Source of the DNA: an uncultured Victivallales bacterium
GTDB taxonomy: Bacteria > Verrucomicrobiota > Kiritimatiellia > UBA8416
Assembly (NCBI GenBank): GCA_964609395.1
Contig: CAZSRU010000001.1
Location: 7,324 to 71,323 of the forward strand
Reading direction: 5' to 3'
DNA: 64,000 nt
Shown: one piece after another, positions 1 through 64,000 of the stretch
How positions within the stretch are numbered: position 1 is the first letter of the stretch
Layout of the letters: each line of letters opens with the position of its first letter
The notes under the pieces: generated by a model
Told to the model about the DNA's origin: nothing
The model's input: the letters and a program-made list of their open reading frames with translations, nothing else
The model's database searches: none
Made by a program: the position numbers and the translations under genes

Positions 1-186
1 GGCAGGCGATCGGATCGGTATACACCGTTGAATCGCAGTCAAGCAATTTAAGATAGGATCGGATCGTAATGCCAATGCGCTGGTCATCATCCAGAATCAC
101 GACATGGACGTGGCGCGATAGGGATTTCGCTTCAAGTGCCATGGGAATCTCCGGGGTTGTTGCATCTGGCTGGCATTGAAAAACCG

Positions 187-1715
<1,529 letters not shown>

Positions 1716-1725
1716 ACGGGGGTCT

Positions 1726-2256
1726 CTAATTGAATTTGAGCAGCGCAACCAGCGGATAGCCATCTGTAAGCAGCGTTACCGCCCCCGGTAACTGCTGGAA
1801 GCGCAGCACGTCATCCGGCTTGATCGCGGTTGCTGAAGGAGCCGAAAGCGAAAACGTGGTTTCCACCCCGAAGAGGGTTGCCGTCAGTGCCCCGGCCACG
1901 ATATTAGCCCATTCCTTGATGGCGTCTATCGTGTCCGTATCGCCAACGTCCCCAAGCTCGAGGCCAAGTACATTTGCCGCGATTTCCTTTCCCTGTGCAA
2001 CCGGCACGGCAACCTGCAATTCACCGCACTGGGCGCTGCCGGTGAATGCCACCACGGCTGATATGTAATCATCGGCGGGGAGGGTGGGGGGGGCATCACC
2101 ACTGTCGATTTCGGCAAAAACAAAGGCGAAATTCTCCAGCGTGGCAACCAGTGCCTGTTTTAGCGAATCGAGGATCGCGTCATCCTGTACGGTTTTCATC
2201 TCCATGCTTGGCTCCTGGCTGGGGGTCTGCGGGACGCTGCGTTTGGTGGGGTTCAC
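1726..2256 (-). CDS. cheX: CheX/CheC-family chemotaxis phosphatase
   Basis: 176 aa, N-terminal helix then CheC-like fold signature (ANVLGLELGDVGDTDT, IVAGALTATLFG); sits in the che operon. Confidence 0.6.
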   Translation of the reverse strand: MNPTKRSVPQTPSQEPSMEMKTVQDDAILDSLKQALVATLENFAFVFAEIDSGDAPPTLPADDYISAVVAFTGSAQCGELQVAVPVAQGKEIAANVLGLELGDVGDTDTIDAIKEWANIVAGALTATLFGVETTFSLSAPSATAIKPDDVLRFQQLPGAVTLLTDGYPLVALLKFN

Positions 2257-2259
2257 CCG

Positions 2260-3132
2260 TTAAATGAGTGACATCAGGATGTCCGACTTGGTCGATTCCT
2301 CGTGGATTTCATCCACGATAAGGGATATATCCGATACGGATAAGCCAAGGCGCTTCCAGACGGTTTGCACACATGCCGGATCAGCAAGATCGCCACCGTT
2401 GCCGATCTGTTCGCGATTGCAGATATAGTTAGCCATGTGGCACAGCGCTGTCGCTTCCCAATACTCGGGGGGCGCTGAATCGGGATCGTGGTGCCAGAGG
2501 ATCGGCAGCATCAGGTCTTCGGCCATGTTCCATTTGCCGCAAAGCCATCCGCCGAGTGCTGCATGATCGATTCCCGCCGCCTCCAGCTCTGCGCTGTAAA
2601 GGCTCATTGGCCTCGAACTGGCCAACGCAAGCGCGGCATGGAACTCATCGGCCATGAATTGATCCATGATCAGCTTGCCGATATCGTGGAGCAGGCCGAC
2701 AAGCCGCAAGGTCTCGTTGGTATGTCTTTTCTTCAAATTCGGCTTCGCATGCTTATTCACGACACAAGCCGCAATTCCCACGCTGATGGAATGCCGCCAG
2801 AACTCATCGCGGTTGAAATTGCCGCCTTGCTGATGACCGAATGCAGAGAAAATGGACGTGGATAGGGCAATGTTATTGGTGGCGGTCAACCCCAGTCTCG
2901 CCACCGCTTGTTGCACGGACTGTATTTCTACCCCGCCTGCATAAAGGGATGAGTTAACCACTTTGAGAATTCGTGCCGTAATCGCCGGGTCGTCCTCGAT
3001 CAGCCGCGCAATCGAGTTGGCGTTTGAATTGGGGTCGCGCACGGCTGCCGACAGCTTGTTCATAACGAGTGGTAGTGTCGGCAGGTTGCGTACGCCGTTC
3101 AGGATATCGATGATTTCATTAATGTTTTTCAT
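2260..3132 (-). CDS. HDOD-domain signalling protein
   Basis: HDOD-type motifs (ITARILKVVNSSLY, LHDIGKL, HAALG) in a 290 aa protein. Confidence 0.7.
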   Translation of the reverse strand: MKNINEIIDILNGVRNLPTLPLVMNKLSAAVRDPNSNANSIARLIEDDPAITARILKVVNSSLYAGGVEIQSVQQAVARLGLTATNNIALSTSIFSAFGHQQGGNFNRDEFWRHSISVGIAACVVNKHAKPNLKKRHTNETLRLVGLLHDIGKLIMDQFMADEFHAALALASSRPMSLYSAELEAAGIDHAALGGWLCGKWNMAEDLMLPILWHHDPDSAPPEYWEATALCHMANYICNREQIGNGGDLADPACVQTVWKRLGLSVSDISLIVDEIHEESTKSDILMSLI

Positions 3133-3176
3133 TAACAGCCGCAGCCTTTCTGACGGGATTGCGTATGAGTTGTCAA

Positions 3177-3578
3177 TTAATCTGTTGTGGTCTTCTCGGG
3201 AGTCCTGCCAAGTAGGCGCGTCATGATATCGCGAATGCCTTCGGGCGTAAAGGGTTTGTTTAGATATTCACGCACACCCCGGGCCTTGAGTTCGCGCATG
3301 CGCATCTCGCTGCGGTCGGTACTGACGATGACGACCGGCGTTTCCTTTAATTTACCCTGTCGTTCCATCTCCTCGACCATCTCGACCCCGTTCATCACCG
3401 GCATGTTAAGGTCGGCAAACATCAGGTCAACCCATTGGGCATCGAGTATATCAATGGCTTCGCGCCCGTTGGCCGCCTCGAAGATCTCACCGATATCCTC
3501 GCCGGTCATGCGTACCGCACGTCCGACGACTTTGCGTACAATTGCGGAATCATCAACAATTAAAATATTATAAGCCAT
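3177..3578 (-). CDS. cheY: Chemotaxis response regulator CheY
   Basis: 133 aa single receiver: [35 protein letters not shown] motif. Confidence 0.85.
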   Translation of the reverse strand: MAYNILIVDDSAIVRKVVGRAVRMTGEDIGEIFEAANGREAIDILDAQWVDLMFADLNMPVMNGVEMVEEMERQGKLKETPVVIVSTDRSEMRMRELKARGVREYLNKPFTPEGIRDIMTRLLGRTPEKTTTD

Positions 3579-3607
3579 CGGATGTGCTCCTGTCTTCTCT
3601 CAAGTAT

Positions 3608-4504
3608 TTATGTCTTGTCGACTTCGGGTTGGATGATCGAATTCCATTCATTCATTTTCTCAAGCGTGATGCTGGCAACCTGCTCAATATCCTGGGAGCG
3701 TAGCCCCAGCCTGACCGCCCCATCTTCGGTAACGATATACCGGAATCCGTCAATCCCGTCACCCACGCCAAGACTATATACCAGCGTATCGGCTAAATGC
3801 ACCATTAAAGCGGTTTCCCGGTACTCCGTGGCTAGATTCGGGTGGTGGTGGTGGTTCACAATGGCGATCAACTCCTCTGGGAAGGCCCACTTTTCCATCA
3901 ACCATGCGCCCGCCTGTGGGTGACTGACGCCTAGAATGTTGATTTCAATCTGATCAAAGGCCGCGTCGGAATCACGCAATTGGGCGTCAAATTCACGGCG
4001 GTTCTCCTGTACGAACGGGTCTAGCACGATTTTTCCCATATCATGCACGAGCCCTGCCGTGAAAAGCATTTCCTTCGGGTGACGTCCAAGGCTTAAAGCC
4101 AGCGTTTCGGCGGTCAGGGCCACGCCGATCGAATGTTTGAGCAGCATATGCGGTTCCAGGTCGTAGCCGTCGAGTTTCATGGCCAGGTGTGTGGCAAGCC
4201 CCTGTGCCATGATTATGCGAAACAGCCGTTTCGAACCCAGTCGCACAAACGCCTGTTGCAGCGAATCGATCCGTTGTGCTCCTGAAAACGCAGCGGAATT
4301 GACGACTTTGAGGATATTCATGGTAATGCCGGGATCGTAGCGTACGCTGTCGGCAAGCTGCTTGAAATCAAGATGCGGATCGGTTGCATGCGCCATCAGG
4401 TCGCGGAACATGGCTGGCATCGGTGGATGTGCGTCAACGGCATGGCGAATACGTTCAATCGTATCGTCTTGGCGGTTGTGGCTGTCGTTGCGTTTGTTGA
4501 TCAT
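3608..4504 (-). CDS. HDOD-domain signalling protein (second copy)
   Basis: MNILKVVNSAAF, GLVHDMGKIVL, HP(Q)AGAWL - HDOD signature; 298 aa. Confidence 0.7.
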   Translation of the reverse strand: MINKRNDSHNRQDDTIERIRHAVDAHPPMPAMFRDLMAHATDPHLDFKQLADSVRYDPGITMNILKVVNSAAFSGAQRIDSLQQAFVRLGSKRLFRIIMAQGLATHLAMKLDGYDLEPHMLLKHSIGVALTAETLALSLGRHPKEMLFTAGLVHDMGKIVLDPFVQENRREFDAQLRDSDAAFDQIEINILGVSHPQAGAWLMEKWAFPEELIAIVNHHHHPNLATEYRETALMVHLADTLVYSLGVGDGIDGFRYIVTEDGAVRLGLRSQDIEQVASITLEKMNEWNSIIQPEVDKT

Positions 4505-4507
4505 GCT

Positions 4508-4987
4508 CTAGAACTCACTTTCCACGCCGGATGACCGAAGAGTGCAGCGCCCACTGCCGATTTCGAGTTTCAAGGTTCGTGATAAAGAACCGCCGACCTG
4601 TTCGGCCTTGATCATCAATCCGTTTTTCCAAAGGATTTTGCGAAGCACGGTGTGGTTACGCTCCCCGATCCGGAAAAGGTTGCTGTTATCGAGTATCCGT
4701 GCGCAGCCAGCCACTTTTATAATGGCCCGCGAGCGGTTTACACCGAGTTCAAAGAGCATGGTAAGGAATTTCATCATGCCCGAGTCAACAAACATAAACG
4801 GCTTCACTTCGGCCTTCTGTGGATCAACACTGGCGATCGGCAGCATGCAGTGAATGATCCCGCCGACCTGGACCCCGGGATCATAGATGGCAATGCCCAC
4901 GCATGAGCCCAGTGAGTAGGTGACGAGCGTATCATCGGGATTATTCGAAACCTTGCCGTCGGCTATATCAATTATTATCTGACTCAT
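4508..4987 (-). CDS. cheD: Chemoreceptor glutamine deamidase CheD
   Basis: 159 aa with YSLGSCVGIAIYDP and GGIIHCMLP motifs characteristic of CheD. Confidence 0.85.
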   Translation of the reverse strand: MSQIIIDIADGKVSNNPDDTLVTYSLGSCVGIAIYDPGVQVGGIIHCMLPIASVDPQKAEVKPFMFVDSGMMKFLTMLFELGVNRSRAIIKVAGCARILDNSNLFRIGERNHTVLRKILWKNGLMIKAEQVGGSLSRTLKLEIGSGRCTLRSSGVESEF

Positions 4988-5802
4988 TTTATGTATACCG
5001 ACGGTTTAACGCTACGGAAATTACCCAGCATACCCGATAAGCTTTCCGCGTGACCGACCATCAGGATGCCGCCGGGTTTCAAAAGGCGCCAGATTTCATC
5101 GAGTAGCCCTTTCCTGACTTTGTTGTCGAAATATATCATGACATTTCGGCAGAATACAATATCGAAAGGCCCCGCCATCGGATATGGCGGTTGCGCGAGA
5201 TTAAGTCGGGCAAACGAAAGCATGCGGCGCAGTTCATCGTTCACGACATAGCAGCGGTTGGCAACGTCTGCCGGTTCCTTTCTGAAGAACCGGCGGGTCA
5301 TTGATTCTGGAACCTTTTCGAGGTGCCTTGGTTCGTAGCGACCGGCCTTGGCAACATCAAGAGCGCGCGTGGAAATGTCGGTGGCCAGAATCTTGAAGTC
5401 GCTGACGTCGGGAATCGCGGCTCTGGCCGTCATCGCGATCGTGTAGGGTTCCTCTCCTGTCGATGAGGCGGCGCACCAAATGCGAAACGAGCGCTGGCCG
5501 CCGCCGTGCCATTGCTGAAGCAGCTCGGTGAGCAGTTGGAAGTGATGTTCCTCACGAAAGAAGTAGGTGACGTTGGTGGAAATGGCATTAAGCATTTCGA
5601 CAAGCTCGTCGCCGTCCTTATCGTCCTTTACCAGACGATAATACTCCTCGTAACGGTCAATTCCGAGCGCTCGCATGCGTTTTCCCATGCGCGAGGCCAC
5701 CAGTGCTTCCTTTTGCGGCCCCAGATGGATGCCTGCCTTGTCGTAGACAAGCTCGCAAAACCGGCTGAACATTTCGGCACTTAACTCTTCATTCTTATTC
5801 AT
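4984..5802 (-). CDS. cheR: Chemotaxis protein methyltransferase CheR
   Basis: 272 aa; CheR N-domain and SAM-MTase region (FRIWCAASSTGEEPYTIAM, FDIVFCRNVMIYF). Confidence 0.9.
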   Translation of the reverse strand: MNKNEELSAEMFSRFCELVYDKAGIHLGPQKEALVASRMGKRMRALGIDRYEEYYRLVKDDKDGDELVEMLNAISTNVTYFFREEHHFQLLTELLQQWHGGGQRSFRIWCAASSTGEEPYTIAMTARAAIPDVSDFKILATDISTRALDVAKAGRYEPRHLEKVPESMTRRFFRKEPADVANRCYVVNDELRRMLSFARLNLAQPPYPMAGPFDIVFCRNVMIYFDNKVRKGLLDEIWRLLKPGGILMVGHAESLSGMLGNFRSVKPSVYIK

Positions 5803-5990
5803 GCGGGGTTCAGACTATGTGTAAACCGGTTCGCAATCAATCACAAAAGAACTAAAAAATTGAAAACATACAGGGTTGCGTTATTTGATTTATGACGTTA
5901 TGTTTACCCCTGATGTCGGACTTGTGTTTGTCTTTCGGCAGGCAAGTTCGCCGAGTCAGGGCTAATGTTACAACAGGGAGTTCGGGCAGT

Positions 5991-7031
5991 ATGAACGATA
6001 CGAATGATGCCGCGAGCATGGCTCCGTTGGGGCGCGACGGTGTGGGGCGCTGTGCTGTTGCGTGCCCGATGTGCGGGCATGAGCACACGCAGTACCGGTT
6101 GAATCCACGCATGTACTGGAATAACGATCTTGATCTGGATCGCAAGCCTTCAGGTTTCCAATGCTTGAAGGGGCTTGCGGGGCTGTATCCTCCGCTTTAC
6201 GATTTGTGGCATTGCCCGAAATGCCATTTCACGACGCATAACCGGACGTTTCCCGATCCTCTGAAAAATGTGTTCATCGAAAAAGGGCTTGTACAGCGGC
6301 ACTTGGCGGATGCGGCCAAGCCGGGAACGGCATTTTCGCGTGTTTGTGAGGTCCTCGGGGCGGATCAGAATATCGATAAGGTCGATTTTCAATCCGCTAT
6401 CCGCTGTGCGTTACTGGCCATTTATTTCGACGCCTTCATCGTCGGCCTTTTGAGACAAGGATATGCGTCGTTGGCGCGAAGCTGCTTAAGGCTGGCGTGG
6501 TTGCACCGGGATTGGACGTCAATGGATGCTGATTACGATTCCAAGAGTACAGCATTAAGTGCAAAAATCGACAAGCTTGCCGTCGATTGGCCGGATATTC
6601 CCCGATCAGAGAATGATGCCTTGAAGTTGGCCTGCGTTCACTATGAGGCCGCCCTGAACGAAGCGTCCGTTGAAAATGATCCCATGGAAACGGCTACGAT
6701 TCTCATGCATTTGGCGCGAATTTGCCTGCAGATGGGGGATACAAGCTCGCCCGCCAAGCATCTGGAGGCATGTCGCCGCGGTGCGATGGAAGAGCAAAAC
6801 CGACTGGCTGCGGTCATGCACGAGGATGATCGGCGCCGAGAAATGCCTGAAGATGAACGAGGTCAACTGGTTTCCGCCAGCCGGCGCATCAAGACGATGA
6901 TTGATGACTGCGGCGACCTTCAGACGGAAATCCGCCGTTTGCAGTCAGCGGCCAAGGCACCGGTTGCGTCGCGTCAGGTGAAATCCCCTGAACCGAAGAA
7001 AGGGTTGCTTAAAGGGTTTTTCGGTGGGTGA
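5991..7031 (+). CDS. DUF2225-like zinc-ribbon protein (CxxC-N37-CxxC then long helical region); start moved to ATG 5991 (RBS AGGGAG)
   Basis: CPMCGHEH...NDLDLDRKP...LYPPLYDLWHCPKCHF matches the DUF2225 N-terminal arrangement; divergently placed between cheR and fliO. Confidence 0.55.
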   Translation: MNDTNDAASMAPLGRDGVGRCAVACPMCGHEHTQYRLNPRMYWNNDLDLDRKPSGFQCLKGLAGLYPPLYDLWHCPKCHFTTHNRTFPDPLKNVFIEKGLVQRHLADAAKPGTAFSRVCEVLGADQNIDKVDFQSAIRCALLAIYFDAFIVGLLRQGYASLARSCLRLAWLHRDWTSMDADYDSKSTALSAKIDKLAVDWPDIPRSENDALKLACVHYEAALNEASVENDPMETATILMHLARICLQMGDTSSPAKHLEACRRGAMEEQNRLAAVMHEDDRRREMPEDERGQLVSASRRIKTMIDDCGDLQTEIRRLQSAAKAPVASRQVKSPEPKKGLLKGFFGG

Positions 7032-7539
7032 TCTGGTTGCCTGTGGCATGTCGGGTGCTTATAGCTCCGGCATGAGACAGAACTTTTCTCGATATTGTCG
7101 CTCAGCGCTTCTTCTTTCTGTGATATTGCTTTCTATGCGAACGGCGCTTGCCGCCGATCAAACGAATGCAAATGGACAAGCCATGCCGTCGCGGGATGTG
7201 CCCGCTTGGGTCTCGCAGTCATCCGGCGGTTCCGCAGATACGCTGGCCCGGCCAGGCCGTTATGGTGCTTTCCGCTCGATGGCGGCTCTGCTGGTTGTGC
7301 TTGGCGGGTTATTCGGGGTGCATGTGCTTCTGCGCCGGCGTGGTGCACTTTGGACTAGCCCCGATCTTCTGTCGTTGCGCGTTGTGGCCCGCAAGCGTTT
7401 CGGTGCACGACAGGAACTGATTGTAGTCGAATGGGAGGGGCAGCGCCTGCTCCTAGGGGCGGGGCCCGGTTTTATTACCCGACTTAGCCGCATGGCGTCG
7501 GCAACAAAGCCGCAGGGTGCAGAGGAGCAGGATTCATGA
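7024..7539 (+). CDS. fliO: Flagellar biosynthesis protein FliO (exact start uncertain)
   Basis: Single TM segment and conserved FliO C-terminus LLSLRVVARKRFGARQELIVVEWEGQRLLLGAG; followed directly by fliP. Confidence 0.75.
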   Translation: MGDLVACGMSGAYSSGMRQNFSRYCRSALLLSVILLSMRTALAADQTNANGQAMPSRDVPAWVSQSSGGSADTLARPGRYGAFRSMAALLVVLGGLFGVHVLLRRRGALWTSPDLLSLRVVARKRFGARQELIVVEWEGQRLLLGAGPGFITRLSRMASATKPQGAEEQDS

Positions 7540-8369
7540 ACGTCTTCTGGCGTAACTGTGCGACTTCCGTTGTGCGCCGTATTCCTGTGCTTGCGATCGC
7601 GCTGGTCGTGCTGACGTCAGGTGCGCCGCGTGCTTTCTCGCAGGATGCGGGTATTCCTACGACGCCTGCCTCAAGCGGAATGTCCAGTCCGGCGGGGCCG
7701 CTAGGGGTCCAGATTCGCTTTGACGGGGGCGAATCCCCGGAGACGCTCTCGACTAGCATTCGGATCCTGATCTTGATGACTGTGCTTTCCCTGGCGCCAT
7801 CGGGTATGATCATGCTGACGGGGTTTACGCGTATAATGATTGTGCTGAGCATCGTCAGGCGCGCGATCGGCCTCCAGTCTGCCCCACCGAATCAGCTTAT
7901 TGCCGGCTTGGCCATGTTCCTGACGTTTTTCGTCATGCGTCCCGTATTCGAAGAAATTCATAAGAATGCCTGGGAGCCGTTGCGTGCCGGTGCGATTAGC
8001 GACATGGAGGCATGGGATCGGGCGGCGGCACCGCTGCGGACTTTCATGCTGCGGCAGAGCGGTGAGTCGGAGTTGCGCTTGTTTCATGAATTGGCCAACG
8101 AGCCGATCCCCGAACGGCCTGAAGAGGTTAAGCTAGGTGTGCTGGTGCCAGCTTTCATGGTCAGCGAATTGAAAACGGCCTTTCAGATGGGGTTCTTGGT
8201 CTGGTTGCCTTTTTTGGTCATTGATCTTGTCCTGGCGTCCTCGTTGATGGCATTGGGGATGATGATGCTGCCGCCGATGATGATCTCGTTGCCCATTAAA
8301 GTCTTGTTCTTCGTGCTGGCGGACGGATGGACGATTGTGATTCATGGGTTGGTGAAAAGCTTCTTGTGA
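7536..8369 (+). CDS. fliP: Flagellar export gate protein FliP
   Basis: Signal peptide plus conserved FliP core (GFTRIMIVLSIVRRAIGLQ, FLVIDLVLASSLMALGMMMLPP). Confidence 0.95.
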   Translation: MNVFWRNCATSVVRRIPVLAIALVVLTSGAPRAFSQDAGIPTTPASSGMSSPAGPLGVQIRFDGGESPETLSTSIRILILMTVLSLAPSGMIMLTGFTRIMIVLSIVRRAIGLQSAPPNQLIAGLAMFLTFFVMRPVFEEIHKNAWEPLRAGAISDMEAWDRAAAPLRTFMLRQSGESELRLFHELANEPIPERPEEVKLGVLVPAFMVSELKTAFQMGFLVWLPFLVIDLVLASSLMALGMMMLPPMMISLPIKVLFFVLADGWTIVIHGLVKSFL

Positions 8370-8393
8370 TTGATGCGTGAAAGGTGAGCGACT

Positions 8394-8657
8394 ATGACAC
8401 CACAAATGGCATTGGAATTGTCTAACCGCGCGATGATGATCGCGCTGCAACTATCCTTGCCGATGCTCTTGACCGCCATGATTGTCGGCGTTGTGGTCAA
8501 CATCTTTCAAACGGTAACCTCGATTAAGGACCAGAGTTTGGCGTTTGTTCCCAAGATCCTGGCCGCGGCGGCGGTAACGGGGTTGGCGATGCCCTGGGGT
8601 ATCCAGATGATGAGCGCCTATTTCCGCGATATGTACCAGCTCCTGGGCGGGTTGTAG
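8394..8657 (+). CDS. fliQ: Flagellar export gate protein FliQ
   Basis: 87 aa two-TM protein with FliQ consensus. Confidence 0.9.
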   Translation: MTPQMALELSNRAMMIALQLSLPMLLTAMIVGVVVNIFQTVTSIKDQSLAFVPKILAAAAVTGLAMPWGIQMMSAYFRDMYQLLGGL

Positions 8658-8659
8658 TC

Positions 8660-9436
8660 ATGACCGTGCTGCTGGGGGATTATCCGGTTGTCCTGTTGAT
8701 GGTGTTCTTCCGGGTGAGTGGTGTCCTGCTGGTTCTGCCGTTCTTCGGCATCCCGGCGGACAGCGGGTGGTTGCTGGCGGGAGCGTCGCTGCCGTTGACG
8801 CTTCTCTTCGCCAGCGTCATTTCACCATCCTGGAGTGCCGCCGCAGCCGCCCTGACCACAACGGGCGACTTGGTGCTGGCTATTTTTGGCGAAACCATGC
8901 TTGGCTCGGCGATCGGCTTGGTTTGCGGGATTTTTATCAACGCTTACGTGGTTGCCGGCACCCTTGCCAGCAGCGGATGTTCGCTGTCAATGGCCGAGGA
9001 ACTGGATCCGATAACCGGCGAGTCCTCGGATGTGCTGACGCAGGTTTGGCGCATGCTTTTCCTGTTGACGGTGCTGTCAACGGACGCGCACCTGATGGTT
9101 TTCCGCATCCTGGCGCGCACGTTCGAGCAACTGCCAGTGCCGTGGGTCGGTTGGGTGCATGGCGGACGCGACCTGGCATTGCTCGGGGGCACCGCATTCC
9201 GTGCCGGAATGTCGATCGCACTGCCGATTATTCTGGTTTCATTACTGGTCAGTATAGGTATGGCCTTGATCGCCCGAATGGCCTCCGGCTTTGATGTCAT
9301 GTTTCTCTCGCTGCCTTTCCGCTTGCTACTCGGGTTGAGTGTTTTTGCTCTTGCCTTGCTGTTGGGCGGCGGACTCCTGCGCACTATGGCATATCAGATG
9401 CTATCATCCTTGTCTCAGTTCCTAGGATGGTATTAA
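8660..9436 (+). CDS. fliR: Flagellar export gate protein FliR
   Basis: 258 aa polytopic membrane protein in fliPQR-flhB order. Confidence 0.85.
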   Translation: MTVLLGDYPVVLLMVFFRVSGVLLVLPFFGIPADSGWLLAGASLPLTLLFASVISPSWSAAAAALTTTGDLVLAIFGETMLGSAIGLVCGIFINAYVVAGTLASSGCSLSMAEELDPITGESSDVLTQVWRMLFLLTVLSTDAHLMVFRILARTFEQLPVPWVGWVHGGRDLALLGGTAFRAGMSIALPIILVSLLVSIGMALIARMASGFDVMFLSLPFRLLLGLSVFALALLLGGGLLRTMAYQMLSSLSQFLGWY

Positions 9437-9480
9437 TCATCGTGATGCATGTGGGATTTTCCCCATGAAAAGCAGGGGTT

Positions 9481-10617
9481 ATGGAAGGCAAAGACGGCAA
9501 AAGCGAGAAAGCGACCAGTAAGCGGCGCTCTGAGCAGCGTGATAAAGGCAATCTGGCCGTATCGCAGGAAATCATCACTGTGGCTGTATTGTTCCTAACG
9601 GTGATCCTGCTCCGCCAGGGATTCCCTTCCTATCTGGCTGGAACACGCCGTATGCTTGAAGTCAGTTGCCTGGCGATGAGTGCCGATGACGCGTGGAGCG
9701 GAATTTGGTTGCAACAGCAATACTGGCACGGGCTCGGAGCTGTCTTGCGTGTTATCGCGCCACTCGTGGGCGGAATCCTGCTGGCGGGGATTATCGGCAG
9801 CGTCGGCCAGACGGGCCCCTTTTTCAGTTGGGAGGCCTTTCAGGCTGGCGGCCTCAAGGCGCTTGACCCGATCAAGGGGGCCAAGCGATTATTCTCGTTC
9901 AAATCGGTGACCAAACTGCTGATGACGCTGGCGAAAATCGGATTGATTGCGGGCGTCATGACCCTTATGTGGCGACGCAAGTGGAATACCGTTGCCCAGT
10001 TGCACGATTTTGACTTGAGTTCGGCTGTCGGCTGGGTGGGACATAACCTCTATACGACGGTCATGGTGATTATCGTGTTGGCGATCTGCATTGCCGTCGT
10101 GGATTTCGTGATCACCTACCGTCGGCATGAGAAAAGCATGATGATGTCCAAGCAGGAGGTCAAGGACGAGCGCAAACAGTACGAAATGAAGCCCGAGGTC
10201 AAACGGGCGCAATTTCGTAAGATGCGGTCATTGACCATTTCCAGGATGGTGGCGGAAGTACCTAAAGCGACCGTGATCATTACAAACCCGACTCGGGTGG
10301 CGGTGGCGATCAAGTATAATCCCGCCGAGATGGAGGCGCCACAGGTTGTCGCCAAAGGCCTGCGCATCCGGGCCAAGCGCATTCGCGAACTGGCGGCAAA
10401 GCACGGGATCCCGATCGTGGAGCGCCCGCCGCTGGCACGCGCCTTGTATCGGTCTGTGCCGACGGGACGCTCTATCCCCGCCGGGCTGTTCGAGGGCGTT
10501 GCGGAAGTGCTTGCGTATCTGCATCGGTTAGGGTACCGGCTGGAAGGGATTGCGGGTCAGAAGGTGTCGACGGGAAATGCCGTCGAGCAGGAAGGATATA
10601 GGGCGCCATGGCTTTAA
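9481..10617 (+). CDS. flhB: Flagellar export switch protein FlhB
   Basis: 378 aa; four TM segments; autocleavage site NPTR/NPTH-like (VIITNPTRVAVAIKYN); C-terminal cytoplasmic domain. Confidence 0.9.
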   Translation: MEGKDGKSEKATSKRRSEQRDKGNLAVSQEIITVAVLFLTVILLRQGFPSYLAGTRRMLEVSCLAMSADDAWSGIWLQQQYWHGLGAVLRVIAPLVGGILLAGIIGSVGQTGPFFSWEAFQAGGLKALDPIKGAKRLFSFKSVTKLLMTLAKIGLIAGVMTLMWRRKWNTVAQLHDFDLSSAVGWVGHNLYTTVMVIIVLAICIAVVDFVITYRRHEKSMMMSKQEVKDERKQYEMKPEVKRAQFRKMRSLTISRMVAEVPKATVIITNPTRVAVAIKYNPAEMEAPQVVAKGLRIRAKRIRELAAKHGIPIVERPPLARALYRSVPTGRSIPAGLFEGVAEVLAYLHRLGYRLEGIAGQKVSTGNAVEQEGYRAPWL

Positions 10618-12707
10618 AGGATTTTAGGCATTCCGATTTGCTGGTGGCCGCGGCGATGATCCTGATCTTGTCCGTGCTGATTCTCCCGATTCCGACACCA
10701 CTGCTGGATGTGATGCTCGTGCTGAGTATCGCCATGGGGGCGCTCGTTCTATTTATCACGCTTCAGTTGAAGGATGCCCTTCAGCTTTCCTCATTCCCTT
10801 CCATGCTGCTGATGCTGACGCTTTTCCGGCTGGCTCTCAATGTTGCCACCACACGCCAGATTCTGCTCACGGGTTTTGCTGGCAACGTGATCCAGTCGTT
10901 TGGCGATTTCGTGGTGGGTGGCAACTATGTTGTCGGTGTGGTTATCTTCCTGATCCTGGTGCTTGTGAATTTCATGGTGATCACCAAGGGAGCGGGGCGC
11001 ATCGCCGAGGTGGCAGCCCGGTTTACGCTGGATGCTATGCCAGGCAAGCAAATGAGTATCGATGCCGATCTGAATGCCGGGCTGATTGATGAAGCGACAG
11101 CCCTGCGTCGTCGCGAGGGGCTTTCCAGCGAGGCTGATTTCTACGGGGCGATGGATGGTGCCAGCAAGTTTGTCAAAGGCGATGCGGTGGCCGGCCTCGT
11201 CATTACCGCCATCAATATCGCTGGCGGTTTTGCGATCGGCATGATGCAGCAGGGTATGGGTGCGATCGAGGCCTTGCAGAAATATACACTCCTGACGGTG
11301 GGTGATGGCCTTGTCTCGCAGATTCCCGCGTTGGTGATCTCGACGGCAGCCGGCATGCTGGTGACACGCGCCGCTTCGGATCAAAGCCTGGGCGAGGACA
11401 TCAAATCGCAGCTTTTCATGCGCCCCAAGCCTCTGTATGCGACGGCGGGAATGCTCGGTGCCATGGCGCTGGTGCCGGGGCTGCCGTTCATGCCGTTTAT
11501 GCTGCTGGCGATGACGATGGGCGGCATCGGGTATTCGCTACGCAAGTTGCCGCCGCCGTCGGAAACCACATCTGCGCCGGGGGGGGCAAAGAAAAAGGCG
11601 CTGCCGGGGAGTGACGAGGCGAAAGCATTGCCCATGAGTCGCCCGGCGGATATCCCGGATGTAAGCGCGATGGATGTTGAAATCGGCTTTGGTCTGGTTC
11701 CTCTGGTTGACCGCGGCCAGGGAGGCACGTTGCTGGATCGGATTACCACGATCCGGCATCAGATGGCCGAAGACCTCGGGTTCATTCTCCCTCCCGTGAA
11801 TGTGCATGATAACGCCAGGTTGCGCAATACGGAGTATGCGATCCGTGTCCGTGGTCTGGAGGTTGCGCGTGGTATCCTGCAGCCGCAGCAGTGGTTGGCA
11901 GTCGATGCCACTGGCGATGTGCATTTTGAAGGCCCGGCACCGGTTAAGGAACCGACCTTCGGATTCCGGGCGTGGTGGGTGAGCGCCGCGCAACGCGAAC
12001 TGGCCGAGGCTCGAGGAATGACGGTTGTGGATGCCAGCGGTGTGCTCAGTACGCATCTGGCTGAGACGATTCGCCGCCATGCCGGGGAGCTGCTGGGGCG
12101 GCAGGATGTCAGCGAGATGATTGATAATGTCAAACAGAAGCATGCGTCGGTTGTGCAGGAGTTGATCCCGGCCCGACTCAGTATCGGTGTCGTACATCGC
12201 GTGCTTCAGTATTTGCTGCGTGAACGCGTTTCGGTTCGCGATCTTGCCTTGATCCTGGAAACCCTTTCTGATCATGCTGCCAAAACGCAGGATCCGGTGA
12301 TTCTTGGCGAACTGTGCCGCCGCTCCCTTGGTGGTCATATTGTGGGGGCCTATCTTGAGGCTGGCAACCGACTTCCCGCCATCGCGCTGCACCCGGAGCT
12401 TGAATCCGCGATGCAAAGCGCGATTCATCGCGAGAACGGTGACTTGGGCGTATTGGCTTTACCTCCGGTGCAGGTGCAGGCTATTCTGAAAAGCGTTGAA
12501 ACCATTCTTCAGGCGGCTCGCAAAAAGAATCGCCATCCGGTAATGGTGGCACTTCCGGTTTTACGGCGGCATATCCGTCGATTAATCGAAGCGCAGGAGC
12601 GAGATCTGGCTGTGCTTTCATTTGTGGAAATACCGGATTTTGTTGATATTGATGTTATCGGGTTGATCAAGACGCCTTCGGGGCAAGCAGGCAAGGGAGA
12701 TGCGTGA
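10608..12707 (+). CDS. flhA: Flagellar export apparatus protein FlhA
   Basis: 699 aa; conserved TM core, FHIPEx-like loop and large C-terminal cytoplasmic domain. Confidence 0.95.
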   Translation: MALKDFRHSDLLVAAAMILILSVLILPIPTPLLDVMLVLSIAMGALVLFITLQLKDALQLSSFPSMLLMLTLFRLALNVATTRQILLTGFAGNVIQSFGDFVVGGNYVVGVVIFLILVLVNFMVITKGAGRIAEVAARFTLDAMPGKQMSIDADLNAGLIDEATALRRREGLSSEADFYGAMDGASKFVKGDAVAGLVITAINIAGGFAIGMMQQGMGAIEALQKYTLLTVGDGLVSQIPALVISTAAGMLVTRAASDQSLGEDIKSQLFMRPKPLYATAGMLGAMALVPGLPFMPFMLLAMTMGGIGYSLRKLPPPSETTSAPGGAKKKALPGSDEAKALPMSRPADIPDVSAMDVEIGFGLVPLVDRGQGGTLLDRITTIRHQMAEDLGFILPPVNVHDNARLRNTEYAIRVRGLEVARGILQPQQWLAVDATGDVHFEGPAPVKEPTFGFRAWWVSAAQRELAEARGMTVVDASGVLSTHLAETIRRHAGELLGRQDVSEMIDNVKQKHASVVQELIPARLSIGVVHRVLQYLLRERVSVRDLALILETLSDHAAKTQDPVILGELCRRSLGGHIVGAYLEAGNRLPAIALHPELESAMQSAIHRENGDLGVLALPPVQVQAILKSVETILQAARKKNRHPVMVALPVLRRHIRRLIEAQERDLAVLSFVEIPDFVDIDVIGLIKTPSGQAGKGDA

Positions 12708-13923
12708 GATGAAGATCCGCCGTTATAAAGGCTCGAGTCGCGAAGAACTCTACCAGTTGATTAACAAGGAGATGGGGCCGAACGCAGTCGTTGTGGCTCC
12801 TGAGACCTCGGGTGGGGGACTATTGACGCGCGGTAAGAAATATGAATTGATCGCGATTCTGGAGGATGCGGAAGAGTCGGGGGCGTCAACCGCAAAGGCG
12901 GCCCCTGCGGGGGGGGCGGCCGACCCTGCGGTCGCAGACGATATGAACCGGTGGCAGCGTATACATACCAGGCAGTGGCGCGAACTGCAAACGAAGATGA
13001 GTCAAATCCAGAAGACCGTGGATACGTTGCAGGCTGGGCATCATGCCCCCCGCGGCGTTGCGCCGGATTCACTGCCTGTGCACGCGGCACTGTGGGACTC
13101 GCGTTTTGTTCAATGGGCAAGGCGGGAAAAAATGGAGCTGCTGGATGCCGATGCGCAACAAGTACGCGCTATTCTGGGCGATTCCCTGCCGATCGAAGGG
13201 CATTTCCAGTTCAAGGGACAGCAAAAGAAACCGCATATTATTGTCCTGACCGGTCCTACCGGATCCGGCAAGACCACGACATTGGCCAAGATGGCGGCAA
13301 TCTGTGCGCATCAGGAGCGCTTGCGTGTCGGTATTGTCAGTATCGATACCTACCGGGTGGCGGCGGTCGATCAGATCCGCGAGTATGCCTCGCTGCTGGA
13401 CATGGAGTTACGCGTTGCGTTCTCGGCGGACGAGGCGCGTTCCGCGATTGCAGAGCTCGCCGATAATGATGTGATTCTGGTGGATACGCCCGGCCGCACC
13501 CATTTTGATGAGATGGGGCTTGCCGTCAGTCACAAGGTTCTGCGGGGAATGGGGGAAATGACGGTCCTGTTAACGATCCCGGCGACCTTGAGTATCAACG
13601 ATCTGGCCGATACGCTGCAGGGGTTCAAGCGCTTTCAGCCGCGTTATCTGGTCGTGACGAAAGTGGATGAGACGCGCCAACCGGTTCTTTTTACGGCCTT
13701 GCCTTTCGAAACGGATTTGAAGGTTGCGTTTGTGACCAATGGGCAGCGGGTCCCGCAGGATATTTTTCCCGGTGACGCCGAGCGGATTGGCGCACTACTG
13801 ATGCCGACGCGAGGGAGCGTTGAGTCCTCACCCAAGCCGTTCAGTTCGGTTTTGCAAGACCGCGTTGACAGTGTTCACGCAACGCGTGCCCGTGCCGCGG
13901 ATGATGCCGGAGGCAGGCAATGA
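12700..13923 (+). CDS. flhF: Flagellar SRP-type GTPase FlhF
   Basis: GPTGSGKTTT P-loop, DTPGR, TKVDE motifs; follows flhA. Confidence 0.9.
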   Translation: MREMKIRRYKGSSREELYQLINKEMGPNAVVVAPETSGGGLLTRGKKYELIAILEDAEESGASTAKAAPAGGAADPAVADDMNRWQRIHTRQWRELQTKMSQIQKTVDTLQAGHHAPRGVAPDSLPVHAALWDSRFVQWARREKMELLDADAQQVRAILGDSLPIEGHFQFKGQQKKPHIIVLTGPTGSGKTTTLAKMAAICAHQERLRVGIVSIDTYRVAAVDQIREYASLLDMELRVAFSADEARSAIAELADNDVILVDTPGRTHFDEMGLAVSHKVLRGMGEMTVLLTIPATLSINDLADTLQGFKRFQPRYLVVTKVDETRQPVLFTALPFETDLKVAFVTNGQRVPQDIFPGDAERIGALLMPTRGSVESSPKPFSSVLQDRVDSVHATRARAADDAGGRQ

Positions 13924-14849
13924 ATGTCGGTAGTAATCTTAATGAGCACACCGGGGATCAGGCCGCCGCCTTGCGTCCGTCAACACCCTTGAGTAAAAAG
14001 ATGGCACCACCCCCTGTCGGTGCGCGTTGTATCGCGATCGGGAGCGGCAAAGGCGGTGTCGGCAAAACCGTGGTTTCGGTCGGATTGGCACTGTCGTTAT
14101 GCGAGCGCGGTCAGCGTGTCCTTCTGTTTGACGGGGATATGGGGCTGGCAAACGTGGACTTGCAGATGGGGTTGGTGCCTGCCTTTACAATACAGGATGT
14201 GATCTTCGGGCATTGTTCGCTTGAAAAGGCCTGTATGCGCATCGAAGGAGGGCCGGATGTGCTGGTGTCTGCCTCGGGTGCTCCCGAACTGGCTGATCTG
14301 AGCCCGGCAAGACGTCAGCTTTTTATTGAGGATCTATTCCGTTTTTCGTCCAATTATGATTATTTCCTGATTGATACCGGTGCCGGTATCGGGCGTGGCA
14401 GCACCGATTTCCTGGCTGCCTGCCCGGAGGTGCTGGTTGTGCTGACGAACGAACCGACCTCGCTGATGGATGCGTATGCCTTGATCAAGACACTGCATCT
14501 GCGGGGTGAGGTACACGGGCTCGGGGTGATCGTGAATATGGTGGATTCGCTTGACGAAGGCGAGCGGGTTTTCTCTCGACTCAATGCGATTGCACGGCAG
14601 TTTCTCGGTGTGTCGTTGGCTCTGGCTGGGGTTCTGGTTTATGATCGGCAGGTCTCGGATGCGATTCGTCAACAGCAAAGCATTGTCCGCTATGCCAGCG
14701 GGGGGGCGGTTGCGCATTGCTTGCGTGATCTGGCCCGCCATATCGAAACCCGCCCTCGGCAACAGGTGGTGCCGCTGAGCTTGGCGCAGTGGGGAAAACA
14801 GTGGGAAGTGACGGCGTTTCTTTCGGCCGAAGGGGATAAGGCATTATGA
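13920..14849 (+). CDS. flhG: MinD-like ATPase FlhG/FleN (flagellar number regulator)
   Basis: Deviant Walker A GSGKGGVGKT; ParA/MinD fold; follows flhF. Confidence 0.9.
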   Translation: MNVGSNLNEHTGDQAAALRPSTPLSKKMAPPPVGARCIAIGSGKGGVGKTVVSVGLALSLCERGQRVLLFDGDMGLANVDLQMGLVPAFTIQDVIFGHCSLEKACMRIEGGPDVLVSASGAPELADLSPARRQLFIEDLFRFSSNYDYFLIDTGAGIGRGSTDFLAACPEVLVVLTNEPTSLMDAYALIKTLHLRGEVHGLGVIVNMVDSLDEGERVFSRLNAIARQFLGVSLALAGVLVYDRQVSDAIRQQQSIVRYASGGAVAHCLRDLARHIETRPRQQVVPLSLAQWGKQWEVTAFLSAEGDKAL

Positions 14850-15157
14850 AGGCGCTCTTATGTCAGATTGCATTGATTGTAGGCGGGATCGTGGCAGCCC
14901 TGTCGCTTGGGGTTAACTTGTTGCGGCATATGGAGCTGTTCACGGCGGTTTTCCGCGCCATCCTTGTTTTTATCGGTACAGTCACCATCATCTTTCTCTT
15001 CCTGCATCTTTTCTCTGTGATCCTGGTCCGTTTTGTTGCCGAGCAGGTGGTCCAGCAACGTAGTCATGCCGATGACGAACAGAATAAGACAAAGCAAGCT
15101 GGTACCTTTGTGCGTACACGCGCAGGAACGGCACCAAAAGCGATTGAACCGAAATGA
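14846..15157 (+). CDS. Small two-TM membrane protein between flhG and fliA (translationally coupled, ATGA overlaps)
   Basis: 103 aa, two hydrophobic helices then charged tail; overlaps flhG stop and fliA start. Confidence 0.5.
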   Translation: MKALLCQIALIVGGIVAALSLGVNLLRHMELFTAVFRAILVFIGTVTIIFLFLHLFSVILVRFVAEQVVQQRSHADDEQNKTKQAGTFVRTRAGTAPKAIEPK

Positions 15158-15927
15158 GTACGCAAACAACCGATATCAAGGATGAGGAATGTGTAGCCCT
15201 GTGGGCGACGCATGTCGCGGCCCCATCGGAGGATTCGGTTGCTCGCCTTGTCGAGTTTTACCTGCCGATGGTGCGCCAGACGGTTGCGCTGATGTCGGTT
15301 TATTGCCGCCCGGACCTTGACCGGGACGACTTGATCCAGCACGCCATGATGGGACTGTGGCAGTGCATCGAGAAGTTTGATCCTCAACGCCAGATCCGGT
15401 TTCGCAGCTTTGCGATGCCGCGGATTCGCGGGGCGGTGCTGGATGCGCTGCGACGGCATGACCCGTTGAGCCGGAATGACCGCGCACTACTGAAAACATT
15501 GCAGGATTCGGTGGCACTTTTCAGTCATCAGCACCAGGCGGTTCCGGATGAGGAAACGCTGGCAGCGCTGGCCGATATCGATGTCGACCGGTTGCATGAT
15601 TTAACTGCGCGTGCCCAGCCTGTGCTCTCGTTGGATGGAATCGGGCTCGAGGACATGGAAGGCAATGGGCAGAGTCTTGGAGACCGGTTGATTGATGAAA
15701 ATGCACCGGATCCACGCCTGGAAACAGTGCGCAACGAGCAGGGTGCCATTTTCAGGAAAGCCTTCAAGCAATTACCGTCACGACAGCAGAAGATCCTCTA
15801 TTTGTACTATTATGAAGACTTGACTTTAAAGGATATCGGCGCAATTCTGGATCTTACAGAGGCGCGTATATGCCAGTTGCATGCAACGGCACTGCTTTTT
15901 TTGAAAGCATTGATGAGAAGCGCGTAA
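15154..15927 (+). CDS. fliA: Flagellar sigma factor sigma28 FliA
   Basis: Sigma70 regions 2-4; region 4.2 HTH LTLKDIGAILDLTEARICQLHATAL. Confidence 0.9.
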   Translation: MSTQTTDIKDEECVALWATHVAAPSEDSVARLVEFYLPMVRQTVALMSVYCRPDLDRDDLIQHAMMGLWQCIEKFDPQRQIRFRSFAMPRIRGAVLDALRRHDPLSRNDRALLKTLQDSVALFSHQHQAVPDEETLAALADIDVDRLHDLTARAQPVLSLDGIGLEDMEGNGQSLGDRLIDENAPDPRLETVRNEQGAIFRKAFKQLPSRQQKILYLYYYEDLTLKDIGAILDLTEARICQLHATALLFLKALMRSA

Positions 15928-15956
15928 GCCTGAACGTGTAGTAGACGAAGGATGCG

Positions 15957-16253
15957 ATGAGTAGTTCATTAAGCGCAAGTGATGGTGGAGGCTTGGTGGG
16001 GAAGGATGGGCTTGCCCCTTCGGAGTCTTTGCACCGCGTTTCATCAATCGATCAGAACGGATCGAGAAAGGATGACGGAGCGTCCCGGAACCAGGAGAAT
16101 CCGCGTCGTCGTCCGCCGGTCGAGGACCGTATCGAGCTCAGTGAGGATGCGCTCCGTGAGGCCCTGTTGAATCCCGGGCAGTTGCCGGAAGTCCCCGACC
16201 CCGCGCCGGAAGTTCCCGATTTACCGCCGGTTTCCTTCCGTGCGCAAGTCTAA
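15957..16253 (+). CDS. Acidic, low-complexity small protein; candidate anti-sigma28 factor FlgM
   Basis: 98 aa with GAAGGA RBS; disordered S/G/D/P-rich composition; central motif EDRIELSEDALREAL resembles the FlgM D-K-V-x-L-S motif; position immediately after fliA. The FlgM C-terminal helix is not recognisable. Confidence 0.35.
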   Translation: MSSSLSASDGGGLVGKDGLAPSESLHRVSSIDQNGSRKDDGASRNQENPRRRPPVEDRIELSEDALREALLNPGQLPEVPDPAPEVPDLPPVSFRAQV

Positions 16254-16259
16254 TGGTTT

Positions 16260-16766
16260 TTATGACACGCTGATCTGCGTGTAAAACACGTCGGCGTTGA
16301 GCGTGACCGGCGCGACCATGGTGAGCTTGACACCCGATGGGGTACAGAGATGGTGGTTGACGCCAACCGCGATCGTCGGCAGCGAGAGTGACAGCAGGAA
16401 TCCTTTCTCGGAAAGTCGTGTCTTGGCTCCTCCGGCAGCCATGTTGGCCAGTTCACCCACGACGTCATTCAGTTCATCCGAGGCTACTTCAGCATCACTC
16501 TCCATCATCATCATGCTTCTGAAAATCAGCTTTGCCAACTCTTCGGGGAAAATCAGCGAGAGTTGAGCGCGTACTTCGATGCCGCTTTCAGGATGTGTGC
16601 CTGAAAGACTGATGGTTCCTGAGACATTTCCGGTGGGGGATCCAGCTTCCTTTGATGCAATTTCCCCAACCGAAACGGGCAGCATGACCATTTGGGTAAA
16701 CGTATCTTCAAGGCTCGCGAAAACGGCCGGGGGGATCTGCATCAATAATTCCGTTGTATTGCTCAT
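16260..16766 (-). CDS. CheC/CheX-family phosphatase (start moved to MSNTT ATG 16766, RBS AAGGA)
   Basis: Motif ELNDVVGELANMAAGGAKTRLS typical of CheC-like domains; downstream of cheY. Confidence 0.6.
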   Translation of the reverse strand: MSNTTELLMQIPPAVFASLEDTFTQMVMLPVSVGEIASKEAGSPTGNVSGTISLSGTHPESGIEVRAQLSLIFPEELAKLIFRSMMMMESDAEVASDELNDVVGELANMAAGGAKTRLSEKGFLLSLSLPTIAVGVNHHLCTPSGVKLTMVAPVTLNADVFYTQISVS

Positions 16767-16794
16767 GATTCGGTCCTTGCTGTCTTCGTTGGTG

Positions 16795-17175
16795 TTAGTT
16801 GCCCAGGAGTTCCGCCATTTTAGCCTTGAGGGTTTCGGGGGTGAACGGTTTGACAATGTAAGCATTTGCCCCGCAAGTCAATGCCTCGATGACGTCGTCC
16901 TTCGCCCCTTCTGTCGTTACCATCATGATGGGAACCTTGCCGTAGGACGGCAGGCTGCGAAGTCTCTTGATCAGCTCCAAACCGTCCATGTTCGGCATAT
17001 TCCAGTCAGTCAGCACGCAGTCAAACTGCGCATTCTCGCAAAGCTGGATCGCTTCCTGTCCGTCGGCGGCTTCGGTGACATCGTTGAAGCCGCAGCGGGC
17101 AAGCGTCATCTTGAGGATGCGACGCATGGTCGAGGAATCATCGGCTACCAGTATTTTTGGATCTGATGCGCTCAT
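16795..17175 (-). CDS. cheY: Chemotaxis response regulator CheY
   Basis: 126 aa: ILVADDSSTMRR, LTDWNMPNMDG, PIMMVTTEG, YIVKPF. Confidence 0.9.
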   Translation of the reverse strand: MSASDPKILVADDSSTMRRILKMTLARCGFNDVTEAADGQEAIQLCENAQFDCVLTDWNMPNMDGLELIKRLRSLPSYGKVPIMMVTTEGAKDDVIEALTCGANAYIVKPFTPETLKAKMAELLGN

Positions 17176-17325
17176 AGGCTTTCCATCTGTGCAGGTTTTA
17201 TGAAACTATCTTGATCGGCGAAAAAGAACGAATTGGTGACGTTTAATAGCCTATGTTCGAGCAGAATTCAATCATTAAAACATATGTTATAAACAATCCT
17301 GTGGTGTTTTTTGCCGGTTTGCCGG

Positions 17326-17341
17326 TGGCACTGGATCTGCT
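17326..17341 (+). promoter_or_regulatory. sigma54 promoter TGGCACtggatCTGCT upstream of flgL (-12 C is 14 nt before the ATG)
   Basis: GG at -24 and GC at -12 with exact spacing; 12/16 consensus. Confidence 0.6.
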
Positions 17342-17353
17342 AACAGTCAAGGC

Positions 17354-18280
17354 ATGCGAATTACTCCAGATATGAATATGCGAATGATGTCAGGTGCCAT
17401 GATGCGGCATCAACAAACGTTGTTTGATGTGCGGCGGCAAATGTCTTCTGGACGAAAAGTCAATCTGGCCTCCGATGATCCTGGTGCTTACGAGGCGATC
17501 CAGGGCTTGAAATCGGATTTGTCGCAGTTGTCGCAGTTTGAGCGGAATTCCAATATGGCCCGGCATTATCTAACGATGCTGGATAGCAGCCTGGACAAGA
17601 CCGTGAACCTGGTGCATCAGGCCAGTGAGTTAGCCGTGCGCGCGAGCGATGCCACATTGGATCCCGGCACGCGCGAGGCCATGGCACAACAGGCGGAGCA
17701 ATTGTTGCAGTCGCTTCTGGCCGTGGCCAACAGTTCCGAGGGCGGCCGCTATAATTTTGCCGGCCTGAGGGCGAGTGAGAAACCGTATGTCGAGCAGGTT
17801 GATCCGGTAACCGGTCGGATTACCGCTGTGGTATATGCGGGAAGCGAAGAAACCCGGATGATCAAGATCGGCCCGGAACAATACGCGGCGACCAATATTG
17901 CAGGGAGTCAGTCGGTAGGTGAGGGAGGCATATTCCAGACGTCGACACGAGATTTATTTGATAGTGTGATTCGTTTGCGCGATTCGCTGTCGGCTGGTGT
18001 GAATGGTGCGGAAACCGATAACCTTGAACGGCTGAACGACGACTTGAACCATGTTCTGGGTCAAGTGAGCTTGAACGGAGCCCGGCACGAGCAGGTCAAT
18101 ATGAATGTGTCCTATCTGCGTGAGATGCAATTAACCAACCAGCAATCGCTTGCGACGCTGGATTCCGTTGATATGGCGGAAGCAGCCATGCAGCTTTCAC
18201 AGGCGCAAACGGCCTATCAAGCGGCCCTTCACGGTACTTCAACCCTGATGCAGCAAGTGTCCTTGCTGAATTACATGTAA
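17354..18280 (+). CDS. flgL: Flagellar hook-associated protein 3 FlgL
   Basis: N-terminus MRITPDMNMRMMSG...RKVNLASDDPGAY matches FlgL/flagellin D0; flagellin-type C-terminus. Confidence 0.85.
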   Translation: MRITPDMNMRMMSGAMMRHQQTLFDVRRQMSSGRKVNLASDDPGAYEAIQGLKSDLSQLSQFERNSNMARHYLTMLDSSLDKTVNLVHQASELAVRASDATLDPGTREAMAQQAEQLLQSLLAVANSSEGGRYNFAGLRASEKPYVEQVDPVTGRITAVVYAGSEETRMIKIGPEQYAATNIAGSQSVGEGGIFQTSTRDLFDSVIRLRDSLSAGVNGAETDNLERLNDDLNHVLGQVSLNGARHEQVNMNVSYLREMQLTNQQSLATLDSVDMAEAAMQLSQAQTAYQAALHGTSTLMQQVSLLNYM

Positions 18281-18296
18281 GCCCGCCCCCCGGGCT
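18281..18296. terminator. Short GC hairpin AGCCCGccccCGGGCT between convergent flgL and fliN
   Basis: 6-bp perfect inverted repeat; no T-tract. Confidence 0.3.
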
Positions 18297-18298
18297 GC

Positions 18299-18727
18299 TC
18301 AGAGCGAATTGATCCGGTCCTCTGGTTTTACCAGTTTGGTGATTCGGATCCCGTAACTCTCGTCGACAACCACGACGTCGCCCTGGCCGACGGCGGTTCC
18401 ATTGACGATTAGATCGGCGGGGCTTCCAGCCGTGCGGTCCAGTTCGATGATGGAACCGGGTGCCAGGTTCAGGACCTCACGGATCGTCAATCGGGAATTG
18501 CCGACTTCGACTTTGATCTCGACGGGAATATCCATGATGAGTTTCAAATTGCCGTCTCGATCCGGAGTTCCGCGTGGACTCTCCTTGAGGCTGTCGATAT
18601 CTACGGGATGTACCGCGACTGTGGCCTGTTGAGGCGCTGCTTGCGCGGGCTCTTGATTCTGATCGAGCATTCGCATCATTTCGCGTTCTTCCTCTGTCAT
18701 GTTTTCCATCTCGTTTGTGTCGCTCAT
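18299..18727 (-). CDS. fliN: Flagellar motor switch protein FliN (start moved to MSDTNE ATG 18727, RBS AAAGAGG)
   Basis: Conserved SpoA-type C-terminus LNLAPGSIIELDRTAGSPADLIVNGTAVGQGDVVVVDESYGIRI. Confidence 0.9.
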   Translation of the reverse strand: MSDTNEMENMTEEEREMMRMLDQNQEPAQAAPQQATVAVHPVDIDSLKESPRGTPDRDGNLKLIMDIPVEIKVEVGNSRLTIREVLNLAPGSIIELDRTAGSPADLIVNGTAVGQGDVVVVDESYGIRITKLVKPEDRINSL

Positions 18728-18743
18728 AGAGGCCTCTTTGGTC

Positions 18744-19784
18744 TTATGTTTTCGGTTTTGTTGCGGGAGGGGCAGGTGTGGTGGCGGACGTTGGGGCCGG
18801 GCGCGTTGAGAACAGTTGCTGTACGGACACCGCCATCTGGCCGTGACGGGCACCCGCCCGGACGAGGCCGATGTCGCGGTCGCCGACTTGGATGACGAGC
18901 GGGTCGCCAGCTCGGCGTCCAAGCTTGATGATGTCGCCAATCTGGAGATCGCCGAGTTCCCGTGCGCTGACCTGTGCGCGTCCCAGTTCAACATGGGTGC
19001 TCAAGGGGGCCAGTTCGATAGCCTGTAGCGCGTTCTGACGGATTTCTGCCAGCCGGCCGACAGCCGTGGTGTTTGTATGTGCCTCGGCGCGCTGGAAGAT
19101 GGCCTGTAGCGTGCTGAATGGGTAGCAGATCTGCAGGCGACCTTCCGCTTCGTTGAGTTTCAGTTTGAGTACCCCGCAAAGGCAGGGGGTGTCCAGCGGG
19201 GCGACTTGTGCCTGTTCGGGGTCGACGCCCTGCGAGAAGACGGAGAACTGTAACGGCTGTACGCCGCTCCAAGCCAACACCAGTTCATCCATGATGCGGT
19301 CAACCCACGTGCGCAGGATATCCAGTTCCAAAGCGCTGAATTCCCTGGTCGGTTCGGTAGCGCTGGCGACACCGTCGCCACCCAGTAGCATATCGAGGAT
19401 GATCTGCCCCAAGGGCGGGGCCACTTCGATGGCGATTGGGCCGGCGTCTATAATGGAGACCCCCAGCAGGTATGTCGGGCTTTCCAGTGCCAGCATGAAC
19501 TCCCCGTAACTGACTTGGTCGAGGGCGCTCAGCGTTGTTTCTCCAGAGATCTTAAACATGGAAAACATCAGGCTTTGCAGGTTCTTGGATAAGCCCTGAT
19601 GCAAGGACTGGAGCTGCTGGAGGTGTTCTGCCGACAGCAACTGAGGCTTCCTGAAATCATAGGCTACCACCTTGATGTCGGCCGCCGGTCGGGCGCGCGG
19701 TTCCTTCGCCACCTCCTCGATTCGCCCCGTGCGGACCGCATCTCGCAGCGCATCAATTTCAGCTTGGGTCAACGTTTCGGCCAT
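18744..19784 (-). CDS. fliM: Flagellar motor switch protein FliM
   Basis: N-terminal CheY-P binding motif LTQAEIDALR; FliM middle domain and FliN-like C-terminus. Confidence 0.9.
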   Translation of the reverse strand: MAETLTQAEIDALRDAVRTGRIEEVAKEPRARPAADIKVVAYDFRKPQLLSAEHLQQLQSLHQGLSKNLQSLMFSMFKISGETTLSALDQVSYGEFMLALESPTYLLGVSIIDAGPIAIEVAPPLGQIILDMLLGGDGVASATEPTREFSALELDILRTWVDRIMDELVLAWSGVQPLQFSVFSQGVDPEQAQVAPLDTPCLCGVLKLKLNEAEGRLQICYPFSTLQAIFQRAEAHTNTTAVGRLAEIRQNALQAIELAPLSTHVELGRAQVSARELGDLQIGDIIKLGRRAGDPLVIQVGDRDIGLVRAGARHGQMAVSVQQLFSTRPAPTSATTPAPPATKPKT

Positions 19785-19792
19785 GATCCGCC

Positions 19793-20305
19793 TTATTGGA
19801 TTAGAAATTCACTGAAGACCACTTCCAGCACCGTCCCAATGGCTCGGTCGCTTAACATCGCGTTTATCTCGGTCGCGATATCGCGTTTCAGCGTTTCTCG
19901 GTCTTCCTGCGATTCAAGTTGTTCAAGGGTGCGCCGCCCGGCAGCGGAAATGACGCGATCCTGGACGACCGGTTCGATAGACCTCAGGTATTCCTCGACC
20001 TTTGTATCGCTCAGGACCAGGTGTGCCTCCAGGCGAAGCACCCGCGTCATCCGTGTCCCGGCTACATTCACGGTAATCGACTTGACGGGCAGTCTTACGG
20101 GGGTAGCCGCCGCCTCCCGATCTGCCTTTGGCACTTTTGGCTCGCGTGGCGCCAGTGTTGTGCGCACAACCATGTAACTGGCTGCCGGGGCGATCAGCAT
20201 GACTGCCAGCCCAAAGATCACGACAAACAGATTGCTGTTTTTTCGCCTAGCTTTGGTGCCCTCGGCTTGATCTGCAACATCATCGTTAGTCTCAGCCATG
20301 ATCAT
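19793..20305 (-). CDS. fliL: Flagellar basal body-associated protein FliL
   Basis: Single TM (LFVVIFGLAVMLIAPAAS) then periplasmic FliL domain; sits between motB and fliM. Confidence 0.8.
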   Translation of the reverse strand: MIMAETNDDVADQAEGTKARRKNSNLFVVIFGLAVMLIAPAASYMVVRTTLAPREPKVPKADREAAATPVRLPVKSITVNVAGTRMTRVLRLEAHLVLSDTKVEEYLRSIEPVVQDRVISAAGRRTLEQLESQEDRETLKRDIATEINAMLSDRAIGTVLEVVFSEFLIQ

Positions 20306-21050
20306 TTTCTCCCGTACTACTGGGGCGAGGTAAGTCGCCCTCCTTGTTTCTGGCACGCTTCAGCAAGAATGTCACTTGCGGAGGGGGGCCATCGTGTCCA
20401 TCGTCAAGCATTCGGCAAAACCCAACAGCACGTATCCGATCGGTAGGAATAGGCCCTTTTACAATCAGATGTCTAGACAACCAGGCGGCACGCTGTGCTG
20501 CCAGTTTGCGATCGGCGGCAGGATTCCCCGTGTCGCCCCGGACTTCGATTACGATCCGATACTTTTTCATTGAATACAGCAGTGTCGCTGCCTGGTCAAG
20601 CGCGAATTGCGTATCACGGGTTACGCTCACGCGTCCGGGGTCAAACCGGATCTTTGAATAGATGCGTAAAGACTGTCTCGCATCCTCGAAATCGAAGCTC
20701 TTCACGTCGGCATCACTGAGCGTGAAACCATCGCGTTCACCATGTTTGTAGCCGACAAGCATGGCATCCTTGTTGTCTTCATTTGTATCCATGGTGCTTG
20801 CCGGCAGGGCTCTTATCGATCGCCAGAACTCCAATACGCCCGTGCCGCCGGCAATGCCGCCAAGGTTGCGGATCTTGCCTACGCCTTTCTTGTACTGGGA
20901 TGAGCGATTCTGCCCAAGGGATAGCATGATGATAAAAAAGGCCAGCAGAATCGTCATTAAAGAGGCAAATTGCCCCATATAGGCAGGAGCCTCAACGACC
21001 TTTGGGGGTTCTGGCGGATTTCTTTTCATTGCCATATCCCGGTCGGCCAT
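20292..21050 (-). CDS. MotB paralog with a full OmpA-like peptidoglycan-binding domain but lacking the conserved TM aspartate
   Basis: TM helix AYMGQFASLMTILLAFFII (Ser in place of the MotB proton-binding Asp); C-terminal OmpA motif (RKLAAQRAAWLSRHLI). Confidence 0.7.
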   Translation of the reverse strand: MADRDMAMKRNPPEPPKVVEAPAYMGQFASLMTILLAFFIIMLSLGQNRSSQYKKGVGKIRNLGGIAGGTGVLEFWRSIRALPASTMDTNEDNKDAMLVGYKHGERDGFTLSDADVKSFDFEDARQSLRIYSKIRFDPGRVSVTRDTQFALDQAATLLYSMKKYRIVIEVRGDTGNPAADRKLAAQRAAWLSRHLIVKGPIPTDRIRAVGFCRMLDDGHDGPPPQVTFLLKRARNKEGDLPRPSSTGENDHG

Positions 21051-21817
21051 TTATCGATGGTTCGCAGATCCGTCACCTTTCTCTCTCCCAGAATGGTGAT
21101 GAGTACTGCCTCCGTATTGGCCGTGCCATCCGTGCCGGCGATCTGCACACCCGTTCCGAAACGCTGTATATCGGCCTTCATGGCCGTTTGCATGGCGCCG
21201 GCCACGCTCTCGGCGCGTTCCACGCCCAGCCCCCATACTGAGCGAGATGTTTCGGAGTTGACGACCGTCTGCTGTGCAAGGACCGCCGTGATGAGAATGT
21301 CGTTGTCGTGACCGGCGAGCAATTTTGCAATGCCCTCCCATAGTCGATTTTCTTTCGGGTTCTCCCAATCTGCCGTTCCTTGAATGAACAGCGATTTGGT
21401 TTGCAGGATGATGGTGAGACCGTCTTCAATCATGCGGATGAGCACCCGGTCTGGCAAACCGTCGGGGTTGGTATTGCTGCTGGCACGGATTTCGACGATC
21501 ATCTGCGGCACCATTTCTGCCATTTCCTCGAGCGTCAGGAATCGGAGCGTCTGCTCTTCCCCCGGGGTTTGAGACAAGCCGTCGGCGTCCACTATCGGTG
21601 TGTCCTCCCTGATTAGAAACGGCTCTAATTGCTCGACCCCGCCGAGTGCGCCGCGCATGGCTCCGATCATGGGAGACAGTTTCTCGCTCTCCATGTCAGA
21701 AAAGGCAATCAGCATGACAAAGAAACAAACCAGAAGGGACATGCAGTCCCCGAAAGTCATCATCCATGCAGGACATCCCTTGGGCTTCGAAGAAGGTGGT
21801 GCTGCGCTACGTTTCAT
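21026..21817 (-). CDS. motB: Flagellar stator protein MotB (Asp-containing TM plug region; degenerate C-terminal PG-binding domain)
   Basis: PAWMMTFGDCMSLLVCFFVML matches MotB TM with the conserved Asp; follows motA. Confidence 0.8.
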   Translation of the reverse strand: MKRSAAPPSSKPKGCPAWMMTFGDCMSLLVCFFVMLIAFSDMESEKLSPMIGAMRGALGGVEQLEPFLIREDTPIVDADGLSQTPGEEQTLRFLTLEEMAEMVPQMIVEIRASSNTNPDGLPDRVLIRMIEDGLTIILQTKSLFIQGTADWENPKENRLWEGIAKLLAGHDNDILITAVLAQQTVVNSETSRSVWGLGVERAESVAGAMQTAMKADIQRFGTGVQIAGTDGTANTEAVLITILGERKVTDLRTIDKWPTGIWQ

Positions 21818-22578
21818 TCCGTTTCCGTAAGGGCGCGCAGGGCAGGCGGCATGTAGCTGCGCAACTTCTCTTGTGCCACACGCGGGCTGTCTCCCTGCTG
21901 GATCGAGAGGATTCCCTGCAGGACCATGCGCCGGATCGCGGCTTCCTCTTTTGTACGCTGTTCCAGTTTTCCCGCAATCGGCAAGGCGATCATATTCGCG
22001 ACCATGGCGCCGTACATCGTAGTGAGCAGGGCAACGGACATTCCCATTCCGATACTGCTCGGGTCATCAAGGTTGCGCAGCATTTGGATCAGGCCGATCA
22101 ACGTGCCGATCATGCCAAATGCTGGCGCATAGGACGCGATCGCCTGAAAAATGGCGTGACCAACCGCGTGACGCTCAAGCATCGAATCAATGTCTTGCGC
22201 GAGAACGGCCTCAATGATTTCCGCCGAGTTTCCGTCCACCCCCATCTGCAAGCCTTTTTTCAAGAACGGGTCAGTCAATGTCTCGACATCGCTTTCCAAG
22301 CCAAGTATGCCATCTCGCCGTGCCCGGACCGCGAAATCGGATAGCTGCTTGAACAGAGCTAATGAGTCCTTCTGGCTATTCATGAATGCTTTACGGACGA
22401 CGCCAAAAGTACCGATGATTTTCTTGGCAGGGAAATTCATGAGCGTGGCCGCGAATGCTCCGCCGACGGTGAGCATGATCGACGGAACGTCAATGAACCC
22501 CGATCCACCTCCCATAAGGATTGCACTGATCACCAGTACAAGTCCGAGTATGATTCCGATGATTGTTCCGATGTCCAT
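21814..22578 (-). CDS. motA: Flagellar stator protein MotA
   Basis: 254 aa four-TM MotA/TolQ/ExbB family; conserved C-terminal TM3-4 (GMIGTLIGLIQML). Confidence 0.9.
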   Translation of the reverse strand: MDIGTIIGIILGLVLVISAILMGGGSGFIDVPSIMLTVGGAFAATLMNFPAKKIIGTFGVVRKAFMNSQKDSLALFKQLSDFAVRARRDGILGLESDVETLTDPFLKKGLQMGVDGNSAEIIEAVLAQDIDSMLERHAVGHAIFQAIASYAPAFGMIGTLIGLIQMLRNLDDPSSIGMGMSVALLTTMYGAMVANMIALPIAGKLEQRTKEEAAIRRMVLQGILSIQQGDSPRVAQEKLRSYMPPALRALTETE

Positions 22579-22583
22579 GGTTC

Positions 22584-22817
22584 CTATTCCTTCTCATCCG
22601 CGGGCGGGGGCTCGGTTAACCATGCCGTTGGCCGCGAACAACCTGTACGTATACGGAATGCCACAATACGTTCGACCACCTCATCCGGGGTCTCCGAGAC
22701 AAACAACCGGTGGCCGTTAATGAAAACGAGCTGTGTATCCGGCGTGATCTCGATCCGTTCAAGTAGGTCGGGATTCACGTAACAAACGCGCCCATGCAGG
22801 TCCGAACAGGTTATCAT
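22584..22817 (-). CDS. flbD: Flagellar protein FlbD
   Basis: 77 aa; CYVNPDLLERIEITPDTQLVFINGHRLFVSETPDEVVERI matches the FlbD family; located flgE-flbD-motA as in Bacillus and spirochetes. Confidence 0.8.
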   Translation of the reverse strand: MITCSDLHGRVCYVNPDLLERIEITPDTQLVFINGHRLFVSETPDEVVERIVAFRIRTGCSRPTAWLTEPPPADEKE

Positions 22818-22898
22818 CGTTGTTGCCTCCGTATCCTTGCTGCCTAAGCCAAGGTGCCTCTGTGGATAATCAATTCGGCATTATTCTAGCCAGTCGGA

Positions 22899-23747
22899 CT
22901 AACGTTTCAATGTTAATAATTCCTGCAGCATTTCGTCCGAAGTGGATATGGTTCGCGAATTGGCCTGGAATCCACGCTGCGTGACGATCATGTCGGTGAA
23001 TTCCTGTGCCAAGTCGACGTTGGAATTCTCGATATAACCCTGAAGGATCTGGCCGATTCCGTCGCCGCCCGGATTGGCAAATGGGCGGATCGTTGCAGCA
23101 TCAGTGGCTGTGTAAAGATTGCTGCCGACGGCCTGCAATCCATTCGGGTTGTCAAACTCGGCTACGGCAACGCGTCCTGCCACCTGTGCCTCCGCTCCGG
23201 CGACCGATACGTACAAGGTACCGTCCAGGGCGATGTTGAATGAGGACGTGTTGGGTGGCAGAACGATGTCCCCGAGAGCAGCCTGTGTCAGCCCGGTCAT
23301 GTCGGGCGCGGGGTCGCCAAGATTTGCCGTCATGACGCCTTGCAGCCGTTTGCCGTCGGGATTGACGAGAAAGGACTGACCGGCATCGACATCAAGCGTA
23401 AAATCGCCAGCACGCGTGAAACGCTGCTGATTCGCCGCGCCGCCAACATCATTGACAACAAAGAACCCATTGCCGGATAGGCCGAGATTTGTTGAAATAC
23501 CCGTTTGCATCAGAGCTCCACCACCGAAGTCACGGCTGATGGCGCTGAGCTGGGTCCCGAGGCCAACCTGCATGCCCGGCGATCCCGGCGATGCCCCCCG
23601 CAGGGTGGTCACATATGCTTCCTTGAATGTGACGTTGCTTTGCTTGTAGCCGGTGGTGTTGACATTAGCTATATCGTTGCCAATCACGTTCATGCGAATC
23701 TGATGGGTTTTCAACCCTGAAATGCCACTGGACATTGACGGGATCAT
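22899..23747 (-). CDS. flgE: Flagellar hook protein FlgE (short form)
   Basis: Rod/hook N-terminal (SGLKTHQIRMNVIGNDIANVNTTGYK) and C-terminal (TDMIVTQRGFQANSRTI) domains; follows flgD. Confidence 0.8.
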   Translation of the reverse strand: MIPSMSSGISGLKTHQIRMNVIGNDIANVNTTGYKQSNVTFKEAYVTTLRGASPGSPGMQVGLGTQLSAISRDFGGGALMQTGISTNLGLSGNGFFVVNDVGGAANQQRFTRAGDFTLDVDAGQSFLVNPDGKRLQGVMTANLGDPAPDMTGLTQAALGDIVLPPNTSSFNIALDGTLYVSVAGAEAQVAGRVAVAEFDNPNGLQAVGSNLYTATDAATIRPFANPGGDGIGQILQGYIENSNVDLAQEFTDMIVTQRGFQANSRTISTSDEMLQELLTLKR

Positions 23748-23807
23748 AACGTTTACTCCTTGGTTTGTGTGTTAGTGCTGTCTCGGAAAACGGGCGGCGG
23801 TCATCGA

Positions 23808-24374
23808 TCAATACGGGATGAGGGAATTGTACCATGACGGTGTGTCGCTGTCGGTGCTATCCGCCGGCCAAAGGCTTGGGTTTTCATCCGGTACGGTTAC
23901 GGCATTCTGTACATCTCCTGCAAGCAGGCGCATGCCGCTCAAGTTTGCCGTCGGGTATGTCTGGCCATTGATCTGCAGGATCATATCGCCATCCTGCCAG
24001 GTCATGCTCTCTACAACCCCTTTCACCTGCGTGCCGTTATTCAAGGTGAGTTCCACGTTCTGATCCTGTAGTAGCATGGCATCCACAAGTCCGCTGGATT
24101 TGCGCATGGCTTCGATCTGTCCGTTTAAATTCTGCATTTGTTCCAGTGCGCTGAATTGGGCCAGTTGTGCAATGCTTTCCGAGCTGTCCATGGGATTGAG
24201 CGGATCTTGTGAGGATAGTTGCGTGACCAGCAGATTCAAGAACTCGTTTTTCCCCAGGCTGCCGCCCGGGGTTGCGTCTTGCTTGCCGACCGCGCTCAAG
24301 GCGGCTTCGATCGCCGTGGCGTCTGATCCAGCAGGAGCCCAGTCCGCAGATGCTACTCCTTCGATTGCATTCAT
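23808..24374 (-). CDS. flgD: Hook capping protein FlgD
   Basis: LGKNEFLNLLVTQLSSQDPLNPMDSSESIAQLAQFS is the FlgD N-domain signature. Confidence 0.85.
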   Translation of the reverse strand: MNAIEGVASADWAPAGSDATAIEAALSAVGKQDATPGGSLGKNEFLNLLVTQLSSQDPLNPMDSSESIAQLAQFSALEQMQNLNGQIEAMRKSSGLVDAMLLQDQNVELTLNNGTQVKGVVESMTWQDGDMILQINGQTYPTANLSGMRLLAGDVQNAVTVPDENPSLWPADSTDSDTPSWYNSLIPY

Positions 24375-24389
24375 TGTGTTTCTCCTTTT

Positions 24390-25802
24390 TTAGGCTACCC
24401 AGCGATTACGTTCCCAGGATGCCAGGCGTCTTGCCGGTGCCGGGGATGCTGCGAGTTGTGGTGGCTGGACATGCAGTCGTCCAAATGTGTTGGGTGTGTC
24501 AGCGTTTTGCTGGTCGGTTGGCCGCCCGTCCCTGTCCTGGCAGGAAACGGAAAACTGCCCTACCTGCACACCTTGTGATGCGAGGGATGCCCGAAGATCG
24601 GCTTCTTGCCCCACGAGTAGGGCGTGAACGGCCTCGCCTTGCACGGAAAGTTCAATTGACAGGCCTCCGGGCGTCTCCTTGCATTGAAGGACGAGTTTGC
24701 CCAATGCCGCCGGTTCGAGCTCAATCCGTAGCCGCTGGTCGTCGGAGCGCATCGTTCGTAGCGTCAGATGATCGAACTGTTCGATAAAACGCTTGATGTC
24801 CATCGTCGCGGCCGGTGACTCCAGCGCGGTTGGTGTGGGGGATGGGGATACGCGAGCGGCGCTATCCGTTTGCAGCGTGTTCGCCGCAGCCGTCAATGAA
24901 TTTGTCGCGTCGCCTTCAGGGATGCCGGGTTGAGGCCTAAGTGCCGCGTGTTTCCCGGGCGACTGTTGGTTGTTGTCTCGCTCTTCGCGTTGCGGGTCGT
25001 CTGGCATGCCGGCAGGTAGTGACGCCACCAGCTCTGCCCGTGCGTCAGGGGCTTCTGTTGCCACGGGGGGCGCGGATGGTGGCAGTGGCTGCGCTTTCGT
25101 CTCGTCTTGGCTAGGCTCCGTTGCCGCCTGTGATGGCGGTATGGAAACAGGCGGGGCGTCTGTGGCAATGCCGATCGGATCGATTGGCGTGGTGTCCGTC
25201 TGATCGGTCTGATCCGTCCGATCCGTCTGATCGGCCTGCTCCGTCTGCCCGGTCAGATCCGTCTGATCGGCCTGTTCCGTCTGCCCGGTCTGATCCGTCC
25301 GATCCGTCAGATTGGTCTGCCCCGGCTGGCCTGGTTCCGTCATCACGAGCGTTTCCGGGAGTGCTGGCCCCGTTGGCTGCCCCACCGTTGCCGAGGGCGC
25401 ATCCGCTATGCGCTCAGTCTCGCCAGCATCTGTCGGCGTATGGCCGGTATAGGCAAAGAAAGCGACCGATACCCAATCGATATGTGCCTCGTCAATCCCG
25501 GGATGTGCCTCGTCAATCTCGTGAACCGTATCTGCCGTCTCTGTTTCGGGTGCTATTGCCGGCAATCCGCTCCGCGCTGATTCCTCGGTCTGGTCTTGCG
25601 TTTCAGTCTGGGTATATGCTTCGAGCTGCGCTGCAAAGCAGCCACTTTCAAATGCCGATTGGCGCGTCCTGTCATTCCCTTCCCGTCTTGTGGCAGGCTG
25701 GCTTTGGCTGTCTGGCGCGTCCTCTCGCCATACACATTCGTGTTCCTTTGACTGGCGGGAGTCGCGTGCTTTTGAAGCCAGGATGATATCGATGGTGTTC
25801 AT
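24390..25802 (-). CDS. fliK: Hook-length control protein FliK (with acidic tandem-repeat linker)
   Basis: C-terminal FliK domain (LRIELEPAALGKLVLQCK...LSIELSVQGEAVHALL); long Pro/Gln/Thr/Asp low-complexity region. Confidence 0.8.
   Translation of the reverse strand: MNTIDIILASKARDSRQSKEHECVWREDAPDSQSQPATRREGNDRTRQSAFESGCFAAQLEAYTQTETQDQTEESARSGLPAIAPETETADTVHEIDEAHPGIDEAHIDWVSVAFFAYTGHTPTDAGETERIADAPSATVGQPTGPALPETLVMTEPGQPGQTNLTDRTDQTGQTEQADQTDLTGQTEQADQTDRTDQTDQTDTTPIDPIGIATDAPPVSIPPSQAATEPSQDETKAQPLPPSAPPVATEAPDARAELVASLPAGMPDDPQREERDNNQQSPGKHAALRPQPGIPEGDATNSLTAAANTLQTDSAARVSPSPTPTALESPAATMDIKRFIEQFDHLTLRTMRSDDQRLRIELEPAALGKLVLQCKETPGGLSIELSVQGEAVHALLVGQEADLRASLASQGVQVGQFSVSCQDRDGRPTDQQNADTPNTFGRLHVQPPQLAASPAPARRLASWERNRWVA
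25190..25330. repeat. In-frame tandem repeat inside fliK (6-nt and ~40-nt periodicity; encodes QTDQTD/QTEQADQTD repeats)
   Basis: Visible repeats gatccgtctgatcggcctg(c/t)tccgtctgcccggtc duplicated. Confidence 0.7.
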
Positions 25803-26431
25803 TGTTGTCTTGCCTGATTACTGCTGGTGCCAGCCTTCTCGTCTTTCTGTTTACGAATGAGATCACTCCAGGCTACAGCATGTTCGATGCCATTGTCGCC
25901 CAGCGCGACGGCGGCATCCATAATGGCCCCCGCCTGGCGGTCTGCCAGATTGTATAGAATGCGTGCCGCCTGATCATTTTCCATTTCAGTAAGCAGTCTG
26001 GCGGCATTCTGTGCATCCATTTTGGCGTAGAATTCAGCCAGTTTCCGGGTATTTATCTTCTCTGCTTCATCAAAGGCCTTGAAATGCTTCTCCAGCGCTT
26101 GCTCAGCCGATGTAAGCTCATCGCGCATCCGCTGTAATAGAATTTCCTCCTGGCGGACACGGGCCTCACGATTGTCGAGTTGCTCTTTTTGCCGATTCAT
26201 TGCCTCCTGACGGGCACGAATTTCCTCCAGCAGAACGTCGACCGCCTGGCTTTGTTCGGAAAATATGCTTGATCGCGAGTCGCGAGATTGAGCCTTTGCG
26301 GCCTCTTCCACGTCGGGGTCGGTTTTCGAGGAATCCGCGTCAGCGCTCAGGCGTCCTGTTGCGTAGATGGTTGCGAGCATGCTTAGGGCGGCGGCGCAGA
26401 GCATGCAAACAAAAACAAACAGACCTTTCAT
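25799..26431 (-). CDS. MgtE-N-like flagellar protein (YlxF/FlbB-position protein between fliJ and fliK)
   Basis: Signal/TM N-terminus, coiled coil, C-terminal motif ARLLTEMENDQAARILYNLADRQAGAIMDA typical of the MgtE_N/MotE family. Confidence 0.6.
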   Translation of the reverse strand: MKGLFVFVCMLCAAALSMLATIYATGRLSADADSSKTDPDVEEAAKAQSRDSRSSIFSEQSQAVDVLLEEIRARQEAMNRQKEQLDNREARVRQEEILLQRMRDELTSAEQALEKHFKAFDEAEKINTRKLAEFYAKMDAQNAARLLTEMENDQAARILYNLADRQAGAIMDAAVALGDNGIEHAVAWSDLIRKQKDEKAGTSSNQARQQ

Positions 26432-26931
26432 ATGTGTATCTCCTGATGCGTCACGCGACCGTCTCTAGAGATGACGGCGTGGGAATCCTTCCGTCTTGAA
26501 TAGGCAATGCACGCCTGTTCATCCTGGATGTTCTGCTCGAGCTTGCCGATTTTCTCAAGCCAGGCCTGGCGTTCACGCTTGGAGAGGCTCTCCATAACCT
26601 TTTTCTCGATCAGTGCTTTTTTCAGATCCTCGCGTCGCTTGGTAACGGTTACGATCTGTCTGCTGACTGCATGTATCGCGTGATCGAGACGATCCGTGAG
26701 ATGATGTTTCCACGCCAGTTGCAAGCGGTGTTCGCCGGCTGAAAGGGTTGTCTTTGTCGTGACTTCCAATTGCGCCGATGTGCATTGGTGAAGTACCTGC
26801 TGGCAGTTCTCCTGCTCGCCACGGAATGCGGCCAGTTCACGCTCTGACTGCGCCAGTTGGGTCTCGCAGCGGCTCGTCGCGGCTTCGCGTGCATCAAGGA
26901 CACGTTGTAAACGATAGGTGAACGCCTTCAT
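26428..26931 (-). CDS. fliJ: Flagellar export chaperone/stalk protein FliJ
   Basis: 167 aa coiled-coil; N-terminus FTYRLQRVLDAREA; follows fliI. Confidence 0.75.
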   Translation of the reverse strand: MKAFTYRLQRVLDAREAATSRCETQLAQSERELAAFRGEQENCQQVLHQCTSAQLEVTTKTTLSAGEHRLQLAWKHHLTDRLDHAIHAVSRQIVTVTKRREDLKKALIEKKVMESLSKRERQAWLEKIGKLEQNIQDEQACIAYSRRKDSHAVISRDGRVTHQEIHI

Positions 26932-28250
26932 CGCAGCGCCTCCTCAAGTCGGGTCAGCATCGTTTCCGGTGTCGATAGCTCCTCCGGACGCTGGCGCAGG
27001 AATGCATTGATCGAGTCAATCTTTTTCAACGACTCGTCAATCTTGGGGTTTGATCCGGATACGTAGGCGCCGACATTAACCAGGTCCTCCGCCTTGCGGT
27101 AGACAGACAGTAATTCGCGCAGGCGTCCAGCCAGTTCTGCTTGCCGGGGGGGCACAACATCGCTCATCAGGCGGCTGATGCTTTTTAGCACATCGATAGC
27201 CGGGTAATGGTTCATTTCGGCGATTTCGCGGGACAGCACAATGTGGCCGTCAAGAATCGAGCGAACGCTGTCGGCAATCGGGTCGTTCATGTCATCGCCT
27301 TCAACCAGTACGGAAAAGAATGCCGTGATGGTTCCCTTTGGCGACGTGCCTGGACGCTCCAGCAGGCGAGCCAGCAGCCCGAAAACGCTGGGCGGGTAGC
27401 CCCGCGTGGCTGGCGGCTCGCCAACCGCCAGTCCGATTTCCCGCTGTGCCATGGCGTAGCGTGTGACCGAATCCATCATCAACAGCACATCGTCACCGCG
27501 ATCGCGGAAGTACTCCGCGATCGCCATCGCCGTCGCGGCCCCCGTCCTTCTTAGCAGCGGCGACTGATCGGATGTCACCGCCACGACGACCGATTTCTGT
27601 AGGCCATCCCCCAGGTTTTTTTCGATGAAGTCGCGCACTTCACGCCCGCGTTCGCCAATCAACGCAATGACATTAACCGATGCGCACGAATGCCTGGCCA
27701 GCGATCCGAGCAGGACGCTTTTCCCAACGCCACTGCCGGCAAAGATACCGATGCGTTGTCCTTTCGCGCACGTAAGGGTGCTGTCAATCGCGCGGACTCC
27801 CGTATGAAAAATCTTGTTTATGCGGGTGCGTTCGAGAGGGGATGGCGGGAGACGATCAATTTCAATGCTGCTGGTGTTCACTGGAGGAGGCAGTCCATCG
27901 AGAGGATTACCCAAACCGTCGACGACGCGGCCCAGCAGGCTGGGGCCAGCCGCGATGCGCATGGCACCCGCCGGTAGCACGCGGTCACCGGGGCGGATTC
28001 CGGCGACATATTCGATCGGCATCAGGATGACTGACCGTTCATGGAAGCCGACGACTTCGGACGGAATTCGCGTGCGTGCTTCCGGCGGCCCAGTCTCGAT
28101 CCACGCCAGATCGCCAACCGAAACACGGGGACCGGTGGATTCAACGGTTAACCCGATGACGCGCGTGACCCGTCCTTCGGATCGCGTCCAACTGCGCTTC
28201 GGCAGCCGATCCATGCGCGAGAGCAGATCAATCTGGATATCGGTCTTCAC
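26928..28250 (-). CDS. fliI: Flagellum-specific ATPase FliI
   Basis: Walker A GIFAGSGVGKS, Walker B LLMMDSVTR; F1-ATPase beta-like. Confidence 0.95.
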   Translation of the reverse strand: MKTDIQIDLLSRMDRLPKRSWTRSEGRVTRVIGLTVESTGPRVSVGDLAWIETGPPEARTRIPSEVVGFHERSVILMPIEYVAGIRPGDRVLPAGAMRIAAGPSLLGRVVDGLGNPLDGLPPPVNTSSIEIDRLPPSPLERTRINKIFHTGVRAIDSTLTCAKGQRIGIFAGSGVGKSVLLGSLARHSCASVNVIALIGERGREVRDFIEKNLGDGLQKSVVVAVTSDQSPLLRRTGAATAMAIAEYFRDRGDDVLLMMDSVTRYAMAQREIGLAVGEPPATRGYPPSVFGLLARLLERPGTSPKGTITAFFSVLVEGDDMNDPIADSVRSILDGHIVLSREIAEMNHYPAIDVLKSISRLMSDVVPPRQAELAGRLRELLSVYRKAEDLVNVGAYVSGSNPKIDESLKKIDSINAFLRQRPEELSTPETMLTRLEEALR

Positions 28251-28909
28251 TTGCTTTTATCCGTGCCGGTACTATTGGTTTGAAGATGCTTCTCGGGGGA
28301 GGAAAGTGTTTCGCGCAGGACTTCAAGCCGTTCGCGCAGGCGACCGTCGAAAATGCCGTTGCGACTTTCGATCACCACGTCACCGGGACTAAGCGTGCTG
28401 TCGCACACCCACTCGATAGGCCCTTTGCGCGCTGGGGAAAGCTCACCGGTCTGTCCGAACTGGACATCCCCGGACGCCAGTCGTATTCGCATTCCCTGAA
28501 GGTCAGAGATGGGGGCCAGCGTTTCTTCGATCACGTCGCGCAGCATGGCTCTGTCGGGCAATTGGTGTTGCAGGATGATTTCGGCGACCCGGATGGACAT
28601 GTCGATCAAGTGTTTCTGGATATCGGCCTGAAGGGCGCTGATGGCTTTACCCCATTTTTGCTCCAAAAGTTCCCAACGCTTCCGTTCTGCTTCCTTGATG
28701 ACCTGGATTTCCTGCCGTACCATTTCGCCAGCAAGCTTCTTCGCCTGCTGTTCGATCCTGTCTTTATCTGGAATCGCCGGGGCTTGCTCGCGATGCTCTG
28801 TGACGACACAACCGCGGGAACGGATGCCCGGAGCGTAGGCGTGAGGAATGCTTGAGCTAAACGTATTCATTTGCCGCTCCCTCTTGAATGCTGATCTCGC
28901 CCTGTCCAT
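28247..28909 (-). CDS. fliH: Flagellar assembly protein FliH
   Basis: Position between fliG and fliI; coiled-coil plus FliH C-domain. Confidence 0.75.
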   Translation of the reverse strand: MDRARSAFKRERQMNTFSSSIPHAYAPGIRSRGCVVTEHREQAPAIPDKDRIEQQAKKLAGEMVRQEIQVIKEAERKRWELLEQKWGKAISALQADIQKHLIDMSIRVAEIILQHQLPDRAMLRDVIEETLAPISDLQGMRIRLASGDVQFGQTGELSPARKGPIEWVCDSTLSPGDVVIESRNGIFDGRLRERLEVLRETLSSPEKHLQTNSTGTDKSK

Positions 28910-29873
28910 CCAGTTCCCGGATCAGATTGATGATTTCCTTCTGCTTGGCCTCGACATCGGAAAGTTTGGTTTTGGGGGCAAACTGCATGTCTTCCTTTAA
29001 ACCTTCCACGGCGCGCTTGGACATATTGGAGAAGAATTTCTCGCGGACGTCGATCGGCGCGTTGCGCAAGGCGAGAGCCAGTGCTCCCATATCGATCTCC
29101 TGCATGATGCGCCGCATGTCGGCATCACTGAGTCTGACAATGTCCTCAAAGCTGAATAGCCGATCGCGCAGATCGGTGCCAAGCTGTGGCGACTGTTCGT
29201 CAATCGTCTGTAGAATCGCTTCGACCAACCCATGGTCGAGTGCCTGTAGTATGCTTGATGCCCGCTCAATGATGTCGCCGGTATTGGCTTTTTCGGTCTT
29301 CTTGCTTTTTCCGATGCGGGTTTCAATGTATTCGGCCGCGCGTGCGACGACCGCTTCCGATGGCGGTTTGCCGGTACACAGGATAAACATTACTTTTTTG
29401 CTGACTTCGTGGGGGATGAGGTTTAGCACCTCTGCCGCTAATTCCGGTTCCAGGTAGCGCATCACCATGGCGATTATATTGGGTTGTTCACGGCCAAGAA
29501 TGGAAAGAATCTGGTCGGCTCCCATTTCTGACAGCTTTGCGAAGGCATTGGTACCGACCGGGGCGTCCTGCAGCAGGGCGGTGGCCCGCTTTTCGCCGAT
29601 GGCCCGGGTCAGGAGGCTTGTCGCCATTTGTTCATCCCCGCGGATGGTGCCGTTCGAACTGGTGATGCCATGCAGGCAATCGGCCACCACGCGCTGGCGT
29701 ACTTCATTCGGAACAACGCCCAGTTGGCGGATGGCTTCCGCAACGCGCGTGAGCGTCCCCGGGTTCAACTGCTGTAGAATGGTCGCGGCAGAAGCCTCGT
29801 TCAAGCTAGCCAGCAGGATGGCCACTTTCTGCTCTTCGCTTAAATGCGTGTCAAGGGTGATTGTACCGCTCAT
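28857..29873 (-). CDS. fliG: Flagellar motor switch protein FliG
   Basis: 338 aa; conserved FliG middle and C-terminal torque helix region (charged motif near the C-terminus). Confidence 0.9.
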   Translation of the reverse strand: MSGTITLDTHLSEEQKVAILLASLNEASAATILQQLNPGTLTRVAEAIRQLGVVPNEVRQRVVADCLHGITSSNGTIRGDEQMATSLLTRAIGEKRATALLQDAPVGTNAFAKLSEMGADQILSILGREQPNIIAMVMRYLEPELAAEVLNLIPHEVSKKVMFILCTGKPPSEAVVARAAEYIETRIGKSKKTEKANTGDIIERASSILQALDHGLVEAILQTIDEQSPQLGTDLRDRLFSFEDIVRLSDADMRRIMQEIDMGALALALRNAPIDVREKFFSNMSKRAVEGLKEDMQFAPKTKLSDVEAKQKEIINLIRELDGQGEISIQEGAANEYV

Positions 29874-29914
29874 AACCGTCTCTCTTATTGCTTAATAACG
29901 ATCTTTGGCCTCGG

Positions 29915-31492
29915 TCAGTTCTTGCCGCGCACGGTGTGGTCAATCCAGGTGGCGACAACTGAAGGGCTTTGCTCGGCGAGGCGCGAAACCACGTCGAATT
30001 CCGACTGGTTATCATCGAGTGCCGTTAGATTCCCCGCGCCCAGCGCATGTGTGGATCCGTCAGCCCCTGCCAGCATGGATACCGGGACCCCGACGTTTTC
30101 GCGTTCGATGGACAGGCTTCTGAATGTGCGGCGGCTGAAGCTTATCAGGATCGCCAGCATCACGATTCCCGCCAGTGTGCGGAGGGCCGCCGTCGGCGAG
30201 AAGGGGAGCTGCGTCCACCAGAGCGGCAGTGCTGGTTTTGGTGTCGTATCCGGTGATGAGTGGAACGCCATTTCGATCACCTCGATCGAATCCTGGCGTT
30301 GAGCGCTGGAAACGGCACCTACCGCAGATCGTACCATCCGCTCAATATTCTTCAACTCCTCTGCGCTGCGCGCGGTTTCCCCTTGGGCGACGGAGACTGA
30401 AACGGAGAGCCGCTCGATACGCCCACCCTGGTCCAGTATGCTTTCCCGTCCTGACGGGATCCGGTATTCGGATTCGACATCTTCGCGCTTCTTCTTGCTC
30501 GTGGCCTGTTCCATAGTGACGGTTGACTTCGGATCGCCGACCGCCACGCGGGCGACACCATCCTGAGGCGTGCCGACCGGATCGCTCGAGTTTTCCGAAC
30601 TGATCGTCTCCTTGAATAGAACACGCCCTTCGGCATCATAGGTTTCGCTGTGGCGTTCAATGCGACGGAAATCGATATCGGCGCTGACACGCACCATCGC
30701 CTTGCCTGCACCGATCGCAAGGTCCAGCATGTCTTGTGCTTTGCGTGCCAGGCTGTCCTCGACGTTGCGCCGCATGTCCATCTGGCGCTGGCTTGATCCC
30801 ACAATCGGATCCTTGCTGCCGCTGTCGTCGGTGAGCATTCGTCCCATCTGGTCGGTAATCGTGATATGCCCGTCTCCCATGCCGGGGACGGCCGCGCTGA
30901 CAAGCTGGCTGATGCTGCTGATCTGTTCGCCGCTGAGACGTACCCCCCGGTTCAGCGTGAGCATGATGGACGCACTGGCCGCCTTGTCCCGCTCGGAGGC
31001 AAACAGCTTGTCTTTAGGCATGACCAGCATGACGCGGGCAGACTGGACGCCATTGACAGCCATGATCGTACGTTCCAGCTCGCCTTGCAGCGCCCGCTGG
31101 AAGTTGACTTGTTGCGCAAACTCCGTCAGGCCGAACTTGGGTTGCTCGAAGATCTCGAAACCGGTGGAACTGTCCTTCGGCAACCCGTTGGCGGCGAGCA
31201 TCAAACGGGCGCGGTAGACGTCTGCGGCGGGGACGTAGATGGCTTGGCCGTGGGAACGGAGCTGAACGGTGATTTTCGCGTCTTCCAGTTGTTCCTGGGC
31301 TCTGGCGGCATCCTCAAGGCTCATTCCCGTGTAGAGAAGCCGGAAATCCGGCTGGCTCGACCAGTAGAGCGTACCCCCGATGGCAAGTGCCGTGACCATC
31401 AATGCCAGGATGATACTGACTTTCTGATTGATGCCGAAATGTTTCCACAAAATACCGATTTGATGTCCAAGTAAGGATATGCTGCCAGGCAT
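29915..31492 (-). CDS. fliF: Flagellar MS-ring protein FliF
   Basis: 525 aa with two TM segments and YscJ/FliF ring domains. Confidence 0.9.
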   Translation of the reverse strand: MPGSISLLGHQIGILWKHFGINQKVSIILALMVTALAIGGTLYWSSQPDFRLLYTGMSLEDAARAQEQLEDAKITVQLRSHGQAIYVPAADVYRARLMLAANGLPKDSSTGFEIFEQPKFGLTEFAQQVNFQRALQGELERTIMAVNGVQSARVMLVMPKDKLFASERDKAASASIMLTLNRGVRLSGEQISSISQLVSAAVPGMGDGHITITDQMGRMLTDDSGSKDPIVGSSQRQMDMRRNVEDSLARKAQDMLDLAIGAGKAMVRVSADIDFRRIERHSETYDAEGRVLFKETISSENSSDPVGTPQDGVARVAVGDPKSTVTMEQATSKKKREDVESEYRIPSGRESILDQGGRIERLSVSVSVAQGETARSAEELKNIERMVRSAVGAVSSAQRQDSIEVIEMAFHSSPDTTPKPALPLWWTQLPFSPTAALRTLAGIVMLAILISFSRRTFRSLSIERENVGVPVSMLAGADGSTHALGAGNLTALDDNQSEFDVVSRLAEQSPSVVATWIDHTVRGKN

Positions 31493-31522
31493 GGTTGAAT
31501 CCCTTTCTTCGGTTAGCTACGA

Positions 31523-31843
31523 TCAGGCCTGCATACGAGCAATCTGCTGGTAAGCGTCGAGCAGTTTGTTGCGAACTTCCATCATCAGGTCAAACGCGAT
31601 TCCTGCCTCTGTCATTCGCGTCGTGACGTCATGTATGTTGGTGGTTTCGCCGGTGATCAGGCCTTCGATCGAACGATCGGCATCCTGCTGCAAGCCGTTG
31701 ACCTCGCGTACGAGGTCGCCGAGCACGGATTGAAACGAGGGGGCTCCCCCCTTTTCGGGTTTCGAACTGCTGCCAGACTCTGGCCGCATCGGGTCCGCTG
31801 ATTCCAGACCGTTAATGGGACGATAAGCATCAATAGGTGTCAT
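31523..31843 (-). CDS. fliE: Flagellar hook-basal body protein FliE
   Basis: 106 aa; C-terminal FliE motif (MTEAGIAFDLMMEVRNKLLDAYQQI). Confidence 0.85.
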   Translation of the reverse strand: MTPIDAYRPINGLESADPMRPESGSSSKPEKGGAPSFQSVLGDLVREVNGLQQDADRSIEGLITGETTNIHDVTTRMTEAGIAFDLMMEVRNKLLDAYQQIARMQA

Positions 31844-32280
31844 TTGCCGATCTCCAGTGCTTTGAGTGCCATTGTTTTTGCTGATTTGATGGCGGCAACA
31901 TTTGCCTCGTAAGCACGGGTCGCGACCATCATGTCAACCATTTCTTCCATCGGATTCACATTCGGGAGGGTAACGTAGCCTTCCGGATCCGCATCCGGGT
32001 GACCGGGGCGGTAGGCGCGTTGCAGTGAGCTCTGGTCAACGACTGTGCGATCAATCCGAACTCCGTTGGCTGCTTCATTCTGCGGTCCGCGCCGACCGCC
32101 GAGCGTACGGTTTAATTGTTCGGCAAAGACCACATCACGCCGACGATACACATTACCGTTGACATCCTTGGTGGTGTCGGCATTTGCCAGATTGCCCGCG
32201 ATAACACGCATCCGGTACGATTGCGCGTCCATGGCGCTAGCCGAGATACCGAGTGTCGGGAATATGCTTTGATCACTCAT
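31840..32280 (-). CDS. flgC: Flagellar proximal rod protein FlgC
   Basis: 146 aa; rod N-terminal (ASAMDAQSYRMRVIAGNLANADTT) and C-terminal motifs. Confidence 0.9.
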   Translation of the reverse strand: MSDQSIFPTLGISASAMDAQSYRMRVIAGNLANADTTKDVNGNVYRRRDVVFAEQLNRTLGGRRGPQNEAANGVRIDRTVVDQSSLQRAYRPGHPDADPEGYVTLPNVNPMEEMVDMMVATRAYEANVAAIKSAKTMALKALEIGK

Positions 32281-32301
32281 AAGAGTCGTCCCTTAAACCG
32301 T

Positions 32302-32631
32302 TTAGTTACCTTTTATTGCCTTTCGAATTCCTGCATATTTGCGCGATAAAAGGTCGGCGGATGTCACATAAAGCAACTGGTTTTCAGACATCGCGGCAAA
32401 TTCACGTTCCAAGCTGACCGGGGAGGCGGAGGAGTCCTTCTTTATGGTAGGGTTGAATGGCCCGGCCTCGGGGGTGCGCTTTTGGACGGCAGACTTAAGC
32501 TCGTCGATAAAACTGACGTCACTGCGCTGGTAGCCCGGTGTGTTTACGTTCGCAATATTGCTGGCCAGCGCCTGGCCTCGCAGTGCTGTCGCGTCTAGGA
32601 TGCGGTTCAGAAGTAATGTCACATCGTTCAT
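32302..32631 (-). CDS. flgB: Flagellar proximal rod protein FlgB (start moved to MNDVTLLL ATG 32631; the longer ORF would read through its own promoter and the upstream stop)
   Basis: LLNRILDATALRGQALASNIANVNTPGYQR matches the FlgB N-terminus. Confidence 0.85.
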   Translation of the reverse strand: MNDVTLLLNRILDATALRGQALASNIANVNTPGYQRSDVSFIDELKSAVQKRTPEAGPFNPTIKKDSSASPVSLEREFAAMSENQLLYVTSADLLSRKYAGIRKAIKGN

Positions 32632-32644
32632 GCTTGCCAGTATA

Positions 32645-32660
32645 AGCACCCTGCGTGCCA
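32645..32660 (-). promoter_or_regulatory. sigma54 promoter TGGCACgcaggGTGCT immediately upstream of flgB (-12 C is 15 nt before the ATG)
   Basis: Exact GG-N10-GC spacing with a TGGCAC -24 element; just downstream of the EBP gene stop. Confidence 0.6.
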
Positions 32661-32668
32661 TAGGCAAG

Positions 32669-34153
32669 TTACAGACCAGCCGGCAGGGAGCCTTCCTCGC
32701 GGTAGCGATTGAGCTTGTTTCGCAGCGTGCGGATGCTCACACCGAGCAGATCGGCCGCCTGGTTGCGCTGCCCATCGGTTTTTTCCATGGCGCGCAGGAT
32801 GGTTTGCCGTTCCAGCGCATCCAGGCATAGCGTCGTGTTGGCTGGGGAGGGGACCGCGCTGTCCGGGGCACATTCGCTCGCTGGCTTGCTTTCGGCGGGA
32901 GGCGTATGGGGGGGACTCTGCGTGGCCGGTTCCAGGATGGCCGAGTTCGCTCGTGTGCAGGTGCTGCCGTGCACTTCTGGCGGTAGCATCGCTGGCGTCA
33001 GTTCCGGCCCCTTTTCCATGACGCAGAGACGCTCAATCAGATGTTCCAGTTCGCGTACATTACCCGGCCAGGTGTAGCGGCACAGGATGTCGAGTGTGTC
33101 CTGGCGGAACCGCAAACCGTCGGTTTTGCCAGTCAGATTTCGAAGGTGCCGTTTGAGAAAGTTGTCTGCCAGCATCGGGATGTCCTCTGGCCGCTCGCGC
33201 AAGGGTGGCACATGGATGGGGACGACATTGAGCCGGTAGTATAGATCCTGCCGGAAGCCGCCCTCGCGCACATAGCTTTGCAGATCGCGGTTCGTGGTGG
33301 CAATGATCCGGCATTCCGCGCGCAGCGTTCGGCTTCCGCCAACACGTTCGAACTCACGCTCCTGAATCACGCGCAGCAGCTTCGCCTGCAGACCGAGCGG
33401 CATCTCGCTGATCTCGTCCAGCAGCAACGTCCCGTTGCCCGCGAGTTCGAAGCGTCCCGGGCGCCGGTTGATTGCCCCTGTAAAGGCCCCCTTCTCATGC
33501 CCGAAAAGTTCACTGTCGGCCAGCGATTCCGGTACGGCCGCGCAGTTCATACGCACAAAAGGACGTTTGCGGTATTCCCCGAGTCCGTGGATGGCCTGGG
33601 CTACTAATTCCTTACCCGTACCGCTTTCGCCTGAGATCAGTACCGTCGAGGAAGAAGCGGCGACGCGTTCAATCTGCTCGATCAGCTTTTGCATGGCGAC
33701 GGTTTGGCCGAGCAGGCGTTTTCCCTTTGGCATCGACCAGCCGAGCTCTTCCTTGAGATAGTCGTTTTGCGCATTGAGCCGCACCCACTCCTTTGCCCGG
33801 TTCAGGACGACTTCCACCTGCTCCGGTGAGAAGGGCTTCATGAGGAAGTCGATCGCTCCCAGTTTCATCGCTTCCACGGCTTGCTCCACGGTGCCGAAGG
33901 CGGTGACCATGACCGTCAGGGTCTCGATACCCGCCTCCTGCTTCCAGCGCAGCAGGTCCATGCCGCCTAGAACCGGCATTTTGATGTCGACGAAGGCCAT
34001 GTCGAAGTCGCGTTCTTCCATCAGTTTCTGTGCCTGTGCCCCATTACCAGCCTGCACCACCTCAATTCCAGCACGTGTGAGGGTTTCCACCACAAATTCG
34101 CGCATCAGTATGTCATCATCAACCACAAGCACGGTTTCAATACTGGAGATCAT
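32669..34153 (-). CDS. sigma54-dependent response regulator (FlrC/FleR-type: receiver + AAA+ + HTH)
   Basis: Receiver domain, GESGTGKE Walker A, GAFTGA-type sigma54 contact loop, C-terminal Fis-like HTH. Confidence 0.9.
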   Translation of the reverse strand: MISSIETVLVVDDDILMREFVVETLTRAGIEVVQAGNGAQAQKLMEERDFDMAFVDIKMPVLGGMDLLRWKQEAGIETLTVMVTAFGTVEQAVEAMKLGAIDFLMKPFSPEQVEVVLNRAKEWVRLNAQNDYLKEELGWSMPKGKRLLGQTVAMQKLIEQIERVAASSSTVLISGESGTGKELVAQAIHGLGEYRKRPFVRMNCAAVPESLADSELFGHEKGAFTGAINRRPGRFELAGNGTLLLDEISEMPLGLQAKLLRVIQEREFERVGGSRTLRAECRIIATTNRDLQSYVREGGFRQDLYYRLNVVPIHVPPLRERPEDIPMLADNFLKRHLRNLTGKTDGLRFRQDTLDILCRYTWPGNVRELEHLIERLCVMEKGPELTPAMLPPEVHGSTCTRANSAILEPATQSPPHTPPAESKPASECAPDSAVPSPANTTLCLDALERQTILRAMEKTDGQRNQAADLLGVSIRTLRNKLNRYREEGSLPAGL

Positions 34154-35427
34154 GCTTCCACTCCTGTTTTGGGTAATTCAACACTAAATAGACTGCCTCT
34201 GCCGGGTTCGCTGGAGATGTTGATCTCGCCACCGTGGATATCGATGATTTTGCGGGTGAGCGATAAGCCTAGGCCGGTGCCGCCTTCCTTGGATGTAAAG
34301 AAAGGATCAAACACTTTGGACACAAGCAACGCATCCATGCCGCACCCGTTGTCGCGCACATGCAAGGCGACCGTGTTGTGGCTATCGGTGGCCGATATAT
34401 GGACGGTGCCGGAGGCGTCGCAGGCCTCAATGGCGTTGATTCCCAGATTGAGCAGCGCTTGGGTTATCTGGCGGTAGTCACCGCGGAACTGTATGTCTGG
34501 CTCGGGCGGTGTCATGACGAGACAAACGCGGGTGCGTGTGGCCCGGTCTTCCAGTGTTTCCCGGCAGGATTCGAATACGGCCGCAACGGATACCTGTGAT
34601 ATCTGCAGACGCATCGGGCGTGCATAGGTCAGTAGGTTGGTGATGACATAATTCAGGTTCTGAGCGCCCTCGACGATCCGTTCCGCCAGGCGCAATGGGC
34701 CGGGCATGGTTTCCAGATCCCGTCGCAGCAGCCGTGCAAACCCTTCGATCGTACCCAGGGGATTGCGAATCTCGTGAGCCACGCTGGCTGCCATCTCGCC
34801 AAGGGCGGCAAGCCTCTCCTGGCTTTGGAGGCGCTTTTCCATGCGGCGGAATTCGGTGACATCACGCAGATTGCATATCGCACCCAGAATCTTGCCGTCG
34901 GGTGCGGTTACCGGGGCAAGACTCAGCAGTATTCGTCGCGTTTCGCCCTGCCCATGGCTCGTGGTCCAGGGATGGTCAAGCAATGGCGTGTCGCCGTGGA
35001 GTACCCGCCCCAGGTGTGATTCTGATTCCGGCGCCTGCACGATATGCGAGAACAAGGCATTCTCGATTTCCGGACGCGTTACCTGCAGCAGGCGGCATGC
35101 GGCTGAATTACACCGTTCAATACGCCCGTCCTGGCCGACGACCAACAACCCGTCGGTCAGGCTTTCAACCACGCTTTCCAACCGACTGGAGACCTGCCGG
35201 AGCGCTTGGTTCGTGGCCGTCAACTCGCTGTTACGCTCCTGCAGGGTCTTGTTGGAGCTGGCAAGGTCAGCTTCCAGTGAGCGGTAAGCCTTCTCCAGTT
35301 GGCGGCTTTGGCGCTCGAAGATTTCAAATGCCGACTGCACGGCCGCCAAGGTTCCGTCGTTTTGATTTGAAACCGGAACCGTCGCGGAAGGGGCTAGGGT
35401 ATGGATGGGAAGGTGAGGGGCCTGCAT
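34150..35427 (-). CDS. PAS-containing sensor histidine kinase (FlrB/FleS-type)
   Basis: PAS domain, HisKA (SVAHEIRNPL) and HATPase_c (GTGLGLS) motifs; overlaps the start of the cognate EBP gene. Confidence 0.85.
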   Translation of the reverse strand: MQAPHLPIHTLAPSATVPVSNQNDGTLAAVQSAFEIFERQSRQLEKAYRSLEADLASSNKTLQERNSELTATNQALRQVSSRLESVVESLTDGLLVVGQDGRIERCNSAACRLLQVTRPEIENALFSHIVQAPESESHLGRVLHGDTPLLDHPWTTSHGQGETRRILLSLAPVTAPDGKILGAICNLRDVTEFRRMEKRLQSQERLAALGEMAASVAHEIRNPLGTIEGFARLLRRDLETMPGPLRLAERIVEGAQNLNYVITNLLTYARPMRLQISQVSVAAVFESCRETLEDRATRTRVCLVMTPPEPDIQFRGDYRQITQALLNLGINAIEACDASGTVHISATDSHNTVALHVRDNGCGMDALLVSKVFDPFFTSKEGGTGLGLSLTRKIIDIHGGEINISSEPGRGSLFSVELPKTGVEA

Positions 35428-35429
35428 GA

Positions 35430-35753
35430 TTAATGCTCCTGGGGTACCGGGGTGTCATCGCCGCCGGCACTGATGCGGTATTCACGTTCCTGCACCATCA
35501 GCTCTTCCATCGTCACTCCCAGTTCCTGCAGGGCGCAAAGGGTTGCCGCATTCAGCGGGATTCCGCCGGTGCTTTCGGCCACCTGCCGCAAATGACCAGT
35601 GAGCGCATCGGCGTATTGCTCGGCCTGGCGCAATAACGTTGTCCGATTGCTGCCGCCGGCAATCGATCGGAGCTGTACGTAGATGTCGCGAATGGCTGCT
35701 GCCTGTGTCTTTGCGTTTCTGATTTCAGTCATTAGTTCCATGCTGGGTTCCAA
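35430..35753 (-). CDS. Hypothetical 107 aa helical protein adjacent to the histidine kinase
   Basis: ORF abutting the TPR gene stop and the HK start; no recognisable motif (weak HPt-like GHLRQ). Confidence 0.4.
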   Translation of the reverse strand: MEPSMELMTEIRNAKTQAAAIRDIYVQLRSIAGGSNRTTLLRQAEQYADALTGHLRQVAESTGGIPLNAATLCALQELGVTMEELMVQEREYRISAGGDDTPVPQEH

Positions 35754-37985
35754 TCATAAGGCGGCTGCCCGTGCCCGCATCGAAAGTTGGTCTGTCTTTT
35801 GGATCCAGTCGCGAAGGGCATCGGCAGAAAGGAGGGTGTCGCCAGCCGGTGTCTGCTTATCGGAGATGGCTTGCCGCCCCATCCACGCCATGACGGTTGC
35901 CGCTGGTTCCTTCGCGATCAGTCGCGTAAGCGTCTGTATCCGGTATTGTTCCAGTGGCAACTGCGCTCGCCAGTACGAATCACTTTCCATTTGCGAAAGC
36001 AGTTGGTCAATACGCCCGTAGGCCTCGTTTTGTATCAACCGGTCCATCACGGCATCTGCCGTGGCCAGCATCAGTGCTTTCGGCGGCTTGGCTGGCGCTG
36101 GGCGAGGGTGGACTGTCGGTTGTGTCGCCAGTGCCGTTAAATCGGGAACCAGAATTTCAAATAGCGTTGTCAGCAAGGCGTCGCCAGAAGGTCCGCAGGT
36201 TTGCCGCCAGCGCCTGATGGCTTCCTTGTGCTGGCCTTGCCGCATGGCAATCGCGGCCCACAACGGTGTCGATTCAGGCCAGATGCCGGCCCACTCGGAA
36301 TGGGTGTTCAGCGTCCGTAGTATCTGATCGGCATCGCGGTCGCGCTCCATGCTTAAGAGCACTCGCGCTTGCCCCAGCATGGCTTGAGCCAGGGTTGAAC
36401 TCTTGTCGCCCGCCTTCTGTGAATGTAAGCTTGCCAACAGGATTGCATGCCTGTAATACGTTTCAGCCGCGGCTGGCAGCGAAAGTTCCTCAAGCCGTTG
36501 GGCGGTGATCAGAAGGCCCTCGGAGCTGCGCTCATCCTGCGGGAATCGCATCGTGGCGTCGATCGCACTTCCAACCAGGCCGGCGGTGGCGTTCGGATCC
36601 TTGGCCAGTGCTTTTAAAAGGCTGTGGCGGGCATGGGTGTCCAATGGTTTGTCTGTGTTTAGCGATATCAGTTTGTAGAGATACCGGACCTGTGCATCGA
36701 GATTACCGCGTCTGGCTGCTAGATCGGCTTGCACTTCAAATTCCTTGGCTGGATTCGTCGCCTTGCTGGCTTGCGCCTGCGCTGCTGCCAGATAGCGTTC
36801 GGCTCGATCCAGTTCATCACGTCCTATTGCCGTTCTGGCGGCACGAACCAGGATGTTGTAGGGCTCTGCTTGCCCAGGCTTCAGCATGCCTAGCTGTCGA
36901 TCAAGCGTTGAGAGGAGTTGGCCTACCCGCGCGGTATCGGTTGTGGACGCGAGTTCATGGCCCAGATCGATCAGAGCCGTTTCCTGTAGATGCGTGTCGG
37001 CGAACATCAGCAGTCTGGCAGCGGCGACATCCTCGATGGATCGTTCCTGCCGCAGCAAGGCAAGCAGACGCTGCGCGGCCTGCCGGCGGCCGGGTGCAGA
37101 GGTGTTGTAGGCCGCTCGCTGAAGAGCGGTAATGGCTTGACTCGTGTTGTTGCTTCTGATGGCGATTTGGGCGAGAATGATCTGCGATTCCTGCATTATC
37201 TGCGAGTTGTTGCTTTGCGCCAATGTGTTGGCGTTCTCGGTCAGTTGCTGTTTTATCTGATCCCGTTTCTCACTGGGTGTTGCCCCTTCGAAATGTGAAC
37301 TGAGCGCATCGAACCATTTCTGGTTTGTGTATATCCGCCAAAGCACTCTGGTCTCACCGTGCAATGCCTTGGTTTGCTGTTCCCCGATCTCGGCAGTTGG
37401 CTTGAGCGCACGAAGGCTTGCATAGGCCGGGGCGGCGTACCCAAAGTCAAATAAGACCTGGAATTCGAGCAGGTTCAAGTCAAATGGCAGTTTGCCTTGG
37501 TCGCGAACCCTCGCGAGAATGCGATTCGCATGCTGTAGGGATTGCTGGTCGCGCAGTTTGCTGGCCAGTTGCAGGAAAACCGTTGCCAAATCGACCGCGA
37601 TGCAATCATCGATATCCTGTTTTACAAGCACGTCCGCGTAATTGGCCGCCATGCGATAACGCTGCCAAGCGGGGCGCCAGTTGTCATCTTTTAGCAGGAA
37701 TTTCGTCATGGCCATAATGGCGGTGTTCTTCTGTTTGGGCGTTTCTGCAATCTCAATGGCATCGCTAAAGAAGATGAAGGCCATGAGCGGATCATTCGCC
37801 TTGTCGCGTTTTTCTGCCCACTGTAGCATCAGAACGTCGGCGGGAGGCAGCTCTTGGATGATATAACGATGGACCATCACTCCGGTCATCGAGGTTGTAA
37901 ACGCCAGGCCGATGCCCATCATGGCCAGTGTAAGAAAAAGTGCGGAGCCTTGCTTCGCGCGAGAATGTCTATTGTGTGCTGTCAT
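35754..37985 (-). CDS. Large single-pass membrane protein with extended alpha-helical (TPR-like) repeats
   Basis: 743 aa; one N-terminal TM helix (ALFLTLAMMGIGLAFTTSMTGVMV) then an Ala/Leu/Gln/Arg-rich helical region. Confidence 0.55.
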   Translation of the reverse strand: MTAHNRHSRAKQGSALFLTLAMMGIGLAFTTSMTGVMVHRYIIQELPPADVLMLQWAEKRDKANDPLMAFIFFSDAIEIAETPKQKNTAIMAMTKFLLKDDNWRPAWQRYRMAANYADVLVKQDIDDCIAVDLATVFLQLASKLRDQQSLQHANRILARVRDQGKLPFDLNLLEFQVLFDFGYAAPAYASLRALKPTAEIGEQQTKALHGETRVLWRIYTNQKWFDALSSHFEGATPSEKRDQIKQQLTENANTLAQSNNSQIMQESQIILAQIAIRSNNTSQAITALQRAAYNTSAPGRRQAAQRLLALLRQERSIEDVAAARLLMFADTHLQETALIDLGHELASTTDTARVGQLLSTLDRQLGMLKPGQAEPYNILVRAARTAIGRDELDRAERYLAAAQAQASKATNPAKEFEVQADLAARRGNLDAQVRYLYKLISLNTDKPLDTHARHSLLKALAKDPNATAGLVGSAIDATMRFPQDERSSEGLLITAQRLEELSLPAAAETYYRHAILLASLHSQKAGDKSSTLAQAMLGQARVLLSMERDRDADQILRTLNTHSEWAGIWPESTPLWAAIAMRQGQHKEAIRRWRQTCGPSGDALLTTLFEILVPDLTALATQPTVHPRPAPAKPPKALMLATADAVMDRLIQNEAYGRIDQLLSQMESDSYWRAQLPLEQYRIQTLTRLIAKEPAATVMAWMGRQAISDKQTPAGDTLLSADALRDWIQKTDQLSMRARAAAL

Positions 37986-38781
37986 GCAAATCCAATCCTT
38001 CCCGTCGGCTGGAAACCTGAATGACGCTTAAAAGTTGCGATCGCTCGGCATTCCCTGTCAGGCGCTGACTTTGAATGCGTAGCGTGTCCGGGCTGTCGAG
38101 AACATCGACAAATGTGCCTGCGCCCGCTTCGAAATGCCTCCTGATCGCCGGCGTCTGCGCCAGGATGCAGAGTCGGCCGCCTTGCGCCGAGAGCCATCCT
38201 GCCCATGCGCACAGGCTGCGCATGGCCGTCATGTCGGCCTGCGTCGCGGGGGTCGTTTCAAGCGCAATCCATTTCTCATCGCGGGCGGCACGCAACAAGC
38301 GGGCGGCGTTGCGGGCCGTCAGCGTCCCGCGAAGACGGACGCGACGGAAGCGCCCGATTCGCCGCTCGTTGCCGCTGCCAGATGCTGGCGGATGGGCGGC
38401 TGCCTTTAAAAACATTTTCAGGGTACTTTGCAATTGCTCGGCCTGTACCGGTTTTTGAAGAACGCTGCTGATTGCCAGTGCTTGACGGCGTTCCTCGGAG
38501 ATGCATTCGGTTTCGGCCGTCATGCATACGACTGTGGTTTGATGGCCATTGCTGCGCATTTTCGCGATCACGTCGGTACCGTAGCCATCGGGAAGCCGAT
38601 AATCCATCAGTACCATTTGCGGCCCGAGACGTTCCCAGCTCGCTTCGGCCTCGCTGGCGCACTCGGCAACGTTAACGCTGCATGCCCCAGGAAACCGTTC
38701 CAGGGTTCTGCGCAAGGTGGCGGCCAGCAGTGGGTCGTCCTCCACCAGCAGGATGACGATACCGCACGCATCAGAAGTCAT
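37969..38781 (-). CDS. Response regulator with receiver domain fused to a STAS-like (anti-sigma-antagonist-like) C-terminal domain
   Basis: Receiver motifs (ILLVEDDPLLA, VLMDYRLPDGYG, TVVCMTA); the C-terminal 110 aa loosely match the SpoIIAA/STAS pattern (WIALETTPATQADMTAMRSL...AQGGRLCIL). Confidence 0.5.
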   Translation of the reverse strand: MTSDACGIVILLVEDDPLLAATLRRTLERFPGACSVNVAECASEAEASWERLGPQMVLMDYRLPDGYGTDVIAKMRSNGHQTTVVCMTAETECISEERRQALAISSVLQKPVQAEQLQSTLKMFLKAAAHPPASGSGNERRIGRFRRVRLRGTLTARNAARLLRAARDEKWIALETTPATQADMTAMRSLCAWAGWLSAQGGRLCILAQTPAIRRHFEAGAGTFVDVLDSPDTLRIQSQRLTGNAERSQLLSVIQVSSRREGLDLHDSTQ

Positions 38782-39310
38782 AACTGGCTCCTTCTGTGTA
38801 GCGTGGTATAATCAGCACGATACCGGCGGACAGTACGGCAGAGGGGCTTAGGCCATTGATTTGCTGTATCCATTTGGCCCGGTCCTTGTTGCCGTAGACC
38901 ATCGGGTTGGCGGCAATGCTCTCAAGGGTGTCGCCAGTCTGAACCTCGTAATATTCGAATGCTCCGCTACGCAAAAGACTCAATAAATGGTCTTTTCTCT
39001 TGATTTCTTTCCGACTTTCCTCCAGTTGCTTGTCGAGGCTCTCGATCTGCGCCTTCTGTTCATCTAGTCGGGTGTTCTGGATAGCGACTTCCGTCTGGCT
39101 TTGGCTTAACTGTGCGGTTGTGGCCTGTAGTTGCGTGGTCAGGCGTGTGACCTCTTCAAGCAGGGCTTGCGCTTGAAGGGCTCGCCGCTCCAGTGCGTTA
39201 AGACTGCTGGTGTCTGGCGCATTGGCCGAGGCCCAAAGCGCGACAGAGAGACTCAGGATTACAACGCTGGGTACGATCCATTGACGGTTACATTTTCCGG
39301 TGCCATTCAT
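38771..39310 (-). CDS. Secreted/anchored coiled-coil protein with C-terminal LysM peptidoglycan-binding domain (start moved to ATG 39310, RBS AAGGAA)
   Basis: Signal-anchor, long coiled coil, LysM motif YYEVQTGDTLESIAA...INGLS. Confidence 0.65.
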   Translation of the reverse strand: MNGTGKCNRQWIVPSVVILSLSVALWASANAPDTSSLNALERRALQAQALLEEVTRLTTQLQATTAQLSQSQTEVAIQNTRLDEQKAQIESLDKQLEESRKEIKRKDHLLSLLRSGAFEYYEVQTGDTLESIAANPMVYGNKDRAKWIQQINGLSPSAVLSAGIVLIIPRYTEGASYDF

Positions 39311-39362
39311 ATCGATATTCCTTACCATGTCCGAGCGGAGTCAATCGTGGTCTCGATTTGCT

Positions 39363-39378
39363 AGCAGGGTCTGTGCCG
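39363..39378 (-). promoter_or_regulatory. sigma54 promoter cGGCACagaccCTGCT upstream of the LysM/RR-STAS/TPR operon
   Basis: GG-N10-GC exact spacing; shares the GCTAGCAGGGT core with the fliD promoter; 54-nt leader to a strong RBS. Confidence 0.6.
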
Positions 39379-39423
39379 CAAATCGTGTGTGATTGCAGTG
39401 TTTGCGAGGCAAAGCTATATCAA

Positions 39424-40800
39424 TCAGATAGTTATGCTGTGATCCTTGATTTTTCTTAGCAAGGAACTGCGATGGATTTTTAGAATTTCGGCCGCTTGGC
39501 CGCGATGTCCGCTCACGTCGCGCAAAACACGCATAATCAACTGTCGTTCGCATTCGGCAAGGCTCATGGATGGAATCTCAGAGGTCTGACCGGTGGGGGG
39601 CTGTGTTTTGGCCGGTGTTGCTTGTTTGCCGTTTGGAATGGCAAGATCCTTGGCATCAATCTCGTTGCCTGTACACAGAATGACGCCGCGTTCGATCGAA
39701 TGGCGCAGCTCACGGACGTTCCCTGGCCAGTCATAAGCGCAAAGTGCTTCCATGGCCGCCGTCGTGAATCCACTAAGGTGGCTGCCTGCTGTTTTTTTGT
39801 GATGATTGAGGCACTGTTCCGCAAGCTTTGGAATACTTTCCGGGTGCTCACGCAGCGGCGGCAGGGTCAGGGGGAAGACCGACAAACGGTAATAGAGATC
39901 CTCGCGGAACGTACCATCCTTTACCATTTCCTGTAGATTGCGGCAGGTGGCGGCGACGATGCGCACATCCACCTGAATGACTCGGCTCCCGCCTAAACGG
40001 CGGAATTGCTTGTCCTCGATCACCTTTAGCAGTTTCGCCTGCAGAGCGGGGGCCATATCGCCGATCTCATCGAGGAAAACCGTGCCGCCATCGGCGATTT
40101 CAAGCAAACCGGGTTTGCTGACCTTGGCATCAGTGAAGGCACCTTTCTCATAACCGAAAACCTCGCTTTCCATCAACGGCCCCGGAATCGCCGAGCAATT
40201 GATGTCGACAAACGGCTTCGCGGCACGTGCGCTGAGGCGATGCACGGCAGACGCCATCATTCCTTTTCCAGTTCCGCTTTCCCCTAAAAGCAGCACCGTC
40301 GTGTCGGGGAAGGCGGCAATGCGCTGTACTTTTGTAAAGAGATCACGCAGGGCTCCGCCGCCAATCATCTCGTCGAGCTGCCAGACGTCGCCGCCGGAAC
40401 CGGTCGATAGCCGCGCGAGTCCCTCCACGCGCTCTTCCATGTTGACCGCTTTCTCAACATTACGGATGATTTTCTCAAGTTGCTCGTTTTCGTACGGTTT
40501 AGGTAAGTAGTCGTAGGCCCCGCTGCGAATGGCTTGAATGGCTGATCTGACATCGCTGTGGCCGGTTACAAAAACAACGTAAGCTCCCTTTGATAAGCCG
40601 TTGATCTCTTCAAGGAAATGGAAACTGTCGCCGTCGGGTAATCGCCGGTCAAGAAAGATCAGCTTGAATTGATTATCCTTCAGTCGGCTGCGTGCTTCGC
40701 TTAACGAATCGCAGGCTTTGACGTCGTGGCCTTTGCGCTTTAAAAGGTCAAACATGACCTTGCGCTGGATTTCGTCATCTTCAACGATTAGAATATCCAT
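39424..40800 (-). CDS. sigma54-dependent response regulator (NtrC/FlgR-family, second copy)
   Basis: Receiver + AAA+ (GESGTGKG) + GAFTDA + C-terminal HTH. Confidence 0.9.
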   Translation of the reverse strand: MDILIVEDDEIQRKVMFDLLKRKGHDVKACDSLSEARSRLKDNQFKLIFLDRRLPDGDSFHFLEEINGLSKGAYVVFVTGHSDVRSAIQAIRSGAYDYLPKPYENEQLEKIIRNVEKAVNMEERVEGLARLSTGSGGDVWQLDEMIGGGALRDLFTKVQRIAAFPDTTVLLLGESGTGKGMMASAVHRLSARAAKPFVDINCSAIPGPLMESEVFGYEKGAFTDAKVSKPGLLEIADGGTVFLDEIGDMAPALQAKLLKVIEDKQFRRLGGSRVIQVDVRIVAATCRNLQEMVKDGTFREDLYYRLSVFPLTLPPLREHPESIPKLAEQCLNHHKKTAGSHLSGFTTAAMEALCAYDWPGNVRELRHSIERGVILCTGNEIDAKDLAIPNGKQATPAKTQPPTGQTSEIPSMSLAECERQLIMRVLRDVSGHRGQAAEILKIHRSSLLRKIKDHSITI

Positions 40801-41552
40801 TATGGTGTTGCCCTTTCTGCGGCATCAGACGGCGGCATCGGCATGGTCGGGCAAGATAACGTCACGGTCCATTCGTTTGCTCGGCATGGCGCCAGTTCCG
40901 CTGTGCAATCACCGCCGGTGAGGCGGGCCAGGCGTTGCGCCAACGCAAGCCCCAGGCCGAGGTGGCGTGGTCGTGTTGTGTAAAAAGGTAGAAAAGCCTG
41001 ATCTCGCAGGGCGGCGTCGATGCCAGGCCCCGAATCGGACACGGTCCATGCGATGCCGTCTTCGTTCGCCTGTAGGTGCAGGCCGACAATACCGCGCGGC
41101 ACAGCCTCGCAGGCGTTGGTCAGGAGTTCCTGCAAGGCGATTCGCATGATCGACGGCGCGGCTGTTGCCGCGTCACCCTGTTGGCGGATCTCTACATTCG
41201 GGAAACGGCGGGCTACGGCCGCCATGGCTTCTGCGGTTATGTCGGATACGAACTCTGGCCGAATCGCGGGGTCGCGTTCCCAGTACAGGCTGAATCGATT
41301 GGCCATATCGGTTAGCGAATCACACTCCCGGAGCATTAAGGGAAAGTACTCGCGAAGATCGGGAGCAAGGGCGCTTCCTGCATCGGATTCGATGAGGTTC
41401 ACGGCCCCGCTGATGCCTGAGGCGATGTTCCGCAGACGGTGCCGCAGCACATGCGACATGCGCTCTAAGTCGTCGGTGCTTAAATGGGGTGGAGTAACTG
41501 AAATCATTGTTTTTCTTATACAACTCGTGTCGGGCGGTGTCAAGAAAGTCAT
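40800..41552 (-). CDS. Soluble histidine kinase (FlgS-like, no TM segments)
   Basis: 250 aa; HisKA H-box (SHVLRHRLRNIASG) and HATPase_c (GLGLALAQRLARLTGG). Confidence 0.8.
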   Translation of the reverse strand: MTFLTPPDTSCIRKTMISVTPPHLSTDDLERMSHVLRHRLRNIASGISGAVNLIESDAGSALAPDLREYFPLMLRECDSLTDMANRFSLYWERDPAIRPEFVSDITAEAMAAVARRFPNVEIRQQGDAATAAPSIMRIALQELLTNACEAVPRGIVGLHLQANEDGIAWTVSDSGPGIDAALRDQAFLPFYTTRPRHLGLGLALAQRLARLTGGDCTAELAPCRANEWTVTLSCPTMPMPPSDAAERATP

Positions 41553-41561
41553 TTTTCGTGA

Positions 41562-43475
41562 TCACAGCGTGGCGTGCCACAGGCACAAGTTCACGATCGG
41601 CCATAGTTTCATGGGGTGGACCGTCATGCTGCCGTTCAGCCAGGCATCAACCGCGATCGGGTTGAATAGCGTGTGCCGAAGGGGCGATGTCGCAATTGCC
41701 TCCCTGATCATGGGATTCATCCACGTGTCCATCCAGTCGAAAACAGGCACGGGGAAGCTCATCTTCGGGCGCTGCAGGATCGACGTCGGGACCGAATCGG
41801 TATAGGCGTGGCGTAGCAGCCGTTTGGATTCGATCAGATCCTGTTGTACAATCTCCATCACGTTCAGCCCCTGCGCGGCAATCGCACCAGCCGGTTGCCG
41901 CCAGTCCAGGCGGTAGGTGTCCGGCAGCGAGAATGCAAAATCAACCAGCCGGTGATCGGTAAACGGGACGCGCGCCTCGACGGATGCGGCCATGGAACTG
42001 GAGTCCACCCGCAGGAGCAAGCCTTCGAGGTTGACGCGCAGGTGGGCAAGCATGATGCGGTCCAGGGTGGATGCATCCGGGTGGCGGCTGTAGAGTTGCT
42101 GATAGAAGGCTCGGATGGCATGGTCGTTGTGCAGGCTGGCCGTGATATCCGGATGCATCCAGAGTTGCTTCTCCGGCGTGGACATCCAGGTGTTCAGCAG
42201 CAGGTGCTGGGTGGCCAGATCCGGCAGGTGCGCTTGTCCATAGCCGCGCAGTAGCGCCTGATCGGTCGCATTCATACCTGACTCAGGCTTTGGTGAGCGC
42301 GAAGCCCGGTCGAAGTCATGGGCCGCGAAATAGGCAATCGTGTAACCGCCGAAGATCTCGTCGGCACCTTCGCCGCTCAAGGCCACCGTGTATTCCTCGC
42401 GCAGTGCTTTTGAAAGCATGTAGATCGGCACTTCGTTAGGGGTGGTGAGAGGGAGACCGTTCTGGCGTATCAAAAAATCCCACAATGCGGGGTAATCGGC
42501 CGAGTCAAGCGTGATTTTGCGGCACTTCATACGGTAGGCGTCAGCCGCCTCTTTCACATACGGGAATTCGTTGAACCCGGGTTGCGCGTAGCCCACGTTA
42601 TAGGCGTGAAAGTGGTTGTCCGTGAGGGTGCTGGCCTGTTCTGCAATAATGGTTGAATCCAGGCCGCCGCTGAGAAAACCGCCCAGCGGAACGTCGCTGA
42701 TCAGGCGCAGCCGTACCGCCTCCTTGATCAAGTCGCGCGTTTCTTCGGCCGCCGCTTCCAGTGAGAGCCGTGATTTGTCCTGCGGTGCAGGGCAGGATGG
42801 TGCCCAATAGCAGCCGCCATGCTGCCCGCCGCTCGCGTCGATGCGCATCCAGTGGCCGGGTTCCAGCAAGTGCACGCCGCTGAGCAGGGTATCCTGCCCG
42901 AGATTAACCCGTATGGTGGATAGGTAGTGGGAGGCGGCCGAAGCGTCAAGTGCGGGTTTTTCCGGCAGCAGGGCCAGCAATGCGCGCATCGACGAGGCAA
43001 AACAGAACGTCTTGCGTTGCTGTGCCCAGAATAGCGGCTTTACGCCCAGTCGGTCGCGGGCCAGGAAGAGTGCGCGGTGGCGGGGGTCATAAATGGCGAA
43101 GGCAAACATGCCGAGGAGTCGGTAAATGCAGGCCGTGTCCCACTCCAGAAAGGCGTGCAGCAGCACTTCGGTGTCCGAATGGGTTTGAAATGCGTGTCCC
43201 GCGGCTTGCAGCTCGGTGCGCAATTCCCGGTAATTGTAAATCTCTCCATTAAAGACGATTACCGATCCGGTTTGCGGATCCACCAGCGGCTGGTGCCCGC
43301 CGTCGATGTCGATAATGGCCAGGCGTCGGTGCGCAAGCCCTATGCGGTCTGTGTGGAATTGCCCCTGATCGTCCGGGCCGCGCAAGGCCATGCAATCGGC
43401 CGCATCCTGAAGCCGCGGCAGCCACTGCTCGCAAGGAAGTGCGGTGGGGGAGGCGTAGCCGGCAATACCGCACAT
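41562..43475 (-). CDS. Asparagine-synthetase-family glutamine amidotransferase, PseA-like candidate flagellin-glycan modification enzyme (start moved to MCGIAG ATG 43475, RBS AGGAG)
   Basis: N-terminal Ntn Cys (MCGIAGY), PP-loop SGGLDSS; adjacent to fliD and flagellin. Confidence 0.75.
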   Translation of the reverse strand: MCGIAGYASPTALPCEQWLPRLQDAADCMALRGPDDQGQFHTDRIGLAHRRLAIIDIDGGHQPLVDPQTGSVIVFNGEIYNYRELRTELQAAGHAFQTHSDTEVLLHAFLEWDTACIYRLLGMFAFAIYDPRHRALFLARDRLGVKPLFWAQQRKTFCFASSMRALLALLPEKPALDASAASHYLSTIRVNLGQDTLLSGVHLLEPGHWMRIDASGGQHGGCYWAPSCPAPQDKSRLSLEAAAEETRDLIKEAVRLRLISDVPLGGFLSGGLDSTIIAEQASTLTDNHFHAYNVGYAQPGFNEFPYVKEAADAYRMKCRKITLDSADYPALWDFLIRQNGLPLTTPNEVPIYMLSKALREEYTVALSGEGADEIFGGYTIAYFAAHDFDRASRSPKPESGMNATDQALLRGYGQAHLPDLATQHLLLNTWMSTPEKQLWMHPDITASLHNDHAIRAFYQQLYSRHPDASTLDRIMLAHLRVNLEGLLLRVDSSSMAASVEARVPFTDHRLVDFAFSLPDTYRLDWRQPAGAIAAQGLNVMEIVQQDLIESKRLLRHAYTDSVPTSILQRPKMSFPVPVFDWMDTWMNPMIREAIATSPLRHTLFNPIAVDAWLNGSMTVHPMKLWPIVNLCLWHATL

Positions 43476-43491
43476 GGGGACGCTCCTGCCG

Positions 43492-44967
43492 TTACTTGCT
43501 GCCGTTGAGCTGGCCCAACAGGAATTCGAACCCCGACTGCATTTTGCCGATGGCCTCATCCATGGCACCGAACTGACGCCAGAGCATCGCTTCTTTCATC
43601 TCCAGTTCCCGCGTCATGCGGTCAATCCGTTCGTCCTGGCGAGTGATCTCATCATTGATATTCTCAATGCCGACATCAATCCATCCGTCGAGCTCCGAGG
43701 CGTAATTCTTGGTTTCCGTATAAATGGAAAGGGCGATGCCGCCTTCGCGTACGCCGGCCTGTGTTTCGGAGGGAACGCCCCGGAAAAGATTTTCAACCTC
43801 AGTGGGATATTGCTCCAACATGGCATCGAGGCGTTCTTCGTCGATAATGGCCAAGCGGTTCTGTTCTCCCTGGGTCCAGATACCGATGTGTTGGAGAGAA
43901 TCCATGACTCCCTGTGCCCCGTTGAACGAATACCCTGCATTATCAGCCGTGTGGGTACTGTTCATCAGTTGCCCGGCCAACCCACGCAATTTATAGGTGA
44001 TTTCGCGCATCATACTGTTGTCTTGCAGCATGCCAGGTAAAGGGTTCGATGGATCGCTGCGATCCCAGGTCCCGTAGAACTCATTGACTTCCGCAGCCGT
44101 GTTGTAGGCTTCTATGAAGGTGTTGATCGACTCCTTGATCGCGGCATTATCCCGCCCCACCTTGATTTCGCTGTATCCGGTGTCGTACAAGTTCAGCGTG
44201 ACGCCGTCGACAATATCGGATAGACCGGTGTTGGACGAGCGGGTAACCGTGGCACCATTCACCTTGAATTCGGCATTCTGGGCGGATAGCAATTCGTTGG
44301 TGACCGTGCCAAAGGCGTCCAGGACGCCGAGGCTGAGCAGAGGGGTTCCGGCCGTGTCGGAGATGGAAATGGTATCCGAGCCAGTGTTGACACGCTGAAG
44401 GACGAGCCGATTATCAAGGATCGATGCGGTCACTTGGTCGGCTTCCGGCATAAGCTCGGTGGCCGCATTGATTTTGTCGCGTAGCGAGGACAGGGTTTCC
44501 GTATTACTGATGGTAAAGGTCTGGCCGCCGATGGCGAACTGGTCTCCGAGGCTGACGCCGGCAATGGTGGTCAGGAGCGTGGAGGAGGTCACGGGGGCCC
44601 CCCCCGAGTCGGTCAGTCCGGTAGCGGAGGCAATCGTTTGTGCGCGAGCCAGTTGCGTGACTTCTATCGTATAGGTATTGGCGGCGGCATTGGCGGCGGC
44701 GGTGGCGGTCGCCACTGAGGAATCGGTGCTAGTGGACGCCATTTTACGCCAGACATCCATCCAGCGCAGGCTGTCGGAGGCGCGCGTCAGGGCGCTAAGG
44801 TTGTCCTTTACATCAATCCATGCCGTGACCTTATCATTGCGCAAGGACTGTTCGTCCTGCACTTTTTTAACGCGGCTGCCTTCCATCTCCATGATTTTGG
44901 CGATGGTGGCACCTACATCGAACCCGGAAGCGAGTCCGCTGATACGAAAATCGGGTGTAACACTCAT
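43492..44967 (-). CDS. fliD: Flagellar filament cap protein FliD
   Basis: 491 aa; N-terminus ISGLASGFDVGATIAKIMEME and coiled-coil C-terminus typical of FliD. Confidence 0.9.
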   Translation of the reverse strand: MSVTPDFRISGLASGFDVGATIAKIMEMEGSRVKKVQDEQSLRNDKVTAWIDVKDNLSALTRASDSLRWMDVWRKMASTSTDSSVATATAAANAAANTYTIEVTQLARAQTIASATGLTDSGGAPVTSSTLLTTIAGVSLGDQFAIGGQTFTISNTETLSSLRDKINAATELMPEADQVTASILDNRLVLQRVNTGSDTISISDTAGTPLLSLGVLDAFGTVTNELLSAQNAEFKVNGATVTRSSNTGLSDIVDGVTLNLYDTGYSEIKVGRDNAAIKESINTFIEAYNTAAEVNEFYGTWDRSDPSNPLPGMLQDNSMMREITYKLRGLAGQLMNSTHTADNAGYSFNGAQGVMDSLQHIGIWTQGEQNRLAIIDEERLDAMLEQYPTEVENLFRGVPSETQAGVREGGIALSIYTETKNYASELDGWIDVGIENINDEITRQDERIDRMTRELEMKEAMLWRQFGAMDEAIGKMQSGFEFLLGQLNGSK

Positions 44968-44982
44968 GGTGCTGATGTGGCT

Positions 44983-44998
44983 AGCAGGGTTAATGCCA
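44983..44998 (-). promoter_or_regulatory. sigma54 promoter TGGCATtaaccCTGCT upstream of fliD (-12 C is 17 nt before the ATG)
   Basis: Exact -24/-12 spacing; core GCTAGCAGGGT shared with the LysM-operon promoter. Confidence 0.6.
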
Positions 44999-45002
44999 TG
45001 GA

Positions 45003-45035
45003 GGATTATGGAAAAAAAAACGGGACGCCGTTCAG
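45003..45035 (-). terminator. Rho-independent terminator of flagellin 1 (8-bp GC stem CGGGACGC/GCGTCCCG followed by T9 on the minus strand)
   Basis: Perfect inverted repeat followed by a 9-nt U-tract in the transcribed orientation. Confidence 0.8.
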
Positions 45036-45058
45036 AGCGTCCCGCTTATGCCACTTAT

Positions 45059-45086
45059 AAGGAGTTGGAGCCACCTCGCCGCTGCG
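45059..45086. other. 12-bp perfect-stem hairpin GAGCCACCTCGC-cgct-GCGAGGTGGCTC just downstream of flagellin 1 stop
   Basis: Perfect palindrome, no T-tract; lies between the flagellin stop and the terminator. Confidence 0.6.
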
Positions 45087-45111
45087 CGAGGTGGCTCGTT
45101 GTCCGTTATAA

Positions 45112-46050
45112 TTAACCGATCAACTGCAGCACGCTCTGCGGCAAGGCGTTTGCCTGTGCCAGCATAGCGGTACCGACCTGCGTCAGGATCTGCTGCTTCA
45201 TGAAGTTCGTGGATTCCAAGGCCATATCCGTGTCGCGGATCTGGCTCTCAGCACCCATGATGTTCTCCTGATAGCTGCGGATACCTTCCAGCGAATGGCC
45301 AAGCCGACTGGCCTCGGCACCCAGCGTCGCCCGCGCCTTGCTGAGGTGGTCGACCGCCAGTTTCAGCACGGCGGTTGCGCGCTGCGCACCTGCCATGGTC
45401 GAAATCTGGATGCCGCCACCGATGTCCGAGATTCCGCGTGCAAGCACCATCGACCAGTGGATTTCCTGCTGAGTCGTTACCGCGCCGACACCCGCGAACT
45501 GACCGCACGAGAACGTGATGAACGTTTCGCCGAGAACGGCCGTGCTGTTGGCATGCAGTGCCAGCGACGTTCCGCAGAACAACTGTCCCGGATCCGCGCC
45601 GACCTGAGTGACCAAACCATTGCTACCCTGGAACAAATTGGCTGTGTTGAATTTACCGCGCGCCAAACTGCCGGTTGTGATTCGTGTGATTTCCGCCTGC
45701 ATCTGCTCAAATTCCACCTGCAGATTGTCGCGGTCCGTCTGTGTTTTCGTTCCATCGGCCGATGCCACGGCGAGTTCGTTCATCCGGTGCACCATATCGT
45801 GGATCTTCTGCATCCAGGAATCCGCCGTACGCATGTAAGCCTGGGCATTCTGGATGTTCTGAGCCGCCATGCTCGAATTGCGGATCTGCGAACGCATACG
45901 TTCGCTCATCGCCAAGCCAGCCGGATCATCCGACGCCGTCGTGATGCGCAAACCGCTGGACAGCTTGCTCATCGATGAGCGCATGCTATTCACGCTGGAC
46001 GCATAGTTAACCCACACACCGAACGCGGGAACGTTATTGTATACTTGCAT
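45112..46050 (-). CDS. fliC: Flagellin (short D0-D1 type), paralog 1 (start at MQVYNN ATG 46050, RBS GGAGG)
   Basis: Flagellin N-terminus (KLSSGLRITTASDDPAGLAMSERMRSQIRN) and C-terminus (STNFMKQQILTQVGTAMLAQANALPQSVLQLIG). Confidence 0.9.
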   Translation of the reverse strand: MQVYNNVPAFGVWVNYASSVNSMRSSMSKLSSGLRITTASDDPAGLAMSERMRSQIRNSSMAAQNIQNAQAYMRTADSWMQKIHDMVHRMNELAVASADGTKTQTDRDNLQVEFEQMQAEITRITTGSLARGKFNTANLFQGSNGLVTQVGADPGQLFCGTSLALHANSTAVLGETFITFSCGQFAGVGAVTTQQEIHWSMVLARGISDIGGGIQISTMAGAQRATAVLKLAVDHLSKARATLGAEASRLGHSLEGIRSYQENIMGAESQIRDTDMALESTNFMKQQILTQVGTAMLAQANALPQSVLQLIG

Positions 46051-46453
46051 GATCTTCCTCCGTGATTTTGTCTTCACTTTTGAATTTTCACCTTAAGAGT
46101 TAGCATCCTTGCTTTCTCTGACTTATGCCGCTATCCGTTTTCTTTGGGTCGCTTATGCCGGAGGATTGCGAGCTCTATGCCGGTTTCCTCGACCCCTCGC
46201 GATGTTGTAATCTATTTCCGAGTTCCATTCCCCCCTTTTCTTTTGACTGACGCTTAATCTGGACGGCCGACACCGCATCGGCCTCCCCGCACAGTCGTAG
46301 ATTCGGTATCCAGACCCCGGTGCTTAAACAAGGCATCATATTTTCCAGCGATCTGCGGTGGCGTCGGCAGAAGTTGCCCATCGCGGTAGGGGTGCCGCCC
46401 GCGGTGATGGCAGTATTTTCCGTTTCAAGGGCTCTGATCATGCAGTTTCCGTG

Positions 46454-46469
46454 TGGCATCCGTGGTGCT
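46454..46469 (+). promoter_or_regulatory. sigma54 promoter TGGCATccgtgGTGCT upstream of fliW-csrA
   Basis: Exact spacing; ~70 nt before the fliW ATG. Confidence 0.5.
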
Positions 46470-46537
46470 TTAGAGAAGCAGCCAAGTCGAGAGGCAACGC
46501 GAACACGGAGGCGGTAAAACAAACGAGGGACGCAGCT

Positions 46538-47062
46538 ATGAACACGAAGTCGATATACGAAGACGCGATTGTTGTTAAACCTTATTCGAGGCTGGTCTCC
46601 TTGACGATCCGGCCGGAGCATGTATTCCATCTCCCGCAAGGCCTGCCTGCCTTTGAGGGATTCAAGAATTACATTTTCACGATCAAGCCGGATACCAGTC
46701 CATTTATTTTCATGCAATCAATTGAGCCCGCCGGCCTTTCGTTTGTCTGTATTGACCCCTTCCTGGTGTATCCGGATTATGCGCCCCGTATCGGGACCGC
46801 CGACCAGGATCTTCTTCGTCTTGCCCGCCCGGAAGCGCTGATGTTGTTAAGCATCGTGACCGTGCGCGCCGATGAACGCGAAACAACGGCGAATCTACAG
46901 GGACCCCTGGCGATCAATATTGAAAACTCGATCGGCAAGCAGATTCTCTGCGATGGGCAGACTTATCCGGTGCGGTATAGGATCTGGGATGCCATCAGCC
47001 AGGACGAAACGACGCTCGATCAGGCTTCCGTGCGGTACGGCATTGAGTATGCTAGCGCATAG
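46538..47062 (+). CDS. fliW: Flagellar assembly factor FliW (CsrA antagonist); start moved to MNTKS ATG 46538 (RBS GAGGGA)
   Basis: FliW-family sequence (FEGFKNYIFTI...LLSIVTVRAD...TANLQGPLAINI) directly upstream of csrA. Confidence 0.85.
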   Translation: MNTKSIYEDAIVVKPYSRLVSLTIRPEHVFHLPQGLPAFEGFKNYIFTIKPDTSPFIFMQSIEPAGLSFVCIDPFLVYPDYAPRIGTADQDLLRLARPEALMLLSIVTVRADERETTANLQGPLAINIENSIGKQILCDGQTYPVRYRIWDAISQDETTLDQASVRYGIEYASA

Positions 47063-47132
47063 ATGGAACGGGGCATGATGAGAATGGCAGCTAATGGTTT
47101 ATTGAAAACGCGACAGGCCAAGGAGGGCCGCT

Positions 47133-47366
47133 ATGCTAGTACTGACAAGGAAGTTGGAAGAGAGCGTGATGATCGGCACGGACATCGAGGTGCGCGTACT
47201 GGGGGTACATGGCGATCAGGTGCGATTGGGTTTTTCGGCACCTAAAACGGTTTCGGTTTTCCGCAAGGAAGTGTTCGATGCGATTCAGGAGGAAAATCGG
47301 CAGGCGGCCAGTCCGGACAAGGTTGGACTGGCGGCGTTTGCCGAATCGTTTAAACGACGGGGTTAA
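47133..47366 (+). CDS. csrA: Carbon storage regulator CsrA
   Basis: MLVLTRKLEESVMIGTDIEVRVLGV...VRLGFSAPKTVSVFRKEV matches CsrA almost residue-for-residue. Confidence 0.95.
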   Translation: MLVLTRKLEESVMIGTDIEVRVLGVHGDQVRLGFSAPKTVSVFRKEVFDAIQEENRQAASPDKVGLAAFAESFKRRG

Positions 47367-47517
47367 TCCAAGGTCCGTTCCAGGGCTGGATTATGGAAAG
47401 GAGGTGACGGGAGTCAGTCGGGGTTGGAATGCACTGCCGCCGGTGCAGTGCACAGGGCGCCATGGGCGGTCTGGAGTGATGCCGGTGTTGTAAATGAGGA
47501 TTCAATGCTAACAAGAA

Positions 47518-47553
47518 GGGGCAAGGACGCCCCAGATTAAAAATCAAGGAGGA
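47518..47553 (+). promoter_or_regulatory. Putative CsrA binding sites in the flagellin 2 leader: GGA in a hairpin loop (GGGGC-AAGGAC-GCCCC) plus GGA overlapping the Shine-Dalgarno AAGGAGG
   Basis: Stem-loop 47518..47533 with an AAGGA loop; second GGA at the SD 47546..47553; arrangement mirrors known CsrA-hag regulation. Confidence 0.5.
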
Positions 47554-47561
47554 GAGAGAAA

Positions 47562-56465: not shown

Positions 56466-57644
56466 ATGACAAGTAAACAGCATTCAGCAGTGAGTGTGGC
56501 CGCGGCCGGGGGGAGTTTAAAAATGCATGTGTTGCGTGTGTCCTTCATGTCACTGCTGCTGGTGGTCTCGCTGGTTCCGTTGAATGTGCAGGGGACGTCA
56601 CTTTCGCGCATCAAGGATATTGCCCGCATTGTCGGTCTCGATGATCTTGAACTGGTGGGCTACGGTCTGGTGATTGGGCTAGGTGCCAGTGGTGATCGGG
56701 ATTTGACGATGACGCAGCAGACGATGGCGAATCTGCTCAATCAGTTTCAGATCACGGTTCCGCCTTCGGAAATCAATGGGCAGAATGTGGCGGCAGTCAT
56801 TGTTACCGCCCGTGTAAAACCGTTTTTTCACGAGGGTGACCGTGTGGATATCCAGGTGATGTCGATCGGCGATGCCGCCTCACTTGCTGGCGGTACGCTT
56901 CTGATGACCCCGCTTCTGGCACCGGATGGAAAAGTTTCCGCGCTGGCTCAAGGCTCGCTGACGGTGGGGGGGTTTAGCGTTGGGGCCGATACGCCGGGGG
57001 GGCAGCAACTCAGCCGTAATACGCCTACATCCGGGCGTGTCCCGGGGGGGGCGTCGTTACGTTTCGCTGATCGCCGTGCGTGGGCTCGCGATGGGGTGCT
57101 GACGCTGTCATTGCGGCATCCTGATTTCAGTACCGCCACGCGTGTCGCGTCGGCAATTAATGCCGTGCACCCTGGCGTTGCCGGTGCCCGTGATGCCGCC
57201 ACCGTTGATGTCCGTGTGCCTGAGAATGCCCTCGAGATGGGGCGTGTTGCCGTGTTTGTCGCCAGTATTGAGAATGCACGAGTGCAGACCGATATGCAGG
57301 CGAAGCTGCTGCTGAATGAACGCACCGGTACGATTGTCATCGGCGGCGATATCTATATTCACCCGGCCGTGGTGGCGCACGGTAATCTGACCGTTTCAAT
57401 CAAGTCACGCCTCGCGGTCTCGCAGCCGGAACCCTTTTCGGAGGGACAGACGGTCGTGACTGAAGATATGCAGGTTGGCGTCAAGCAGGATGATGCCCGC
57501 GTCATGATGTTGCCGGAAGTGACCACGGTAAAGAGGTTGGCCGACACGTTGACTCAAATGGGTGGGACGCCGCAGGACTTGATCTCGATTCTCCAGGCAT
57601 TGCATCGCCTTGGAGCGCTACAGGTTGAAATCGAGACAATGTGA
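56466..57644 (+). CDS. flgI: Flagellar P-ring protein FlgI
   Basis: 392 aa; signal peptide plus conserved FlgI core (DIARIVG...LVGYGLVIGL, final ALQVEIETM). Confidence 0.9.
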   Translation: MTSKQHSAVSVAAAGGSLKMHVLRVSFMSLLLVVSLVPLNVQGTSLSRIKDIARIVGLDDLELVGYGLVIGLGASGDRDLTMTQQTMANLLNQFQITVPPSEINGQNVAAVIVTARVKPFFHEGDRVDIQVMSIGDAASLAGGTLLMTPLLAPDGKVSALAQGSLTVGGFSVGADTPGGQQLSRNTPTSGRVPGGASLRFADRRAWARDGVLTLSLRHPDFSTATRVASAINAVHPGVAGARDAATVDVRVPENALEMGRVAVFVASIENARVQTDMQAKLLLNERTGTIVIGGDIYIHPAVVAHGNLTVSIKSRLAVSQPEPFSEGQTVVTEDMQVGVKQDDARVMMLPEVTTVKRLADTLTQMGGTPQDLISILQALHRLGALQVEIETM

Positions 57645-57650
57645 GCGATT

Positions 57651-57965
57651 TTGGGGGCGCAGATGGATATTCAAATCAATGCCGTGAGCGAAGACGTACC
57701 TCGAAACCGCTCGGAAAACAAGGCTCCTGCGGATTTGCGGGCGGCCTGCCAGCAGTTCGAAGGTCTGTTGGTGGGGATGATTTTGAAGGAAAGTTTGCGT
57801 GTATCATTCAGTGAGCCGGATGAAGATACCGCAACCGGTTTGGACGGATTCCGTGATTTCTGCATCGAACAGGTGGCGTCGTCATTGGCCGAGACCTCAT
57901 CGCTGGGTATTGCCGACCAGTTGTTGGAACAAGTTGATGTTCGAGTGAAGCGGGAGGGGATATGA
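57651..57965 (+). CDS. Rod-binding protein (FlgJ N-terminal domain only, no muramidase domain)
   Basis: LRAACQQFEGLLVGMILKESLR and GLDGFRDFCIEQVASSLAETSSLGIADQLLEQ match the Rod_binding/FlgJ N-domain. Confidence 0.7.
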   Translation: MGAQMDIQINAVSEDVPRNRSENKAPADLRAACQQFEGLLVGMILKESLRVSFSEPDEDTATGLDGFRDFCIEQVASSLAETSSLGIADQLLEQVDVRVKREGI

Positions 57966-58351
57966 GTATGTTGGAAGCACGTGAACGGGCCTTGGCTGTT
58001 CTTGAACGGCTCTTCGAGGTTTCCAGCGATTTGCGGGATGCCATGCTTGCCCGGGATACGGAGCGGATCCAGCAGGTGGTGGCTCGACAAGACGAGCTTC
58101 GTTTGCTTGCCCTGCCGTCACCCGCCCTCTCGGAAGATCAGTTGAAGGCGGATCCGGAGGTGGCCTCCTTGGCCAATCGCCTGCATCGGCTTCAGGAATC
58201 CAATCGCCTATTGGCTGCCGCATTTCTGGGTATCTATCGCAATACCTTTAACGCGCTTGCGGGGAAAGCGTCGGATACCGGTCTTTATGGACGCAGCGGG
58301 AATCTGTTGTCAATCCCCCGTGCCTCCATGTTGGTACAGCAGACAGGATAA
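57962..58351 (+). CDS. FlgN-like export chaperone candidate (helical 129 aa protein immediately upstream of flgK)
   Basis: Conserved position (flgN-flgK), all-helical; weak sequence similarity only. Confidence 0.4.
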   Translation: MSMLEARERALAVLERLFEVSSDLRDAMLARDTERIQQVVARQDELRLLALPSPALSEDQLKADPEVASLANRLHRLQESNRLLAAAFLGIYRNTFNALAGKASDTGLYGRSGNLLSIPRASMLVQQTG

Positions 58352-58357
58352 CCCATT

Positions 58358-59815
58358 ATGACACAACCTATCCATGATAGCTGGACCATTGCCCGAAGTG
58401 CGATCCTGACGCATCAGCACCGACTGGCTGTGACGGCTAACAATATCGCGAATGTTGATACCCCCGGCTATTCCCGCCGGACGGTAAGGCTCGGGACCGC
58501 ACCGGAAACCCTGAGTGCGCTGACGCAGACGCGAACCTGGTCTAACGGGGCTGGCGTTCAGGTGTTGGATATTGTTCGTGCATCGAATCAAATGAAAAGC
58601 AATATGCTGCGCCAGCAGTTGTCCGATACGTCAGGGCACCATACCCGCGCCGATGCCCTGGGCAGTCTGGAGTCGCTGATGCGGGAGGATGGCGACAGCG
58701 CACTCGGGGTTCGTCTGGATGCCTTCTGGAATGCGTGGTCTGATCTATCGAATCAGGCGGATAATGTCGGTTTCCGGAGTGTGGTGATCCAGCGAGGCAA
58801 CGAGTTGGCCAGTCATTTGCGTTCGCTTAGTAGTCGTATCGACCGATTTGAGGGCCAGATTATCGGAGGCGCTCCCGGCAATTATACCGGGCAGTTGGCA
58901 AGTGATGTAGACTCATTCAACCGGATGACGACAGAGCTACAGGATTTGAACCGGCAGATCAGTTACGCCTCATCGAGCTTCGACCCCAACTCGCTGATTG
59001 ACCGTCGCGACGTGCTGTTGCGCGAAATCAGTGCGTTTGCAAATGTCACTGTGGGTTCTGACTTTTCCGTGACGCTCGATGGTCAGGCGGTTGTTTCCGG
59101 CGATGGTACGGTTCGTTCCGAACTCGAAATCACCGACGCGGGTCCGCCGCCTCTCTTTGCCCTCGATGGGACGGCGGTCACGCTTTCCTCCGGTCATATC
59201 GGTGCCTGGGTTGATGTGTTGGGAATCTCGACGGTGATGAGCGATCGGCTTGACCTGCTTGCTGTTGATCTGGCCGATGCAGTCAACCGTATCCATAATA
59301 GTGATCTCAATCCTGCTGGCGACAGTTACGATCTTACCGGGCAGCGGTGCGATTGGAATTTCTTTACGGCGACATCGGCTGCCGATATCGCGGTCAACAC
59401 GATCATTTACGATCCGGCAAACCCGATGCAGATGAACCCCGGGTTAATAGCCGCCGCCGGTAGCTTTTATGATGATGGGCTAGGGGTGACAGGGCCGAAT
59501 ACGGGCGACGGTGCTCGTGCACTCCAGATTGCCGAACTTGCCGATGCCACCCGTAGCGCACTCAATGAGCAGGGTTTTGGTGCCTTTCATGTCACGGGGC
59601 TGACGCTGCTCGGCAGCATTATTTCCACCGAACGAACGCTGGGGGATAACGGCGATGCCATTATCGGGGCCATTGAGGATGACCTTCAGTCCGAGATTGG
59701 CGTCAATCTTGATGAAGAGCTAATGGATATGATGTCGGCGCAGCGGGCGTTCCAGGCGGGGGCCAGGCTGCTGCAAACGGTGGATGAAATGCTGCAGACC
59801 ATTTTGAAATTTTAA
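58358..59815 (+). CDS. flgK: Flagellar hook-associated protein 1 FlgK
   Basis: N-terminal rod/hook motif LAVTANNIANVDTPGYSRR; C-terminus MMSAQRAFQAGARLLQTVDEML. Confidence 0.9.
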   Translation: MTQPIHDSWTIARSAILTHQHRLAVTANNIANVDTPGYSRRTVRLGTAPETLSALTQTRTWSNGAGVQVLDIVRASNQMKSNMLRQQLSDTSGHHTRADALGSLESLMREDGDSALGVRLDAFWNAWSDLSNQADNVGFRSVVIQRGNELASHLRSLSSRIDRFEGQIIGGAPGNYTGQLASDVDSFNRMTTELQDLNRQISYASSSFDPNSLIDRRDVLLREISAFANVTVGSDFSVTLDGQAVVSGDGTVRSELEITDAGPPPLFALDGTAVTLSSGHIGAWVDVLGISTVMSDRLDLLAVDLADAVNRIHNSDLNPAGDSYDLTGQRCDWNFFTATSAADIAVNTIIYDPANPMQMNPGLIAAAGSFYDDGLGVTGPNTGDGARALQIAELADATRSALNEQGFGAFHVTGLTLLGSIISTERTLGDNGDAIIGAIEDDLQSEIGVNLDEELMDMMSAQRAFQAGARLLQTVDEMLQTILKF

Positions 59816-59845
59816 CAGAACGTAAACTCGAATCAGGAGGAAAGA

Positions 59846-60001
59846 ATGAAAGCATTCGTTAAGCGGGAAGAGAATTTGAAATCCAAGGTGACGGTCAAGA
59901 AAAGCACGGTGGCTACCGACTGCTTGCAACAGGCAGCCGATTGGCTGGGGCTTTACAGTCGTATTCTTGAGAACCTACAGGTGGCGAGGGCCGCCCGGTG
60001 A
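59846..60001 (+). CDS. Small 51 aa ORF with strong RBS (AGGAGG), stop overlapping the GTG start of the next gene
   Basis: GGAGG 7 nt upstream of the ATG; GTGA overlap with the HAD-like gene; below the ORF-track size cutoff. Confidence 0.35.
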   Translation: MKAFVKREENLKSKVTVKKSTVATDCLQQAADWLGLYSRILENLQVARAAR

Positions 60002-60714
60002 AGACCCCCGGCGAGAATGCAGCTTTGCATGCATCCCGCTCAGCATCTCCAACGGTCATTTGCTGGCTGGATGATGTGCTTTATCCCGCGCGCATGTATC
60101 ATGAAGGTGCCTGTCGCGCCGGGGCGGGATTGCTGCGTCACCTGATCGGTGTCGATATGCATGACGCCCTTTCGGTCTGCTACGTTCCGGGACGAGAAGA
60201 GGATACGGTACGCAAGGTCCTTTCAGGCGTCGGCACGAAAACCGATGAACGGCTCGTCCGCAAGGTTGCCGAGGCCATGGCTGTGCATACACCGCAGGTT
60301 TCCCCCTATGCGGATGCGCTTGAGACCTTTGGGATTCTACAGGCGCTCGGGGTTTCGCTCTGGTTGCTTGGCGAAGGACCGCCACGCGCACAGCGCTTGG
60401 TTGCTGATCGACTGGGGCTTGGCCGCGTGTTTCAGGGGGTGGCTTATTCGGATCCTCACCAGAGTAAATACGAATGGCAGGATTCTCTGATGCTACTGGA
60501 GCTCGCCGCCGGCGTGGAGGCCGATCAGTCCGTGCTGGTGTGTGCCGATCCGGTCCGCGTGGCCGCCATCGCGAAGCAGGGCAGGCGTGTCTATTACCTT
60601 GATCGAAAGGCGGATCCGATCGCCCGCCGCCCGCCGGTTCCTAACGTGATCCCGATGCTGAACCTATACGACCTGCCGGAGGCGCTGGGGTTAGTGGCCT
60701 GGGATCGGAATTGA
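59998..60714 (+). CDS. HAD-superfamily-like hydrolase (degenerate motifs)
   Basis: N-terminal VICWLDDVLYP (motif I-like) and C-terminal VLVCADPVRVAAIAKQG (motif IV-like). Confidence 0.45.
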   Translation: MKTPGENAALHASRSASPTVICWLDDVLYPARMYHEGACRAGAGLLRHLIGVDMHDALSVCYVPGREEDTVRKVLSGVGTKTDERLVRKVAEAMAVHTPQVSPYADALETFGILQALGVSLWLLGEGPPRAQRLVADRLGLGRVFQGVAYSDPHQSKYEWQDSLMLLELAAGVEADQSVLVCADPVRVAAIAKQGRRVYYLDRKADPIARRPPVPNVIPMLNLYDLPEALGLVAWDRN

Positions 60715-60837
60715 CGCGCTCCGTATGTCGCAATAAGCGACAGGAATCAACTGGACCGATGTGTGCGCCTTTTTTGGTTAAAACGTAATATGTTTATAAT
60801 TAGATAGTTGCGCTAATATTCTGACATTGTTAAAGGT

Positions 60838-60853
60838 TGGCACGCATATTGCA
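60838..60853 (+). promoter_or_regulatory. Consensus sigma54 promoter TGGCACGcataTTGCA upstream of rpoN, preceded by a ~60 nt AT-rich tract
   Basis: Perfect match to TGGCACG-N4-TTGCA; 53 nt upstream of the rpoN ATG. Confidence 0.7.
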
Positions 60854-60904
60854 TTGGTAATCATCAACGAAGTGTTGTTAACTACTCTTTGATTGGTGGG
60901 AACC

Positions 60905-62443
60905 ATGAATATAAATTTCAACTTGTCCGGTAACGTCTCCCAGCAGCAGCAGCTTAATCTGGCCCCACAACTGCTGCAATGGCTGCGCCTTCTCCAGGTG
61001 CCGGCGCAGCATTTGGAACAGATGGTTCGGAGTGAGATTGAAACCAATCCCGCGCTGGAAGTCGATGAGAGTGCCCCCGCCGCACCGGATGATGCCGACC
61101 TTTACGCCGAGCCATCGGCGGATGTGCGTGACGCGGATTCCGAGCGTGAAGGCAGGGAATTGGAGGAGCGTTTTGAAATCCTTGCTGAAATCGATTCGCA
61201 ATGGGCGGATGAAAACCGCAATATGGCGGGCGAGGATCTCGGTCGTACGCAGGACCGGATCGACTATCAGTTGCAGTCACTGGTGTCTGCCTCTTCCCTT
61301 CAGGAACATCTTCTTCGCCAGTTGGCGGTGATGAATAAGCCGGATGTCCTGAAGGTCAATGCGGGATTGATTGTTGGAATGCTGGATGAGCGCGGCTATC
61401 TGGACGTCTCGCTGGATGAATTGGCCGAAGAACTCGCACTTGCCGTTGAGGTGGTGGAGGATGCCCTCGCGGTGGTTCAGGAATGTGATCCGATAGGCGT
61501 TGGTGCCCGTGATTTGCGTGAATGCCTTCTCTTGCAGTTATCGCCGACGGACGACGCCCATGCGGTTGCCCGGCGAATCGTATCCCGCTATATCGAGGCG
61601 CTGGCGCGTGGGCAGCTTGAGGGCATCGCCCGTCAGTTGGGGGTGTCTTTGGCCGAGGTTGAGTCGGCAGTAAAGCTGATCCGCACACTCAACCCGACTC
61701 CCGGCAAGACGTTTGAAGAGCAGAAGATGGTTACGCAGACGGTGACGCCCGATATTTCCATCCGGCGCAACGCGGAAGGGGGCTTTGATATTGAAATGGT
61801 TGAACAGTCGCTGCCGCGACTGCGCATCAGCCCCTATTGCCGACGCATGATCGAGCAAGGCGGCTTGTCAAAAACGGATTTGGCCTATATTCGTTCCCGT
61901 ATCCGTGCCGCCTCTTTCCTGATAGAGGGACTTGAAAAACGCGGGTCGACATTGCGGCGCATTGCAGAGGAGATTATCCGCGGCCAGCACCGCTTCCTGC
62001 GGGGGGAGGAAAGCGAGATCCGGCCCCTGACCATGGCCAAGGTGGCGAGCTTTATCGGGGTGCATGACACCACCGTCAGCCGTGCCCTGGCTGACAAGTA
62101 TGTCTCCACGCCGGTTGGCGTGTTGCCCATGAAAGCGTTTTTCTGCACCGGATATCGGTGCGATGATGGCAGTGCCATGACACCGGAAATGGTGCGCCGG
62201 CGCATCGAGCAGATGATTCTCGATGAAGAACCCGGAAAACCGATCAAGGACGAATGTATTGCCGCTCAGTTGCGTGAGAGTGGTGTTGTGGTAGCCCGTC
62301 GTACGGTTGCCAAATATAGAGGCGAATTGGGATTGCCATCATCGAAGGAACGTGCGCAGGCACGCCGCCAGGGCCTACGGGTTATCCATGGCTCCGGCAA
62401 TCCTGCTGCAAGCATCGAACCGGTGGCAGTGGCTTTTGGATAA
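60905..62443 (+). CDS. rpoN: RNA polymerase sigma54 factor RpoN (start at ATG 60905)
   Basis: Region I (LNLAPQLLQWLRLLQVP), core-binding and DNA-binding regions, RpoN box ARRTVAKYR. Confidence 0.95.
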   Translation: MNINFNLSGNVSQQQQLNLAPQLLQWLRLLQVPAQHLEQMVRSEIETNPALEVDESAPAAPDDADLYAEPSADVRDADSEREGRELEERFEILAEIDSQWADENRNMAGEDLGRTQDRIDYQLQSLVSASSLQEHLLRQLAVMNKPDVLKVNAGLIVGMLDERGYLDVSLDELAEELALAVEVVEDALAVVQECDPIGVGARDLRECLLLQLSPTDDAHAVARRIVSRYIEALARGQLEGIARQLGVSLAEVESAVKLIRTLNPTPGKTFEEQKMVTQTVTPDISIRRNAEGGFDIEMVEQSLPRLRISPYCRRMIEQGGLSKTDLAYIRSRIRAASFLIEGLEKRGSTLRRIAEEIIRGQHRFLRGEESEIRPLTMAKVASFIGVHDTTVSRALADKYVSTPVGVLPMKAFFCTGYRCDDGSAMTPEMVRRRIEQMILDEEPGKPIKDECIAAQLRESGVVVARRTVAKYRGELGLPSSKERAQARRQGLRVIHGSGNPAASIEPVAVAFG

Positions 62444-62465
62444 GCATTTGGAGAACGCTGGCGTG

Positions 62466-63182
62466 ATGAATGTAGCCATTATACCTGCACGCGGTGGCAG
62501 TCAACGGATTCCACTCAAGAATATCCGTGAGTTCTGCGGGAAACCGATGCTGGCCTGGTCGATAGAAGCGGCGCTGCAGAGCCGTTGTTTCGCGCGCGTT
62601 ATCGTTTCAACCGATAATCAGGAAATCGCCGATGTGGCCAGGCATTATGGTGCTGAAGTCCCGTTTCTACGGCCGCGTTTGCTGGCCGATGCACACACGG
62701 GATTAGAGGCCGTGATCTGGCACGGGGTTGAATGGCTGGATGCGGCAGGCATGGATCTGAACTATGTCTGCTGTGTTTTTGCAACCGCGCCATTCCTGAC
62801 ATCCGCGGCACTGCGGGACGGCTTGGCTGCTCTAGAGCAGGCTCCGCTCCGCCAGTTTTCAATTTCCGTGACCAGCTATCCATTCCCGGTTCAACGTGCC
62901 GTCCGGATAACCGCCGATGCCTGCATCGAGCCCTTGTATCCTGAATTCATGAAAACCCGGTCGCAGGATTTGGAAAGCGCGTTTCACGAGGCCGGTCAGT
63001 TTTTCTGGGCACGGCCAGAGGCGCTTCGCCAGCGACTATCGGTCTATGCGCCGGGCGCGTCGGCACCGGTTGTGATTCCGCGTTGGCGGGTCCAGGATAT
63101 TGACACCATGGAAGACTGGGCGCAGGCGGAGCTCCTCTTCCGCGCATTAAGGACGGTGCCGGATGATGCGAATTGCATTTAG
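62466..63182 (+). CDS. pseF: CMP-nonulosonic acid synthetase (NeuA/PseF-like acylneuraminate cytidylyltransferase); start moved to ATG 62466
   Basis: N-terminal nucleotide-binding motif VAIIPARGGSQRIPLKNI and the CMP-NeuAc synthetase fold. Confidence 0.75.
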   Translation: MNVAIIPARGGSQRIPLKNIREFCGKPMLAWSIEAALQSRCFARVIVSTDNQEIADVARHYGAEVPFLRPRLLADAHTGLEAVIWHGVEWLDAAGMDLNYVCCVFATAPFLTSAALRDGLAALEQAPLRQFSISVTSYPFPVQRAVRITADACIEPLYPEFMKTRSQDLESAFHEAGQFFWARPEALRQRLSVYAPGASAPVVIPRWRVQDIDTMEDWAQAELLFRALRTVPDDANCI

Positions 63183-64000
63183 AACCGATGCTTCTGTCAA
63201 GATCGGGGTCGGGCATGTGGTTCGTTGCCTGAATCTCGCTCGGGCATTGCGTGCGCAAGGGGAGCAGGTTTCATTCCTGTGCCGGGAGACCGAGGGGCAT
63301 GCCGGAGCGCTGATTGCCGAAAACGGTTTTCCAGTACATCTGCTTCCGGTAACGGACGGCGGCGGGATACATCATCCGCATGGGCAGGGTGCCTGGGGGC
63401 GGCGCGAGGCGTTGATGGATGTCGAGGCTTGTTGCTTGCATCTGAAAGAGCAGATGGATTGGCTTGTCGTTGATCATTACGGTTTGGACGTCTGCTGGGA
63501 AACGGCAATACGAGCCAAGGCGGCGCGGATCATGGTCATTGATGATCTTGCCGACCGCCCGCACGATTGTGAGCTGTTGCTTGATCAGAATCTCCTGCCG
63601 TCACTTGAAACACGCTACCTCCAGCGCGTGCCCACGCACTGTCGTTACCTTTTGGGTCCCGGTTATGCATTGCTCGATGACGCCTTCGGCAGGTTGGCCT
63701 GCCAGGCAGGCGTACGTCACCATGTGCAGCGCCTGCTAGTATTCTTTGGTGGGGGGGATGAAGGCAACCTGACCGCCCGTGCATGGCGTGAATTGGATGA
63801 ACTCGGGCTTGAAGGCGATGTTGTCGTCGGTAGAGCAAATCCTCATCTGCCCGAGGTGGAGTCGCTTTGCAATAAAAATGCGTCTCGCTGGACGCTGCAT
63901 GTGCAGACAAGACAAATGGCGGAATTGATGCTGCAAGCCGATTTGATGGTTGGTGCAGGCGGCTCCACGCACTGGGAACGCTGCCTGCTCGGGTTGCCTT
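63163..64000 (+). CDS. pseG: PseG-like UDP-sugar hydrolase (UDP-2,4-diacetamido-2,4,6-trideoxyhexose hydrolase), 3' partial at window end
   Basis: N-terminus MRIAFRTDASVKIGVGHVVRCLNLARAL and C-terminal GAGGSTHWERCLLGLP match the PseG family; overlaps the pseF stop by 20 nt. Confidence 0.75.
   Translation, partial: MMRIAFRTDASVKIGVGHVVRCLNLARALRAQGEQVSFLCRETEGHAGALIAENGFPVHLLPVTDGGGIHHPHGQGAWGRREALMDVEACCLHLKEQMDWLVVDHYGLDVCWETAIRAKAARIMVIDDLADRPHDCELLLDQNLLPSLETRYLQRVPTHCRYLLGPGYALLDDAFGRLACQAGVRHHVQRLLVFFGGGDEGNLTARAWRELDELGLEGDVVVGRANPHLPEVESLCNKNASRWTLHVQTRQMAELMLQADLMVGAGGSTHWERCLLGLP

What the first reader, a model, noticed from the sequence alone, without database searches (positions are those of the whole stretch)
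5991..7031. DUF2225-like zinc-ribbon protein wedged between the che operon and fliO
The 346 aa protein carries the CxxC-N37-CxxC arrangement with a conserved NDLDLDR..LYPPLY core, characteristic of the uncharacterised DUF2225 family, followed by a long helical tail. It is divergently transcribed from cheR and sits directly upstream of the fliOPQR-flhBA export-gate operon. Function is unknown; a candidate flagellar or chemotaxis regulator.
Basis: partly seen in the sequence, partly recalled or inferred. Interest (0 to 1): 0.55.

Follow-up and report, generated by a model that had tools for sequence, protein, structure and literature searches.

The report
DUF2225 zinc-ribbon protein heading flagellar operon
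This is a real, conserved gene for an uncharacterised zinc-binding, helical-repeat protein that ends in a MinD-like membrane anchor and is the first gene of the operon for the flagellar export gate, so it is a credible but untested new flagellar accessory factor.

Summary
ORF 5991-7031 (+) encodes a 346-aa protein that passes Pfam's DUF2225 threshold (50.8 bits against a cut-off of 21). It has four invariant cysteines and is under purifying selection. The gene lies 188 bp from cheR, divergently transcribed. It sits directly upstream of fliOPQR-flhBA-flhFG-x-fliA on the same strand, with no terminator between.

In eight other loci from uncultured Verrucomicrobiota-type MAGs (40-91% identity) the gene holds exactly this position, usually opposite cheA. 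Eleven loci of more distant members (33% identity or less) carry no flagellar structural genes nearby.

The new finding is the C-terminus, EPKKGLLKGFFGG. It matches the E. coli MinD membrane-targeting sequence at 9 of 13 positions, and this tail type is conserved across the subfamily. The AF2 model shows a zinc ribbon, a TPR-like solenoid, a long helical hairpin and a disordered tail. No solved structure is a close match.

My best reading is a cytoplasmic, peripherally membrane-bound adaptor acting in early flagellar assembly or placement, or in motor control. The partner is unknown. The only genetics for the family is a 2025 preprint linking a Leptospira DUF2225 gene to motility.

It is a new member of a known uncharacterised family, of moderate interest.

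The parts
5991..7031 (+). DUF2225 gene (346 aa): zinc ribbon, TPR-like solenoid, helical hairpin, disordered linker, C-terminal membrane-targeting tail
   Evidence: Pfam PF09986 at 50.8 bits; homologues and alignment; AF2 model with pLDDT 80.5 and pTM 0.79; dN/dS 0.27
6063..6227 (+). Zinc-ribbon module: CPMC (residues 25-28) and CPKC (residues 75-78), with a 46-residue insert carrying the conserved RLNP..YW..DxDxDRKP..YPPLY motifs
   Evidence: The four Cys are the only invariant columns in 79 diverse subfamily sequences. Beta strands 18-24, 31-37, 72-74 and 81-83 appear in the model.
6282..6956 (+). All-helical region (residues 98-322): TPR-like repeat helices 98-247, including the conserved LRLAWLxRDW motif (residues 166-175), then a long antiparallel hairpin 253-322
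6990..7028 (+). C-terminal tail EPKKGLLKGFFGG: MinD-like amphipathic membrane-targeting sequence, preceded by a disordered linker (residues 323-333)
   Evidence: 9 of 13 residues are identical to the E. coli MinD C-terminus EEKKGFLKRLFGG. The tail pattern is present in 54 of the first 100 proteins retrieved (the close homologues plus the best-scoring subfamily representatives) against 0 of 3540 shuffles. pLDDT is below 50, as expected for a lipid-induced helix.
5803..5990 (.). Divergent intergenic region between cheR and the DUF2225 gene, with a putative sigma-70-like promoter TTGCGT (5876-5881)-N17-TATGTT (5899-5904) and the SD AGGGAG (5975-5980)
   Evidence: Read by eye. The hexamers are conserved in L001, and the loci at 40-46% protein identity carry CTTG(T/C)(G/C)G-N17-TATATT. 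The tool's stricter consensus scan found nothing, so this is weak evidence.
7024..15927 (+). Downstream co-directional genes fliO, fliP, fliQ, fliR, flhB, flhA, flhF, flhG, a 103-aa membrane protein and fliA. This is the probable operon that the DUF2225 gene heads.
   Evidence: Pfam. No terminator-like site lies between 7031 and fliO. The same order is found in eight other loci.
187..5802 (-). Divergent chemotaxis operon: cheR, cheD, HDOD, cheY-like RR, HDOD, cheX, RR, cheB
   Evidence: Pfam

Best explanation
The gene encodes a cytoplasmic adaptor protein with four parts. An N-terminal four-cysteine zinc ribbon and a TPR-like helical solenoid form a protein-binding module. A long helical hairpin probably mediates self-association. 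The last ~11 residues form a MinD-type amphipathic helix that holds the protein reversibly on the inner face of the cytoplasmic membrane.

In this Verrucomicrobiota-type lineage it is transcribed as the first gene of the early flagellar operon (fliOPQR-flhBA-flhFG-x-fliA). It therefore most likely acts at the membrane during the earliest steps of flagellum construction, such as export-gate assembly or FlhF/FlhG-dependent placement. Control of the finished motor is a less likely variant.

Shown here: family membership, domain layout, conserved tail, conserved gene order, purifying selection.
Inferred: zinc binding, membrane binding, co-transcription.
Speculative: the partner and the step affected.
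For: - DUF2225 membership is established by Pfam.
- The four Cys are invariant in 79 diverse sequences.
- The AF2 model has pTM 0.79 and shows a zinc ribbon, a helical repeat and a hairpin. No TM segment or signal peptide was noted on reading the sequence and the model; no predictor was run.
- The tail EPKKGLLKGFFGG matches the MinD tail EEKKGFLKRLFGG at 9 of 13 positions. The MinD tail is an established, transplantable lipid-binding helix (Szeto 2002/2003 and Hu & Lutkenhaus 2003, as cited in PMC6803595).
- The tail is conserved in 54 of 100 subfamily proteins against 0 of 3540 shuffles.
- The gene sits directly upstream of fliO on the same strand, with gaps of about 10-105 bp, in the window and eight other loci. 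DUF2225 identity across these loci is only 40-91%.
- There is no terminator before fliO.
- The whole 64-kb window is a flagellar/chemotaxis supercluster.
- A Leptospira DUF2225 knockout is impaired in soft-agar motility and is partly complemented (PMC12236494).
- A recent review states that factors giving FlhF spatial specificity are unknown outside HubP/FipA systems (PMC12826062).
Against: - No partner has been identified and no experiment exists for this subfamily.
- Subfamily members at 33% identity or less (11 loci) have no flagellar structural genes within 7-10 kb. The fold's basic activity is therefore not flagellum-specific.
- One close homologue (P0003, 53%) keeps the divergent cheA but is followed by an acyltransferase, not fliO.
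- The Leptospira mutant keeps normal cell morphology. This argues against a gross assembly defect in that organism.
- The hydrophobic-moment calculation did not single out the tail. It did not single out MinD's tail either.
- I could not obtain the Leptospira sequence to measure how closely it is related.
Confidence: 0.4

Rival explanations
1. It is a chemotaxis or motor-control adaptor rather than an assembly factor. On this reading the membrane-tethered TPR module links the che pathway (CheA, CheY-like regulators, CheX/CheD) to the motor or to receptor arrays, and affects switching or speed.
For: The gene is always at the head of a divergent promoter region facing a che operon: cheR here and in L001; cheA plus a response regulator in L005, L012/13, L017, L018 and L019. 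P0003 retains the cheA neighbour but has lost the fliO neighbour. The Leptospira DUF2225 mutant spreads poorly in soft agar yet has normal morphology, which suggests its flagella are still assembled.
Against: The gene shares a strand and short gaps with fliO, not with che genes. One locus (L016) has a glycosyltransferase upstream and no che gene. Divergent adjacency may simply reflect the che and fla operons being neighbours. There is no sequence resemblance to any known Che protein.
Confidence: 0.22
2. It is a membrane-sequestered regulator of flagellar gene expression. For example, an anti-sigma or anti-activator-like factor could use its zinc ribbon and TPR domain to hold FliA, RpoN or one of the sigma-54 activators at the membrane until the export gate is built.
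For: fliA is in the same operon. rpoN and two sigma-54 response-regulator activators are in the window. No FlgM was recognised by Pfam in the ORFs I scanned. N-terminal zinc-binding domains tethered to the membrane are a common anti-sigma layout (background knowledge).
Against: There is no ZAS (Hx3Cx2C) motif and no match to any anti-sigma or FlgM family. Distant members lie in unrelated contexts. The FlgM search was not exhaustive, because small ORFs were only partly scanned. Nothing positive points to sigma binding.
Confidence: 0.1
3. It is a general membrane-associated scaffold with no dedicated flagellar role. Its position before fliO would then be a lineage-specific accident of gene order, retained by descent.
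For: All loci sharing the arrangement come from one Verrucomicrobiota-type lineage. Eleven loci of more distant members show no flagellar neighbours, and Omnitrophota members sit near lpxD and the mraZ-ftsI cluster instead.
Against: The position is kept while the protein itself has diverged to 40% identity and while the upstream neighbour has changed between cheR, cheA and a glycosyltransferase. Tight same-strand spacing suggests co-transcription. An independent member of the Pfam family affects motility in Leptospira.
Confidence: 0.2

Closest known systems
Pfam PF09986 (DUF2225), including Leptospira biflexa LEPBIa0550 / OG8135 (preprint PMC12236494)
   Same: It passes the family HMM and has the four-Cys zinc ribbon followed by a helical region. 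The one studied family member is needed for normal soft-agar motility.
   Different: The family has no assigned biochemical function. This clade is known only from uncultured MAGs and heads the fliO operon. Similarity to the spirochaete protein could not be measured here, and whether that protein has the MinD-like tail is unknown.
MinD C-terminal membrane-targeting sequence (also used by FlhG and FtsA-type amphipathic anchors)
   Same: It is at the extreme C-terminus. A basic pair is followed by G-hydrophobic-hydrophobic-K-x-hydrophobic-F-G-G, giving 9 of 13 identities to E. coli MinD. It follows a disordered linker.
   Different: It is attached to a zinc-ribbon/TPR protein rather than a ParA/MinD ATPase. 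There is therefore no nucleotide switch, and membrane avidity would have to be controlled by oligomerisation or partner binding. Lipid binding is untested.
FlhF/FlhG landmark and accessory factors (HubP/FimV, FipA, GpsB)
   Same: It is a membrane-associated accessory protein encoded with flhF and flhG. It would fill the role, still unknown outside gammaproteobacteria and Bacillus, of giving FlhF/FlhG a spatial cue (PMC12826062).
   Different: There is no sequence or domain relationship: HubP/FimV have LysM plus a TM segment, and FipA has a TM segment plus DUF2802. The functional parallel is a hypothesis only.
Flk (Salmonella) and SwrB (Bacillus subtilis): membrane-anchored, cytoplasm-facing modulators of the flagellar type III export apparatus (from my own knowledge)
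   Same: It has a cytoplasmic body held at the inner membrane by a C-terminal anchor. SwrB is likewise encoded in the same operon as the export gate.
   Different: Flk and SwrB use a true transmembrane segment and have no zinc ribbon or TPR domain. There is no homology.
TPR scaffolds (LGN/Pins, NASP, Rap/PlcR family)
   Same: These are the best structural matches to the helical region. The likely mode of action is binding of peptides or helices in a solenoid groove.

Membership tests
DUF2225 (PF09986) | Score above Pfam's gathering threshold for the family HMM | tested here: met
   50.8 bits against a cut-off of 21, E 2.3e-13, residues 23-260 on HMM positions 6-190 of 214. All 27 homologues carry a precomputed PF09986 annotation.
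DUF2225 (PF09986) | N-terminal CxxC...CxxC zinc ribbon | tested here: met
   C25, C28, C75 and C78 are the only invariant columns in 79 diverse sequences. A beta-hairpin ribbon appears in the model. Metal binding itself is not testable here.
DUF2225 (PF09986) | Helical (TPR-like) region after the ribbon | tested here: met
   The AF2 model shows helices 98-322 with pLDDT around 90.
MinD-type membrane-targeting sequence | Extreme C-terminal basic-plus-hydrophobic motif resembling KKGFLKRLFGG | tested here: met
   9 of 13 identities to the E. coli MinD tail. The motif is conserved in 54 of the first 100 proteins retrieved, against 0 of 3540 shuffled controls.
MinD-type membrane-targeting sequence | Forms an amphipathic helix that binds lipid and is sufficient to target a reporter to the membrane | not testable with these tools
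   Hydrophobic moment is 0.30, against 0.27 for MinD's own tail. Neither stands out within its own protein, so the calculation is uninformative. A GFP-tail fusion or liposome assay is needed.
Canonical TPR repeat proteins | Match to TPR sequence models or a clear TPR superhelix | tested here: inconclusive
Flagellar operon member (early fliO-flhA-flhF operon) | Conserved same-strand adjacency to flagellar genes across diverged relatives, with no intervening terminator | tested here: met
   The window plus L001, L003, L004, L005, L016, L017, L018 and L019 share the arrangement. No terminator-like site was found. The exception is the P0003 locus. Co-transcription itself was not measured.
Known flagellar, chemotaxis or anti-sigma protein families (FlgM, ZAS anti-sigma, FipA, HubP, Flk, Che proteins) | Sequence match to the family model | tested here: not met
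   The only Pfam hit is DUF2225. NCBIfam gave nothing above cut-off. PDB sequence and fold searches gave no specific relative.
Anti-phage defence proteins (zinc ribbon/TPR components) | Match to PADLOC models | tested here: not met
   No PADLOC hits, and the context is entirely flagellar.

The most novel reading that the evidence does not exclude
This DUF2225 clade is a previously unrecognised, dedicated component of early flagellar biogenesis. On this reading it is a peripheral-membrane (MinD-type anchor) zinc-ribbon/TPR adaptor that recruits or organises FlhF/FlhG or the FliOPQR-FlhBA export gate at the assembly site. More broadly, DUF2225 proteins would be a widespread class of membrane-tethered adaptors, one branch of which also underlies the spirochaete motility phenotype.
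Probability: 0.3. Interest if true: 0.65.

Novelty: new member of a known kind. Interest (0 to 1): 0.45.

Why it matters
How FlhF/FlhG-type systems find their assembly site outside the HubP/FipA organisms is an open question, and so is what helps the export gate nucleate. A conserved unknown gene sits at the head of the fliO-flhA-flhF-flhG-fliA operon. Its likely location (inner membrane face) and mode of action (TPR scaffold) can be read from sequence, so it is a concrete candidate. Together with the Leptospira knockout, this gives the DUF2225 family a testable functional hypothesis and a specific handle for experiments, namely the MinD-like tail. The caveat is that this clade is known only from uncultured MAGs, so tests must use heterologous systems or the spirochaete homologue.

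Tried and rejected
- Longer ORF from ATG 5892: rejected. The extension has in-frame stops in L001, homologues start at the position of 5991, and the ATG lies inside the putative promoter.
- Sequence search of the PDB with the family profile: only marginal coiled-coil/TPR noise.
- NCBIfam and PADLOC: nothing.
- Rfam and tRNA scans of the window: nothing.
- Sigma-54 and sigma-28 consensus searches upstream of the gene: no hit in the window. The tool's sigma-70 scan found none at its stringency.
- Domain fusions as functional clues: only a hemerythrin fusion and extra zinc ribbons, which are not informative for motility.
- Profile word-search and two cluster look-ups, to reach named organisms or the spirochaete homologue: these returned only unnamed metagenomic proteins.
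- Hydrophobic-moment scoring of the tail: uninformative even for MinD itself.
- Literature: DUF2225 appears in only three papers in the library, and only one concerns function.

Full report
**1. Observation**

ATG 5991 to TGA 7031 on the plus strand gives 346 aa. A longer reading from ATG 5892 exists in the window. It is not conserved: in the 91%-identical relative L001 the same frame has stop codons, and all homologues begin level with residue 1. An AGGGAG ribosome-binding site precedes ATG 5991.

Against L001 the gene shows dN 0.044 and dS 0.164, so dN/dS is 0.27. It is a protein under purifying selection.

The two cysteine pairs are CPMC 25-28 and CPKC 75-78, which are 46 residues apart and not 37.

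**2. Family**

Pfam assigns PF09986 (DUF2225) at 50.8 bits against a gathering score of 21, covering residues 23-260. Nothing else is hit. NCBIfam and PADLOC give nothing.

A word-indexed search of 5.8 billion proteins found only 27 relatives. The best is 91% identical, a group lies at 38-54%, and a tail reaches down to 26%. An exhaustive profile search of 1.84 billion cluster representatives found 531 clusters at E <= 1e-3 and 163 at E <= 1e-30. This is therefore a modest subfamily. As far as any names are available, it comes from uncultured organisms.

In an alignment of 79 diverse members the only invariant columns are the four cysteines. Within the closer set, D50, P53, LRLAWLxRDW (166-175) and E207 are also fixed.

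**3. Anatomy**

The AF2 model built on the 21-sequence alignment has pLDDT 80.5 and pTM 0.79. It shows:
- a disordered N-terminus (residues 1-15);
- a beta zinc ribbon (18-83) with a less confident inserted loop;
- a stack of helices (98-247);
- a long antiparallel helical hairpin (253-322);
- a disordered C-terminus (325-346).

I saw no signal peptide or transmembrane segment on inspection; no predictor was run.

**4. The C-terminal tail (new here)**

The protein ends in ...SPEPKKGLLKGFFGG. The alignment shows this tail is conserved even where the linker before it is not. A pattern of two basic residues followed by G/S/K, two hydrophobic residues, 1-2 small or polar residues and two more hydrophobic residues occurs within the last 22 residues. 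It is found in 54 of the first 100 proteins retrieved, against 0 of 3540 shuffled controls.

I fetched E. coli minD and translated it. It ends in ...EEEKKGFLKRLFGG. Over the last 13 residues the two tails share 9 identities.

The MinD tail is the classic membrane-targeting sequence. It is a transplantable lipid-binding amphipathic helix whose weak affinity makes membrane binding depend on dimerisation (Szeto et al. 2002, 2003 and Hu & Lutkenhaus 2003, as listed in PMC6803595; the mechanism is from established knowledge).

I therefore infer that this protein is held peripherally on the cytoplasmic face of the inner membrane, possibly in an oligomerisation-dependent way through the helical hairpin. 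This is an inference. A simple hydrophobic-moment score did not distinguish the tail, but it did not distinguish MinD's own tail either.

**5. Context**

Pfam annotation shows the entire 64-kb window is a flagellar/chemotaxis supercluster:
- Minus strand, 187-5802: cheB, RR, cheX, HDOD, cheY-like, HDOD, cheD, cheR.
- Plus strand, 5991-15927: DUF2225, fliO, fliP, fliQ, fliR, flhB, flhA, flhF, flhG, a 103-aa two-TM protein, fliA.
- Minus strand, further on: fliN, fliM, fliL, two motB-like genes, motA, a flgE/G-like gene, flgD, fliK, a ylxF-like gene, fliJ, fliI, fliH, fliG, fliF.
- Elsewhere in the window: two sigma-54 two-component systems, fliD, two flagellins, flgF, flgG, flgA, flgH, flgI, a rod-binding protein, flgN, flgK and rpoN.

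The DUF2225 stop codon abuts the fliO start region, and no terminator-like site intervenes. The 188-bp gap to cheR contains a plausible TTGCGT-N17-TATGTT promoter that is conserved in L001. The more distant loci have CTTGTGG-N17-TATATT at the equivalent place (read by eye). This evidence is weak, because the tool's own consensus scan found nothing.

**6. Synteny test**

A scan of one genome per species found 11 loci, and exact-protein look-ups added more. I compared 39 flagellar and chemotaxis proteins of the window against all loci with tblastn.

The order DUF2225-fliO-fliP-fliQ-fliR-flhB-flhA-flhF-flhG-(103 aa)-fliA recurs in L001 (91%), L019 (52%), L018 (49%), L016 (46%), L017 (44%), L004 (43%), L003 and L005 (40%). 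All are on the same strand, with gaps of about 10-105 bp. Over the same set FliP stays at 66-79% identity and FlhA at 72-80%. The DUF2225 protein therefore evolves as fast as FliO (34-43%) yet keeps its place.

The upstream neighbour changes:
- cheR in the window and L001;
- cheA plus a response regulator, divergently transcribed, in L005, L017, L018 and L019;
- a glycosyltransferase in L016.

There is one exception in the clade. P0003 (53%; L002, L012 and L013) keeps the divergent cheA but is followed by an acyltransferase.

None of the 11 loci of members at 33% identity or less has a flagellar structural gene within 7-10 kb. These come from deltaproteobacterial, Omnitrophota, Pseudobacteriovorax and other sources. 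The Omnitrophota genes lie next to lpxD and near mraZ-ftsI. The flagellar linkage is thus a property of this clade and not of the whole subfamily.

**7. Literature**

DUF2225 occurs in three papers of the searchable library. The relevant one is a 2025 preprint on Spirochaetes (PMC12236494). Phylogenetic profiling there picked out a DUF2225 orthogroup that is present in spiral, motile spirochaetes and lost in non-spiral ones. Inactivating LEPBIa0550 in Leptospira biflexa reduced spreading in semisolid medium. Growth and cell morphology were unchanged, and complementation was partial.

I could not retrieve that sequence, so its distance from this clade and the presence of the tail in it are unknown. 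A 2025 review of FlhF/FlhG notes that the factors giving FlhF spatial specificity are unknown in systems lacking HubP/FimV and FipA (PMC12826062).

**8. Mechanism**

The best-supported reading is a cytoplasmic zinc-ribbon/TPR adaptor tethered to the inner membrane by a MinD-type helix. It is co-expressed with the export gate, FlhF, FlhG and FliA, and acts at the membrane early in flagellar assembly or placement (confidence about 0.4).

The rivals are:
- a chemotaxis or motor-control adaptor, supported by the constant che neighbour and the morphology-normal Leptospira mutant (about 0.22);
- a general scaffold whose position is inherited by descent (about 0.2);
- a membrane-sequestered regulator of FliA, RpoN or the sigma-54 activators (about 0.1).

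The structural description is much more secure than any of the functional assignments.

**9. Novelty and verdict**

The protein is a bona fide member of a known but uncharacterised Pfam family, so I class it as a new member of a known kind. Three things are new:
- its conserved place at the head of the early flagellar operon in a Verrucomicrobiota-type lineage;
- the MinD-like membrane anchor shared across the subfamily;
- the resulting testable model.

Interest is moderate (0.45). It is a good candidate accessory factor, but it has no experimental handle in its own uncultured lineage and no identified partner.

Noticed in passing
window 14846-15157 (+): A 103-aa predicted two-TM protein with no Pfam family sits between flhG and fliA. 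It is conserved at that exact position in L001, L004, L005, L016, L018 and L019 (55-97% identity). This is another unannotated, syntenic flagellar-operon gene.
   Followed up: partly
A1 alignment columns ~345-395; e.g. P0008, P0010, P0019, P0023-P0025: Longer homologues (about 370 aa) carry an extra conserved module of about 30-40 residues (consensus like ..LRxLLExxGIPxxLIRELVPE..) just before the basic/GLFGLF tail. It resembles a helix-extended-helix motif. The window protein and its nearest relatives have lost it but kept the tail.
   Followed up: no
window 20292-21050 (-) and 21026-21817 (-): Two tandem MotB-like genes lie downstream of motA. Both have the MotB plug, but only the distal one has a recognisable OmpA-like domain.
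   Followed up: no
window 35754-37985 (-): A 743-aa ORF with no Pfam match lies between a PAS histidine kinase/sigma-54 activator pair and a response regulator, inside the flagellar cluster.
   Followed up: no
window 187-5802 (-); L001 2734-4173: The che operon has two HDOD proteins, cheX, cheD, cheR, cheB and two receiver proteins, but no cheA or cheW. In L001 it continues into a sigma-54 activator. A second CheX lies at 16260-16865. In relatives, CheA has an N-terminal extension of about 285 aa before the Hpt domain.
   Followed up: partly
window 41562-43568 (-), 49057-50871 (+), 45112-46077 (-), 47562-48503 (+): An asparagine-synthase-like gene and a 604-aa MptE-like protein (a domain I recall from Maf-type flagellin-modification proteins; not checked here) flank two flagellin genes and fliD. 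This suggests flagellin glycosylation or modification. Several neighbouring ORFs have no Pfam hit (46175-46717, 48542-49057, 51093-51560, 51935-52771).
   Followed up: no
window 38771-39328 (-): A small 185-aa protein with a coiled-coil-like region and a C-terminal LysM domain lies between a response regulator and a sigma-54 activator. LysM is also the peptidoglycan-binding domain of the HubP/FimV landmarks, but nothing further was tested.
   Followed up: no
P0084 (585 aa); P0110 and P0064: Some subfamily members are fused to an N-terminal hemerythrin domain (O2/iron sensing) or to extra zinc ribbons.
   Followed up: no
L023 and L024 (Omnitrophota-type loci), gene at 7001-8131 / 7001-8116: Distant DUF2225 members share a conserved neighbourhood, divergent from lpxD and just downstream of mraZ-rsmH-ftsL-ftsI. 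This hints at a cell-envelope or division association for that branch.
   Followed up: no
window 25799-26431 (-): A 210-aa ORF between fliJ and fliK has only a weak MgtE_N match. It occupies the position of ylxF in the Bacillus fla/che operon. The window's gene order (fliF...fliK-flgD-flgE...motAB-fliLMN, and fliOPQR-flhBA-flhFG...fliA) follows the Firmicute/spirochaete-type layout, split into two divergent blocks (the Bacillus order is from my own knowledge).
   Followed up: no

Follow-up and report, generated by a model that had tools for sequence, protein, structure and literature searches.

A small membrane hairpin gene between flhG and fliA in a Victivallales bacterium: a probable FlgV of the PVC clade

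The flagellar gene cluster presented here raises the question of what is encoded by a small ORF lying between the genes of the ATPase FlhG and the sigma factor FliA, and whether its product connects the two, as had been proposed in a sequence-only reading of the same DNA. The window, i.e., the whole stretch of 64,000 nucleotides that was analysed, originates from an uncultured Victivallales bacterium. Our analysis indicates that the ORF probably encodes the FlgV of the Verrucomicrobiota/PVC clade, a hairpin protein of the junction between the MS ring and the C ring, on a comparison with BB0268, Cj0062c and HP1033b that uses their published descriptions. This reading is preferred because of the position of the gene, the two transmembrane (TM) helices followed by a polar tail, the residues characteristic of Type-1 FlgV, the PVC taxonomy of the relatives, a profile link to Firmicute-like proteins and the experiments reported for homologues.

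The ORF, annotated here as a flgV-like gene for a small inner-membrane hairpin protein on the grounds of homologues, dN/dS and synteny, is located at 14846-15157 (+) and, according to the ORF list, starts with ATG and encodes 103 aa plus the stop codon. At either end it shares an ATGA with its neighbour, i.e., with the stop of flhG and with the start of fliA, as had been described for it. Specifically, the DNA reads TT-ATGA-AG at 14846-14849 (+), where the TGA of flhG (14847-14849) meets the flgV start, and AA-ATGA-GT at 15154-15157 (+), where the TGA of flgV meets the ATG of fliA. The identity of both neighbours was also supported: flhG (13920-14849, +) encodes a MinD/ParA-type flagellar ATPase in the FlhG position, as shown by family search, and fliA (15154-15927, +) a sigma-28 factor of the FliA/WhiG type (TIGR02479, E-value = 1.8e-55). 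Further upstream are flhF (12700-13923, +), encoding the SRP-type flagellar GTPase (TIGR03499, E-value = 9.5e-47), and flhA (10608-12707, +), the export gate gene that opens the chain and whose product shares 72-97% identity with FHIPEP-family products of related loci. The frames of flhA and flhF overlap by 8 nt and those of flhF and flhG by 4 nt, which, together with both ATGA overlaps, makes the five genes one chain of overlapping frames. A purine-rich, Shine-Dalgarno-like stretch (GAAGGGGATAAGG) was found in the sequence within the 3' end of flhG at 14829-14841 (+), its function as a ribosome-binding site being putative. Judging from the start/stop overlap, translation of flgV is probably coupled to that of FlhG, and in this organism both ATGA overlaps, together with the purine-rich stretch, suggest that the coupling extends onward to FliA. 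Such coupling, if real, would tie the dosage of FlgV to FlhG and FliA. The flagellar cluster is long and starts at flhA in the window and at flhB-flhA in the related locus L001; after fliA, the window contains a small ORF, the oppositely oriented cheX-cheY and then flgL.

The ORF is a conserved and real gene. Among 5.8 billion clustered proteins, 12 homologues with 47-97% identity were found, 26 clusters at E < 1e-3 came from an exhaustive HMMER scan that covered 1.84 billion cluster representatives, and approximately 45 further proteins of 84-110 aa (mostly 84-89 aa) were added by profile search. Pairwise dN/dS was 0.02-0.21 in all comparisons, as calculated over the first 72 codons, where the alignment is gap-free and synonymous sites are at or near saturation. 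The GC content of flgV by codon position (0.60/0.36/0.56) matches that of the neighbour genes. The expectation that the ORF is conserved in relatives was thus confirmed by the homologues, the clusters, the dN/dS values and the nine related loci described below. An antisense ORF at 14858-15169 (-) was rejected as a gene, given that the plus frame is under strong purifying selection and has the orientation consistent with the operon. Concerning the taxonomy of the genome matches, the closest one (97%) is a MAG and the next four (53-56%) are Verrucomicrobia or Verrucomicrobiota MAGs. Distant named members include Pontiella, Pontiellaceae (Kiritimatiellota) and 'Verrucomicrobia bacterium S94', and every taxon-named protein among the approximately 45 from the profile search belongs to Pontiellaceae. 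All named relatives are Verrucomicrobiota or Kiritimatiellota and none is a delta- or epsilon-proteobacterium, which takes the gene out of the delta- and epsilon-proteobacterial frame in which it had first been considered.

Synteny study of nine related loci showed that the order flhA-flhF-flhG-X(-fliA) recurs, X being the small gene. In all nine, its first 4 nt coincide with the last 4 nt of flhG, in line with the translationally coupled layout suggested earlier, although the coupling itself is inferred. The junction with fliA varies, with a 4-nt overlap in L001, L005, L009 and L012, a 1-nt overlap in L006 and a gap of 5-11 nt in L007, L008 and L014; in L013 the operon ends past the small gene that follows flhG, and fliA is not adjacent. 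In Pontiella, flhF is missing between flhA and flhG, yet flhG-X-fliA is kept. In its degree of conservation the small protein is comparable to FliA, identities between the window and L001 being 73% for FlhA, 67% for FlhG, 60% for X and 49% for FliA. The overlap with flhG that is kept in all nine loci, set against a link to fliA that varies and is lost in L013, as well as the Pontiella gene that stays beside flhG despite the missing flhF, speak for a role close to the one proposed in the sequence-only reading, in which the protein, as a dock or regulator in the membrane, would recruit or retain FlhG at the nascent MS ring and so couple the control of flagellar number and C-ring loading to basal-body assembly. 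FlhG probably delivers C-ring proteins to the MS/C-ring junction, the site at which the ring of the published FlgV proteins sits. Nevertheless, we consider this role unlikely, as adjacency to FlhG is not universal (the Firmicute-like equivalent discussed below adjoins fliA, with che genes between it and flhG) and as the basal-body numbers of Borrelia burgdorferi flgV mutants are normal (Zamba-Campero et al., 2024; PMC11607428), unlike what would be expected of impaired FlhG function. A dock for FlhG could also coexist with the ring role of FlgV.

AlphaFold2 modelling agreed with the small two-TM membrane protein that had been read from the sequence. With 13 and then with 60 aligned sequences, it gave the same result, namely a helix at residues 3-25, a loop at 26-31, a second helix from 32 to about 84 and a disordered tail. 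Confidence is highest over residues 31-60 (pLDDT 77-87) and is below 50 at residues 76-96 and 101-103. The predicted first TM helix (residues 3-25, LLCQIALIVGGIVAALSLGVNLL; 14852-14920, +) bears the nearly invariant L5 and G13 and is followed by the short loop LRHMEL (residues 26-31; 14921-14938, +), presumed to be periplasmic. The second TM helix (TM2) was assigned to residues 32-61 (14939-15028, +), the modelled helix beginning at residue 32. Column counts for the family refer to an alignment of 77 PVC sequences. An intramembrane arginine of TM2, Arg37 (codon CGC; 14954-14956, +), is found in 77/77 members, within the motif FRA in the window and FRS in most relatives. Near the cytoplasmic end of TM2, the polar position 54 is His in the window (codon CAT; 15005-15007, +) and, across the 77 sequences, R in 64, H in 5 (the window among them), Q in 5, N in 1 and K in 1, the context being FFRFF in most relatives; position 57 is N, S or T in 66/77. 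Additionally, L5, F52, F56, L60 and F63 are nearly invariant in the alignment, and the hydrophobic segments of both TM helices are conserved among the close relatives and in the family alignment.

The motif RFVAEQV (residues 62-68; 15029-15049, +), which would form a juxtamembrane cytoplasmic helix, is present in 13/13 close relatives and corresponds in the family to R62-F63-[VL]-A-E after the membrane segment (R62 in 62/77 and F63 in 76/77). Position 30, E30 in the window, is D or E in 13/13 close relatives, yet only in 16/77 of the wider family, where 10 more members have an acidic residue at position 28. The variable polar tail (residues 69-103; 15050-15154, +) is predicted to be disordered, as judged from pLDDT and column counts. 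Counted from residue 68, the tail of the family has 16-61 aa, of which 26% are acidic, 18% basic and 13% hydrophobic. No C-terminal motif is conserved across the 77 PVC sequences, and 'FVRTR' is confined to the window protein and the three relatives closest to it. The net-neutral or acidic loop and the basic residues at both ends would fit a hairpin of N-in/C-in topology. Scans of the ORF and of 31 family members against Pfam and NCBIfam yielded no more than membrane-protein noise below threshold, and PDB gave no meaningful hit, whether searched with a sequence profile or with Foldseek, as is expected for a helical hairpin. An identity as Hfq (Sm fold) was rejected, since the AlphaFold2 model is an all-helical hairpin and a match to Hfq is absent; this label has also been withdrawn for BB0268.

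The slot shared with the epsilon-proteobacterial gene between flhG and fliA was correctly recognised in the sequence-only reading, and that gene already has a name. It was termed flgV in Campylobacter jejuni (Cj0062c), where its product, for which two TM helices are predicted, is polar and was recovered together with FliF by co-immunoprecipitation, and where the mutants are flagellated yet non-motile (Gao et al., 2014; PMC4073491). Its counterpart in Helicobacter pylori, HP1033b, was identified as FlgV and as a ring at the MS/C-ring junction by cryo-ET (Botting et al., 2023; PMC10655999). BB0268 of B. burgdorferi, formerly 'Hfq', is likewise FlgV; cryo-ET placed its ring at the same junction, and loss of the protein leads to fewer and shorter filaments (Zamba-Campero et al., 2024, Nat Commun; PMC11607428). 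The same study described a 'Type-1' FlgV in Spirochaetes, Firmicutes, the PVC clade (Verrucomicrobia being named), Nitrospinota and others, the PVC members being reported at e < 1e-5 in iterative searches. Type-1 FlgV is always encoded within a flagellar operon, where the flhF-flhG module meets that of sigma-28, and has an arginine in TM2 with acidic and polar flanking residues, which the Campylobacterota types lack (PMC11607428). Consequently, the description of the component as 'unrecognised' was superseded by a family named in 2014 and extended to Verrucomicrobia and the PVC clade in print in 2024 (PMC11607428), and the gene is most likely a member of this described family that is unannotated in databases, and not a new component.

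The window protein resembles Type-1 FlgV in its two-TM hairpin with a short connecting loop, in the intramembrane arginine of TM2 (FRA in the window, FRS in relatives and 'RS' in Borrelia), in the acidic residue at the TM2 start (E30, an acidic residue being present in about a quarter of the wider PVC family), in the polar position near the TM2 end (His54, polar in 76/77 of the family) and in the variable polar tail, predicted to be disordered. It also occupies the flagellar-operon slot that joins the flhF-flhG and sigma-28 modules, in a clade listed as a carrier of Type-1. Differences were also recorded. With 103 aa, the protein is shorter than BB0268 (~159 aa, from a 480-bp ORF), the PVC family does not have the conserved C-terminal hydrophobic/basic peptide of Type-1, and it bears its own features, namely a second, nearly conserved basic residue of TM2 at position 54 (His in the window), the RF[VL]AE juxtamembrane motif and the 4-nt overlap with flhG. 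Concerning the Type-2 proteins of Campylobacterota (Cj0062c/CJJ81176_0100 and HP1033b/HPG27_395), the order flhF-flhG-flgV-fliA is identical, as is the two-TM topology, and the size is similar (104-118 aa in Type-2). Type-2, however, is without all three of R37, E30 and H54, and its operon is short, with six genes, whereas the cluster of the window is long; membership in Type-2 was ruled out on these residues and on the long flagellar cluster. The Type-2 ring of H. pylori is reportedly large and adapted to a high-torque motor. For the Borrelia protein, moonlighting as an RNA chaperone has been proposed, whereas the tail of the window protein is short and not conserved.

Firmicute-like proteins were used for an indirect comparison at the sequence level. 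In the chromosome of Acetoanaerobium noterae (PLSDB record), the order is cheD, a 103-aa two-TM protein (P0080), fliA and a 470-aa ORF, the last of which we take to be FapA-like. A FliA-anchored metagenome scan led to 80 Firmicute-like loci, and most of those reaching upstream of fliA have a two-TM protein of 85-140 aa with an acidic tail directly upstream of it. By position and architecture, we infer that these are the Bacillota Type-1 FlgV proteins of the 2024 paper. Like the PVC proteins, the Clostridia-like ones (Acetoanaerobium P0080; L015-L075) have two TM helices and an acidic tail and are encoded directly upstream of fliA, which their genes often overlap or abut. In contrast to the PVC loci, pilZ and che genes separate the small gene from flhG there; moreover, the basic residue of TM2 is often K or absent and a 'FYxxG' motif is present. 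Two of the Clostridia-like proteins, those of L054 and Acetoanaerobium, carry the C-terminal peptide EFxx[FW]T.

When the PVC profile (77 sequences) was compared with a Firmicute-like profile (34 sequences, i.e., 33 metagenome-locus proteins and that of Acetoanaerobium), hhalign gave a probability of 92.8 (P = 4e-7, score 40.3). As controls, 150 column shuffles of the membrane region scored 19.0 +/- 3.7 (maximum 31.5) and the reversed alignment 16.5, which places the observed score about 5.8 SD above the shuffles, column shuffling being a lenient control for hairpin proteins. Furthermore, the PVC HMM was used for ranking 2604 six-frame ORFs of >=40 aa in the loci from L010 onward. The ORF just upstream of fliA took about 25 of the 27 places (E-values from 6e-6 to 0.3) that came behind the three PVC proteins at the top. 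The clearest single match to the PVC profile is the protein of L054, in the order cheA-cheW-cheC-cheD-X-fliA. It aligns over its full length, with 'LITILYRVAI' against 'LLTAVFRASL' of the family and R35 opposite R37. Several alignments of the PVC HMM shift register and score partly on Glu-rich tails, so the signal may in part be due to a common architecture rather than to descent. The window protein gave no BLASTP match to that of L054, the best Firmicute-like candidate, hhalign of the PVC alignment against the shallow Acetoanaerobium family was not significant, and a homologue search from the Acetoanaerobium candidate retrieved only near-identical sequences. The profile-profile search envisaged in the sequence-only reading has therefore given a link between the PVC family and the Firmicute-like two-TM proteins that is supportive, not conclusive.

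These results bear on the question of whether the protein is only a positional analogue of FlgV, that is, an unrelated, PVC-specific two-TM protein with another membrane role in flagellation. The BLASTP result, with no detectable pairwise similarity to the non-PVC candidate, would agree with such an origin, as would the PVC family's own motifs (FFRFF and RF[VL]AE), the absence of the Type-1 C-terminal peptide and the ease with which small hydrophobic proteins yield spurious profile matches. We nevertheless regard it as quite unlikely in view of the profile-profile score relative to the shuffles, the specificity with which the PVC HMM picks positional equivalents, the TM2 arginine in register with that of L054 and the published iterative searches that list Verrucomicrobia among the Type-1 carriers.

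If the protein is FlgV, as we prefer, its hairpin would lie in the inner membrane with both termini in the cytoplasm, and it would be made from one transcript with FlhA, FlhF, FlhG and FliA. By homology to the FlgV proteins that have been studied, many copies may assemble round the MS ring of FliF, where it meets the C ring. Within TM2, Arg37 and the polar residue at position 54 are the likely contacts with the TM helices of FliF or with lipid head groups, while the RFVAEQV helix would extend toward FliG and the C ring together with the polar tail. Such a ring could support late flagellar assembly or motor function. Formation of the ring, contact with FliF and the phenotype are thus ascribed to the PVC protein by analogy. 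We have also considered a separate PVC subtype of FlgV, defined by Arg37, FFRFF and RF[VL]AE, by the absence of the C-terminal peptide and by the overlap with flhG in every examined locus, which would dock FlhG at the MS/C-ring junction and thereby link the control of flagellar number physically with C-ring loading and with the time at which FliA is synthesised; this extension of the FlgV reading is, in our opinion, rather doubtful.

Very improbable, finally, is a membrane-anchored regulator of sigma-28, e.g., an anti-sigma-like tether that would hold FliA until the basal body is complete. The position directly upstream of fliA, with an overlap in the window and four relatives, would be suitable for such a function, and in many phyla the conservation of FlgV goes along with that of sigma-28 (PMC11607428). 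On the other hand, the gene persists without an adjacent fliA in L013, and Borrelia has FlgV in the absence of any sigma-28 (PMC11607428). Searches of Pfam and NCBIfam gave no anti-sigma match, and a FlgM-like anti-sigma-28 identity was rejected, since cut-offs as permissive as E <= 1 to 10 did not bring up such a family either. The protein also has only a short and variable cytoplasmic part, for which disorder is predicted. Moreover, FlgV in Borrelia alters the protein levels of FlaB, while flaB mRNA levels are unchanged, as stated in the title of Fig. S8 (PMC11607428). The idea of a bridge between FlhG and FliA is accordingly weak on the FliA side, as seen in L013 and Borrelia, and less so on the FlhG side, given the invariant overlap with flhG. 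The link from FlhG to FliA activity that had been put forward finds no backing in the published experiments, where FlgV co-purifies with FliF and rings the MS/C-ring junction, and the evidence speaks for a structural role.

The value of this finding is practical and lies in annotation; it opens no new biological question. No FlgV model was found in Pfam or NCBIfam, where the Firmicute candidate is also without a match, and the named relatives are labelled, without exception, as 'hypothetical protein' or by a spurious automatic name. As a result, PVC flagellar clusters carry an unannotated basal-body component, for which the 77-sequence PVC alignment with its Arg37, FFRFF and RF[VL]AE features could seed a family model. 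The PVC proteins also extend the view of the FlgV ring as a widespread and possibly ancient feature of the motor, although Escherichia coli and Bacillus subtilis are without it. Annotation of these genes can be further misled by the opposite strand. HP1033b at first escaped notice, the annotated ORF being one on the opposite strand (PMC10655999), and the window, like H. pylori 26695, has an open antisense frame of approximately equal length that is able to mislead in the same way. Long, stop-free antisense frames are open across the flgV relatives and are a property of sequence composition.

The genes flhA, flhF, flhG, the small flgV-like gene and fliA follow one another on the forward strand at 10,608-15,927, with successive overlaps of 8, 4, 4, and 4 nt. 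As the reading frames overlap without a break, the arrangement suggests serial translational coupling along all five genes, from flhA to fliA. The related locus of Pontiella agarivorans (L012, JARVCO010000002.1, 1,998-6,043) has no flhF between flhA and flhG, and keeps flhG, the small gene and fliA; the number regulator FlhG is present in this flagellar cluster, while its usual partner FlhF is missing at that position.

The flgV-like gene has a mirror image on the reverse strand, where an antisense ORF at 14,858-15,169 is likewise exactly 103 aa long. Antisense frames free of stop codons, 73-104 codons long, lie opposite the small gene in all relatives. In Helicobacter pylori 26695, flgV was masked by a similar annotation on the opposite strand (PMC10655999).

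Downstream, 30 nt 3' of fliA, a 98-aa non-membrane ORF is located at 15,957-16,253 (forward strand), for which Pfam and NCBIfam scans returned no match. A counterpart after fliA is kept in relatives (90% for L005, 44% for L001 and 29-35% for L006 and L009). The product of this ORF could be an unrecognised FlgM-like protein or another protein of the sigma-28 module. The flagellar cluster of the window runs on past fliA, at 16,260-19,784. Going by the analogous genes that Pfam identified in L001, it would comprise a putative CheX-like and CheY-like pair at 16,260-17,175 (reverse strand) and a putative FlgL-like protein with a flagellin N domain at 17,354-18,280 (forward strand). Candidate FliN/FliM-like ORFs are located at 18,299-19,784 (reverse strand).

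The Acetoanaerobium noterae record (L010/L011, NZ_CP154629.1) that supplied a candidate two-TM protein upstream of fliA is listed in PLSDB as the 2.63 Mb "plasmid pTPELB2". It is evidently a chromosome wrongly labelled as a plasmid, since it bears ORFs resembling, by eye, rpsB, tsf, pyrH, and frr together with a full flagellar/chemotaxis operon, and has only four annotated features. Concerning the homologues of the window's flgV-like protein, P0002, P0017, and P0070 carry spurious automatic names in some sources, namely [quoted passage not shown], "ABC-type dipeptide... permease subunit" and "phosphoglycerol transferase MdoB-like", and a FlgV model would set these misannotations right.

What the first reader, a model, noticed from the sequence alone, without database searches (positions are those of the whole stretch)
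17326..17356. sigma54 promoters placed to give leaderless flagellar mRNAs (flgL, flgB, fliD, ORF51684)
At four sigma54 promoters the -12 GC sits 14-17 nt upstream of the ATG: flgL at 17326, flgB at 32645 (minus), fliD at 44983 (minus) and ORF51684 at 51655. The predicted transcription start therefore falls on or a few bases before the start codon, with no Shine-Dalgarno sequence. The repeated geometry suggests genuine leaderless translation of sigma54-dependent flagellar genes, which is uncommon.
Basis: seen in the sequence. Interest (0 to 1): 0.6.

Follow-up and report, generated by a model that had tools for sequence, protein, structure and literature searches.

The report
Sigma-54 promoters abutting flagellar start codons
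In this uncultured Verrucomicrobia genome, five flagellar genes have a sigma-54 promoter so close to their start codon that the mRNA should begin at or within a few bases of the AUG with no ribosome-binding site; relatives conserve this layout, and I found no earlier description of it for this promoter class.

Summary
The window holds 11 strong sigma-54 (-24/-12) motifs (10 exact TGGCAY-N6-TGCT against 0.37 expected). The other six lie 27-80 nt upstream, and five of those six starts carry a recognisable SD. The ATGs are the real starts: N-termini are conserved, codons 2-5 show synonymous changes, and one relative has an in-frame stop upstream. The spacing is conserved while the spacer sequence drifts: flgL 14-16 nt in six genomes, fliD 16-17 in four, ORF51684 14-17 in four loci, flgB 14-15. 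flgL keeps the cassette despite unrelated upstream neighbours, and fliD's cassette follows a conserved terminator. The same geometry occurs in Opitutaceae, including a named Oleiharenicola genome. Orthologues switch between abutting and leadered forms across lineages. The library searched holds no report of sigma-54-driven leaderless mRNAs. No transcription start site (TSS) data exist, so leaderless status is inferred from geometry (about 0.75). Verdict: new variant of a known kind.

The parts
17326..17341 (+). sigma-54 -24/-12 promoter of flgL (TGGCACTGGATCTGCT); -12 C at 17340, 14 nt before the ATG
   Evidence: conserved in six genomes at 14, 16, 14, 14, 14 and 14 nt
17354..18280 (+). flgL (hook-associated protein 3), 308 aa, starts MRITPDMNMR; no SD
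   Evidence: Pfam Flagellin_N/C; N-terminus conserved in the clade and in outgroups; first start codon after an in-frame stop
16795..17175 (-). divergent cheY-like response regulator; flgL therefore has no co-directional upstream gene
   Evidence: Pfam Response_reg; no sigma-70-like promoter in 16900-17450
32645..32660 (-). sigma-54 promoter of flgB (TGGCACGCAGGGTGCT); -12 C at 32646, 15 nt before the ATG at 32631
   Evidence: L003 orthologue at 14 nt with a diverged spacer; L004 has an identical cassette behind unrelated upstream DNA
32302..32631 (-). flgB (proximal rod protein), 109 aa, first gene of flgB-flgC-fliE-fliF-fliG...
   Evidence: Pfam Flg_bb_rod; in L003 an in-frame stop lies 13 codons upstream with no start codon between it and the ATG
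44983..44998 (-). sigma-54 promoter of fliD (TGGCATTAACCCTGCT); -12 C at 44984, 17 nt before the ATG at 44967
   Evidence: 16, 17 and 16 nt in L088, L089 and L090
45018..45047 (-). intrinsic terminator (12-bp stem plus T run) ending about 12 nt before the fliD -24 element
   Evidence: an equivalent hairpin plus T tract is visible in L088-L090
43492..44967 (-). fliD (filament cap), 491 aa, starts MSVTPDFRISGL; no SD
   Evidence: Pfam FliD_N/C; N-termini of 69 homologues; public gene call uses the same start
51655..51670 (+). sigma-54 promoter of ORF51684 (TGGCACGGAGGCTGCT); -12 C at 51669, 15 nt before the ATG
   Evidence: 15, 17 and 14 nt in L088, L089 and L090
51684..52004 (+). ORF51684: conserved 106-aa protein of unknown function in the flagellar locus, between fliS-orf99 and flgF
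   Evidence: no Pfam or NCBIfam family; N-terminus conserved with synonymous changes
7072..7539 (+). fliO, 155 aa; rival start at GTG 7024 not excluded
   Evidence: Pfam FliO and TIGR03500; L007 orthologue is called at 156 aa; rival start
9387..9402 (+). leadered sigma-54 promoter of flhB (80 nt to ATG 9481, weak G-rich SD): internal control
   Evidence: long leader conserved in L007, L094 and L095
25877..25892 (-). leadered sigma-54 promoter of fliK (76 nt to ATG 25802; SD weak, -2.5 kcal/mol)
   Evidence: 60-88 nt in L003, L005 and L094
46454..46469 (+). leadered sigma-54 promoter of fliW (70 nt to ATG 46538, SD GAGGG)
   Evidence: 73-102 nt in L088-L090
53158..53173 (+). leadered sigma-54 promoter of a flgF-like rod gene (39 nt to ATG 53211, SD GGAGG)
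   Evidence: 39 nt in L088 and 35 nt (to the called start) in L090; the orthologue in L096 is short-spaced at 14 nt
56425..56440 (+). sigma-54 promoter of flgI with a minimal leader (27 nt to ATG 56466, SD GAGGA)
60838..60853 (+). perfect-consensus sigma-54 motif TGGCACGCATATTGCA, 53 nt before the rpoN ATG
60905..62443 (+). rpoN (sigma-54), 512 aa
   Evidence: Pfam Sigma54_AID, Sigma54_CBD and Sigma54_DBD
32669..34153 (-). NtrC-type bEBP (receiver domain, AAA+ sigma-54 activator domain, HTH_8) immediately upstream of flgB; its PAS histidine kinase partner is at 34150-35427
39424..40800 (-). second NtrC-type bEBP

Best explanation
These are genuine sigma-54 (RpoN) promoters, activated by the NtrC-type enhancer-binding proteins encoded in the same locus. 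[quoted passage not shown] Sigma-54 holoenzyme normally starts transcription about 12 nt (range roughly 10-16) downstream of the -12 GC. The transcripts should therefore begin on the A of the AUG or 1-5 nt before it. There is no room for an SD and none is present, so the first cistron must be translated in the leaderless mode (direct recognition of a 5'-terminal AUG). Six other sigma-54 promoters in the same locus have ordinary leaders. Shown here: the motifs, their enrichment, the spacing, the absence of an SD, the correctness of the start codons, and conservation of the spacing across relatives despite sequence drift and changed neighbours. Inferred: the TSS position, sigma-54 dependence, and the translation mechanism.
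For: Motif enrichment: 10 exact matches vs 0.37 expected. Bimodal distances: 14, 14, 15, 15 and 17 nt without an SD, versus 27-80 nt, in a genome where 40 of 68 genes have a strong SD. rpoN and two bEBPs lie in the window. Start codons validated: FlgL N-terminus conserved down to about 30% identity; FliD; ORF51684; in-frame stop upstream of flgB in L003; synonymous changes in codons 2-5. Spacing conserved with divergent spacers: flgL in 6 genomes, fliD in 4 and ORF51684 in 4 loci, flgB in 3 loci. flgL keeps the cassette behind four kinds of upstream neighbour (cheY-like gene, tad-pilus genes, photolyase gene). No sigma-70-like promoter lies in the flgL intergenic region. fliD's cassette follows a terminator conserved in relatives. 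All short-spaced starts are ATG. The first 45 nt of these genes fold more weakly than those of SD-led genes (-4.1 vs -7.1 kcal/mol). TSS calibration: the C. jejuni sigma-54 motif ends 8-13 nt upstream of mapped TSSs; the Xylella glnA site is listed at -46 and its TSS at -35 relative to the ATG. The same geometry is found independently in Opitutaceae.
Against: No RNA 5'-end data exist for any of these organisms, so TSS position and sigma-54 dependence are inferred. At 16-17 nt the 5' UTR may be 3-5 nt, and in E. coli extra 5' nucleotides reduce leaderless translation (Krishnan et al. 2010, listed in the reference list seen; the effect stated here is from my own knowledge). flgB and fliO have co-directional upstream genes only 37-40 nt away, so read-through transcripts could also carry them. 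fliO has a possible upstream GTG start with a weak SD. Two relatives have G-rich spacers (L007 GGAGG, L005 GGGG) that would resemble an SD if an upstream transcript existed. The pyrimidine at -1 in 15 of 15 cassettes is weak evidence because the background is 66%.
Confidence: 0.75

Rival explanations
1. Read-through or upstream-promoter model: the genes are mainly expressed on longer transcripts from upstream promoters or upstream operons. The sigma-54 motif next to the ATG is then a secondary internal promoter, and translation occurs on a leadered mRNA by an SD-independent or coupling mechanism.
For: flgB lies 37 nt after the bEBP gene and fliO 40 nt after a DUF2225 gene, both on the same strand. 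Some Verrucomicrobia translate most genes without an SD.
Against: flgL has a divergent upstream neighbour and no detectable sigma-70-like promoter. It keeps the cassette in contexts with unrelated neighbours, including a non-flagellar one. fliD's cassette sits directly behind a conserved intrinsic terminator. In L004 the DNA upstream of the flgB promoter is unrelated while the cassette is identical. This model does not explain why the spacing is held at 14-17 nt.
Confidence: 0.1
2. Very short leader, not truly leaderless: transcription starts 3-7 nt before the AUG, and initiation uses 30S subunits on an unstructured, SD-less 5' end, as in SD-poor bacteria, not 70S recognition of a 5'-terminal AUG.
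For: Distances of 16-21 nt occur (fliD 16-17; Oleiharenicola flhB 21). Opitutaceae flagellar genes generally lack an SD. The 5' coding regions are weakly structured.
Against: The modal distance is 14 nt, which leaves 0-2 nt of leader at a normal GC-to-TSS distance. The window's clade uses an SD for most genes. Every short-spaced start is ATG, as expected for leaderless mRNAs.
Confidence: 0.12
3. Misplaced start codons: translation really begins at a downstream in-frame start, so the region after the promoter is an ordinary 5' UTR.
For: Public gene callers often choose downstream starts for these genes (FlgL 302-303 aa, FliD 483 aa). flgL has several in-frame ATGs within the first 17 codons.
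Against: The residues between the first ATG and the downstream ATGs are conserved at protein level with synonymous DNA changes. Even distant FlgL homologues start MR[IV]T. The next in-frame ATG of fliD would remove the conserved RISGL-SGFD motif and part of FliD_N. No SD precedes the downstream candidates.
Confidence: 0.03
4. The motifs are not active promoters. They would be chance matches or sigma-54 binding sites with another role.
For: No expression data. Relaxed sigma-54 patterns occur at near-chance frequency (51 vs 39 expected).
Against: The strict pattern is about 27-fold enriched. All 11 sites point at flagellar genes or rpoN. The invariant columns in orthologue alignments are exactly TGGCA, TGCT and ATG. 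rpoN and bEBPs are present.
Confidence: 0.03

Closest known systems
Sigma-54-dependent flagellar promoters of Campylobacter/Helicobacter (FlgSR), Vibrio (FlrBC), Pseudomonas (FleSR) and Caulobacter (FlbD)
   Same: GG-N10-GC promoter, NtrC-type activators encoded next to flagellar genes, and control of rod, hook and hook-associated genes.
   Different: As far as I know, those promoters give ordinary 5' UTRs with ribosome-binding sites. In the C. jejuni dRNA-seq map all leaderless mRNAs have sigma-70 promoters and none has a sigma-54 promoter. Here five of eleven promoters abut the ATG.
Leaderless mRNAs from sigma-70-type promoters (Actinobacteria, Deinococcus, Epsilonproteobacteria, rhizobia)
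   Same: Predicted 5' end at or next to an AUG, no SD, AUG only, and orthologues switching between leaderless and SD-led forms among related genomes (for the known cases; here).
   Different: The known signature is a -10 box (TANNNT or extended TGnTA) 5-9 nt before the ATG. Here the element next to the ATG is the sigma-54 -12 box, so transcription would need an ATP-dependent activator. The B. japonicum TSS paper states that no specific promoters are described for leaderless genes.
SD-poor translation initiation in Bacteroidota and some Verrucomicrobia (Akkermansia)
   Same: No SD before the start codon. The Opitutaceae loci examined look SD-poor throughout.
   Different: In those organisms SD-less genes generally still have 5' UTRs (own knowledge). 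The window's clade has strong SDs on 40 of 68 genes, so the five SD-less genes stand out and coincide exactly with the abutting promoters.

Membership tests
sigma-54 (RpoN) -24/-12 promoter | GG and GC doublets separated by 10 nt within a TGGCAC-N5-TTGCW-like sequence | tested here: met
   10 exact TGGCAY-N6-TGCT matches plus one perfect TGGCAC-N5-TTGCA
sigma-54 (RpoN) -24/-12 promoter | Occurs more often than chance and is oriented toward a downstream gene | tested here: met
   10 vs 0.37 expected; all 11 sites point at flagellar genes or rpoN
sigma-54 (RpoN) -24/-12 promoter | The genome encodes sigma-54 and AAA+ enhancer-binding activators | tested here: met
   rpoN at 60905-62443 with AID, CBD and DBD domains; bEBPs at 32669-34153 and 39424-40800
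sigma-54 (RpoN) -24/-12 promoter | Promoter elements conserved at orthologous positions | tested here: met
   TGGCA and TGCT are invariant in the six-genome flgL alignment; also fliD, ORF51684 and flgB
sigma-54 (RpoN) -24/-12 promoter | RpoN- and activator-dependent transcription starting about 12 nt downstream of the GC | not testable with these tools
   needs RNA 5'-end mapping or in vitro transcription
leaderless mRNA | Primary 5' end at, or within a few nt of, the start codon | not testable with these tools
   inferred from 14-17 nt between the -12 C and the ATG and from published GC-to-TSS distances
leaderless mRNA | AUG start codon | tested here: met
   all 26 short-spaced cassettes compiled start with ATG
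leaderless mRNA | No SD upstream of the start | tested here: met
   window spacers -3.0 to +1.2 kcal/mol against a genome norm of -6 or better in 40 of 68 genes. Exceptions: G-rich spacers in L005 and L007, which lie upstream of the predicted TSS.
leaderless mRNA | The annotated ATG is the real initiation codon | tested here: met
   flgL, flgB, fliD and ORF51684: conserved N-termini, an upstream in-frame stop, synonymous changes
leaderless mRNA | The annotated ATG is the real initiation codon (fliO) | tested here: inconclusive
   an upstream GTG at 7024 with a weak SD is possible; no relative's DNA covers this site
known bacterial leaderless promoter class (sigma-70 type) | -10 box (TANNNT or TGnTA) 5-9 nt upstream of the ATG | tested here: not met
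   the spacers carry the sigma-54 -12 element instead. Only the window's flgB spacer contains TATACT, and it is not conserved in L003.
sigma-54/sigma-28 flagellar hierarchy (Vibrio/Campylobacter type) | Histidine kinase plus NtrC-type regulator next to the flagellar genes they control | tested here: met
   PAS histidine kinase 34150-35427 and bEBP 32669-34153 directly upstream of flgB
sigma-54/sigma-28 flagellar hierarchy (Vibrio/Campylobacter type) | Late genes driven by sigma-28 promoters | tested here: inconclusive
   a fliA-like sigma gene is called at the syntenic position in L007 and L094, but no convincing sigma-28-like motif was found near any gene start in the window. flgL and fliD carry sigma-54 motifs.

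The most novel reading that the evidence does not exclude
Verrucomicrobiota have a distinct, activator-dependent class of leaderless promoter in which sigma-54 holoenzyme starts on, or 1-3 nt before, the A of the AUG. This class is used for first genes of flagellar (and possibly other) operons across at least two deep lineages, and orthologues toggle over evolution between this form and a leader-plus-SD form. Expression of these genes would then be set entirely at the tightly gated sigma-54 step. It would escape regulators that act on 5' UTRs, such as the CsrA/FliW pair encoded in the same locus.
Probability: 0.4. Interest if true: 0.7.

Novelty: new variant of a known kind. Interest (0 to 1): 0.6.

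Why it matters
Leaderless mRNAs and sigma-54 promoters are both well known, but I found no report that combines them. In the TSS maps I read (C. jejuni, B. japonicum), leaderless transcripts are tied to sigma-70-type -10 boxes.

If confirmed, this would matter in four ways:
- It would add an enhancer-dependent promoter class to the routes that produce leaderless mRNAs.
- It would show that a bacterium with normal SD use keeps a defined leaderless subset in one regulon.
- It would give a natural set of orthologous leadered and leaderless pairs for studying how the two initiation modes interconvert.
- It would explain systematic gene-start errors. Public gene calls for these genes are often truncated or extended through the promoter.

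It is directly testable, because the same geometry occurs in a named Oleiharenicola genome within Opitutaceae, a family with cultured members.

Tried and rejected
- **Metagenome scan.** I anchored on a FliP alignment hoping for close relatives covering fliO and flgL. I reused them as a control set.
- **Genome scan with FliG.** It found only two relatives.
- **Exact cluster look-ups.** They returned no taxon names.
- **Relaxed sigma-54 motifs, 1-2 mismatches.** They added only noise and no credible new short-spaced site.
- **Pyrimidine at -1 as a TSS signature.** It holds in 15 of 15 cassettes, but the background among SD-led genes is 66%. It is not significant for the five independent genes.
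- **Conserved TTGCCG / GGCA-N5-6-TGCC element upstream of the flgL -24 box.** It is not enriched in the window (9 vs 4.5), and one copy is simply a terminator stem.
- **Sigma-28-like and sigma-70-like promoter searches near flgL and fliD.** Nothing convincing.
- **Rfam.** No hits in the window.
- **N-terminal extensions through the promoter** (flgB TTG 32667 / ATG 32661; ORF51684 GTG 51654). Rejected because they are not conserved in relatives.
- **Function of ORF51684.** No family in Pfam or NCBIfam.
- **Literature.** Searches for leaderless combined with sigma54, sigma-54, RpoN or Verrucomicrobia found no paper linking the two.

Full report
**Origin and gene content.** The window is part of a 120-kb metagenome contig (JGI 3300020048, Ga0207193_1000150). 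Its closest genome relatives are unclassified Verrucomicrobiota MAGs: UBA6015 with 76% FliG identity and bin_212 with 94%. It carries a large flagellar locus: fliOPQR-flhBA, flgL, fliK, fliI, fliG, fliF, flgBC, fliD, flagellins, fliW-csrA, fliS, flgFGHI. It also carries rpoN and two NtrC-type enhancer-binding proteins (bEBPs) with a PAS histidine kinase.

**The observation.** The distance from the C of the -12 GC to the A of the ATG is 14 nt (flgL), 15 (flgB), 17 (fliD) and 15 (ORF51684). The pattern TGGCAY-N6-TGCT has 10 exact matches in 64 kb against 0.37 expected, and no shuffle reaches 10. An eleventh site, a perfect TGGCAC-N5-TTGCA, lies upstream of rpoN.

There is a fifth short site at 7044, 14 nt before the fliO ATG at 7072. 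The other six promoters (flhB, fliK, fliW, a flgF-like gene, flgI, rpoN) lie 27-80 nt from their starts, and five of those starts have a recognisable Shine-Dalgarno (SD) sequence such as GGAGG, GAGGA or GAGGG; fliK's is weak. The distribution is bimodal. Five of eleven falling in one 4-nt window has P about 7.5e-5 under a uniform 14-100 nt model. A relaxed motif scan added no further credible short sites.

**Is the missing SD meaningful?** Yes. In this window 40 of 68 genes have an SD duplex of -6 kcal/mol or better, against about 10% at random positions. The five short-spaced genes score between -3.0 and +1.2.

**Are the ATGs the real starts?**
- flgL: 17354 is the first start codon after an in-frame stop. 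The N-terminus MR[IV]T[PST][DE]MN is conserved through about 31 clade homologues and in homologues of about 30% identity. Codons 2-5 differ by synonymous changes (CGA/AGA, ATT/ATA, ACT/ACA/ACC).
- fliD: the N-terminus M-x(2-8)-RI[SG]GL-SG-D is general. The next in-frame ATG would delete this conserved motif.
- flgB: the window allows an upstream extension (TTG 32667 or ATG 32661). In L003, however, the upstream bEBP gene's stop codon is in frame 13 codons upstream, with no start codon before the ATG.
- ORF51684: the GTG 51654 extension is not conserved, whereas M...(E/Q)K.TN.LYRQKY is.
- fliO: a rival GTG at 7024 with a weak SD remains possible. The only support for ATG 7072 is that the L007 orthologue is called at 156 aa.

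**Conservation of the geometry.**
- flgL: the distance is 14, 16, 14, 14, 14 and 14 nt in six genomes spanning 47-100% FlgL identity. In the alignment the invariant columns are TGGCA, TGCT, ATG and codon positions, while the spacer varies. The upstream neighbour differs among them: a divergent cheY-like gene, tad-pilus genes, or a photolyase gene in a non-flagellar context.
- fliD: 17, 16, 17 and 16 nt in four genomes, each preceded by a terminator hairpin.
- ORF51684: 15, 15, 17 and 14 nt.
- flgB: 15, 14 and 15 nt. In L004 the DNA upstream of the promoter is unrelated, yet the cassette is identical.
- The long-leader promoters stay long in relatives: flhB 70-91 nt, fliK 60-88, fliW 73-102, flgF-like 35-39.
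- In a more distant group (FliD 37-39% identity) fliD is leadered, with 51 nt in L091 and 74 nt in L096. In L096 the leader carries a GGAG SD, and the flgF-like gene sits 14 nt from its motif. Orthologues therefore switch state between lineages.

**Beyond this clade.** The failed FliP scan gave about 940 kb of flagellar loci from diverse bacteria. Among 15 strict sigma-54 motifs there, 8 have an ATG opening a long ORF 13-19 nt downstream. These are three flhB genes with the canonical M[AS][DE]..KTE.PT N-terminus, a rod gene, fliP, flbD, a fliK-like gene and what looks like a ptsP-type gene. The exact proteins looked up (six of these genes) match public gene calls. Homologue names place the flhB lineage in Opitutae/Opitutaceae: Oleiharenicola, Lacunisphaera and Opitutaceae MAGs. 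All four Opitutae-like control loci of 6 kb or more contain such promoters, against two cases among about 70 loci from other lineages. A named Oleiharenicola genome (GCA_004118375.1) has them at a rod gene (16 nt) and at flhB (21 nt). Its flagellar genes show almost no SD at all, consistent with some Verrucomicrobia being SD-scarce. Lack of an SD is therefore diagnostic in the window's clade but not in Opitutaceae.

**Mechanism.** Sigma-54 holoenzyme starts about 12 nt downstream of the GC. In C. jejuni the motif ends 8-13 nt upstream of mapped TSSs. For Xylella glnA the site is listed at -46 and the TSS at -35 relative to the ATG. From my own knowledge, the GC is numbered -14/-13 in the S. 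meliloti nifH system. With 14-17 nt to the ATG, the 5' UTR would be 0-5 nt. That is too short for an SD, so translation must use the leaderless mode. Three further points fit this: all short-spaced starts are ATG, the 5' coding regions are weakly structured, and a pyrimidine precedes the ATG in 15 of 15 clade cassettes, although that last signal is weak. The TSS position, RpoN dependence and initiation mode are all inferred.

**Prior knowledge.** Full-text searches combining leaderless with sigma54, sigma-54, RpoN or Verrucomicrobia found no paper linking the two. In C. jejuni every leaderless mRNA has a sigma-70 promoter. In B. japonicum the leaderless motif is an extended -10 box, and the authors say no specific promoters are described for such genes. 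The S. meliloti and Leptospira maps report both features separately.

**Verdict.** It is best classed as a new variant of a known kind, of moderate to good interest, and testable in cultured Opitutaceae.

Noticed in passing
window 60838-60853 (+), rpoN ATG at 60905: rpoN itself is preceded, 53 nt upstream, by the only perfect-consensus sigma-54 motif in the window (TGGCACGCATATTGCA). This suggests autoregulation of sigma-54.
   Followed up: partly
proteins P0001, P0003, P0005, P0008, P0013, P0081, P0095; L088 gene 3001-3351: Public gene calls for these genes are systematically wrong. FlgL is truncated to 302-303 aa or extended through the promoter (P0003 begins MWHGCC = ATG-TGG-CAC...). FliD is extended to 519 aa (P0081) or truncated (P0095). 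ORF51684 is called from the GTG inside the -24 box. The window's FlgB, FliO and ORF51684, as defined here, are not in the protein collection.
   Followed up: yes
L004 about 7100-7205: In MAG bin_212 the bEBP gene that precedes flgB in the window is replaced by unrelated, repetitive-looking DNA (cgttcaccgttctcgtcgccgttctcgttcacc...) up to about 8 nt before the -24 element. The promoter-ATG cassette is identical.
   Followed up: no
L092 3477-3510 (Oleiharenicola): A strict sigma-54 motif lies inside the 613-aa fliK-like ORF, 17 nt before an in-frame ATG that would give a 211-aa C-terminal product. L020 has a separate 197-aa gene with the same geometry. This could be an internal promoter or a fused gene call.
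   Followed up: no
L092 whole locus: Oleiharenicola flagellar genes have C-rich upstream regions (...ccccgATG) with essentially no SD, unlike the window's clade.
   Followed up: partly
window 56425-56468: The flgI promoter is 27 nt from the ATG. The predicted leader is therefore only about 15 nt, with its GAGGA SD at the extreme 5' end: an intermediate architecture.
   Followed up: no
window 51684-53082; L088-L090 syntenic: ORF51684 (106 aa), a 256-aa ORF and a 104-aa ORF form a conserved unit between fliS-orf99 and flgF. None matches any Pfam or NCBIfam family, so they may be lineage-specific flagellar proteins.
   Followed up: partly
window 17312-17322 and aligned positions in L005, L094, L095 and L007: A conserved TTGCCG lies about 8-10 nt upstream of the flgL -24 box and is part of an imperfect palindrome GGCA-N5/6-TGCC. 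The pattern is not enriched in the window (9 vs 4.5), so its role is unknown.
   Followed up: partly
window 32632-32644 (-): The flgB spacer contains TATACT, a -10-like hexamer ending 7 nt before the ATG. That is the geometry of a sigma-70-type leaderless promoter. It is not conserved in L003.
   Followed up: partly
L089 13571-13600 (+): Another strict sigma-54 motif lies 15 nt before the ATG of an unannotated 84-aa ORF (MYKPMQDNEREG...CCGC...), downstream of the asnB-like gene.
   Followed up: no
L061 4568 (+) and L079 4529 (+): Two loci from unidentified, non-Opitutae lineages (GC 67-71%) also have strict sigma-54 motifs 16 and 13 nt before the ATG of flbD and of what looks like a ptsP-type gene. 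The geometry may therefore extend beyond Verrucomicrobiota and beyond flagellar genes.
   Followed up: no

Follow-up and report, generated by a model that had tools for sequence, protein, structure and literature searches.

Tandem MotB paralogs, one without the channel aspartate, in PVC-group flagellar operons: candidate subunits of a heteromeric stator

Introduction

What could a second MotB do in a flagellar operon if it lacks the ion-coupling residue of the motor? The transmembrane (TM) aspartate of MotB/PomB, ExbD, and TolR is held to be the essential ion-coupling residue of 5:2 rotary motors, and in MotB/PomB it is regarded as invariant (D32 in Escherichia coli MotB, D24 in PomB). In current mechanisms, each 36-degree step is driven as the two axle aspartates are protonated in turn. 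The window, by which we mean the whole 64-kb stretch of DNA analyzed here, contains a complete flagellar cluster holding one motA, two motB-like genes, and fliL. A preliminary description of this DNA had assigned the channel aspartate to the first MotB together with a degenerate C-terminal domain, and a serine in its place to the second together with a canonical OmpA domain. It suggested either a split or specialized stator with complementary features or an accessory anchor akin to MotY or MotC. Here, we examine both genes and their relatives and weigh what the second protein may do.

Results

[quoted passage not shown]

The tandem MotB-like genes described earlier at 20292-21817 are both present as open reading frames on the minus strand, and both products score above the 24-bit cut-off of Pfam MotB_plug (PF13677). 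The genes of the locus are:

22584-22817, minus strand: flbD, directly upstream of motA (Pfam FlbD, 64.8 bits)
21814-22578, minus strand: motA, 254 aa (Pfam MotA_ExbB, 107.8 bits)
21026-21817, minus strand: motB1, 263 aa, Asp-bearing MotB/PomB-like stator B subunit (MotB_plug, 50.2 bits)
20292-21029, minus strand: motB2, 245 aa from M8, MotB paralog without the channel Asp (MotB_plug, 31.3 bits)
19793-20299, minus strand: fliL, 168 aa in the gene call of the source contig (Pfam FliL, 59.7 bits)

The order in the window is flbD-motA-motB1-motB2-fliL-fliM-fliN, and from motA to fliL neighboring genes share 4-8 nt: the motA stop and motB1 start overlap in an ATGA, as do the motB1 stop and motB2 start, and the 3' end of motB2 shares 8 nt with fliL. 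The motB2 reading frame extends back to an ATG at 21050 (252 aa); its likely start is M8, at 21029, and it is with this corrected start that the overlap of the second gene with the first, already reported, takes the form of an ATGA. The resulting 245-aa product is identical to the protein called on the source contig. No motA or motB besides these three genes was found in the 64-kb window, which rules out a second stator set there.

MotA aligns end to end with PomA of Vibrio alginolyticus (E 1.8e-58) and has the PomA-type Thr triad. Equivalents of PomA R88, E96, P151, T158, T185/T186, and P199 are all present, so that by alignment the full set of catalytic and rotor-contact residues is retained, and the same alignment, judged by eye, shows no extra acidic residue in TM3 or TM4.

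MotB1 has the ion-coupling aspartate and a MotB-type fold

The features of MotB1 are:

21746-21748, minus strand: codon of Asp24, the ion-coupling carboxylate (translation MTFGDCMSL, aligned to V. alginolyticus PomB D24)
21644-21775, minus strand: TM helix and plug helix, residues 15-58 (AF2 helices H17-40 and H44-57)
21089-21538, minus strand: periplasmic MotB-C-type domain, residues 94-243 (pLDDT ~90-97)

The best solved relative of MotB1 is PomB (E 8e-16). Asp24, correctly recognized in the preliminary description, is found in 55 of 55 family members, and conservation peaks in the TM segment (mean top-residue frequency 0.93) and the plug (0.65). The TM helices of MotB1 and MotB2 are predicted by AF2 with pLDDT 80-94. 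The periplasmic domain consists of a helix alpha1 and an OmpA-like core with a degenerate peptidoglycan-binding motif; in Foldseek its best matches, over 145-165 columns, are Salmonella MotB-C (2zov, E 1e-9), PomBc (3wpw), Bacillus subtilis MotS, and Helicobacter pylori MotB. In the peptidoglycan-binding motif GHTD ... N.xLS.xRA, the Asp and the Arg bind DAP. MotB1 has lost the Asp and the Asn of this motif and kept the Arg: GHTD corresponds to A-V-(L)-A-Q, and 52 of the 55 family members have Arg201. The C terminus is thus degenerate, as had been claimed, in its binding motif, where GHTD is replaced and no match to Pfam OmpA (cut-off 27.2 bits) is found, and not in its fold, which is predicted with pLDDT >90 and best matches those of Salmonella MotB-C and Vibrio PomB-C.

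MotB2 keeps a conserved MotB transmembrane segment without the aspartate

The features of MotB2 are:

20961-20963, minus strand: codon of Ser23 (Ser30 of the 252-aa reading frame) at the channel-Asp position (translation GQFASLMTI, aligned to PomB D24)
20913-20993, minus strand: TM helix, residues 13-39 (AF2 helix H17-47, pLDDT 90-94)
20805-20912, minus strand: family-specific Gly-rich segment past the TM helix, residues 40-75 (conserved G49, G51, N55, G61, G62, G64, and F68-W69-R70)
20355-20675, minus strand: compact OmpA/Pal-like domain, residues 119-225 (pLDDT 93-97)

Alignment to PomB confirms that the aspartate is present only in MotB1 and that MotB2 has a serine in its place. At this column, the MotB2 family (n=71) has Ala in 40 members, Ser in 30, Gly in 1, and Asp in none; a further 77 relatives have Ala in 53, Ser in 22, and Gly and Asp in 1 each. 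We considered serine as an alternative ion ligand and rejected it, since Ala is the commoner residue in the family and relatives can also carry Gly, Thr, Ile, Val, Met, or Asn, so that the residues found at this position are chemically unrelated. A compensating acidic residue elsewhere in the TM segment was likewise ruled out, there being none in residues 14-39.

Conservation within MotB2 is highest in the TM segment (0.85, vs 0.40-0.47 for linker and domain). Its motif is GAPAYMxQ[YF][TA][AS]LMTILLAFFI, which keeps the MotB consensus LMTxLLAFF, and nine positions (A14, P15, Y17, M18, L24, M25, L29, F31, and F32) do not vary among relatives whose identity is otherwise ~24-64%. In the Gly-rich segment that follows, G51 and G62 are invariant and G49, G61, and G64 are conserved in at least 90%; residues 50-61 have low AF2 confidence, and a canonical plug helix is not predicted. 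The best Foldseek matches of the periplasmic domain are the C-terminal domains of OprF, OmpA, and Pal (E 5e-8 to 1e-6, 108-126 columns), with MotS and H. pylori MotB ranking lower. To call this domain canonical, as had been done, was an overstatement: it scores 25.3 bits against Pfam OmpA, under the cut-off, and although the window protein carries both D166 and R180, the GHTD-type Asp D166 is present in only 20 of 71 family members (R180 in 68 of 71).

The two family profiles align over their full length (HHalign probability 98.1%, E 9.6e-14, 17% profile identity), and in both proteins a linker of ~80 aa joins the TM segment to the domain, the two domains reaching similarly far. Both proteins have the TM/plug region of a MotB; the ion-coupling aspartate is found in MotB1 and missing from MotB2. 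Both C termini are confidently predicted to adopt OmpA-like folds, that of MotB1 resembling MotB/PomB and that of MotB2 resembling Pal/OmpA, and database records list a Pfam OmpA domain in 24 of 73 MotB2 relatives vs 2 of 57 MotB1 relatives. Against the NCBIfam MotB subfamily model NF006508 (cut-off 259), MotB1 scores 88.6 bits and MotB2 34 bits, and neither reaches the cut-off of the NCBIfam equivalogs MotB, MotD, MotS, or PomB. At E up to 0.1, neither matches ExbD/TolR (PF02472) and MotB2 matches no MotY-type family; Pfam finds no regulatory domain in MotB2. Related genes are now labeled 'MotB', 'OmpA family protein', or 'hypothetical', which hides the distinction between MotB1 and MotB2.

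The pair is conserved across relatives

The order motA-motB1-motB2 recurs in 27 of 27 related genome loci from Verrucomicrobiota/Kiritimatiellae, Lentisphaerae, and anammox Planctomycetota, with fliL-fliM next in most and the whole order flbD-motA-motB1-motB2-fliL-fliM-fliN also in most, and it is found as well in an Omnitrophota locus and other metagenome loci. Most of these loci come from uncultured organisms, whose motility is predicted from genes. Counting the window, MotB2 has a residue other than Asp (S, A, G, or I) in 28 of 28 loci, and MotB1 has the Asp in every one of the 28 where its N terminus is present. Among the loci examined, none has motB1 without motB2. In 15 of 26 loci, the motB1 stop and motB2 start share 1-8 nt; in the rest, with one exception, they lie within 46 nt of each other. 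Adjacency and translational coupling would also fit two distinct homodimers produced at the same level.

All 27 genome loci and the metagenome loci examined have an intact motB2 reading frame, so it is not a pseudogene in relatives, and its relatives (E up to 1e-30) form 67 clusters at 50% identity. At these divergences synonymous sites are saturated, and the little variation that the TM segments show tracks phylogeny. In a neighbor-joining tree with few outgroups, the MotB1 and MotB2 sequences are reciprocally monophyletic with mirror topologies; judged by their sequences, the two are ancient co-inherited paralogs from one old duplication. A few relatives keep the Asp in both genes (the pairs at loci L032 and L037-L039), and the MotB2-slot orthologs that retain it are those of L030, L032, L038, and L039. 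In the pairs to which these orthologs belong, one protein has a canonical peptidoglycan-binding motif and the other a degenerate one, with the roles of MotB1 and MotB2 varying between pairs.

Discussion

We infer from TM conservation and gene coupling that MotB1 and MotB2 could together make up the axle dimer enclosed by five MotA subunits. Stated in full, the reading we prefer is that they are two unlike axle subunits of one obligate MotA5:MotB1:MotB2 stator with a single ion-binding carboxylate, a proposal to which, reasoning from sequence, we give an even chance of being right. In such a stator, MotB1 would supply the only ion-binding carboxylate, the canonical plug helix, and the MotB-type periplasmic domain, and MotB2 would be its non-conducting partner in the other axle position, adding a Pal/OmpA-like domain and the conserved Gly-rich segment. 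Ion uptake would run through one of the two half-channels, so that, if coupling is tight, ~5 instead of 10 ions would pass per turn of MotA. The redundancy of a heterodimer may have allowed a complementary decay that affected one Asp and portions of the peptidoglycan-binding motifs. The earlier idea of a split stator with complementary features is supported in part: the paralogs are co-inherited in fixed order and the Asp is found in 55 of 55 members of one family vs 0 of 71 of the other, although their C-terminal complementarity is weaker than had been stated. By extension, PVC-group flagella (here those of Verrucomicrobiota/Kiritimatiellae, Lentisphaerae, Omnitrophota, and anammox Planctomycetota) may run on a natural asymmetric 5:1:1 stator with a single-Asp axle, derived from an ancestral two-Asp pair by repeated loss of the Asp in the second subunit; we hold this broader claim to be somewhat short of an even bet. 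Substitutions of D32 in E. coli MotB are dominant-negative, so a single-Asp stator unit would not be trivially functional. Current mechanistic models also speak against a single-Asp axle, since in them two Asp residues must be protonated by turns (bioRxiv 10.64898/2026.04.14.718414).

The two proteins could instead build two stator-like units, a working MotA5:MotB1(2) and a MotA5:MotB2(2) that serves as a non-conducting spacer, brake, clutch, or regulated reserve. Canonical MotB is homodimeric in the solved MotAB and PomAB structures, MotB2 has strongly conserved the MotB TM/plug module, and a MotB2 homodimer, having no carboxylate in its TM segment, would be ion-dead. A cost would be expected if dead units competed for rotor sites, yet motB2 belongs to the core operon in every locus examined, is translationally coupled to motB1, and accompanies it throughout. 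The complementary decay of the peptidoglycan motifs is also hard to explain if each protein works without the other, and the lack of a regulatory domain in MotB2 counts against a regulated unit; we consider this arrangement unlikely.

MotB2 might also lie outside the MotA pore, as a membrane-anchored, peptidoglycan-associated scaffold that positions or stabilizes the stator in the manner of MotY/MotX, MotC, or FliL partners. Its periplasmic domain is closer to Pal/OmpA than to MotB-C, the channel Asp is lost, a family-specific Gly-rich segment stands where a clear plug helix would be expected, and the gene adjoins fliL. What speaks against such a role, and against the accessory anchor of the preliminary description, is that the part of MotB2 conserved most is its TM segment with the LMTxLLAFF consensus, which is unexpected for a simple membrane anchor and suggests a helix packed in the MotA ring, and that some MotB2-slot orthologs still have the channel Asp, which argues that MotB2 occupies the channel position. 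The absence of a MotY-type match and the poor conservation of the peptidoglycan-binding Asp, odd in a dedicated anchor, point the same way, and we regard a scaffold as quite improbable. Decay of a functionless duplicate would account for the loss of a residue regarded as essential and for an OmpA score under threshold; it was rejected as barely credible given the intact reading frames in genome and metagenome loci, the breadth of the 67 clusters, and the nine invariant TM positions.

If the heteromeric stator proposed here is real, a 5:2-type rotary motor can turn with one carboxylate, contrary to models in which two Asp residues alternate, and each revolution would cost half as many ions. Questions would then arise about how a one-carboxylate axle rotates, how many ions it uses per rotation, and whether a single peptidoglycan-binding site suffices. 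A superphylum-wide, Asp-less second axle-type subunit in a core flagellar operon amounts to a natural experiment. Relatives with the Asp in both genes, with Asn in one, or with none in the second form an evolutionary series from which ancestral states could be reconstructed and chimeras designed for E. coli or Vibrio. Full-text literature searches covering few subscription journals turned up neither a flagellar MotB paralog lacking the Asp nor tandem MotBs in the PVC group.

Comparison with known systems

The canonical stators MotA5MotB2 and PomA5PomB2 (V. alginolyticus PomAB, 8BRD/8BRI; Clostridium sporogenes, 6YSF; B. subtilis, 6YSL) share with this locus a PomA-like, full-length MotA, a PomB-like MotB1 with Asp24, plug helix, and MotB-C fold, and an operon of the spirochaete/Firmicute-type order flgE-flbD-motA-motB-fliL-fliM-fliN. 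They differ in that here the peptidoglycan-binding motif of MotB1 is degenerate and a second, divergent MotB is always present without the Asp, so that the axle is probably a heteromer with one carboxylate. A similar arrangement is that of Aquifex aeolicus, where one motA is likewise followed by two motB genes in a motA-motB1-motB2 operon (PMC4525482). The Aquifex MotBs differ in their periplasmic regions, their N-terminal/TM regions are reported to be 97% identical and to differ only at residue 20 (Gly/Ser), and each TM region was functional with MotA as a chimera (PMC4525482), whereas in the window the TM helices differ strongly (CPAWMMTFGDCMSLLVCFF vs APAYMGQFASLMTILLAFF) and only one has the Asp.

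Beyond the flagellum, the gliding motor of Myxococcus xanthus also combines one MotA/TolQ-like pentamer gene with two different MotB/TolR-like genes, and AlphaFold predicts an AglR5-AglQ-AglS complex with a heterodimeric axle (PMC11761067; also PMC9389320); unlike the pair described here, these proteins are non-flagellar and of the TolR/ExbD family, and the heterodimer there is a prediction. Paired non-identical B-type subunits beside one A-type gene also occur in the same superphylum, in Tol/Ton-like force-transducer clusters with vWA proteins, although these lie outside flagellar operons and their architecture includes neither MotB_plug nor OmpA. The likeness of MotB1 and MotB2 to the B subunits TolR, ExbD, and AglQ-AglS is an analogy of architecture only. 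MotY has an OmpA-like domain and aids stator assembly; it is periplasmic, as is MotC, and both lack the MotB TM/plug module. The Pal/OmpA-like domain of MotB2 recalls the OmpA-like domain of MotY in the MotY/MotX T-ring; in contrast to MotY and MotC, MotB2 has the MotB TM/plug module, and this is its most conserved part.

Organization of the motB pair and its operon

In the window annotation, motA, motB1 and motB2 belong to a long minus-strand flagellar operon with the order fliF, fliG, (fliH), fliI, fliJ, an MgtE_N-like gene, fliK, flgD, a short flgE-like gene, flbD, motA, motB1, motB2, fliL, fliM and fliN. Upstream of it, flhF, flhG and fliA lie on the plus strand, and a cheY/cheX pair is found nearby on the minus strand. 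The features discussed here are as follows.

20292-21029, minus strand, motB2
21026-21817, minus strand, motB1
21814-22578, minus strand, motA, encoding a complete PomA-like protein
22899-23747, minus strand, short flgE-like gene (282 aa) between flgD and flbD
24390-25802, minus strand, fliK, with a 9-nt/36-nt tandem repeat at 25195-25322
25799-26431, minus strand, MgtE_N-like gene (210 aa, signal/TM-like N-terminus) between fliJ and fliK
58352-59812, plus strand, longer FlgE-like ORF (~487 aa)

Independent gene calling on the matching 120.5-kb JGI metagenome contig gave 263 aa for MotB1, 245 aa for MotB2 and 168 aa for FliL. ATGA overlaps occur at both the motA/motB1 and motB1/motB2 junctions, motB2 and fliL overlap by 8 nt, and no further motA or motB was found within the 64 kb window. 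Elsewhere in the operon, the short flgE-like product has rod N, D1 and C domains only, without a D2 domain, and such a gene (280-282 aa as called) also occurs in the related loci L029, L032 and L039. The MgtE_N-like product has a weak MgtE_N/FliG_C-like region (22.7 bits, under the cut-off); the related locus L038 has an MgtE_N-annotated gene at the equivalent position. Translated, the fliK repeat gives a series of T/D/Q-rich units (…TDRTDQTGQTEQADQTDL…) midway along the FliK hook-length ruler, and ruler length could vary through a repeat of this type.

Two divergent MotB paralogs

Both MotB products pass the Pfam MotB_plug model (50.2 bits for MotB1 and 31.3 bits for MotB2; cut-off 24), and neither reaches an NCBIfam equivalog cut-off. 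MotB1 belongs to the MotB/PomB family: its Asp24, in MTFGDCMSL, aligns to D24 of Vibrio alginolyticus PomB, the closest to it among solved structures. MotB2 has serine in this column, in GQFASLMTI, and no acidic residue in its transmembrane (TM) helix. As a MotB paralog without the Asp that defines the family, it should not be classed as an ordinary MotB, although a role inside a MotB-type stator is probable. The preliminary description, of two tandem MotB-like genes with the channel Asp in the first and Ser in the second, thus holds. Source annotations call proteins of these two types MotB, OmpA family protein or hypothetical.

What the preliminary description says of the C-terminal domains needs revision. 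AlphaFold2 models resting on family alignments predict both domains confidently (pLDDT >90). That of MotB1, with the long helix before it, best matches Salmonella MotB-C (E 1e-9), other top matches being Vibrio PomB-C, B. subtilis MotS and H. pylori MotB, and the shorter MotB2 domain is closest to the C-domains of OprF, OmpA and Pal (E ~5e-8), with MotS and MotB ranking lower. MotB1 has no Pfam OmpA match, and of its peptidoglycan (PG) motif the GHTD Asp and the Asn are gone, with the Arg kept in 52/55 relatives, so "degenerate" is true of its binding motif but not of its fold. In the window's MotB2, the PG Asp (D166) and Arg (R180) are both present; "canonical" is nevertheless too strong, since the OmpA match is sub-threshold (25.3 bits vs 27.2) and just 20/71 family members retain the Asp (68/71 the Arg). 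Apart from a canonical PG motif, MotB1 lacks nothing that is required of a working B subunit.

Conservation of the pair across relatives

Homolog searches brought in 73 proteins of MotB2 type and 57 of MotB1 type, and many of these share a contig. The Asp is invariant in the MotB1 alignment (55/55) and never occurs in the MotB2 alignment (n=71), where the column holds Ala in 40, Ser in 30 and Gly in 1. The TM is the region of highest conservation in both families, with a mean top-residue frequency of 0.93 in MotB1 and 0.85 in MotB2, compared with 0.3-0.5 in linkers and domains. MotB2 retains the general MotB consensus LMTxLLAFF and has a family-specific glycine-rich stretch after the TM, with G51 and G62 invariant. 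HHalign aligns the two family profiles over their full length (probability 98.1%, E 9.6e-14, identity 17%).

A scan taking one genome per species found 27 loci, from Verrucomicrobiota/Kiritimatiellae, Lentisphaeria/Victivallales, a Lentisphaera araneosa-labelled MAG, Candidatus Scalindua, other Planctomycetota, and MAGs labelled Dehalococcoidia and Fermentibacteria. Every one has motA, then an Asp-type MotB1 ORF, then directly a non-Asp MotB2 ORF, and fliL-fliM-fliN lie downstream in most. The MotB1 stop overlaps the MotB2 start in 15/26 loci, the rest lying within 46 nt, bar one, and no locus among those examined has only one of the two genes. With a MotB2 ORF in all 27 loci, the explanation that motB2 is a dead duplicate, expected to be a pseudogene in relatives, is effectively refuted. 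In a neighbour-joining tree rooted on E. coli MotB, MotB1 and MotB2 form reciprocally monophyletic clades with mirror-image branching, which indicates a single old duplication followed by co-inheritance. The PVC-type pair in MAGs labelled Dehalococcoidia and Candidatus Fermentibacteria (loci L003 and L007) could have arrived by lateral transfer, or its short contigs (4-6 kb) could have been mis-binned.

States of the Asp column in the wider family

When 1.84 billion cluster representatives were searched with a profile, 67 clusters came out at E values up to 1e-30, and ordinary Asp-bearing MotBs started at ~E 1e-22. Among the 135 newly listed representatives, 61 are of the MotB2 type, their Asp column holding A, S, T, G, I, V, M or N. 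Scalindua and Brocadiales account for most of the 77 further relatives that an additional search yielded, in which this column is A 53, S 22, G 1 and D 1. Four divergent members again have the context motA-motB1(Asp)-motB2(non-Asp), with these residues at the MotB2 column:

L033, Omnitrophota MAG, Val
L034, Ala
L035, stand-alone module, Ile
L036, Asn

A minority of proteins in the MotB2 gene slot keep the Asp (L030/L031, L032, L038, L039 and probably L037), and these group with the MotB2s in an expanded neighbour-joining tree. Four such loci share the order motA-motB1-motB2-fliL and have tandem pairs with the channel Asp in both genes (L030:2353-3853, L032:3258-4738, L038:2240-3738 and L039:2199-3726). 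Each of these pairs combines one partner with a canonical PG motif (GHTD...LSxxRA) and one whose motif is degenerate, and which of the two it is varies from locus to locus: the motif is degenerate in B1 and canonical in B2 at L039, and canonical in B1 and degenerate in B2 at L038. Taken as a whole, the loci, INTERMEDIATE states among them, grade from pairs that are both-Asp and both-OmpA into the state seen in the window. Two tandem fliL paralogs directly follow motB2 at L032:4768-5824 and L039:3714-4818, so stator-associated genes have been duplicated again there. The L030 locus, AT-rich (31% GC) and Lentisphaerae-like, has a nucleotidyltransferase gene (NTP_transf_2/Polbeta family, 110 aa; L030:1817-2149) between motA and motB1.

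Three loci carry motA-motB1-motB2 alone:

L018:4388-6714, Verrucomicrobiota MAG
L019:4474-6720, Lentisphaera araneosa-labelled MAG
L035:1888-4256, metagenome contig

None of them has fliL, fliM or fliN after the module, and in L035 flagellar neighbours are lacking altogether. Their MotB2s have Ile at the Asp column, and the TM helices of MotB1 and MotB2 have diverged together; what these modules drive may not be a flagellum. L018 has a second flbD-motA pair at 10325-11797.

Stator mechanism and alternatives

MotA keeps the rotor-contact Arg and Glu and both Pro of PomA, and has equivalents of PomA Thr158, Thr185 and Thr186 (GMIGTL, LLTT). In Vibrio PomAB these Thr residues form the Na+ site, and sodium may drive the window's stator as well. 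Because its TM lacks an acidic residue and its Asp column is chemically unconstrained, MotB2 is predicted to be unable to bind the coupling ion there. That this helix is the most strongly constrained part of the protein, and that same-slot relatives can carry the channel Asp, argues for a location of MotB2 in the MotA pore and against an accessory anchor outside it, which we consider quite improbable. The same evidence disfavours the MotY- or MotC-like accessory proposed in the preliminary description: such accessories are not known to carry the MotB TM/plug module, and a Pfam search gave no MotY family match for the window proteins.

The most economical reading, which we hold to be evenly poised, is an obligate MotA5:MotB1:MotB2 unit, in place of the usual MotA5 with two identical MotBs. 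It is suggested by the presence of only one motA, by translational coupling, by the lack of any one-gene locus and by the complementary motif decay, together with the reading of MotB2 as pore-sited. MotB1 and MotB2 would share one MotA ring, the unit would have only one carboxylate and, speculatively, ~5 instead of 10 ions would pass per MotA turn. The "split or specialised stator" first proposed is thus supported in part. Against a one-carboxylate unit, E. coli MotB D32 mutants are dominant-negative. Models now current, which need two alternating Asp residues, also count against it (bioRxiv 10.64898/2026.04.14.718414). The alternative of separate, non-conducting MotA5:MotB2(2) units, which would likewise pair MotB2 with MotA, seems unlikely given the coupling and constant pairing of the two genes and the complementary motif decay.

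Comparison with known systems

Full-text literature searches turned up no account of a flagellar MotB paralog without the Asp. The motA-motB1-motB2 operon of Aquifex aeolicus has its gene order in common with the window; there, the MotB1 and MotB2 TM regions are 97% identical, and either is functional with MotA as a chimera (PMC4525482). The Myxococcus AglR-AglQ-AglS motor, which is non-flagellar and of a family other than MotB, has two TolR-like subunits, for which a heterodimeric axle has been proposed, unproven, from an AlphaFold model (PMC9389320, PMC11761067). In PVC genomes, too, tolQ-like genes come together with heterologous tolR-like genes in pairs (PMC12204202).

Follow-up and report, generated by a model that had tools for sequence, protein, structure and literature searches.

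Thirteen elements of the sigma-54 (-24/-12) type stand in front of flagellar genes in the window, the whole 64-kb stretch of DNA analysed here, and we are confident in reading them as the sigma-54 promoters of a flagellar regulon. Taken as a whole, the stretch is probably best explained as a main flagellar and chemotaxis cluster with -24/-12 promoters read by RpoN, five of which would be fused to the start codons of the genes behind them. Judged from its genes and sites, the system is an ordinary sigma-54 flagellar regulon of known type in a little-known lineage. The part that appears worth following is the conserved promoter-start codon fusion at five genes, next to which the oddity of the -12 element appears minor.

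An earlier note on this DNA had described a family of sigma-54 promoters ahead of flagellar transcription units. This main reading is strongly supported in silico by the statistics of the sites, by rpoN and two activator genes in the same window, by the RpoN box of RpoN and the GAFTGA motif of one activator, and by orthologous conservation. All nine sites that the note listed are present and intergenic, although its title counted ten transcription units and the flgI site starts at 56425, not 56424. The -24 sequence TGGCA(C/T) was attributed to every listed site and is found at most of them; the site of the LysM operon (39363-39378) reads CGGCAC. We recognize four further sites, before fliO, flhB, fliK, and csrA, which brings the total to 13 (Table 1): 10 match the strict pattern TGGCAY-N6-TGCT, two are variants outside it (CGGCAC at the LysM operon and TTGCA at rpoN), and one, before csrA, is weak. 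GG-N10-GC spacing is exact in all 13. TGGCAY is found in 11 and CGGCAY in two; TGCT is found in 12 and TTGCA in one. The consensus over the 13 elements is YR-TGGCAY-N4-SS-TGCT-W.

Table 1. Predicted sigma-54 sites, regulatory genes, and a terminator in the window. SD, Shine-Dalgarno sequence.
Feature	Coordinates	Strand	Remarks
Sigma-54 site TGGCATGTCGGGTGCT before fliO	7044-7059	+	GTGCT; 13 nt from -12 C to ATG 7072, no SD; FliO by Pfam
Sigma-54 site TGGCATATCAGATGCT in fliR 3' end	9387-9402	+	ATGCT; 79 nt to flhB ATG 9481; operon-internal; FlhB by Pfam
fliA (sigma-28)	15154-15927	+	Last in fliOPQR-flhBAFG cluster; Sigma70_r2/r4 in same-strain contig
Sigma-54 site TGGCACTGGATCTGCT before flgL	17326-17341	+	13 nt to ATG 17354, no SD; divergent gap with cheY; Flagellin_N/C by Pfam
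Sigma-54 site TGGCATCGAACATGCT in 3' end of MgtE_N-like gene	25877-25892	-	ATGCT; 75 nt to fliK ATG 25802; kept in L089 and L091
Sigma-54 site TGGCACGCAGGGTGCT before flgB	32645-32660	-	14 nt to ATG 32631, no SD; fills 37-nt gap past activator stop codon
EBP494, REC-AAA+-HTH_8 sigma-54 activator	32669-34153	-	GAFTGA
PAS histidine kinase HK425	34150-35427	-	Pair with EBP494 spans 32669-35427, directly upstream of flgB
Sigma-54 site CGGCACAGACCCTGCT before LysM-RR-o743-o107-HK425-EBP494 operon	39363-39378	-	Leader about 50 nt; AAGGA SD before second ATG (39313)
EBP458, second REC-AAA+-HTH_8 activator	39424-40800	-	Loop motif GAFTDA
Second histidine kinase HK250	40800-41552	-	Pair with EBP458 spans 39424-41552
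Sigma-54 site TGGCATTAACCCTGCT before fliD	44983-44998	-	16 nt to ATG 44967, no SD
Intrinsic terminator of upstream flagellin gene	45018-45047	-	12-bp stem and T-run; abuts fliD -24 element; kept in five relatives
Sigma-54 site TGGCATCCGTGGTGCT before fliW-csrA	46454-46469	+	Leader 69 nt, GAGG SD
Weak sigma-54-like site CGGCATTGAGTATGCT in fliW 3' end	47038-47053	+	80 nt to csrA ATG 47133; 11.1 bits; counterparts in L093 and L096
Sigma-54 site TGGCACGGAGGCTGCT before orfX-orfY-orfZ operon	51655-51670	+	14 nt to ATG 51684, no SD
Sigma-54 site TGGCATCCAGGCTGCT before flgF-flgG-flgA-flgH	53158-53173	+	Leader 38 nt, GGAGG SD
Sigma-54 site TGGCATGAGGGCTGCT before flgI	56425-56440	+	Leader 26 nt, GAGG SD
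Sigma-54 site TGGCACGCATATTGCA before rpoN	60838-60853	+	52 nt before rpoN ATG; overlapped by sigma-70-like hexamers
rpoN (sigma-54)	60905-62443	+	AID, CBD, and DBD domains; RpoN box RRTVAKYR

Over both strands of the 64-kb window, the strict pattern has 10 matches; dinucleotide-preserving shuffles average 0.37 ± 0.58, and not one of 100 reached the observed count. The loose pattern TGGCAY-N7-GC gives 16 matches where 8.6 are expected by chance, and five of the 16 are intragenic and without TGCT; the earlier estimate of about two chance sites falls between the strict and loose expectations. A position-specific scoring matrix built from relatives' sites only finds 11 window sites at 14 bits or more, against 0.36 in shuffles, and is partly circular for the core columns because the regular expression used to gather those sites fixes the core bases. 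Every one of the 13 sites is co-oriented with a start codon 13 to 80 nt downstream (chance, 0.052 per site), so arranged by chance with a joint probability of about 2e-17.

Gene content was read from Pfam scans together with gene calls on matching contigs. The window carries chemotaxis genes; a DUF2225 gene followed by fliOPQR-flhBA-flhFG-fliA; cheX, cheY, and flgL; and a long operon, flgBC-fliEFGHIJ-(MgtE_N-like)-fliK-flgD-flgE-like-motAB-fliLMN. The LysM operon encodes a LysM protein, a REC-STAS protein, and the products of two genes without assigned function, ahead of the HK425/EBP494 pair, and fliD and an asparagine-synthase gene are followed downstream by the HK250/EBP458 pair. The fliW-csrA genes lie between two flagellin genes. 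Further along are an MptE-like gene, fliS, orfXYZ, flgFG-flgAHI-flgJ(N)-flgN-flgK, and rpoN. Neither orfX, orfY, and orfZ nor the other small open reading frames (ORFs) matched a family in Pfam and NCBIfam.

The sigma-54 machinery is encoded in the same cluster. RpoN matches Sigma54_AID, CBD, and DBD at E values of 1e-12 to 1e-52, and its RRTVAKYR box lies at residue 465. EBP494 (Sigma54_activat, 1.7e-69) has GESGTGKE and GAFTGA motifs, and the predicted HK425/EBP494 system is a FlrBC/FleSR/FlgSR-like pair. EBP458 (Sigma54_activat, 2.8e-64) has GAFTDA in place of GAFTGA, a variant kept in its orthologues, which makes its contact with sigma-54 uncertain. K-mer enrichment over -260 to -5 and +16 to +140 gave no shared upstream activator-binding motif that was significant after multiple testing; activator-binding sites may be located within adjacent genes, or each activator may have its own kind. 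The flagellin leaders combine a GGGGCAAGGACGCCCC hairpin with a GGAGG SD; these are typical predicted CsrA sites and fit with the nearby fliW and csrA genes.

The window is part of JGI contig Ga0207193_1000150, and a contig reached through its CheY belongs to the same strain (99.99%). Judged by its RpoN homologues, the lineage belongs to the PVC superphylum. The nearest named protein, from a metagenome-assembled genome (MAG) labelled "Verrucomicrobia bacterium," is 68% identical, and the next, at 43 to 47% identity, come from Spartobacteria, Kiritimatiellae, and Lentisphaerae. The host of the cluster is an uncultured PVC-superphylum bacterium, probably related to Verrucomicrobia. A FlgI search of species-representative genomes returned a single relative, a MAG at 93% identity. 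The organism is known only from metagenomes.

To follow the sites beyond this strain, we compared syntenic contigs whose FlgC, FliD, or RpoN proteins are 55 to 87% identical to those of the window. Orthologous sites are present in L087, L089, L091, L093-L097, and L006, before flgB, fliK, the LysM operon, fliD, fliW, csrA, orfX, flgF, flgI, and rpoN. When the regions upstream of fliD and orfX are aligned, TGGCA, TGCT, and ATG alone are invariant among the intergenic columns. In the sister strain (L002-L004), a 155-bp palindromic insertion containing a perfect inverted repeat of 29 bp (z = -10.3) separates the activator stop codon from the flgB promoter. It lies 9 bp upstream of the -24 element, and from the insertion point through the flgB ATG the sequence is identical to that of the window. 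The flgB promoter is unchanged beside the insertion and therefore forms an independent unit that can stand at varying distances from the DNA upstream. The site before rpoN is kept in L006 and L097, with TTGCA in the window and ATGCT in L097. The sigma-70-like hexamers there are weak (9 of 12 matches; two found against 0.6 expected), and their overlap with the sigma-54 site suggests a possible autoregulatory site for rpoN. Pattern, statistics, gene content, and conservation are in these respects direct observations.

Five of the promoters are set apart by a feature absent from the earlier note, their short distance to the start codon. From the -12 C to the ATG it is 13 nt at fliO and flgL, 14 nt at flgB and orfX, and 16 nt at fliD; all five start codons are ATG, the only start codon for which the script looked. 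None of GGAG, GAGG, AGGA, and AAGG occurs at -18 to -4 of these five genes, whereas most other genes have one; elsewhere in the lineage, too, starts are usually preceded by an SD, as at rplU and rpmA. Across nine genomes, the 13- to 17-nt class comprises 18 sites (four at flgB, five at fliD, six at orfX, those at fliO and flgL, and one extra in L095). No site in the window and eight relatives has a gap of 18 to 21 nt, and the other real sites have gaps of at least 22 nt. Under a uniform gap distribution, at least five of 13 sites would fall within 13 to 17 nt with p = 4e-4. An apparent 9-nt gap at flgF in L097 is an artefact of an upstream, out-of-context ATG.

The split is consistent by gene. 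Throughout the compared set, flgB, fliD, and orfX always have the short gap and flgF, flgI, and fliW always have a leader with a GGAGG-type SD; among the short-gap genes, this cross-relative comparison covers flgB, fliD, and orfX, and the flgL and fliO gaps come from the window strain only. It is the length of the short gap that is kept in relatives, not its sequence. In L007, one of the relatives, the flgB gap is 28 nt. At more distant FlgC loci (at most 57% identity), short sigma-54-to-flgB gaps recur, among the matches listed, in L008, L009, L012, L022, and L041, and other loci among these matches have leaders containing an SD.

Transcription start sites in Campylobacter jejuni have been mapped 8 to 13 nt past the motif GGaa-N6-tTGCTt (PMC3847290). 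With the 12th nucleotide beyond the -12 C taken as +1, we predict leaders of 2 to 6 nt for the short-gap class, about the leaderless limit, which is commonly set at no more than 5 nt from the start site to the start codon (PMC12754779). Gaps of 16 to 17 nt correspond to predicted leaders of 5 to 6 nt, at or past that usual limit. On balance, we lean toward the short-gap class producing mRNAs that are leaderless or have leaders of at most 6 nt. The literature searched yielded no report of sigma-54-driven leaderless mRNAs; the only leaderless case tied to a sigma-54 system there involves a sigma-A promoter in Myxococcus.

The strongest competitor, which we nevertheless consider unlikely, accepts the sites as genuine sigma-54 promoters and has the short-gap genes translated conventionally, either from a downstream start behind a ribosome-binding site or from an upstream or read-through mRNA to which the sigma-54 site would merely contribute extra transcripts. 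Gene callers do differ on the starts (119 or 171 aa for flgB, 519 aa for FliD, and 118 aa for FliO), and a leader of 5 to 6 nt is marginal for leaderless initiation. However, the proposed start codons are supported by N-terminal Pfam domains that begin 2 to 14 residues from them (FliD_N begins at residue 14, Flagellin_N profile position 14 corresponds to FlgL residue 16, and the FlgB rod motif is offset by 4 residues) and by the conservation, across relatives, of both the ATG and the N-terminal peptides (MSVTPDFRISGL / MSTMRISGLGSG and MT.LEKNTNQLY). The extended ORFs are not kept, and the insertion in L002-L004 disrupts or alters them. A longer upstream transcript is unlikely for fliD because the conserved terminator is flush with the -24 element in the window and in all five relatives, for flgL because its divergent gap contains no sigma-70-like site, and for flgB because the sister strain tolerates the insertion. 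Such a transcript would in any case also lack a ribosome-binding site, since the SD is absent upstream of these ATGs. Translational coupling to the upstream gene was considered separately and rejected for flgB (a 37-nt gap and a tolerated 155-bp insertion), for fliD (the terminator), and for flgL (the divergent gap).

The -12 element had been called unusual, with CTGCT or GTGCT said to be used at nine sites. We count eight such sites, and the description is overstated, as the TGCT core matches the canonical TTGCW; what stands is a mild preference for C or G at -15/-16. In the window, T at -14 is invariant, and all but one of the 13 sites have C, G, or A at -15. Among 26 sites of relatives, -15 is C in 16, G in seven, T in two, and A in one, and -16 is C in 16 and G in eight. 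By these counts the preference is real and lineage-wide, if mild. It does not exclude the sigma-54 class, because validated Escherichia coli promoters depart from the canonical T in the same way: zraS has CTGCT, hycA has ATGCT, zraP has ATGCA, and norV/b2710 and ddpX have CTGCA (PMC2831329). Nor is a non-T at -15 obligatory, since TTGCT is present in relatives at flgB and fliK. By gene, fliD and the LysM operon have CC at -16/-15, fliW has GG, and orfX, flgF, and flgI mostly have GC, a pattern that may reflect promoter subclasses or only shared ancestry. The 11-mer that the fliD and LysM promoters were said to share is present (ACCCTGCTAGC on the promoter strand). As a separate element it is rejected; it consists of the -12 box and its flanks, and in relatives no more than CCTGCT is retained at the two promoters.

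The C/G preference at -15/-16, in departing from the textbook TTGCW, is also what would speak for a motif read by a sequence-specific regulator or another sigma factor, its -24/-12 likeness being coincidental. We regard this as very improbable: at every site both blocks match and the GG-N10-GC spacing is exact, the motif has a direction and stands 13 to 80 nt ahead of start codons, rpoN and two activators with a sigma-54-interaction domain are in the same cluster, validated E. coli promoters show these -12 variants too, and rod, hook, ring, and cap genes are sigma-54 dependent in many phyla (PMC12316311; PMC3760246). That the sites are chance matches in GC-rich DNA, to which the loose-pattern expectation of 8.6 and the five intragenic matches without TGCT might lend colour, is refuted by the strict counts (10 against 0.37), the relatives-only matrix, the orientation statistics, and orthologous conservation at 55 to 85% protein identity, and its probability is negligible.

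Returning to the sigma-54 reading, we infer RpoN dependence, the pairing of activators with promoters, the position of the start sites, and leaderless translation, and propose the following account. RNA polymerase with the RpoN encoded in the window would read the thirteen -24/-12 elements, and one or both of the window's NtrC-type two-component activators would open the promoters. The cascade would run from HK250/EBP458 to the LysM operon with HK425/EBP494 and from there to the rod, hook, ring, and cap operons, with the flagellins last, via FliA and a FliW-CsrA switch. The sites at fliO, flgL, flgB, the LysM operon, fliD, fliW, orfX, and flgF would head operons, those at flhB, fliK, csrA, and flgI would act as internal boosters in long operons, and one further site would serve rpoN. 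At the five short-gap promoters, transcription starting about 12 nt past the C would give a functionally leaderless mRNA. More tentatively, and with somewhat less than even confidence, we suggest that only the sigma-54-initiated transcripts of fliO, flgL, flgB, fliD, and orfX carry a 5'-proximal AUG that can be translated without an SD and that read-through or spurious transcripts, lacking a ribosome-binding site, are silent. If this is true, the first cistron would be translated only when an activator had prompted initiation by sigma-54, a coupling of promoter choice to translatability that we did not find described for sigma-54 in the literature searched.

These results add an uncultured PVC/Verrucomicrobia-like lineage to those with a sigma-54 flagellar hierarchy and provide a clean, conserved promoter set that can be used for operon annotation in such MAGs. 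They also correct the start codons of flgB, fliD, and fliO for this lineage, genes that gene callers appear to over-extend because they have no SD. If the promoter-start codon fusion is confirmed, sigma-54 promoters would be able to make leaderless mRNAs, and the cluster would offer a test case for start choice gating translation in flagellar assembly.

Hierarchies of this kind are known from Vibrio, Pseudomonas, Campylobacter, and Helicobacter (PMC3760246; PMC12316311), and the combination of rpoN, two-component sigma-54 activators, FlhF/FlhG, and FliA makes the window an example of the known type. As in Vibrio cholerae (FlrA, FlrBC) and Pseudomonas aeruginosa (FleQ, FleSR), RpoN-type -24/-12 promoters precede rod, ring, hook, export, and cap operons; a PAS kinase is paired with a REC-AAA+-HTH activator; FlhF/FlhG and FliA are encoded in the cluster; and there are two activator tiers, the second pair being encoded under a sigma-54 promoter. 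The hierarchy here is inferred from genes and sites. Unlike FleQ and FlrA, the putative upper activator EBP458 has a receiver domain, a kinase of its own, and GAFTDA. The cluster also departs from those of V. cholerae and P. aeruginosa in its Bacillus/spirochaete fla-che gene order, in having FliW-CsrA, in placing five promoters right against the start codon, and in coming from a PVC lineage rather than from Proteobacteria.

The FlgR protein of C. jejuni and Helicobacter pylori has, to our knowledge, no DNA-binding domain, in contrast to both activators here, which have HTH_8. The cluster resembles the FlgSR systems of these species, in which a two-component system and sigma-54 serve rod and hook genes (PMC3760246), and flagellins and late genes are likewise divided between sigma factors. 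C. jejuni also has TGCT at -12 (GGaa-N6-tTGCTt; PMC3847290), with start sites that were mapped experimentally, whereas those here are predicted; the epsilonproteobacterial -24 element is GGAA, whereas here it is TGGCAY.

The canonical enterobacterial sigma-54 promoters (glnAp2, pspA, zraS, hycA, and others) share TGGCAC/T-N5-xTGCW, GG-N10-GC spacing, and the CTGCT, ATGCT, and CTGCA variants. The E. coli sigma-54 promoters compared mostly end about 30 to 300 nt before the start codon, which leaves space for a leader, the nearest candidates being crl at -17 and yejH at -22. Unlike these, five promoters here end about 10 to 13 nt from the ATG, and C or G is preferred at -15/-16. Autoregulation of rpoN via a sigma-54 site at its own promoter has been described in rhizobia; the -24/-12 site about 50 nt before rpoN here, overlapped by weak sigma-70-like matches, is a candidate for the same arrangement.

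The short-gap promoters also recall the leaderless mRNAs of Deinococcus-Thermus and Actinobacteria (PMC12340547), in which a promoter element likewise stands at a fixed short distance from the start codon, there is no SD, and the spacing is kept while the sequence is not. In those phyla, -10 elements of the sigma-70 family are placed in this way throughout the genome (PMC12340547). The counterpart seen here is a sigma-54 -12 box, so placed only at certain flagellar operons of an organism in which SD-led translation is otherwise usual.

Across the sigma-54 sites of the window and its relatives, the two bases immediately 5' of TGCT in the -12 element (-16/-15) are gene-specific and conserved: CC in all 10 sites at fliD and the LysM operon, GG in 4 of 5 at fliW, and mostly GC at orfX, flgF, and flgI. 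Because the genes of one kinase and sigma-54 activator pair (HK250/EBP458) come after fliD and those of the other (HK425/EBP494) lie inside the LysM operon, this dinucleotide may mark promoter subclasses. The sigma-54-contacting loop of the second activator (EBP458) reads GAFTDA in place of GAFTGA, a variant retained in the orthologues on relatives' contigs L091, L093, and L094; the activator linked to flgB on L087 has a GAFTSA loop.

The sigma-54 site before rpoN, also kept in L006 and L097, is overlapped by two pairs of hexamers that resemble sigma-70 promoters, CTGACA-18-CATATT and TTGGCA-16-AATCAT (2 observed versus 0.6 expected). Given this overlap, sigma-54 at the site could occlude a housekeeping promoter, which, as read from the sequence, would provide autoregulation.

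Features of the flagellar gene cluster and of matching contigs from relatives (window positions unless a contig is named)
Feature	Position	Strand	Remark
fliO	7024-7539		no SD; inconsistent N-terminus
Two MotB-like genes	20292-21817	minus	adjacent, after motA
flgB	32302-32667		no SD; inconsistent N-terminus
~155-bp insertion	L002:2460-2613; L003:2460-2613; L004:1981-2134		sister strains; window equivalent ~32665
Second sigma-54 activator (EBP458)	39424-40800	minus	GAFTDA loop
Asparagine synthase gene	41562-43568	minus	
fliD	43492-44967		no SD; inconsistent N-terminus
Flagellin leader hairpin	46078-46130	minus	also in L093-L096 flagellin leaders
Degenerate GG-N10-GC element	46190-46230	minus	upstream of flagellin gene 1
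Flagellin leader hairpin	47500-47561	plus	also in L093-L096 flagellin leaders
MptE-like (Maf-type) gene	49057-50871	plus	
orfX (106 aa), orfY (~270 aa), orfZ (104 aa)	51684-53082		conserved operon
Two sigma-70-like hexamer pairs	60821-60864		over sigma-54 site before rpoN

Automatic calls on matching contigs give flgB 119 or 171 aa, FliD 519 aa, and FliO 118 aa; these divergent N-termini are artefacts of annotation arising from the missing ribosome-binding sites. The 171-aa flgB call is due to the insertion in the sister strains, which is flanked by the flgB promoter on one side and the activator stop codon on the other. This insertion includes a perfect inverted repeat of 29 bp, has a DNA folding energy of -51 kcal/mol (z = -10.3), and resembles palindromic elements of the MITE or REP type.

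The orfXYZ operon is placed between fliS and flgF behind a short-gap sigma-54 promoter, and the orfX N-terminus, MT.LEKNTNQLYRQKYF, is conserved across six lineages. Pfam and NCBIfam searches gave no match for any of the three products, which could thus be flagellar proteins or chaperones that have escaped recognition; the window yielded no identifiable FlgM. The asparagine synthase and MptE-like genes are embedded beside fliD and the flagellins, a placement that suggests flagellin modification.

Upstream of flagellin gene 1, the degenerate element CGGCATAGAGCTCGCAAT retains its spacing and CGCAA box in three relatives (L093, L095, and L096) and is followed by CGGCATAAG repeats; flagellin gene 2 is preceded by a sigma-28-like element, TAAA-N15-(C/T)TAACAAG. 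The leaders of both flagellin genes contain a conserved hairpin whose loop has the sequence AAGGA (GGGGCAAGGACGCCCC or GCAAGGATGC), accompanied by a GGAGG SD. This combination matches the classic two-site CsrA target, a reading that fits the position of the fliW-csrA pair, a partner switch of the B. subtilis type, between the two flagellin genes.
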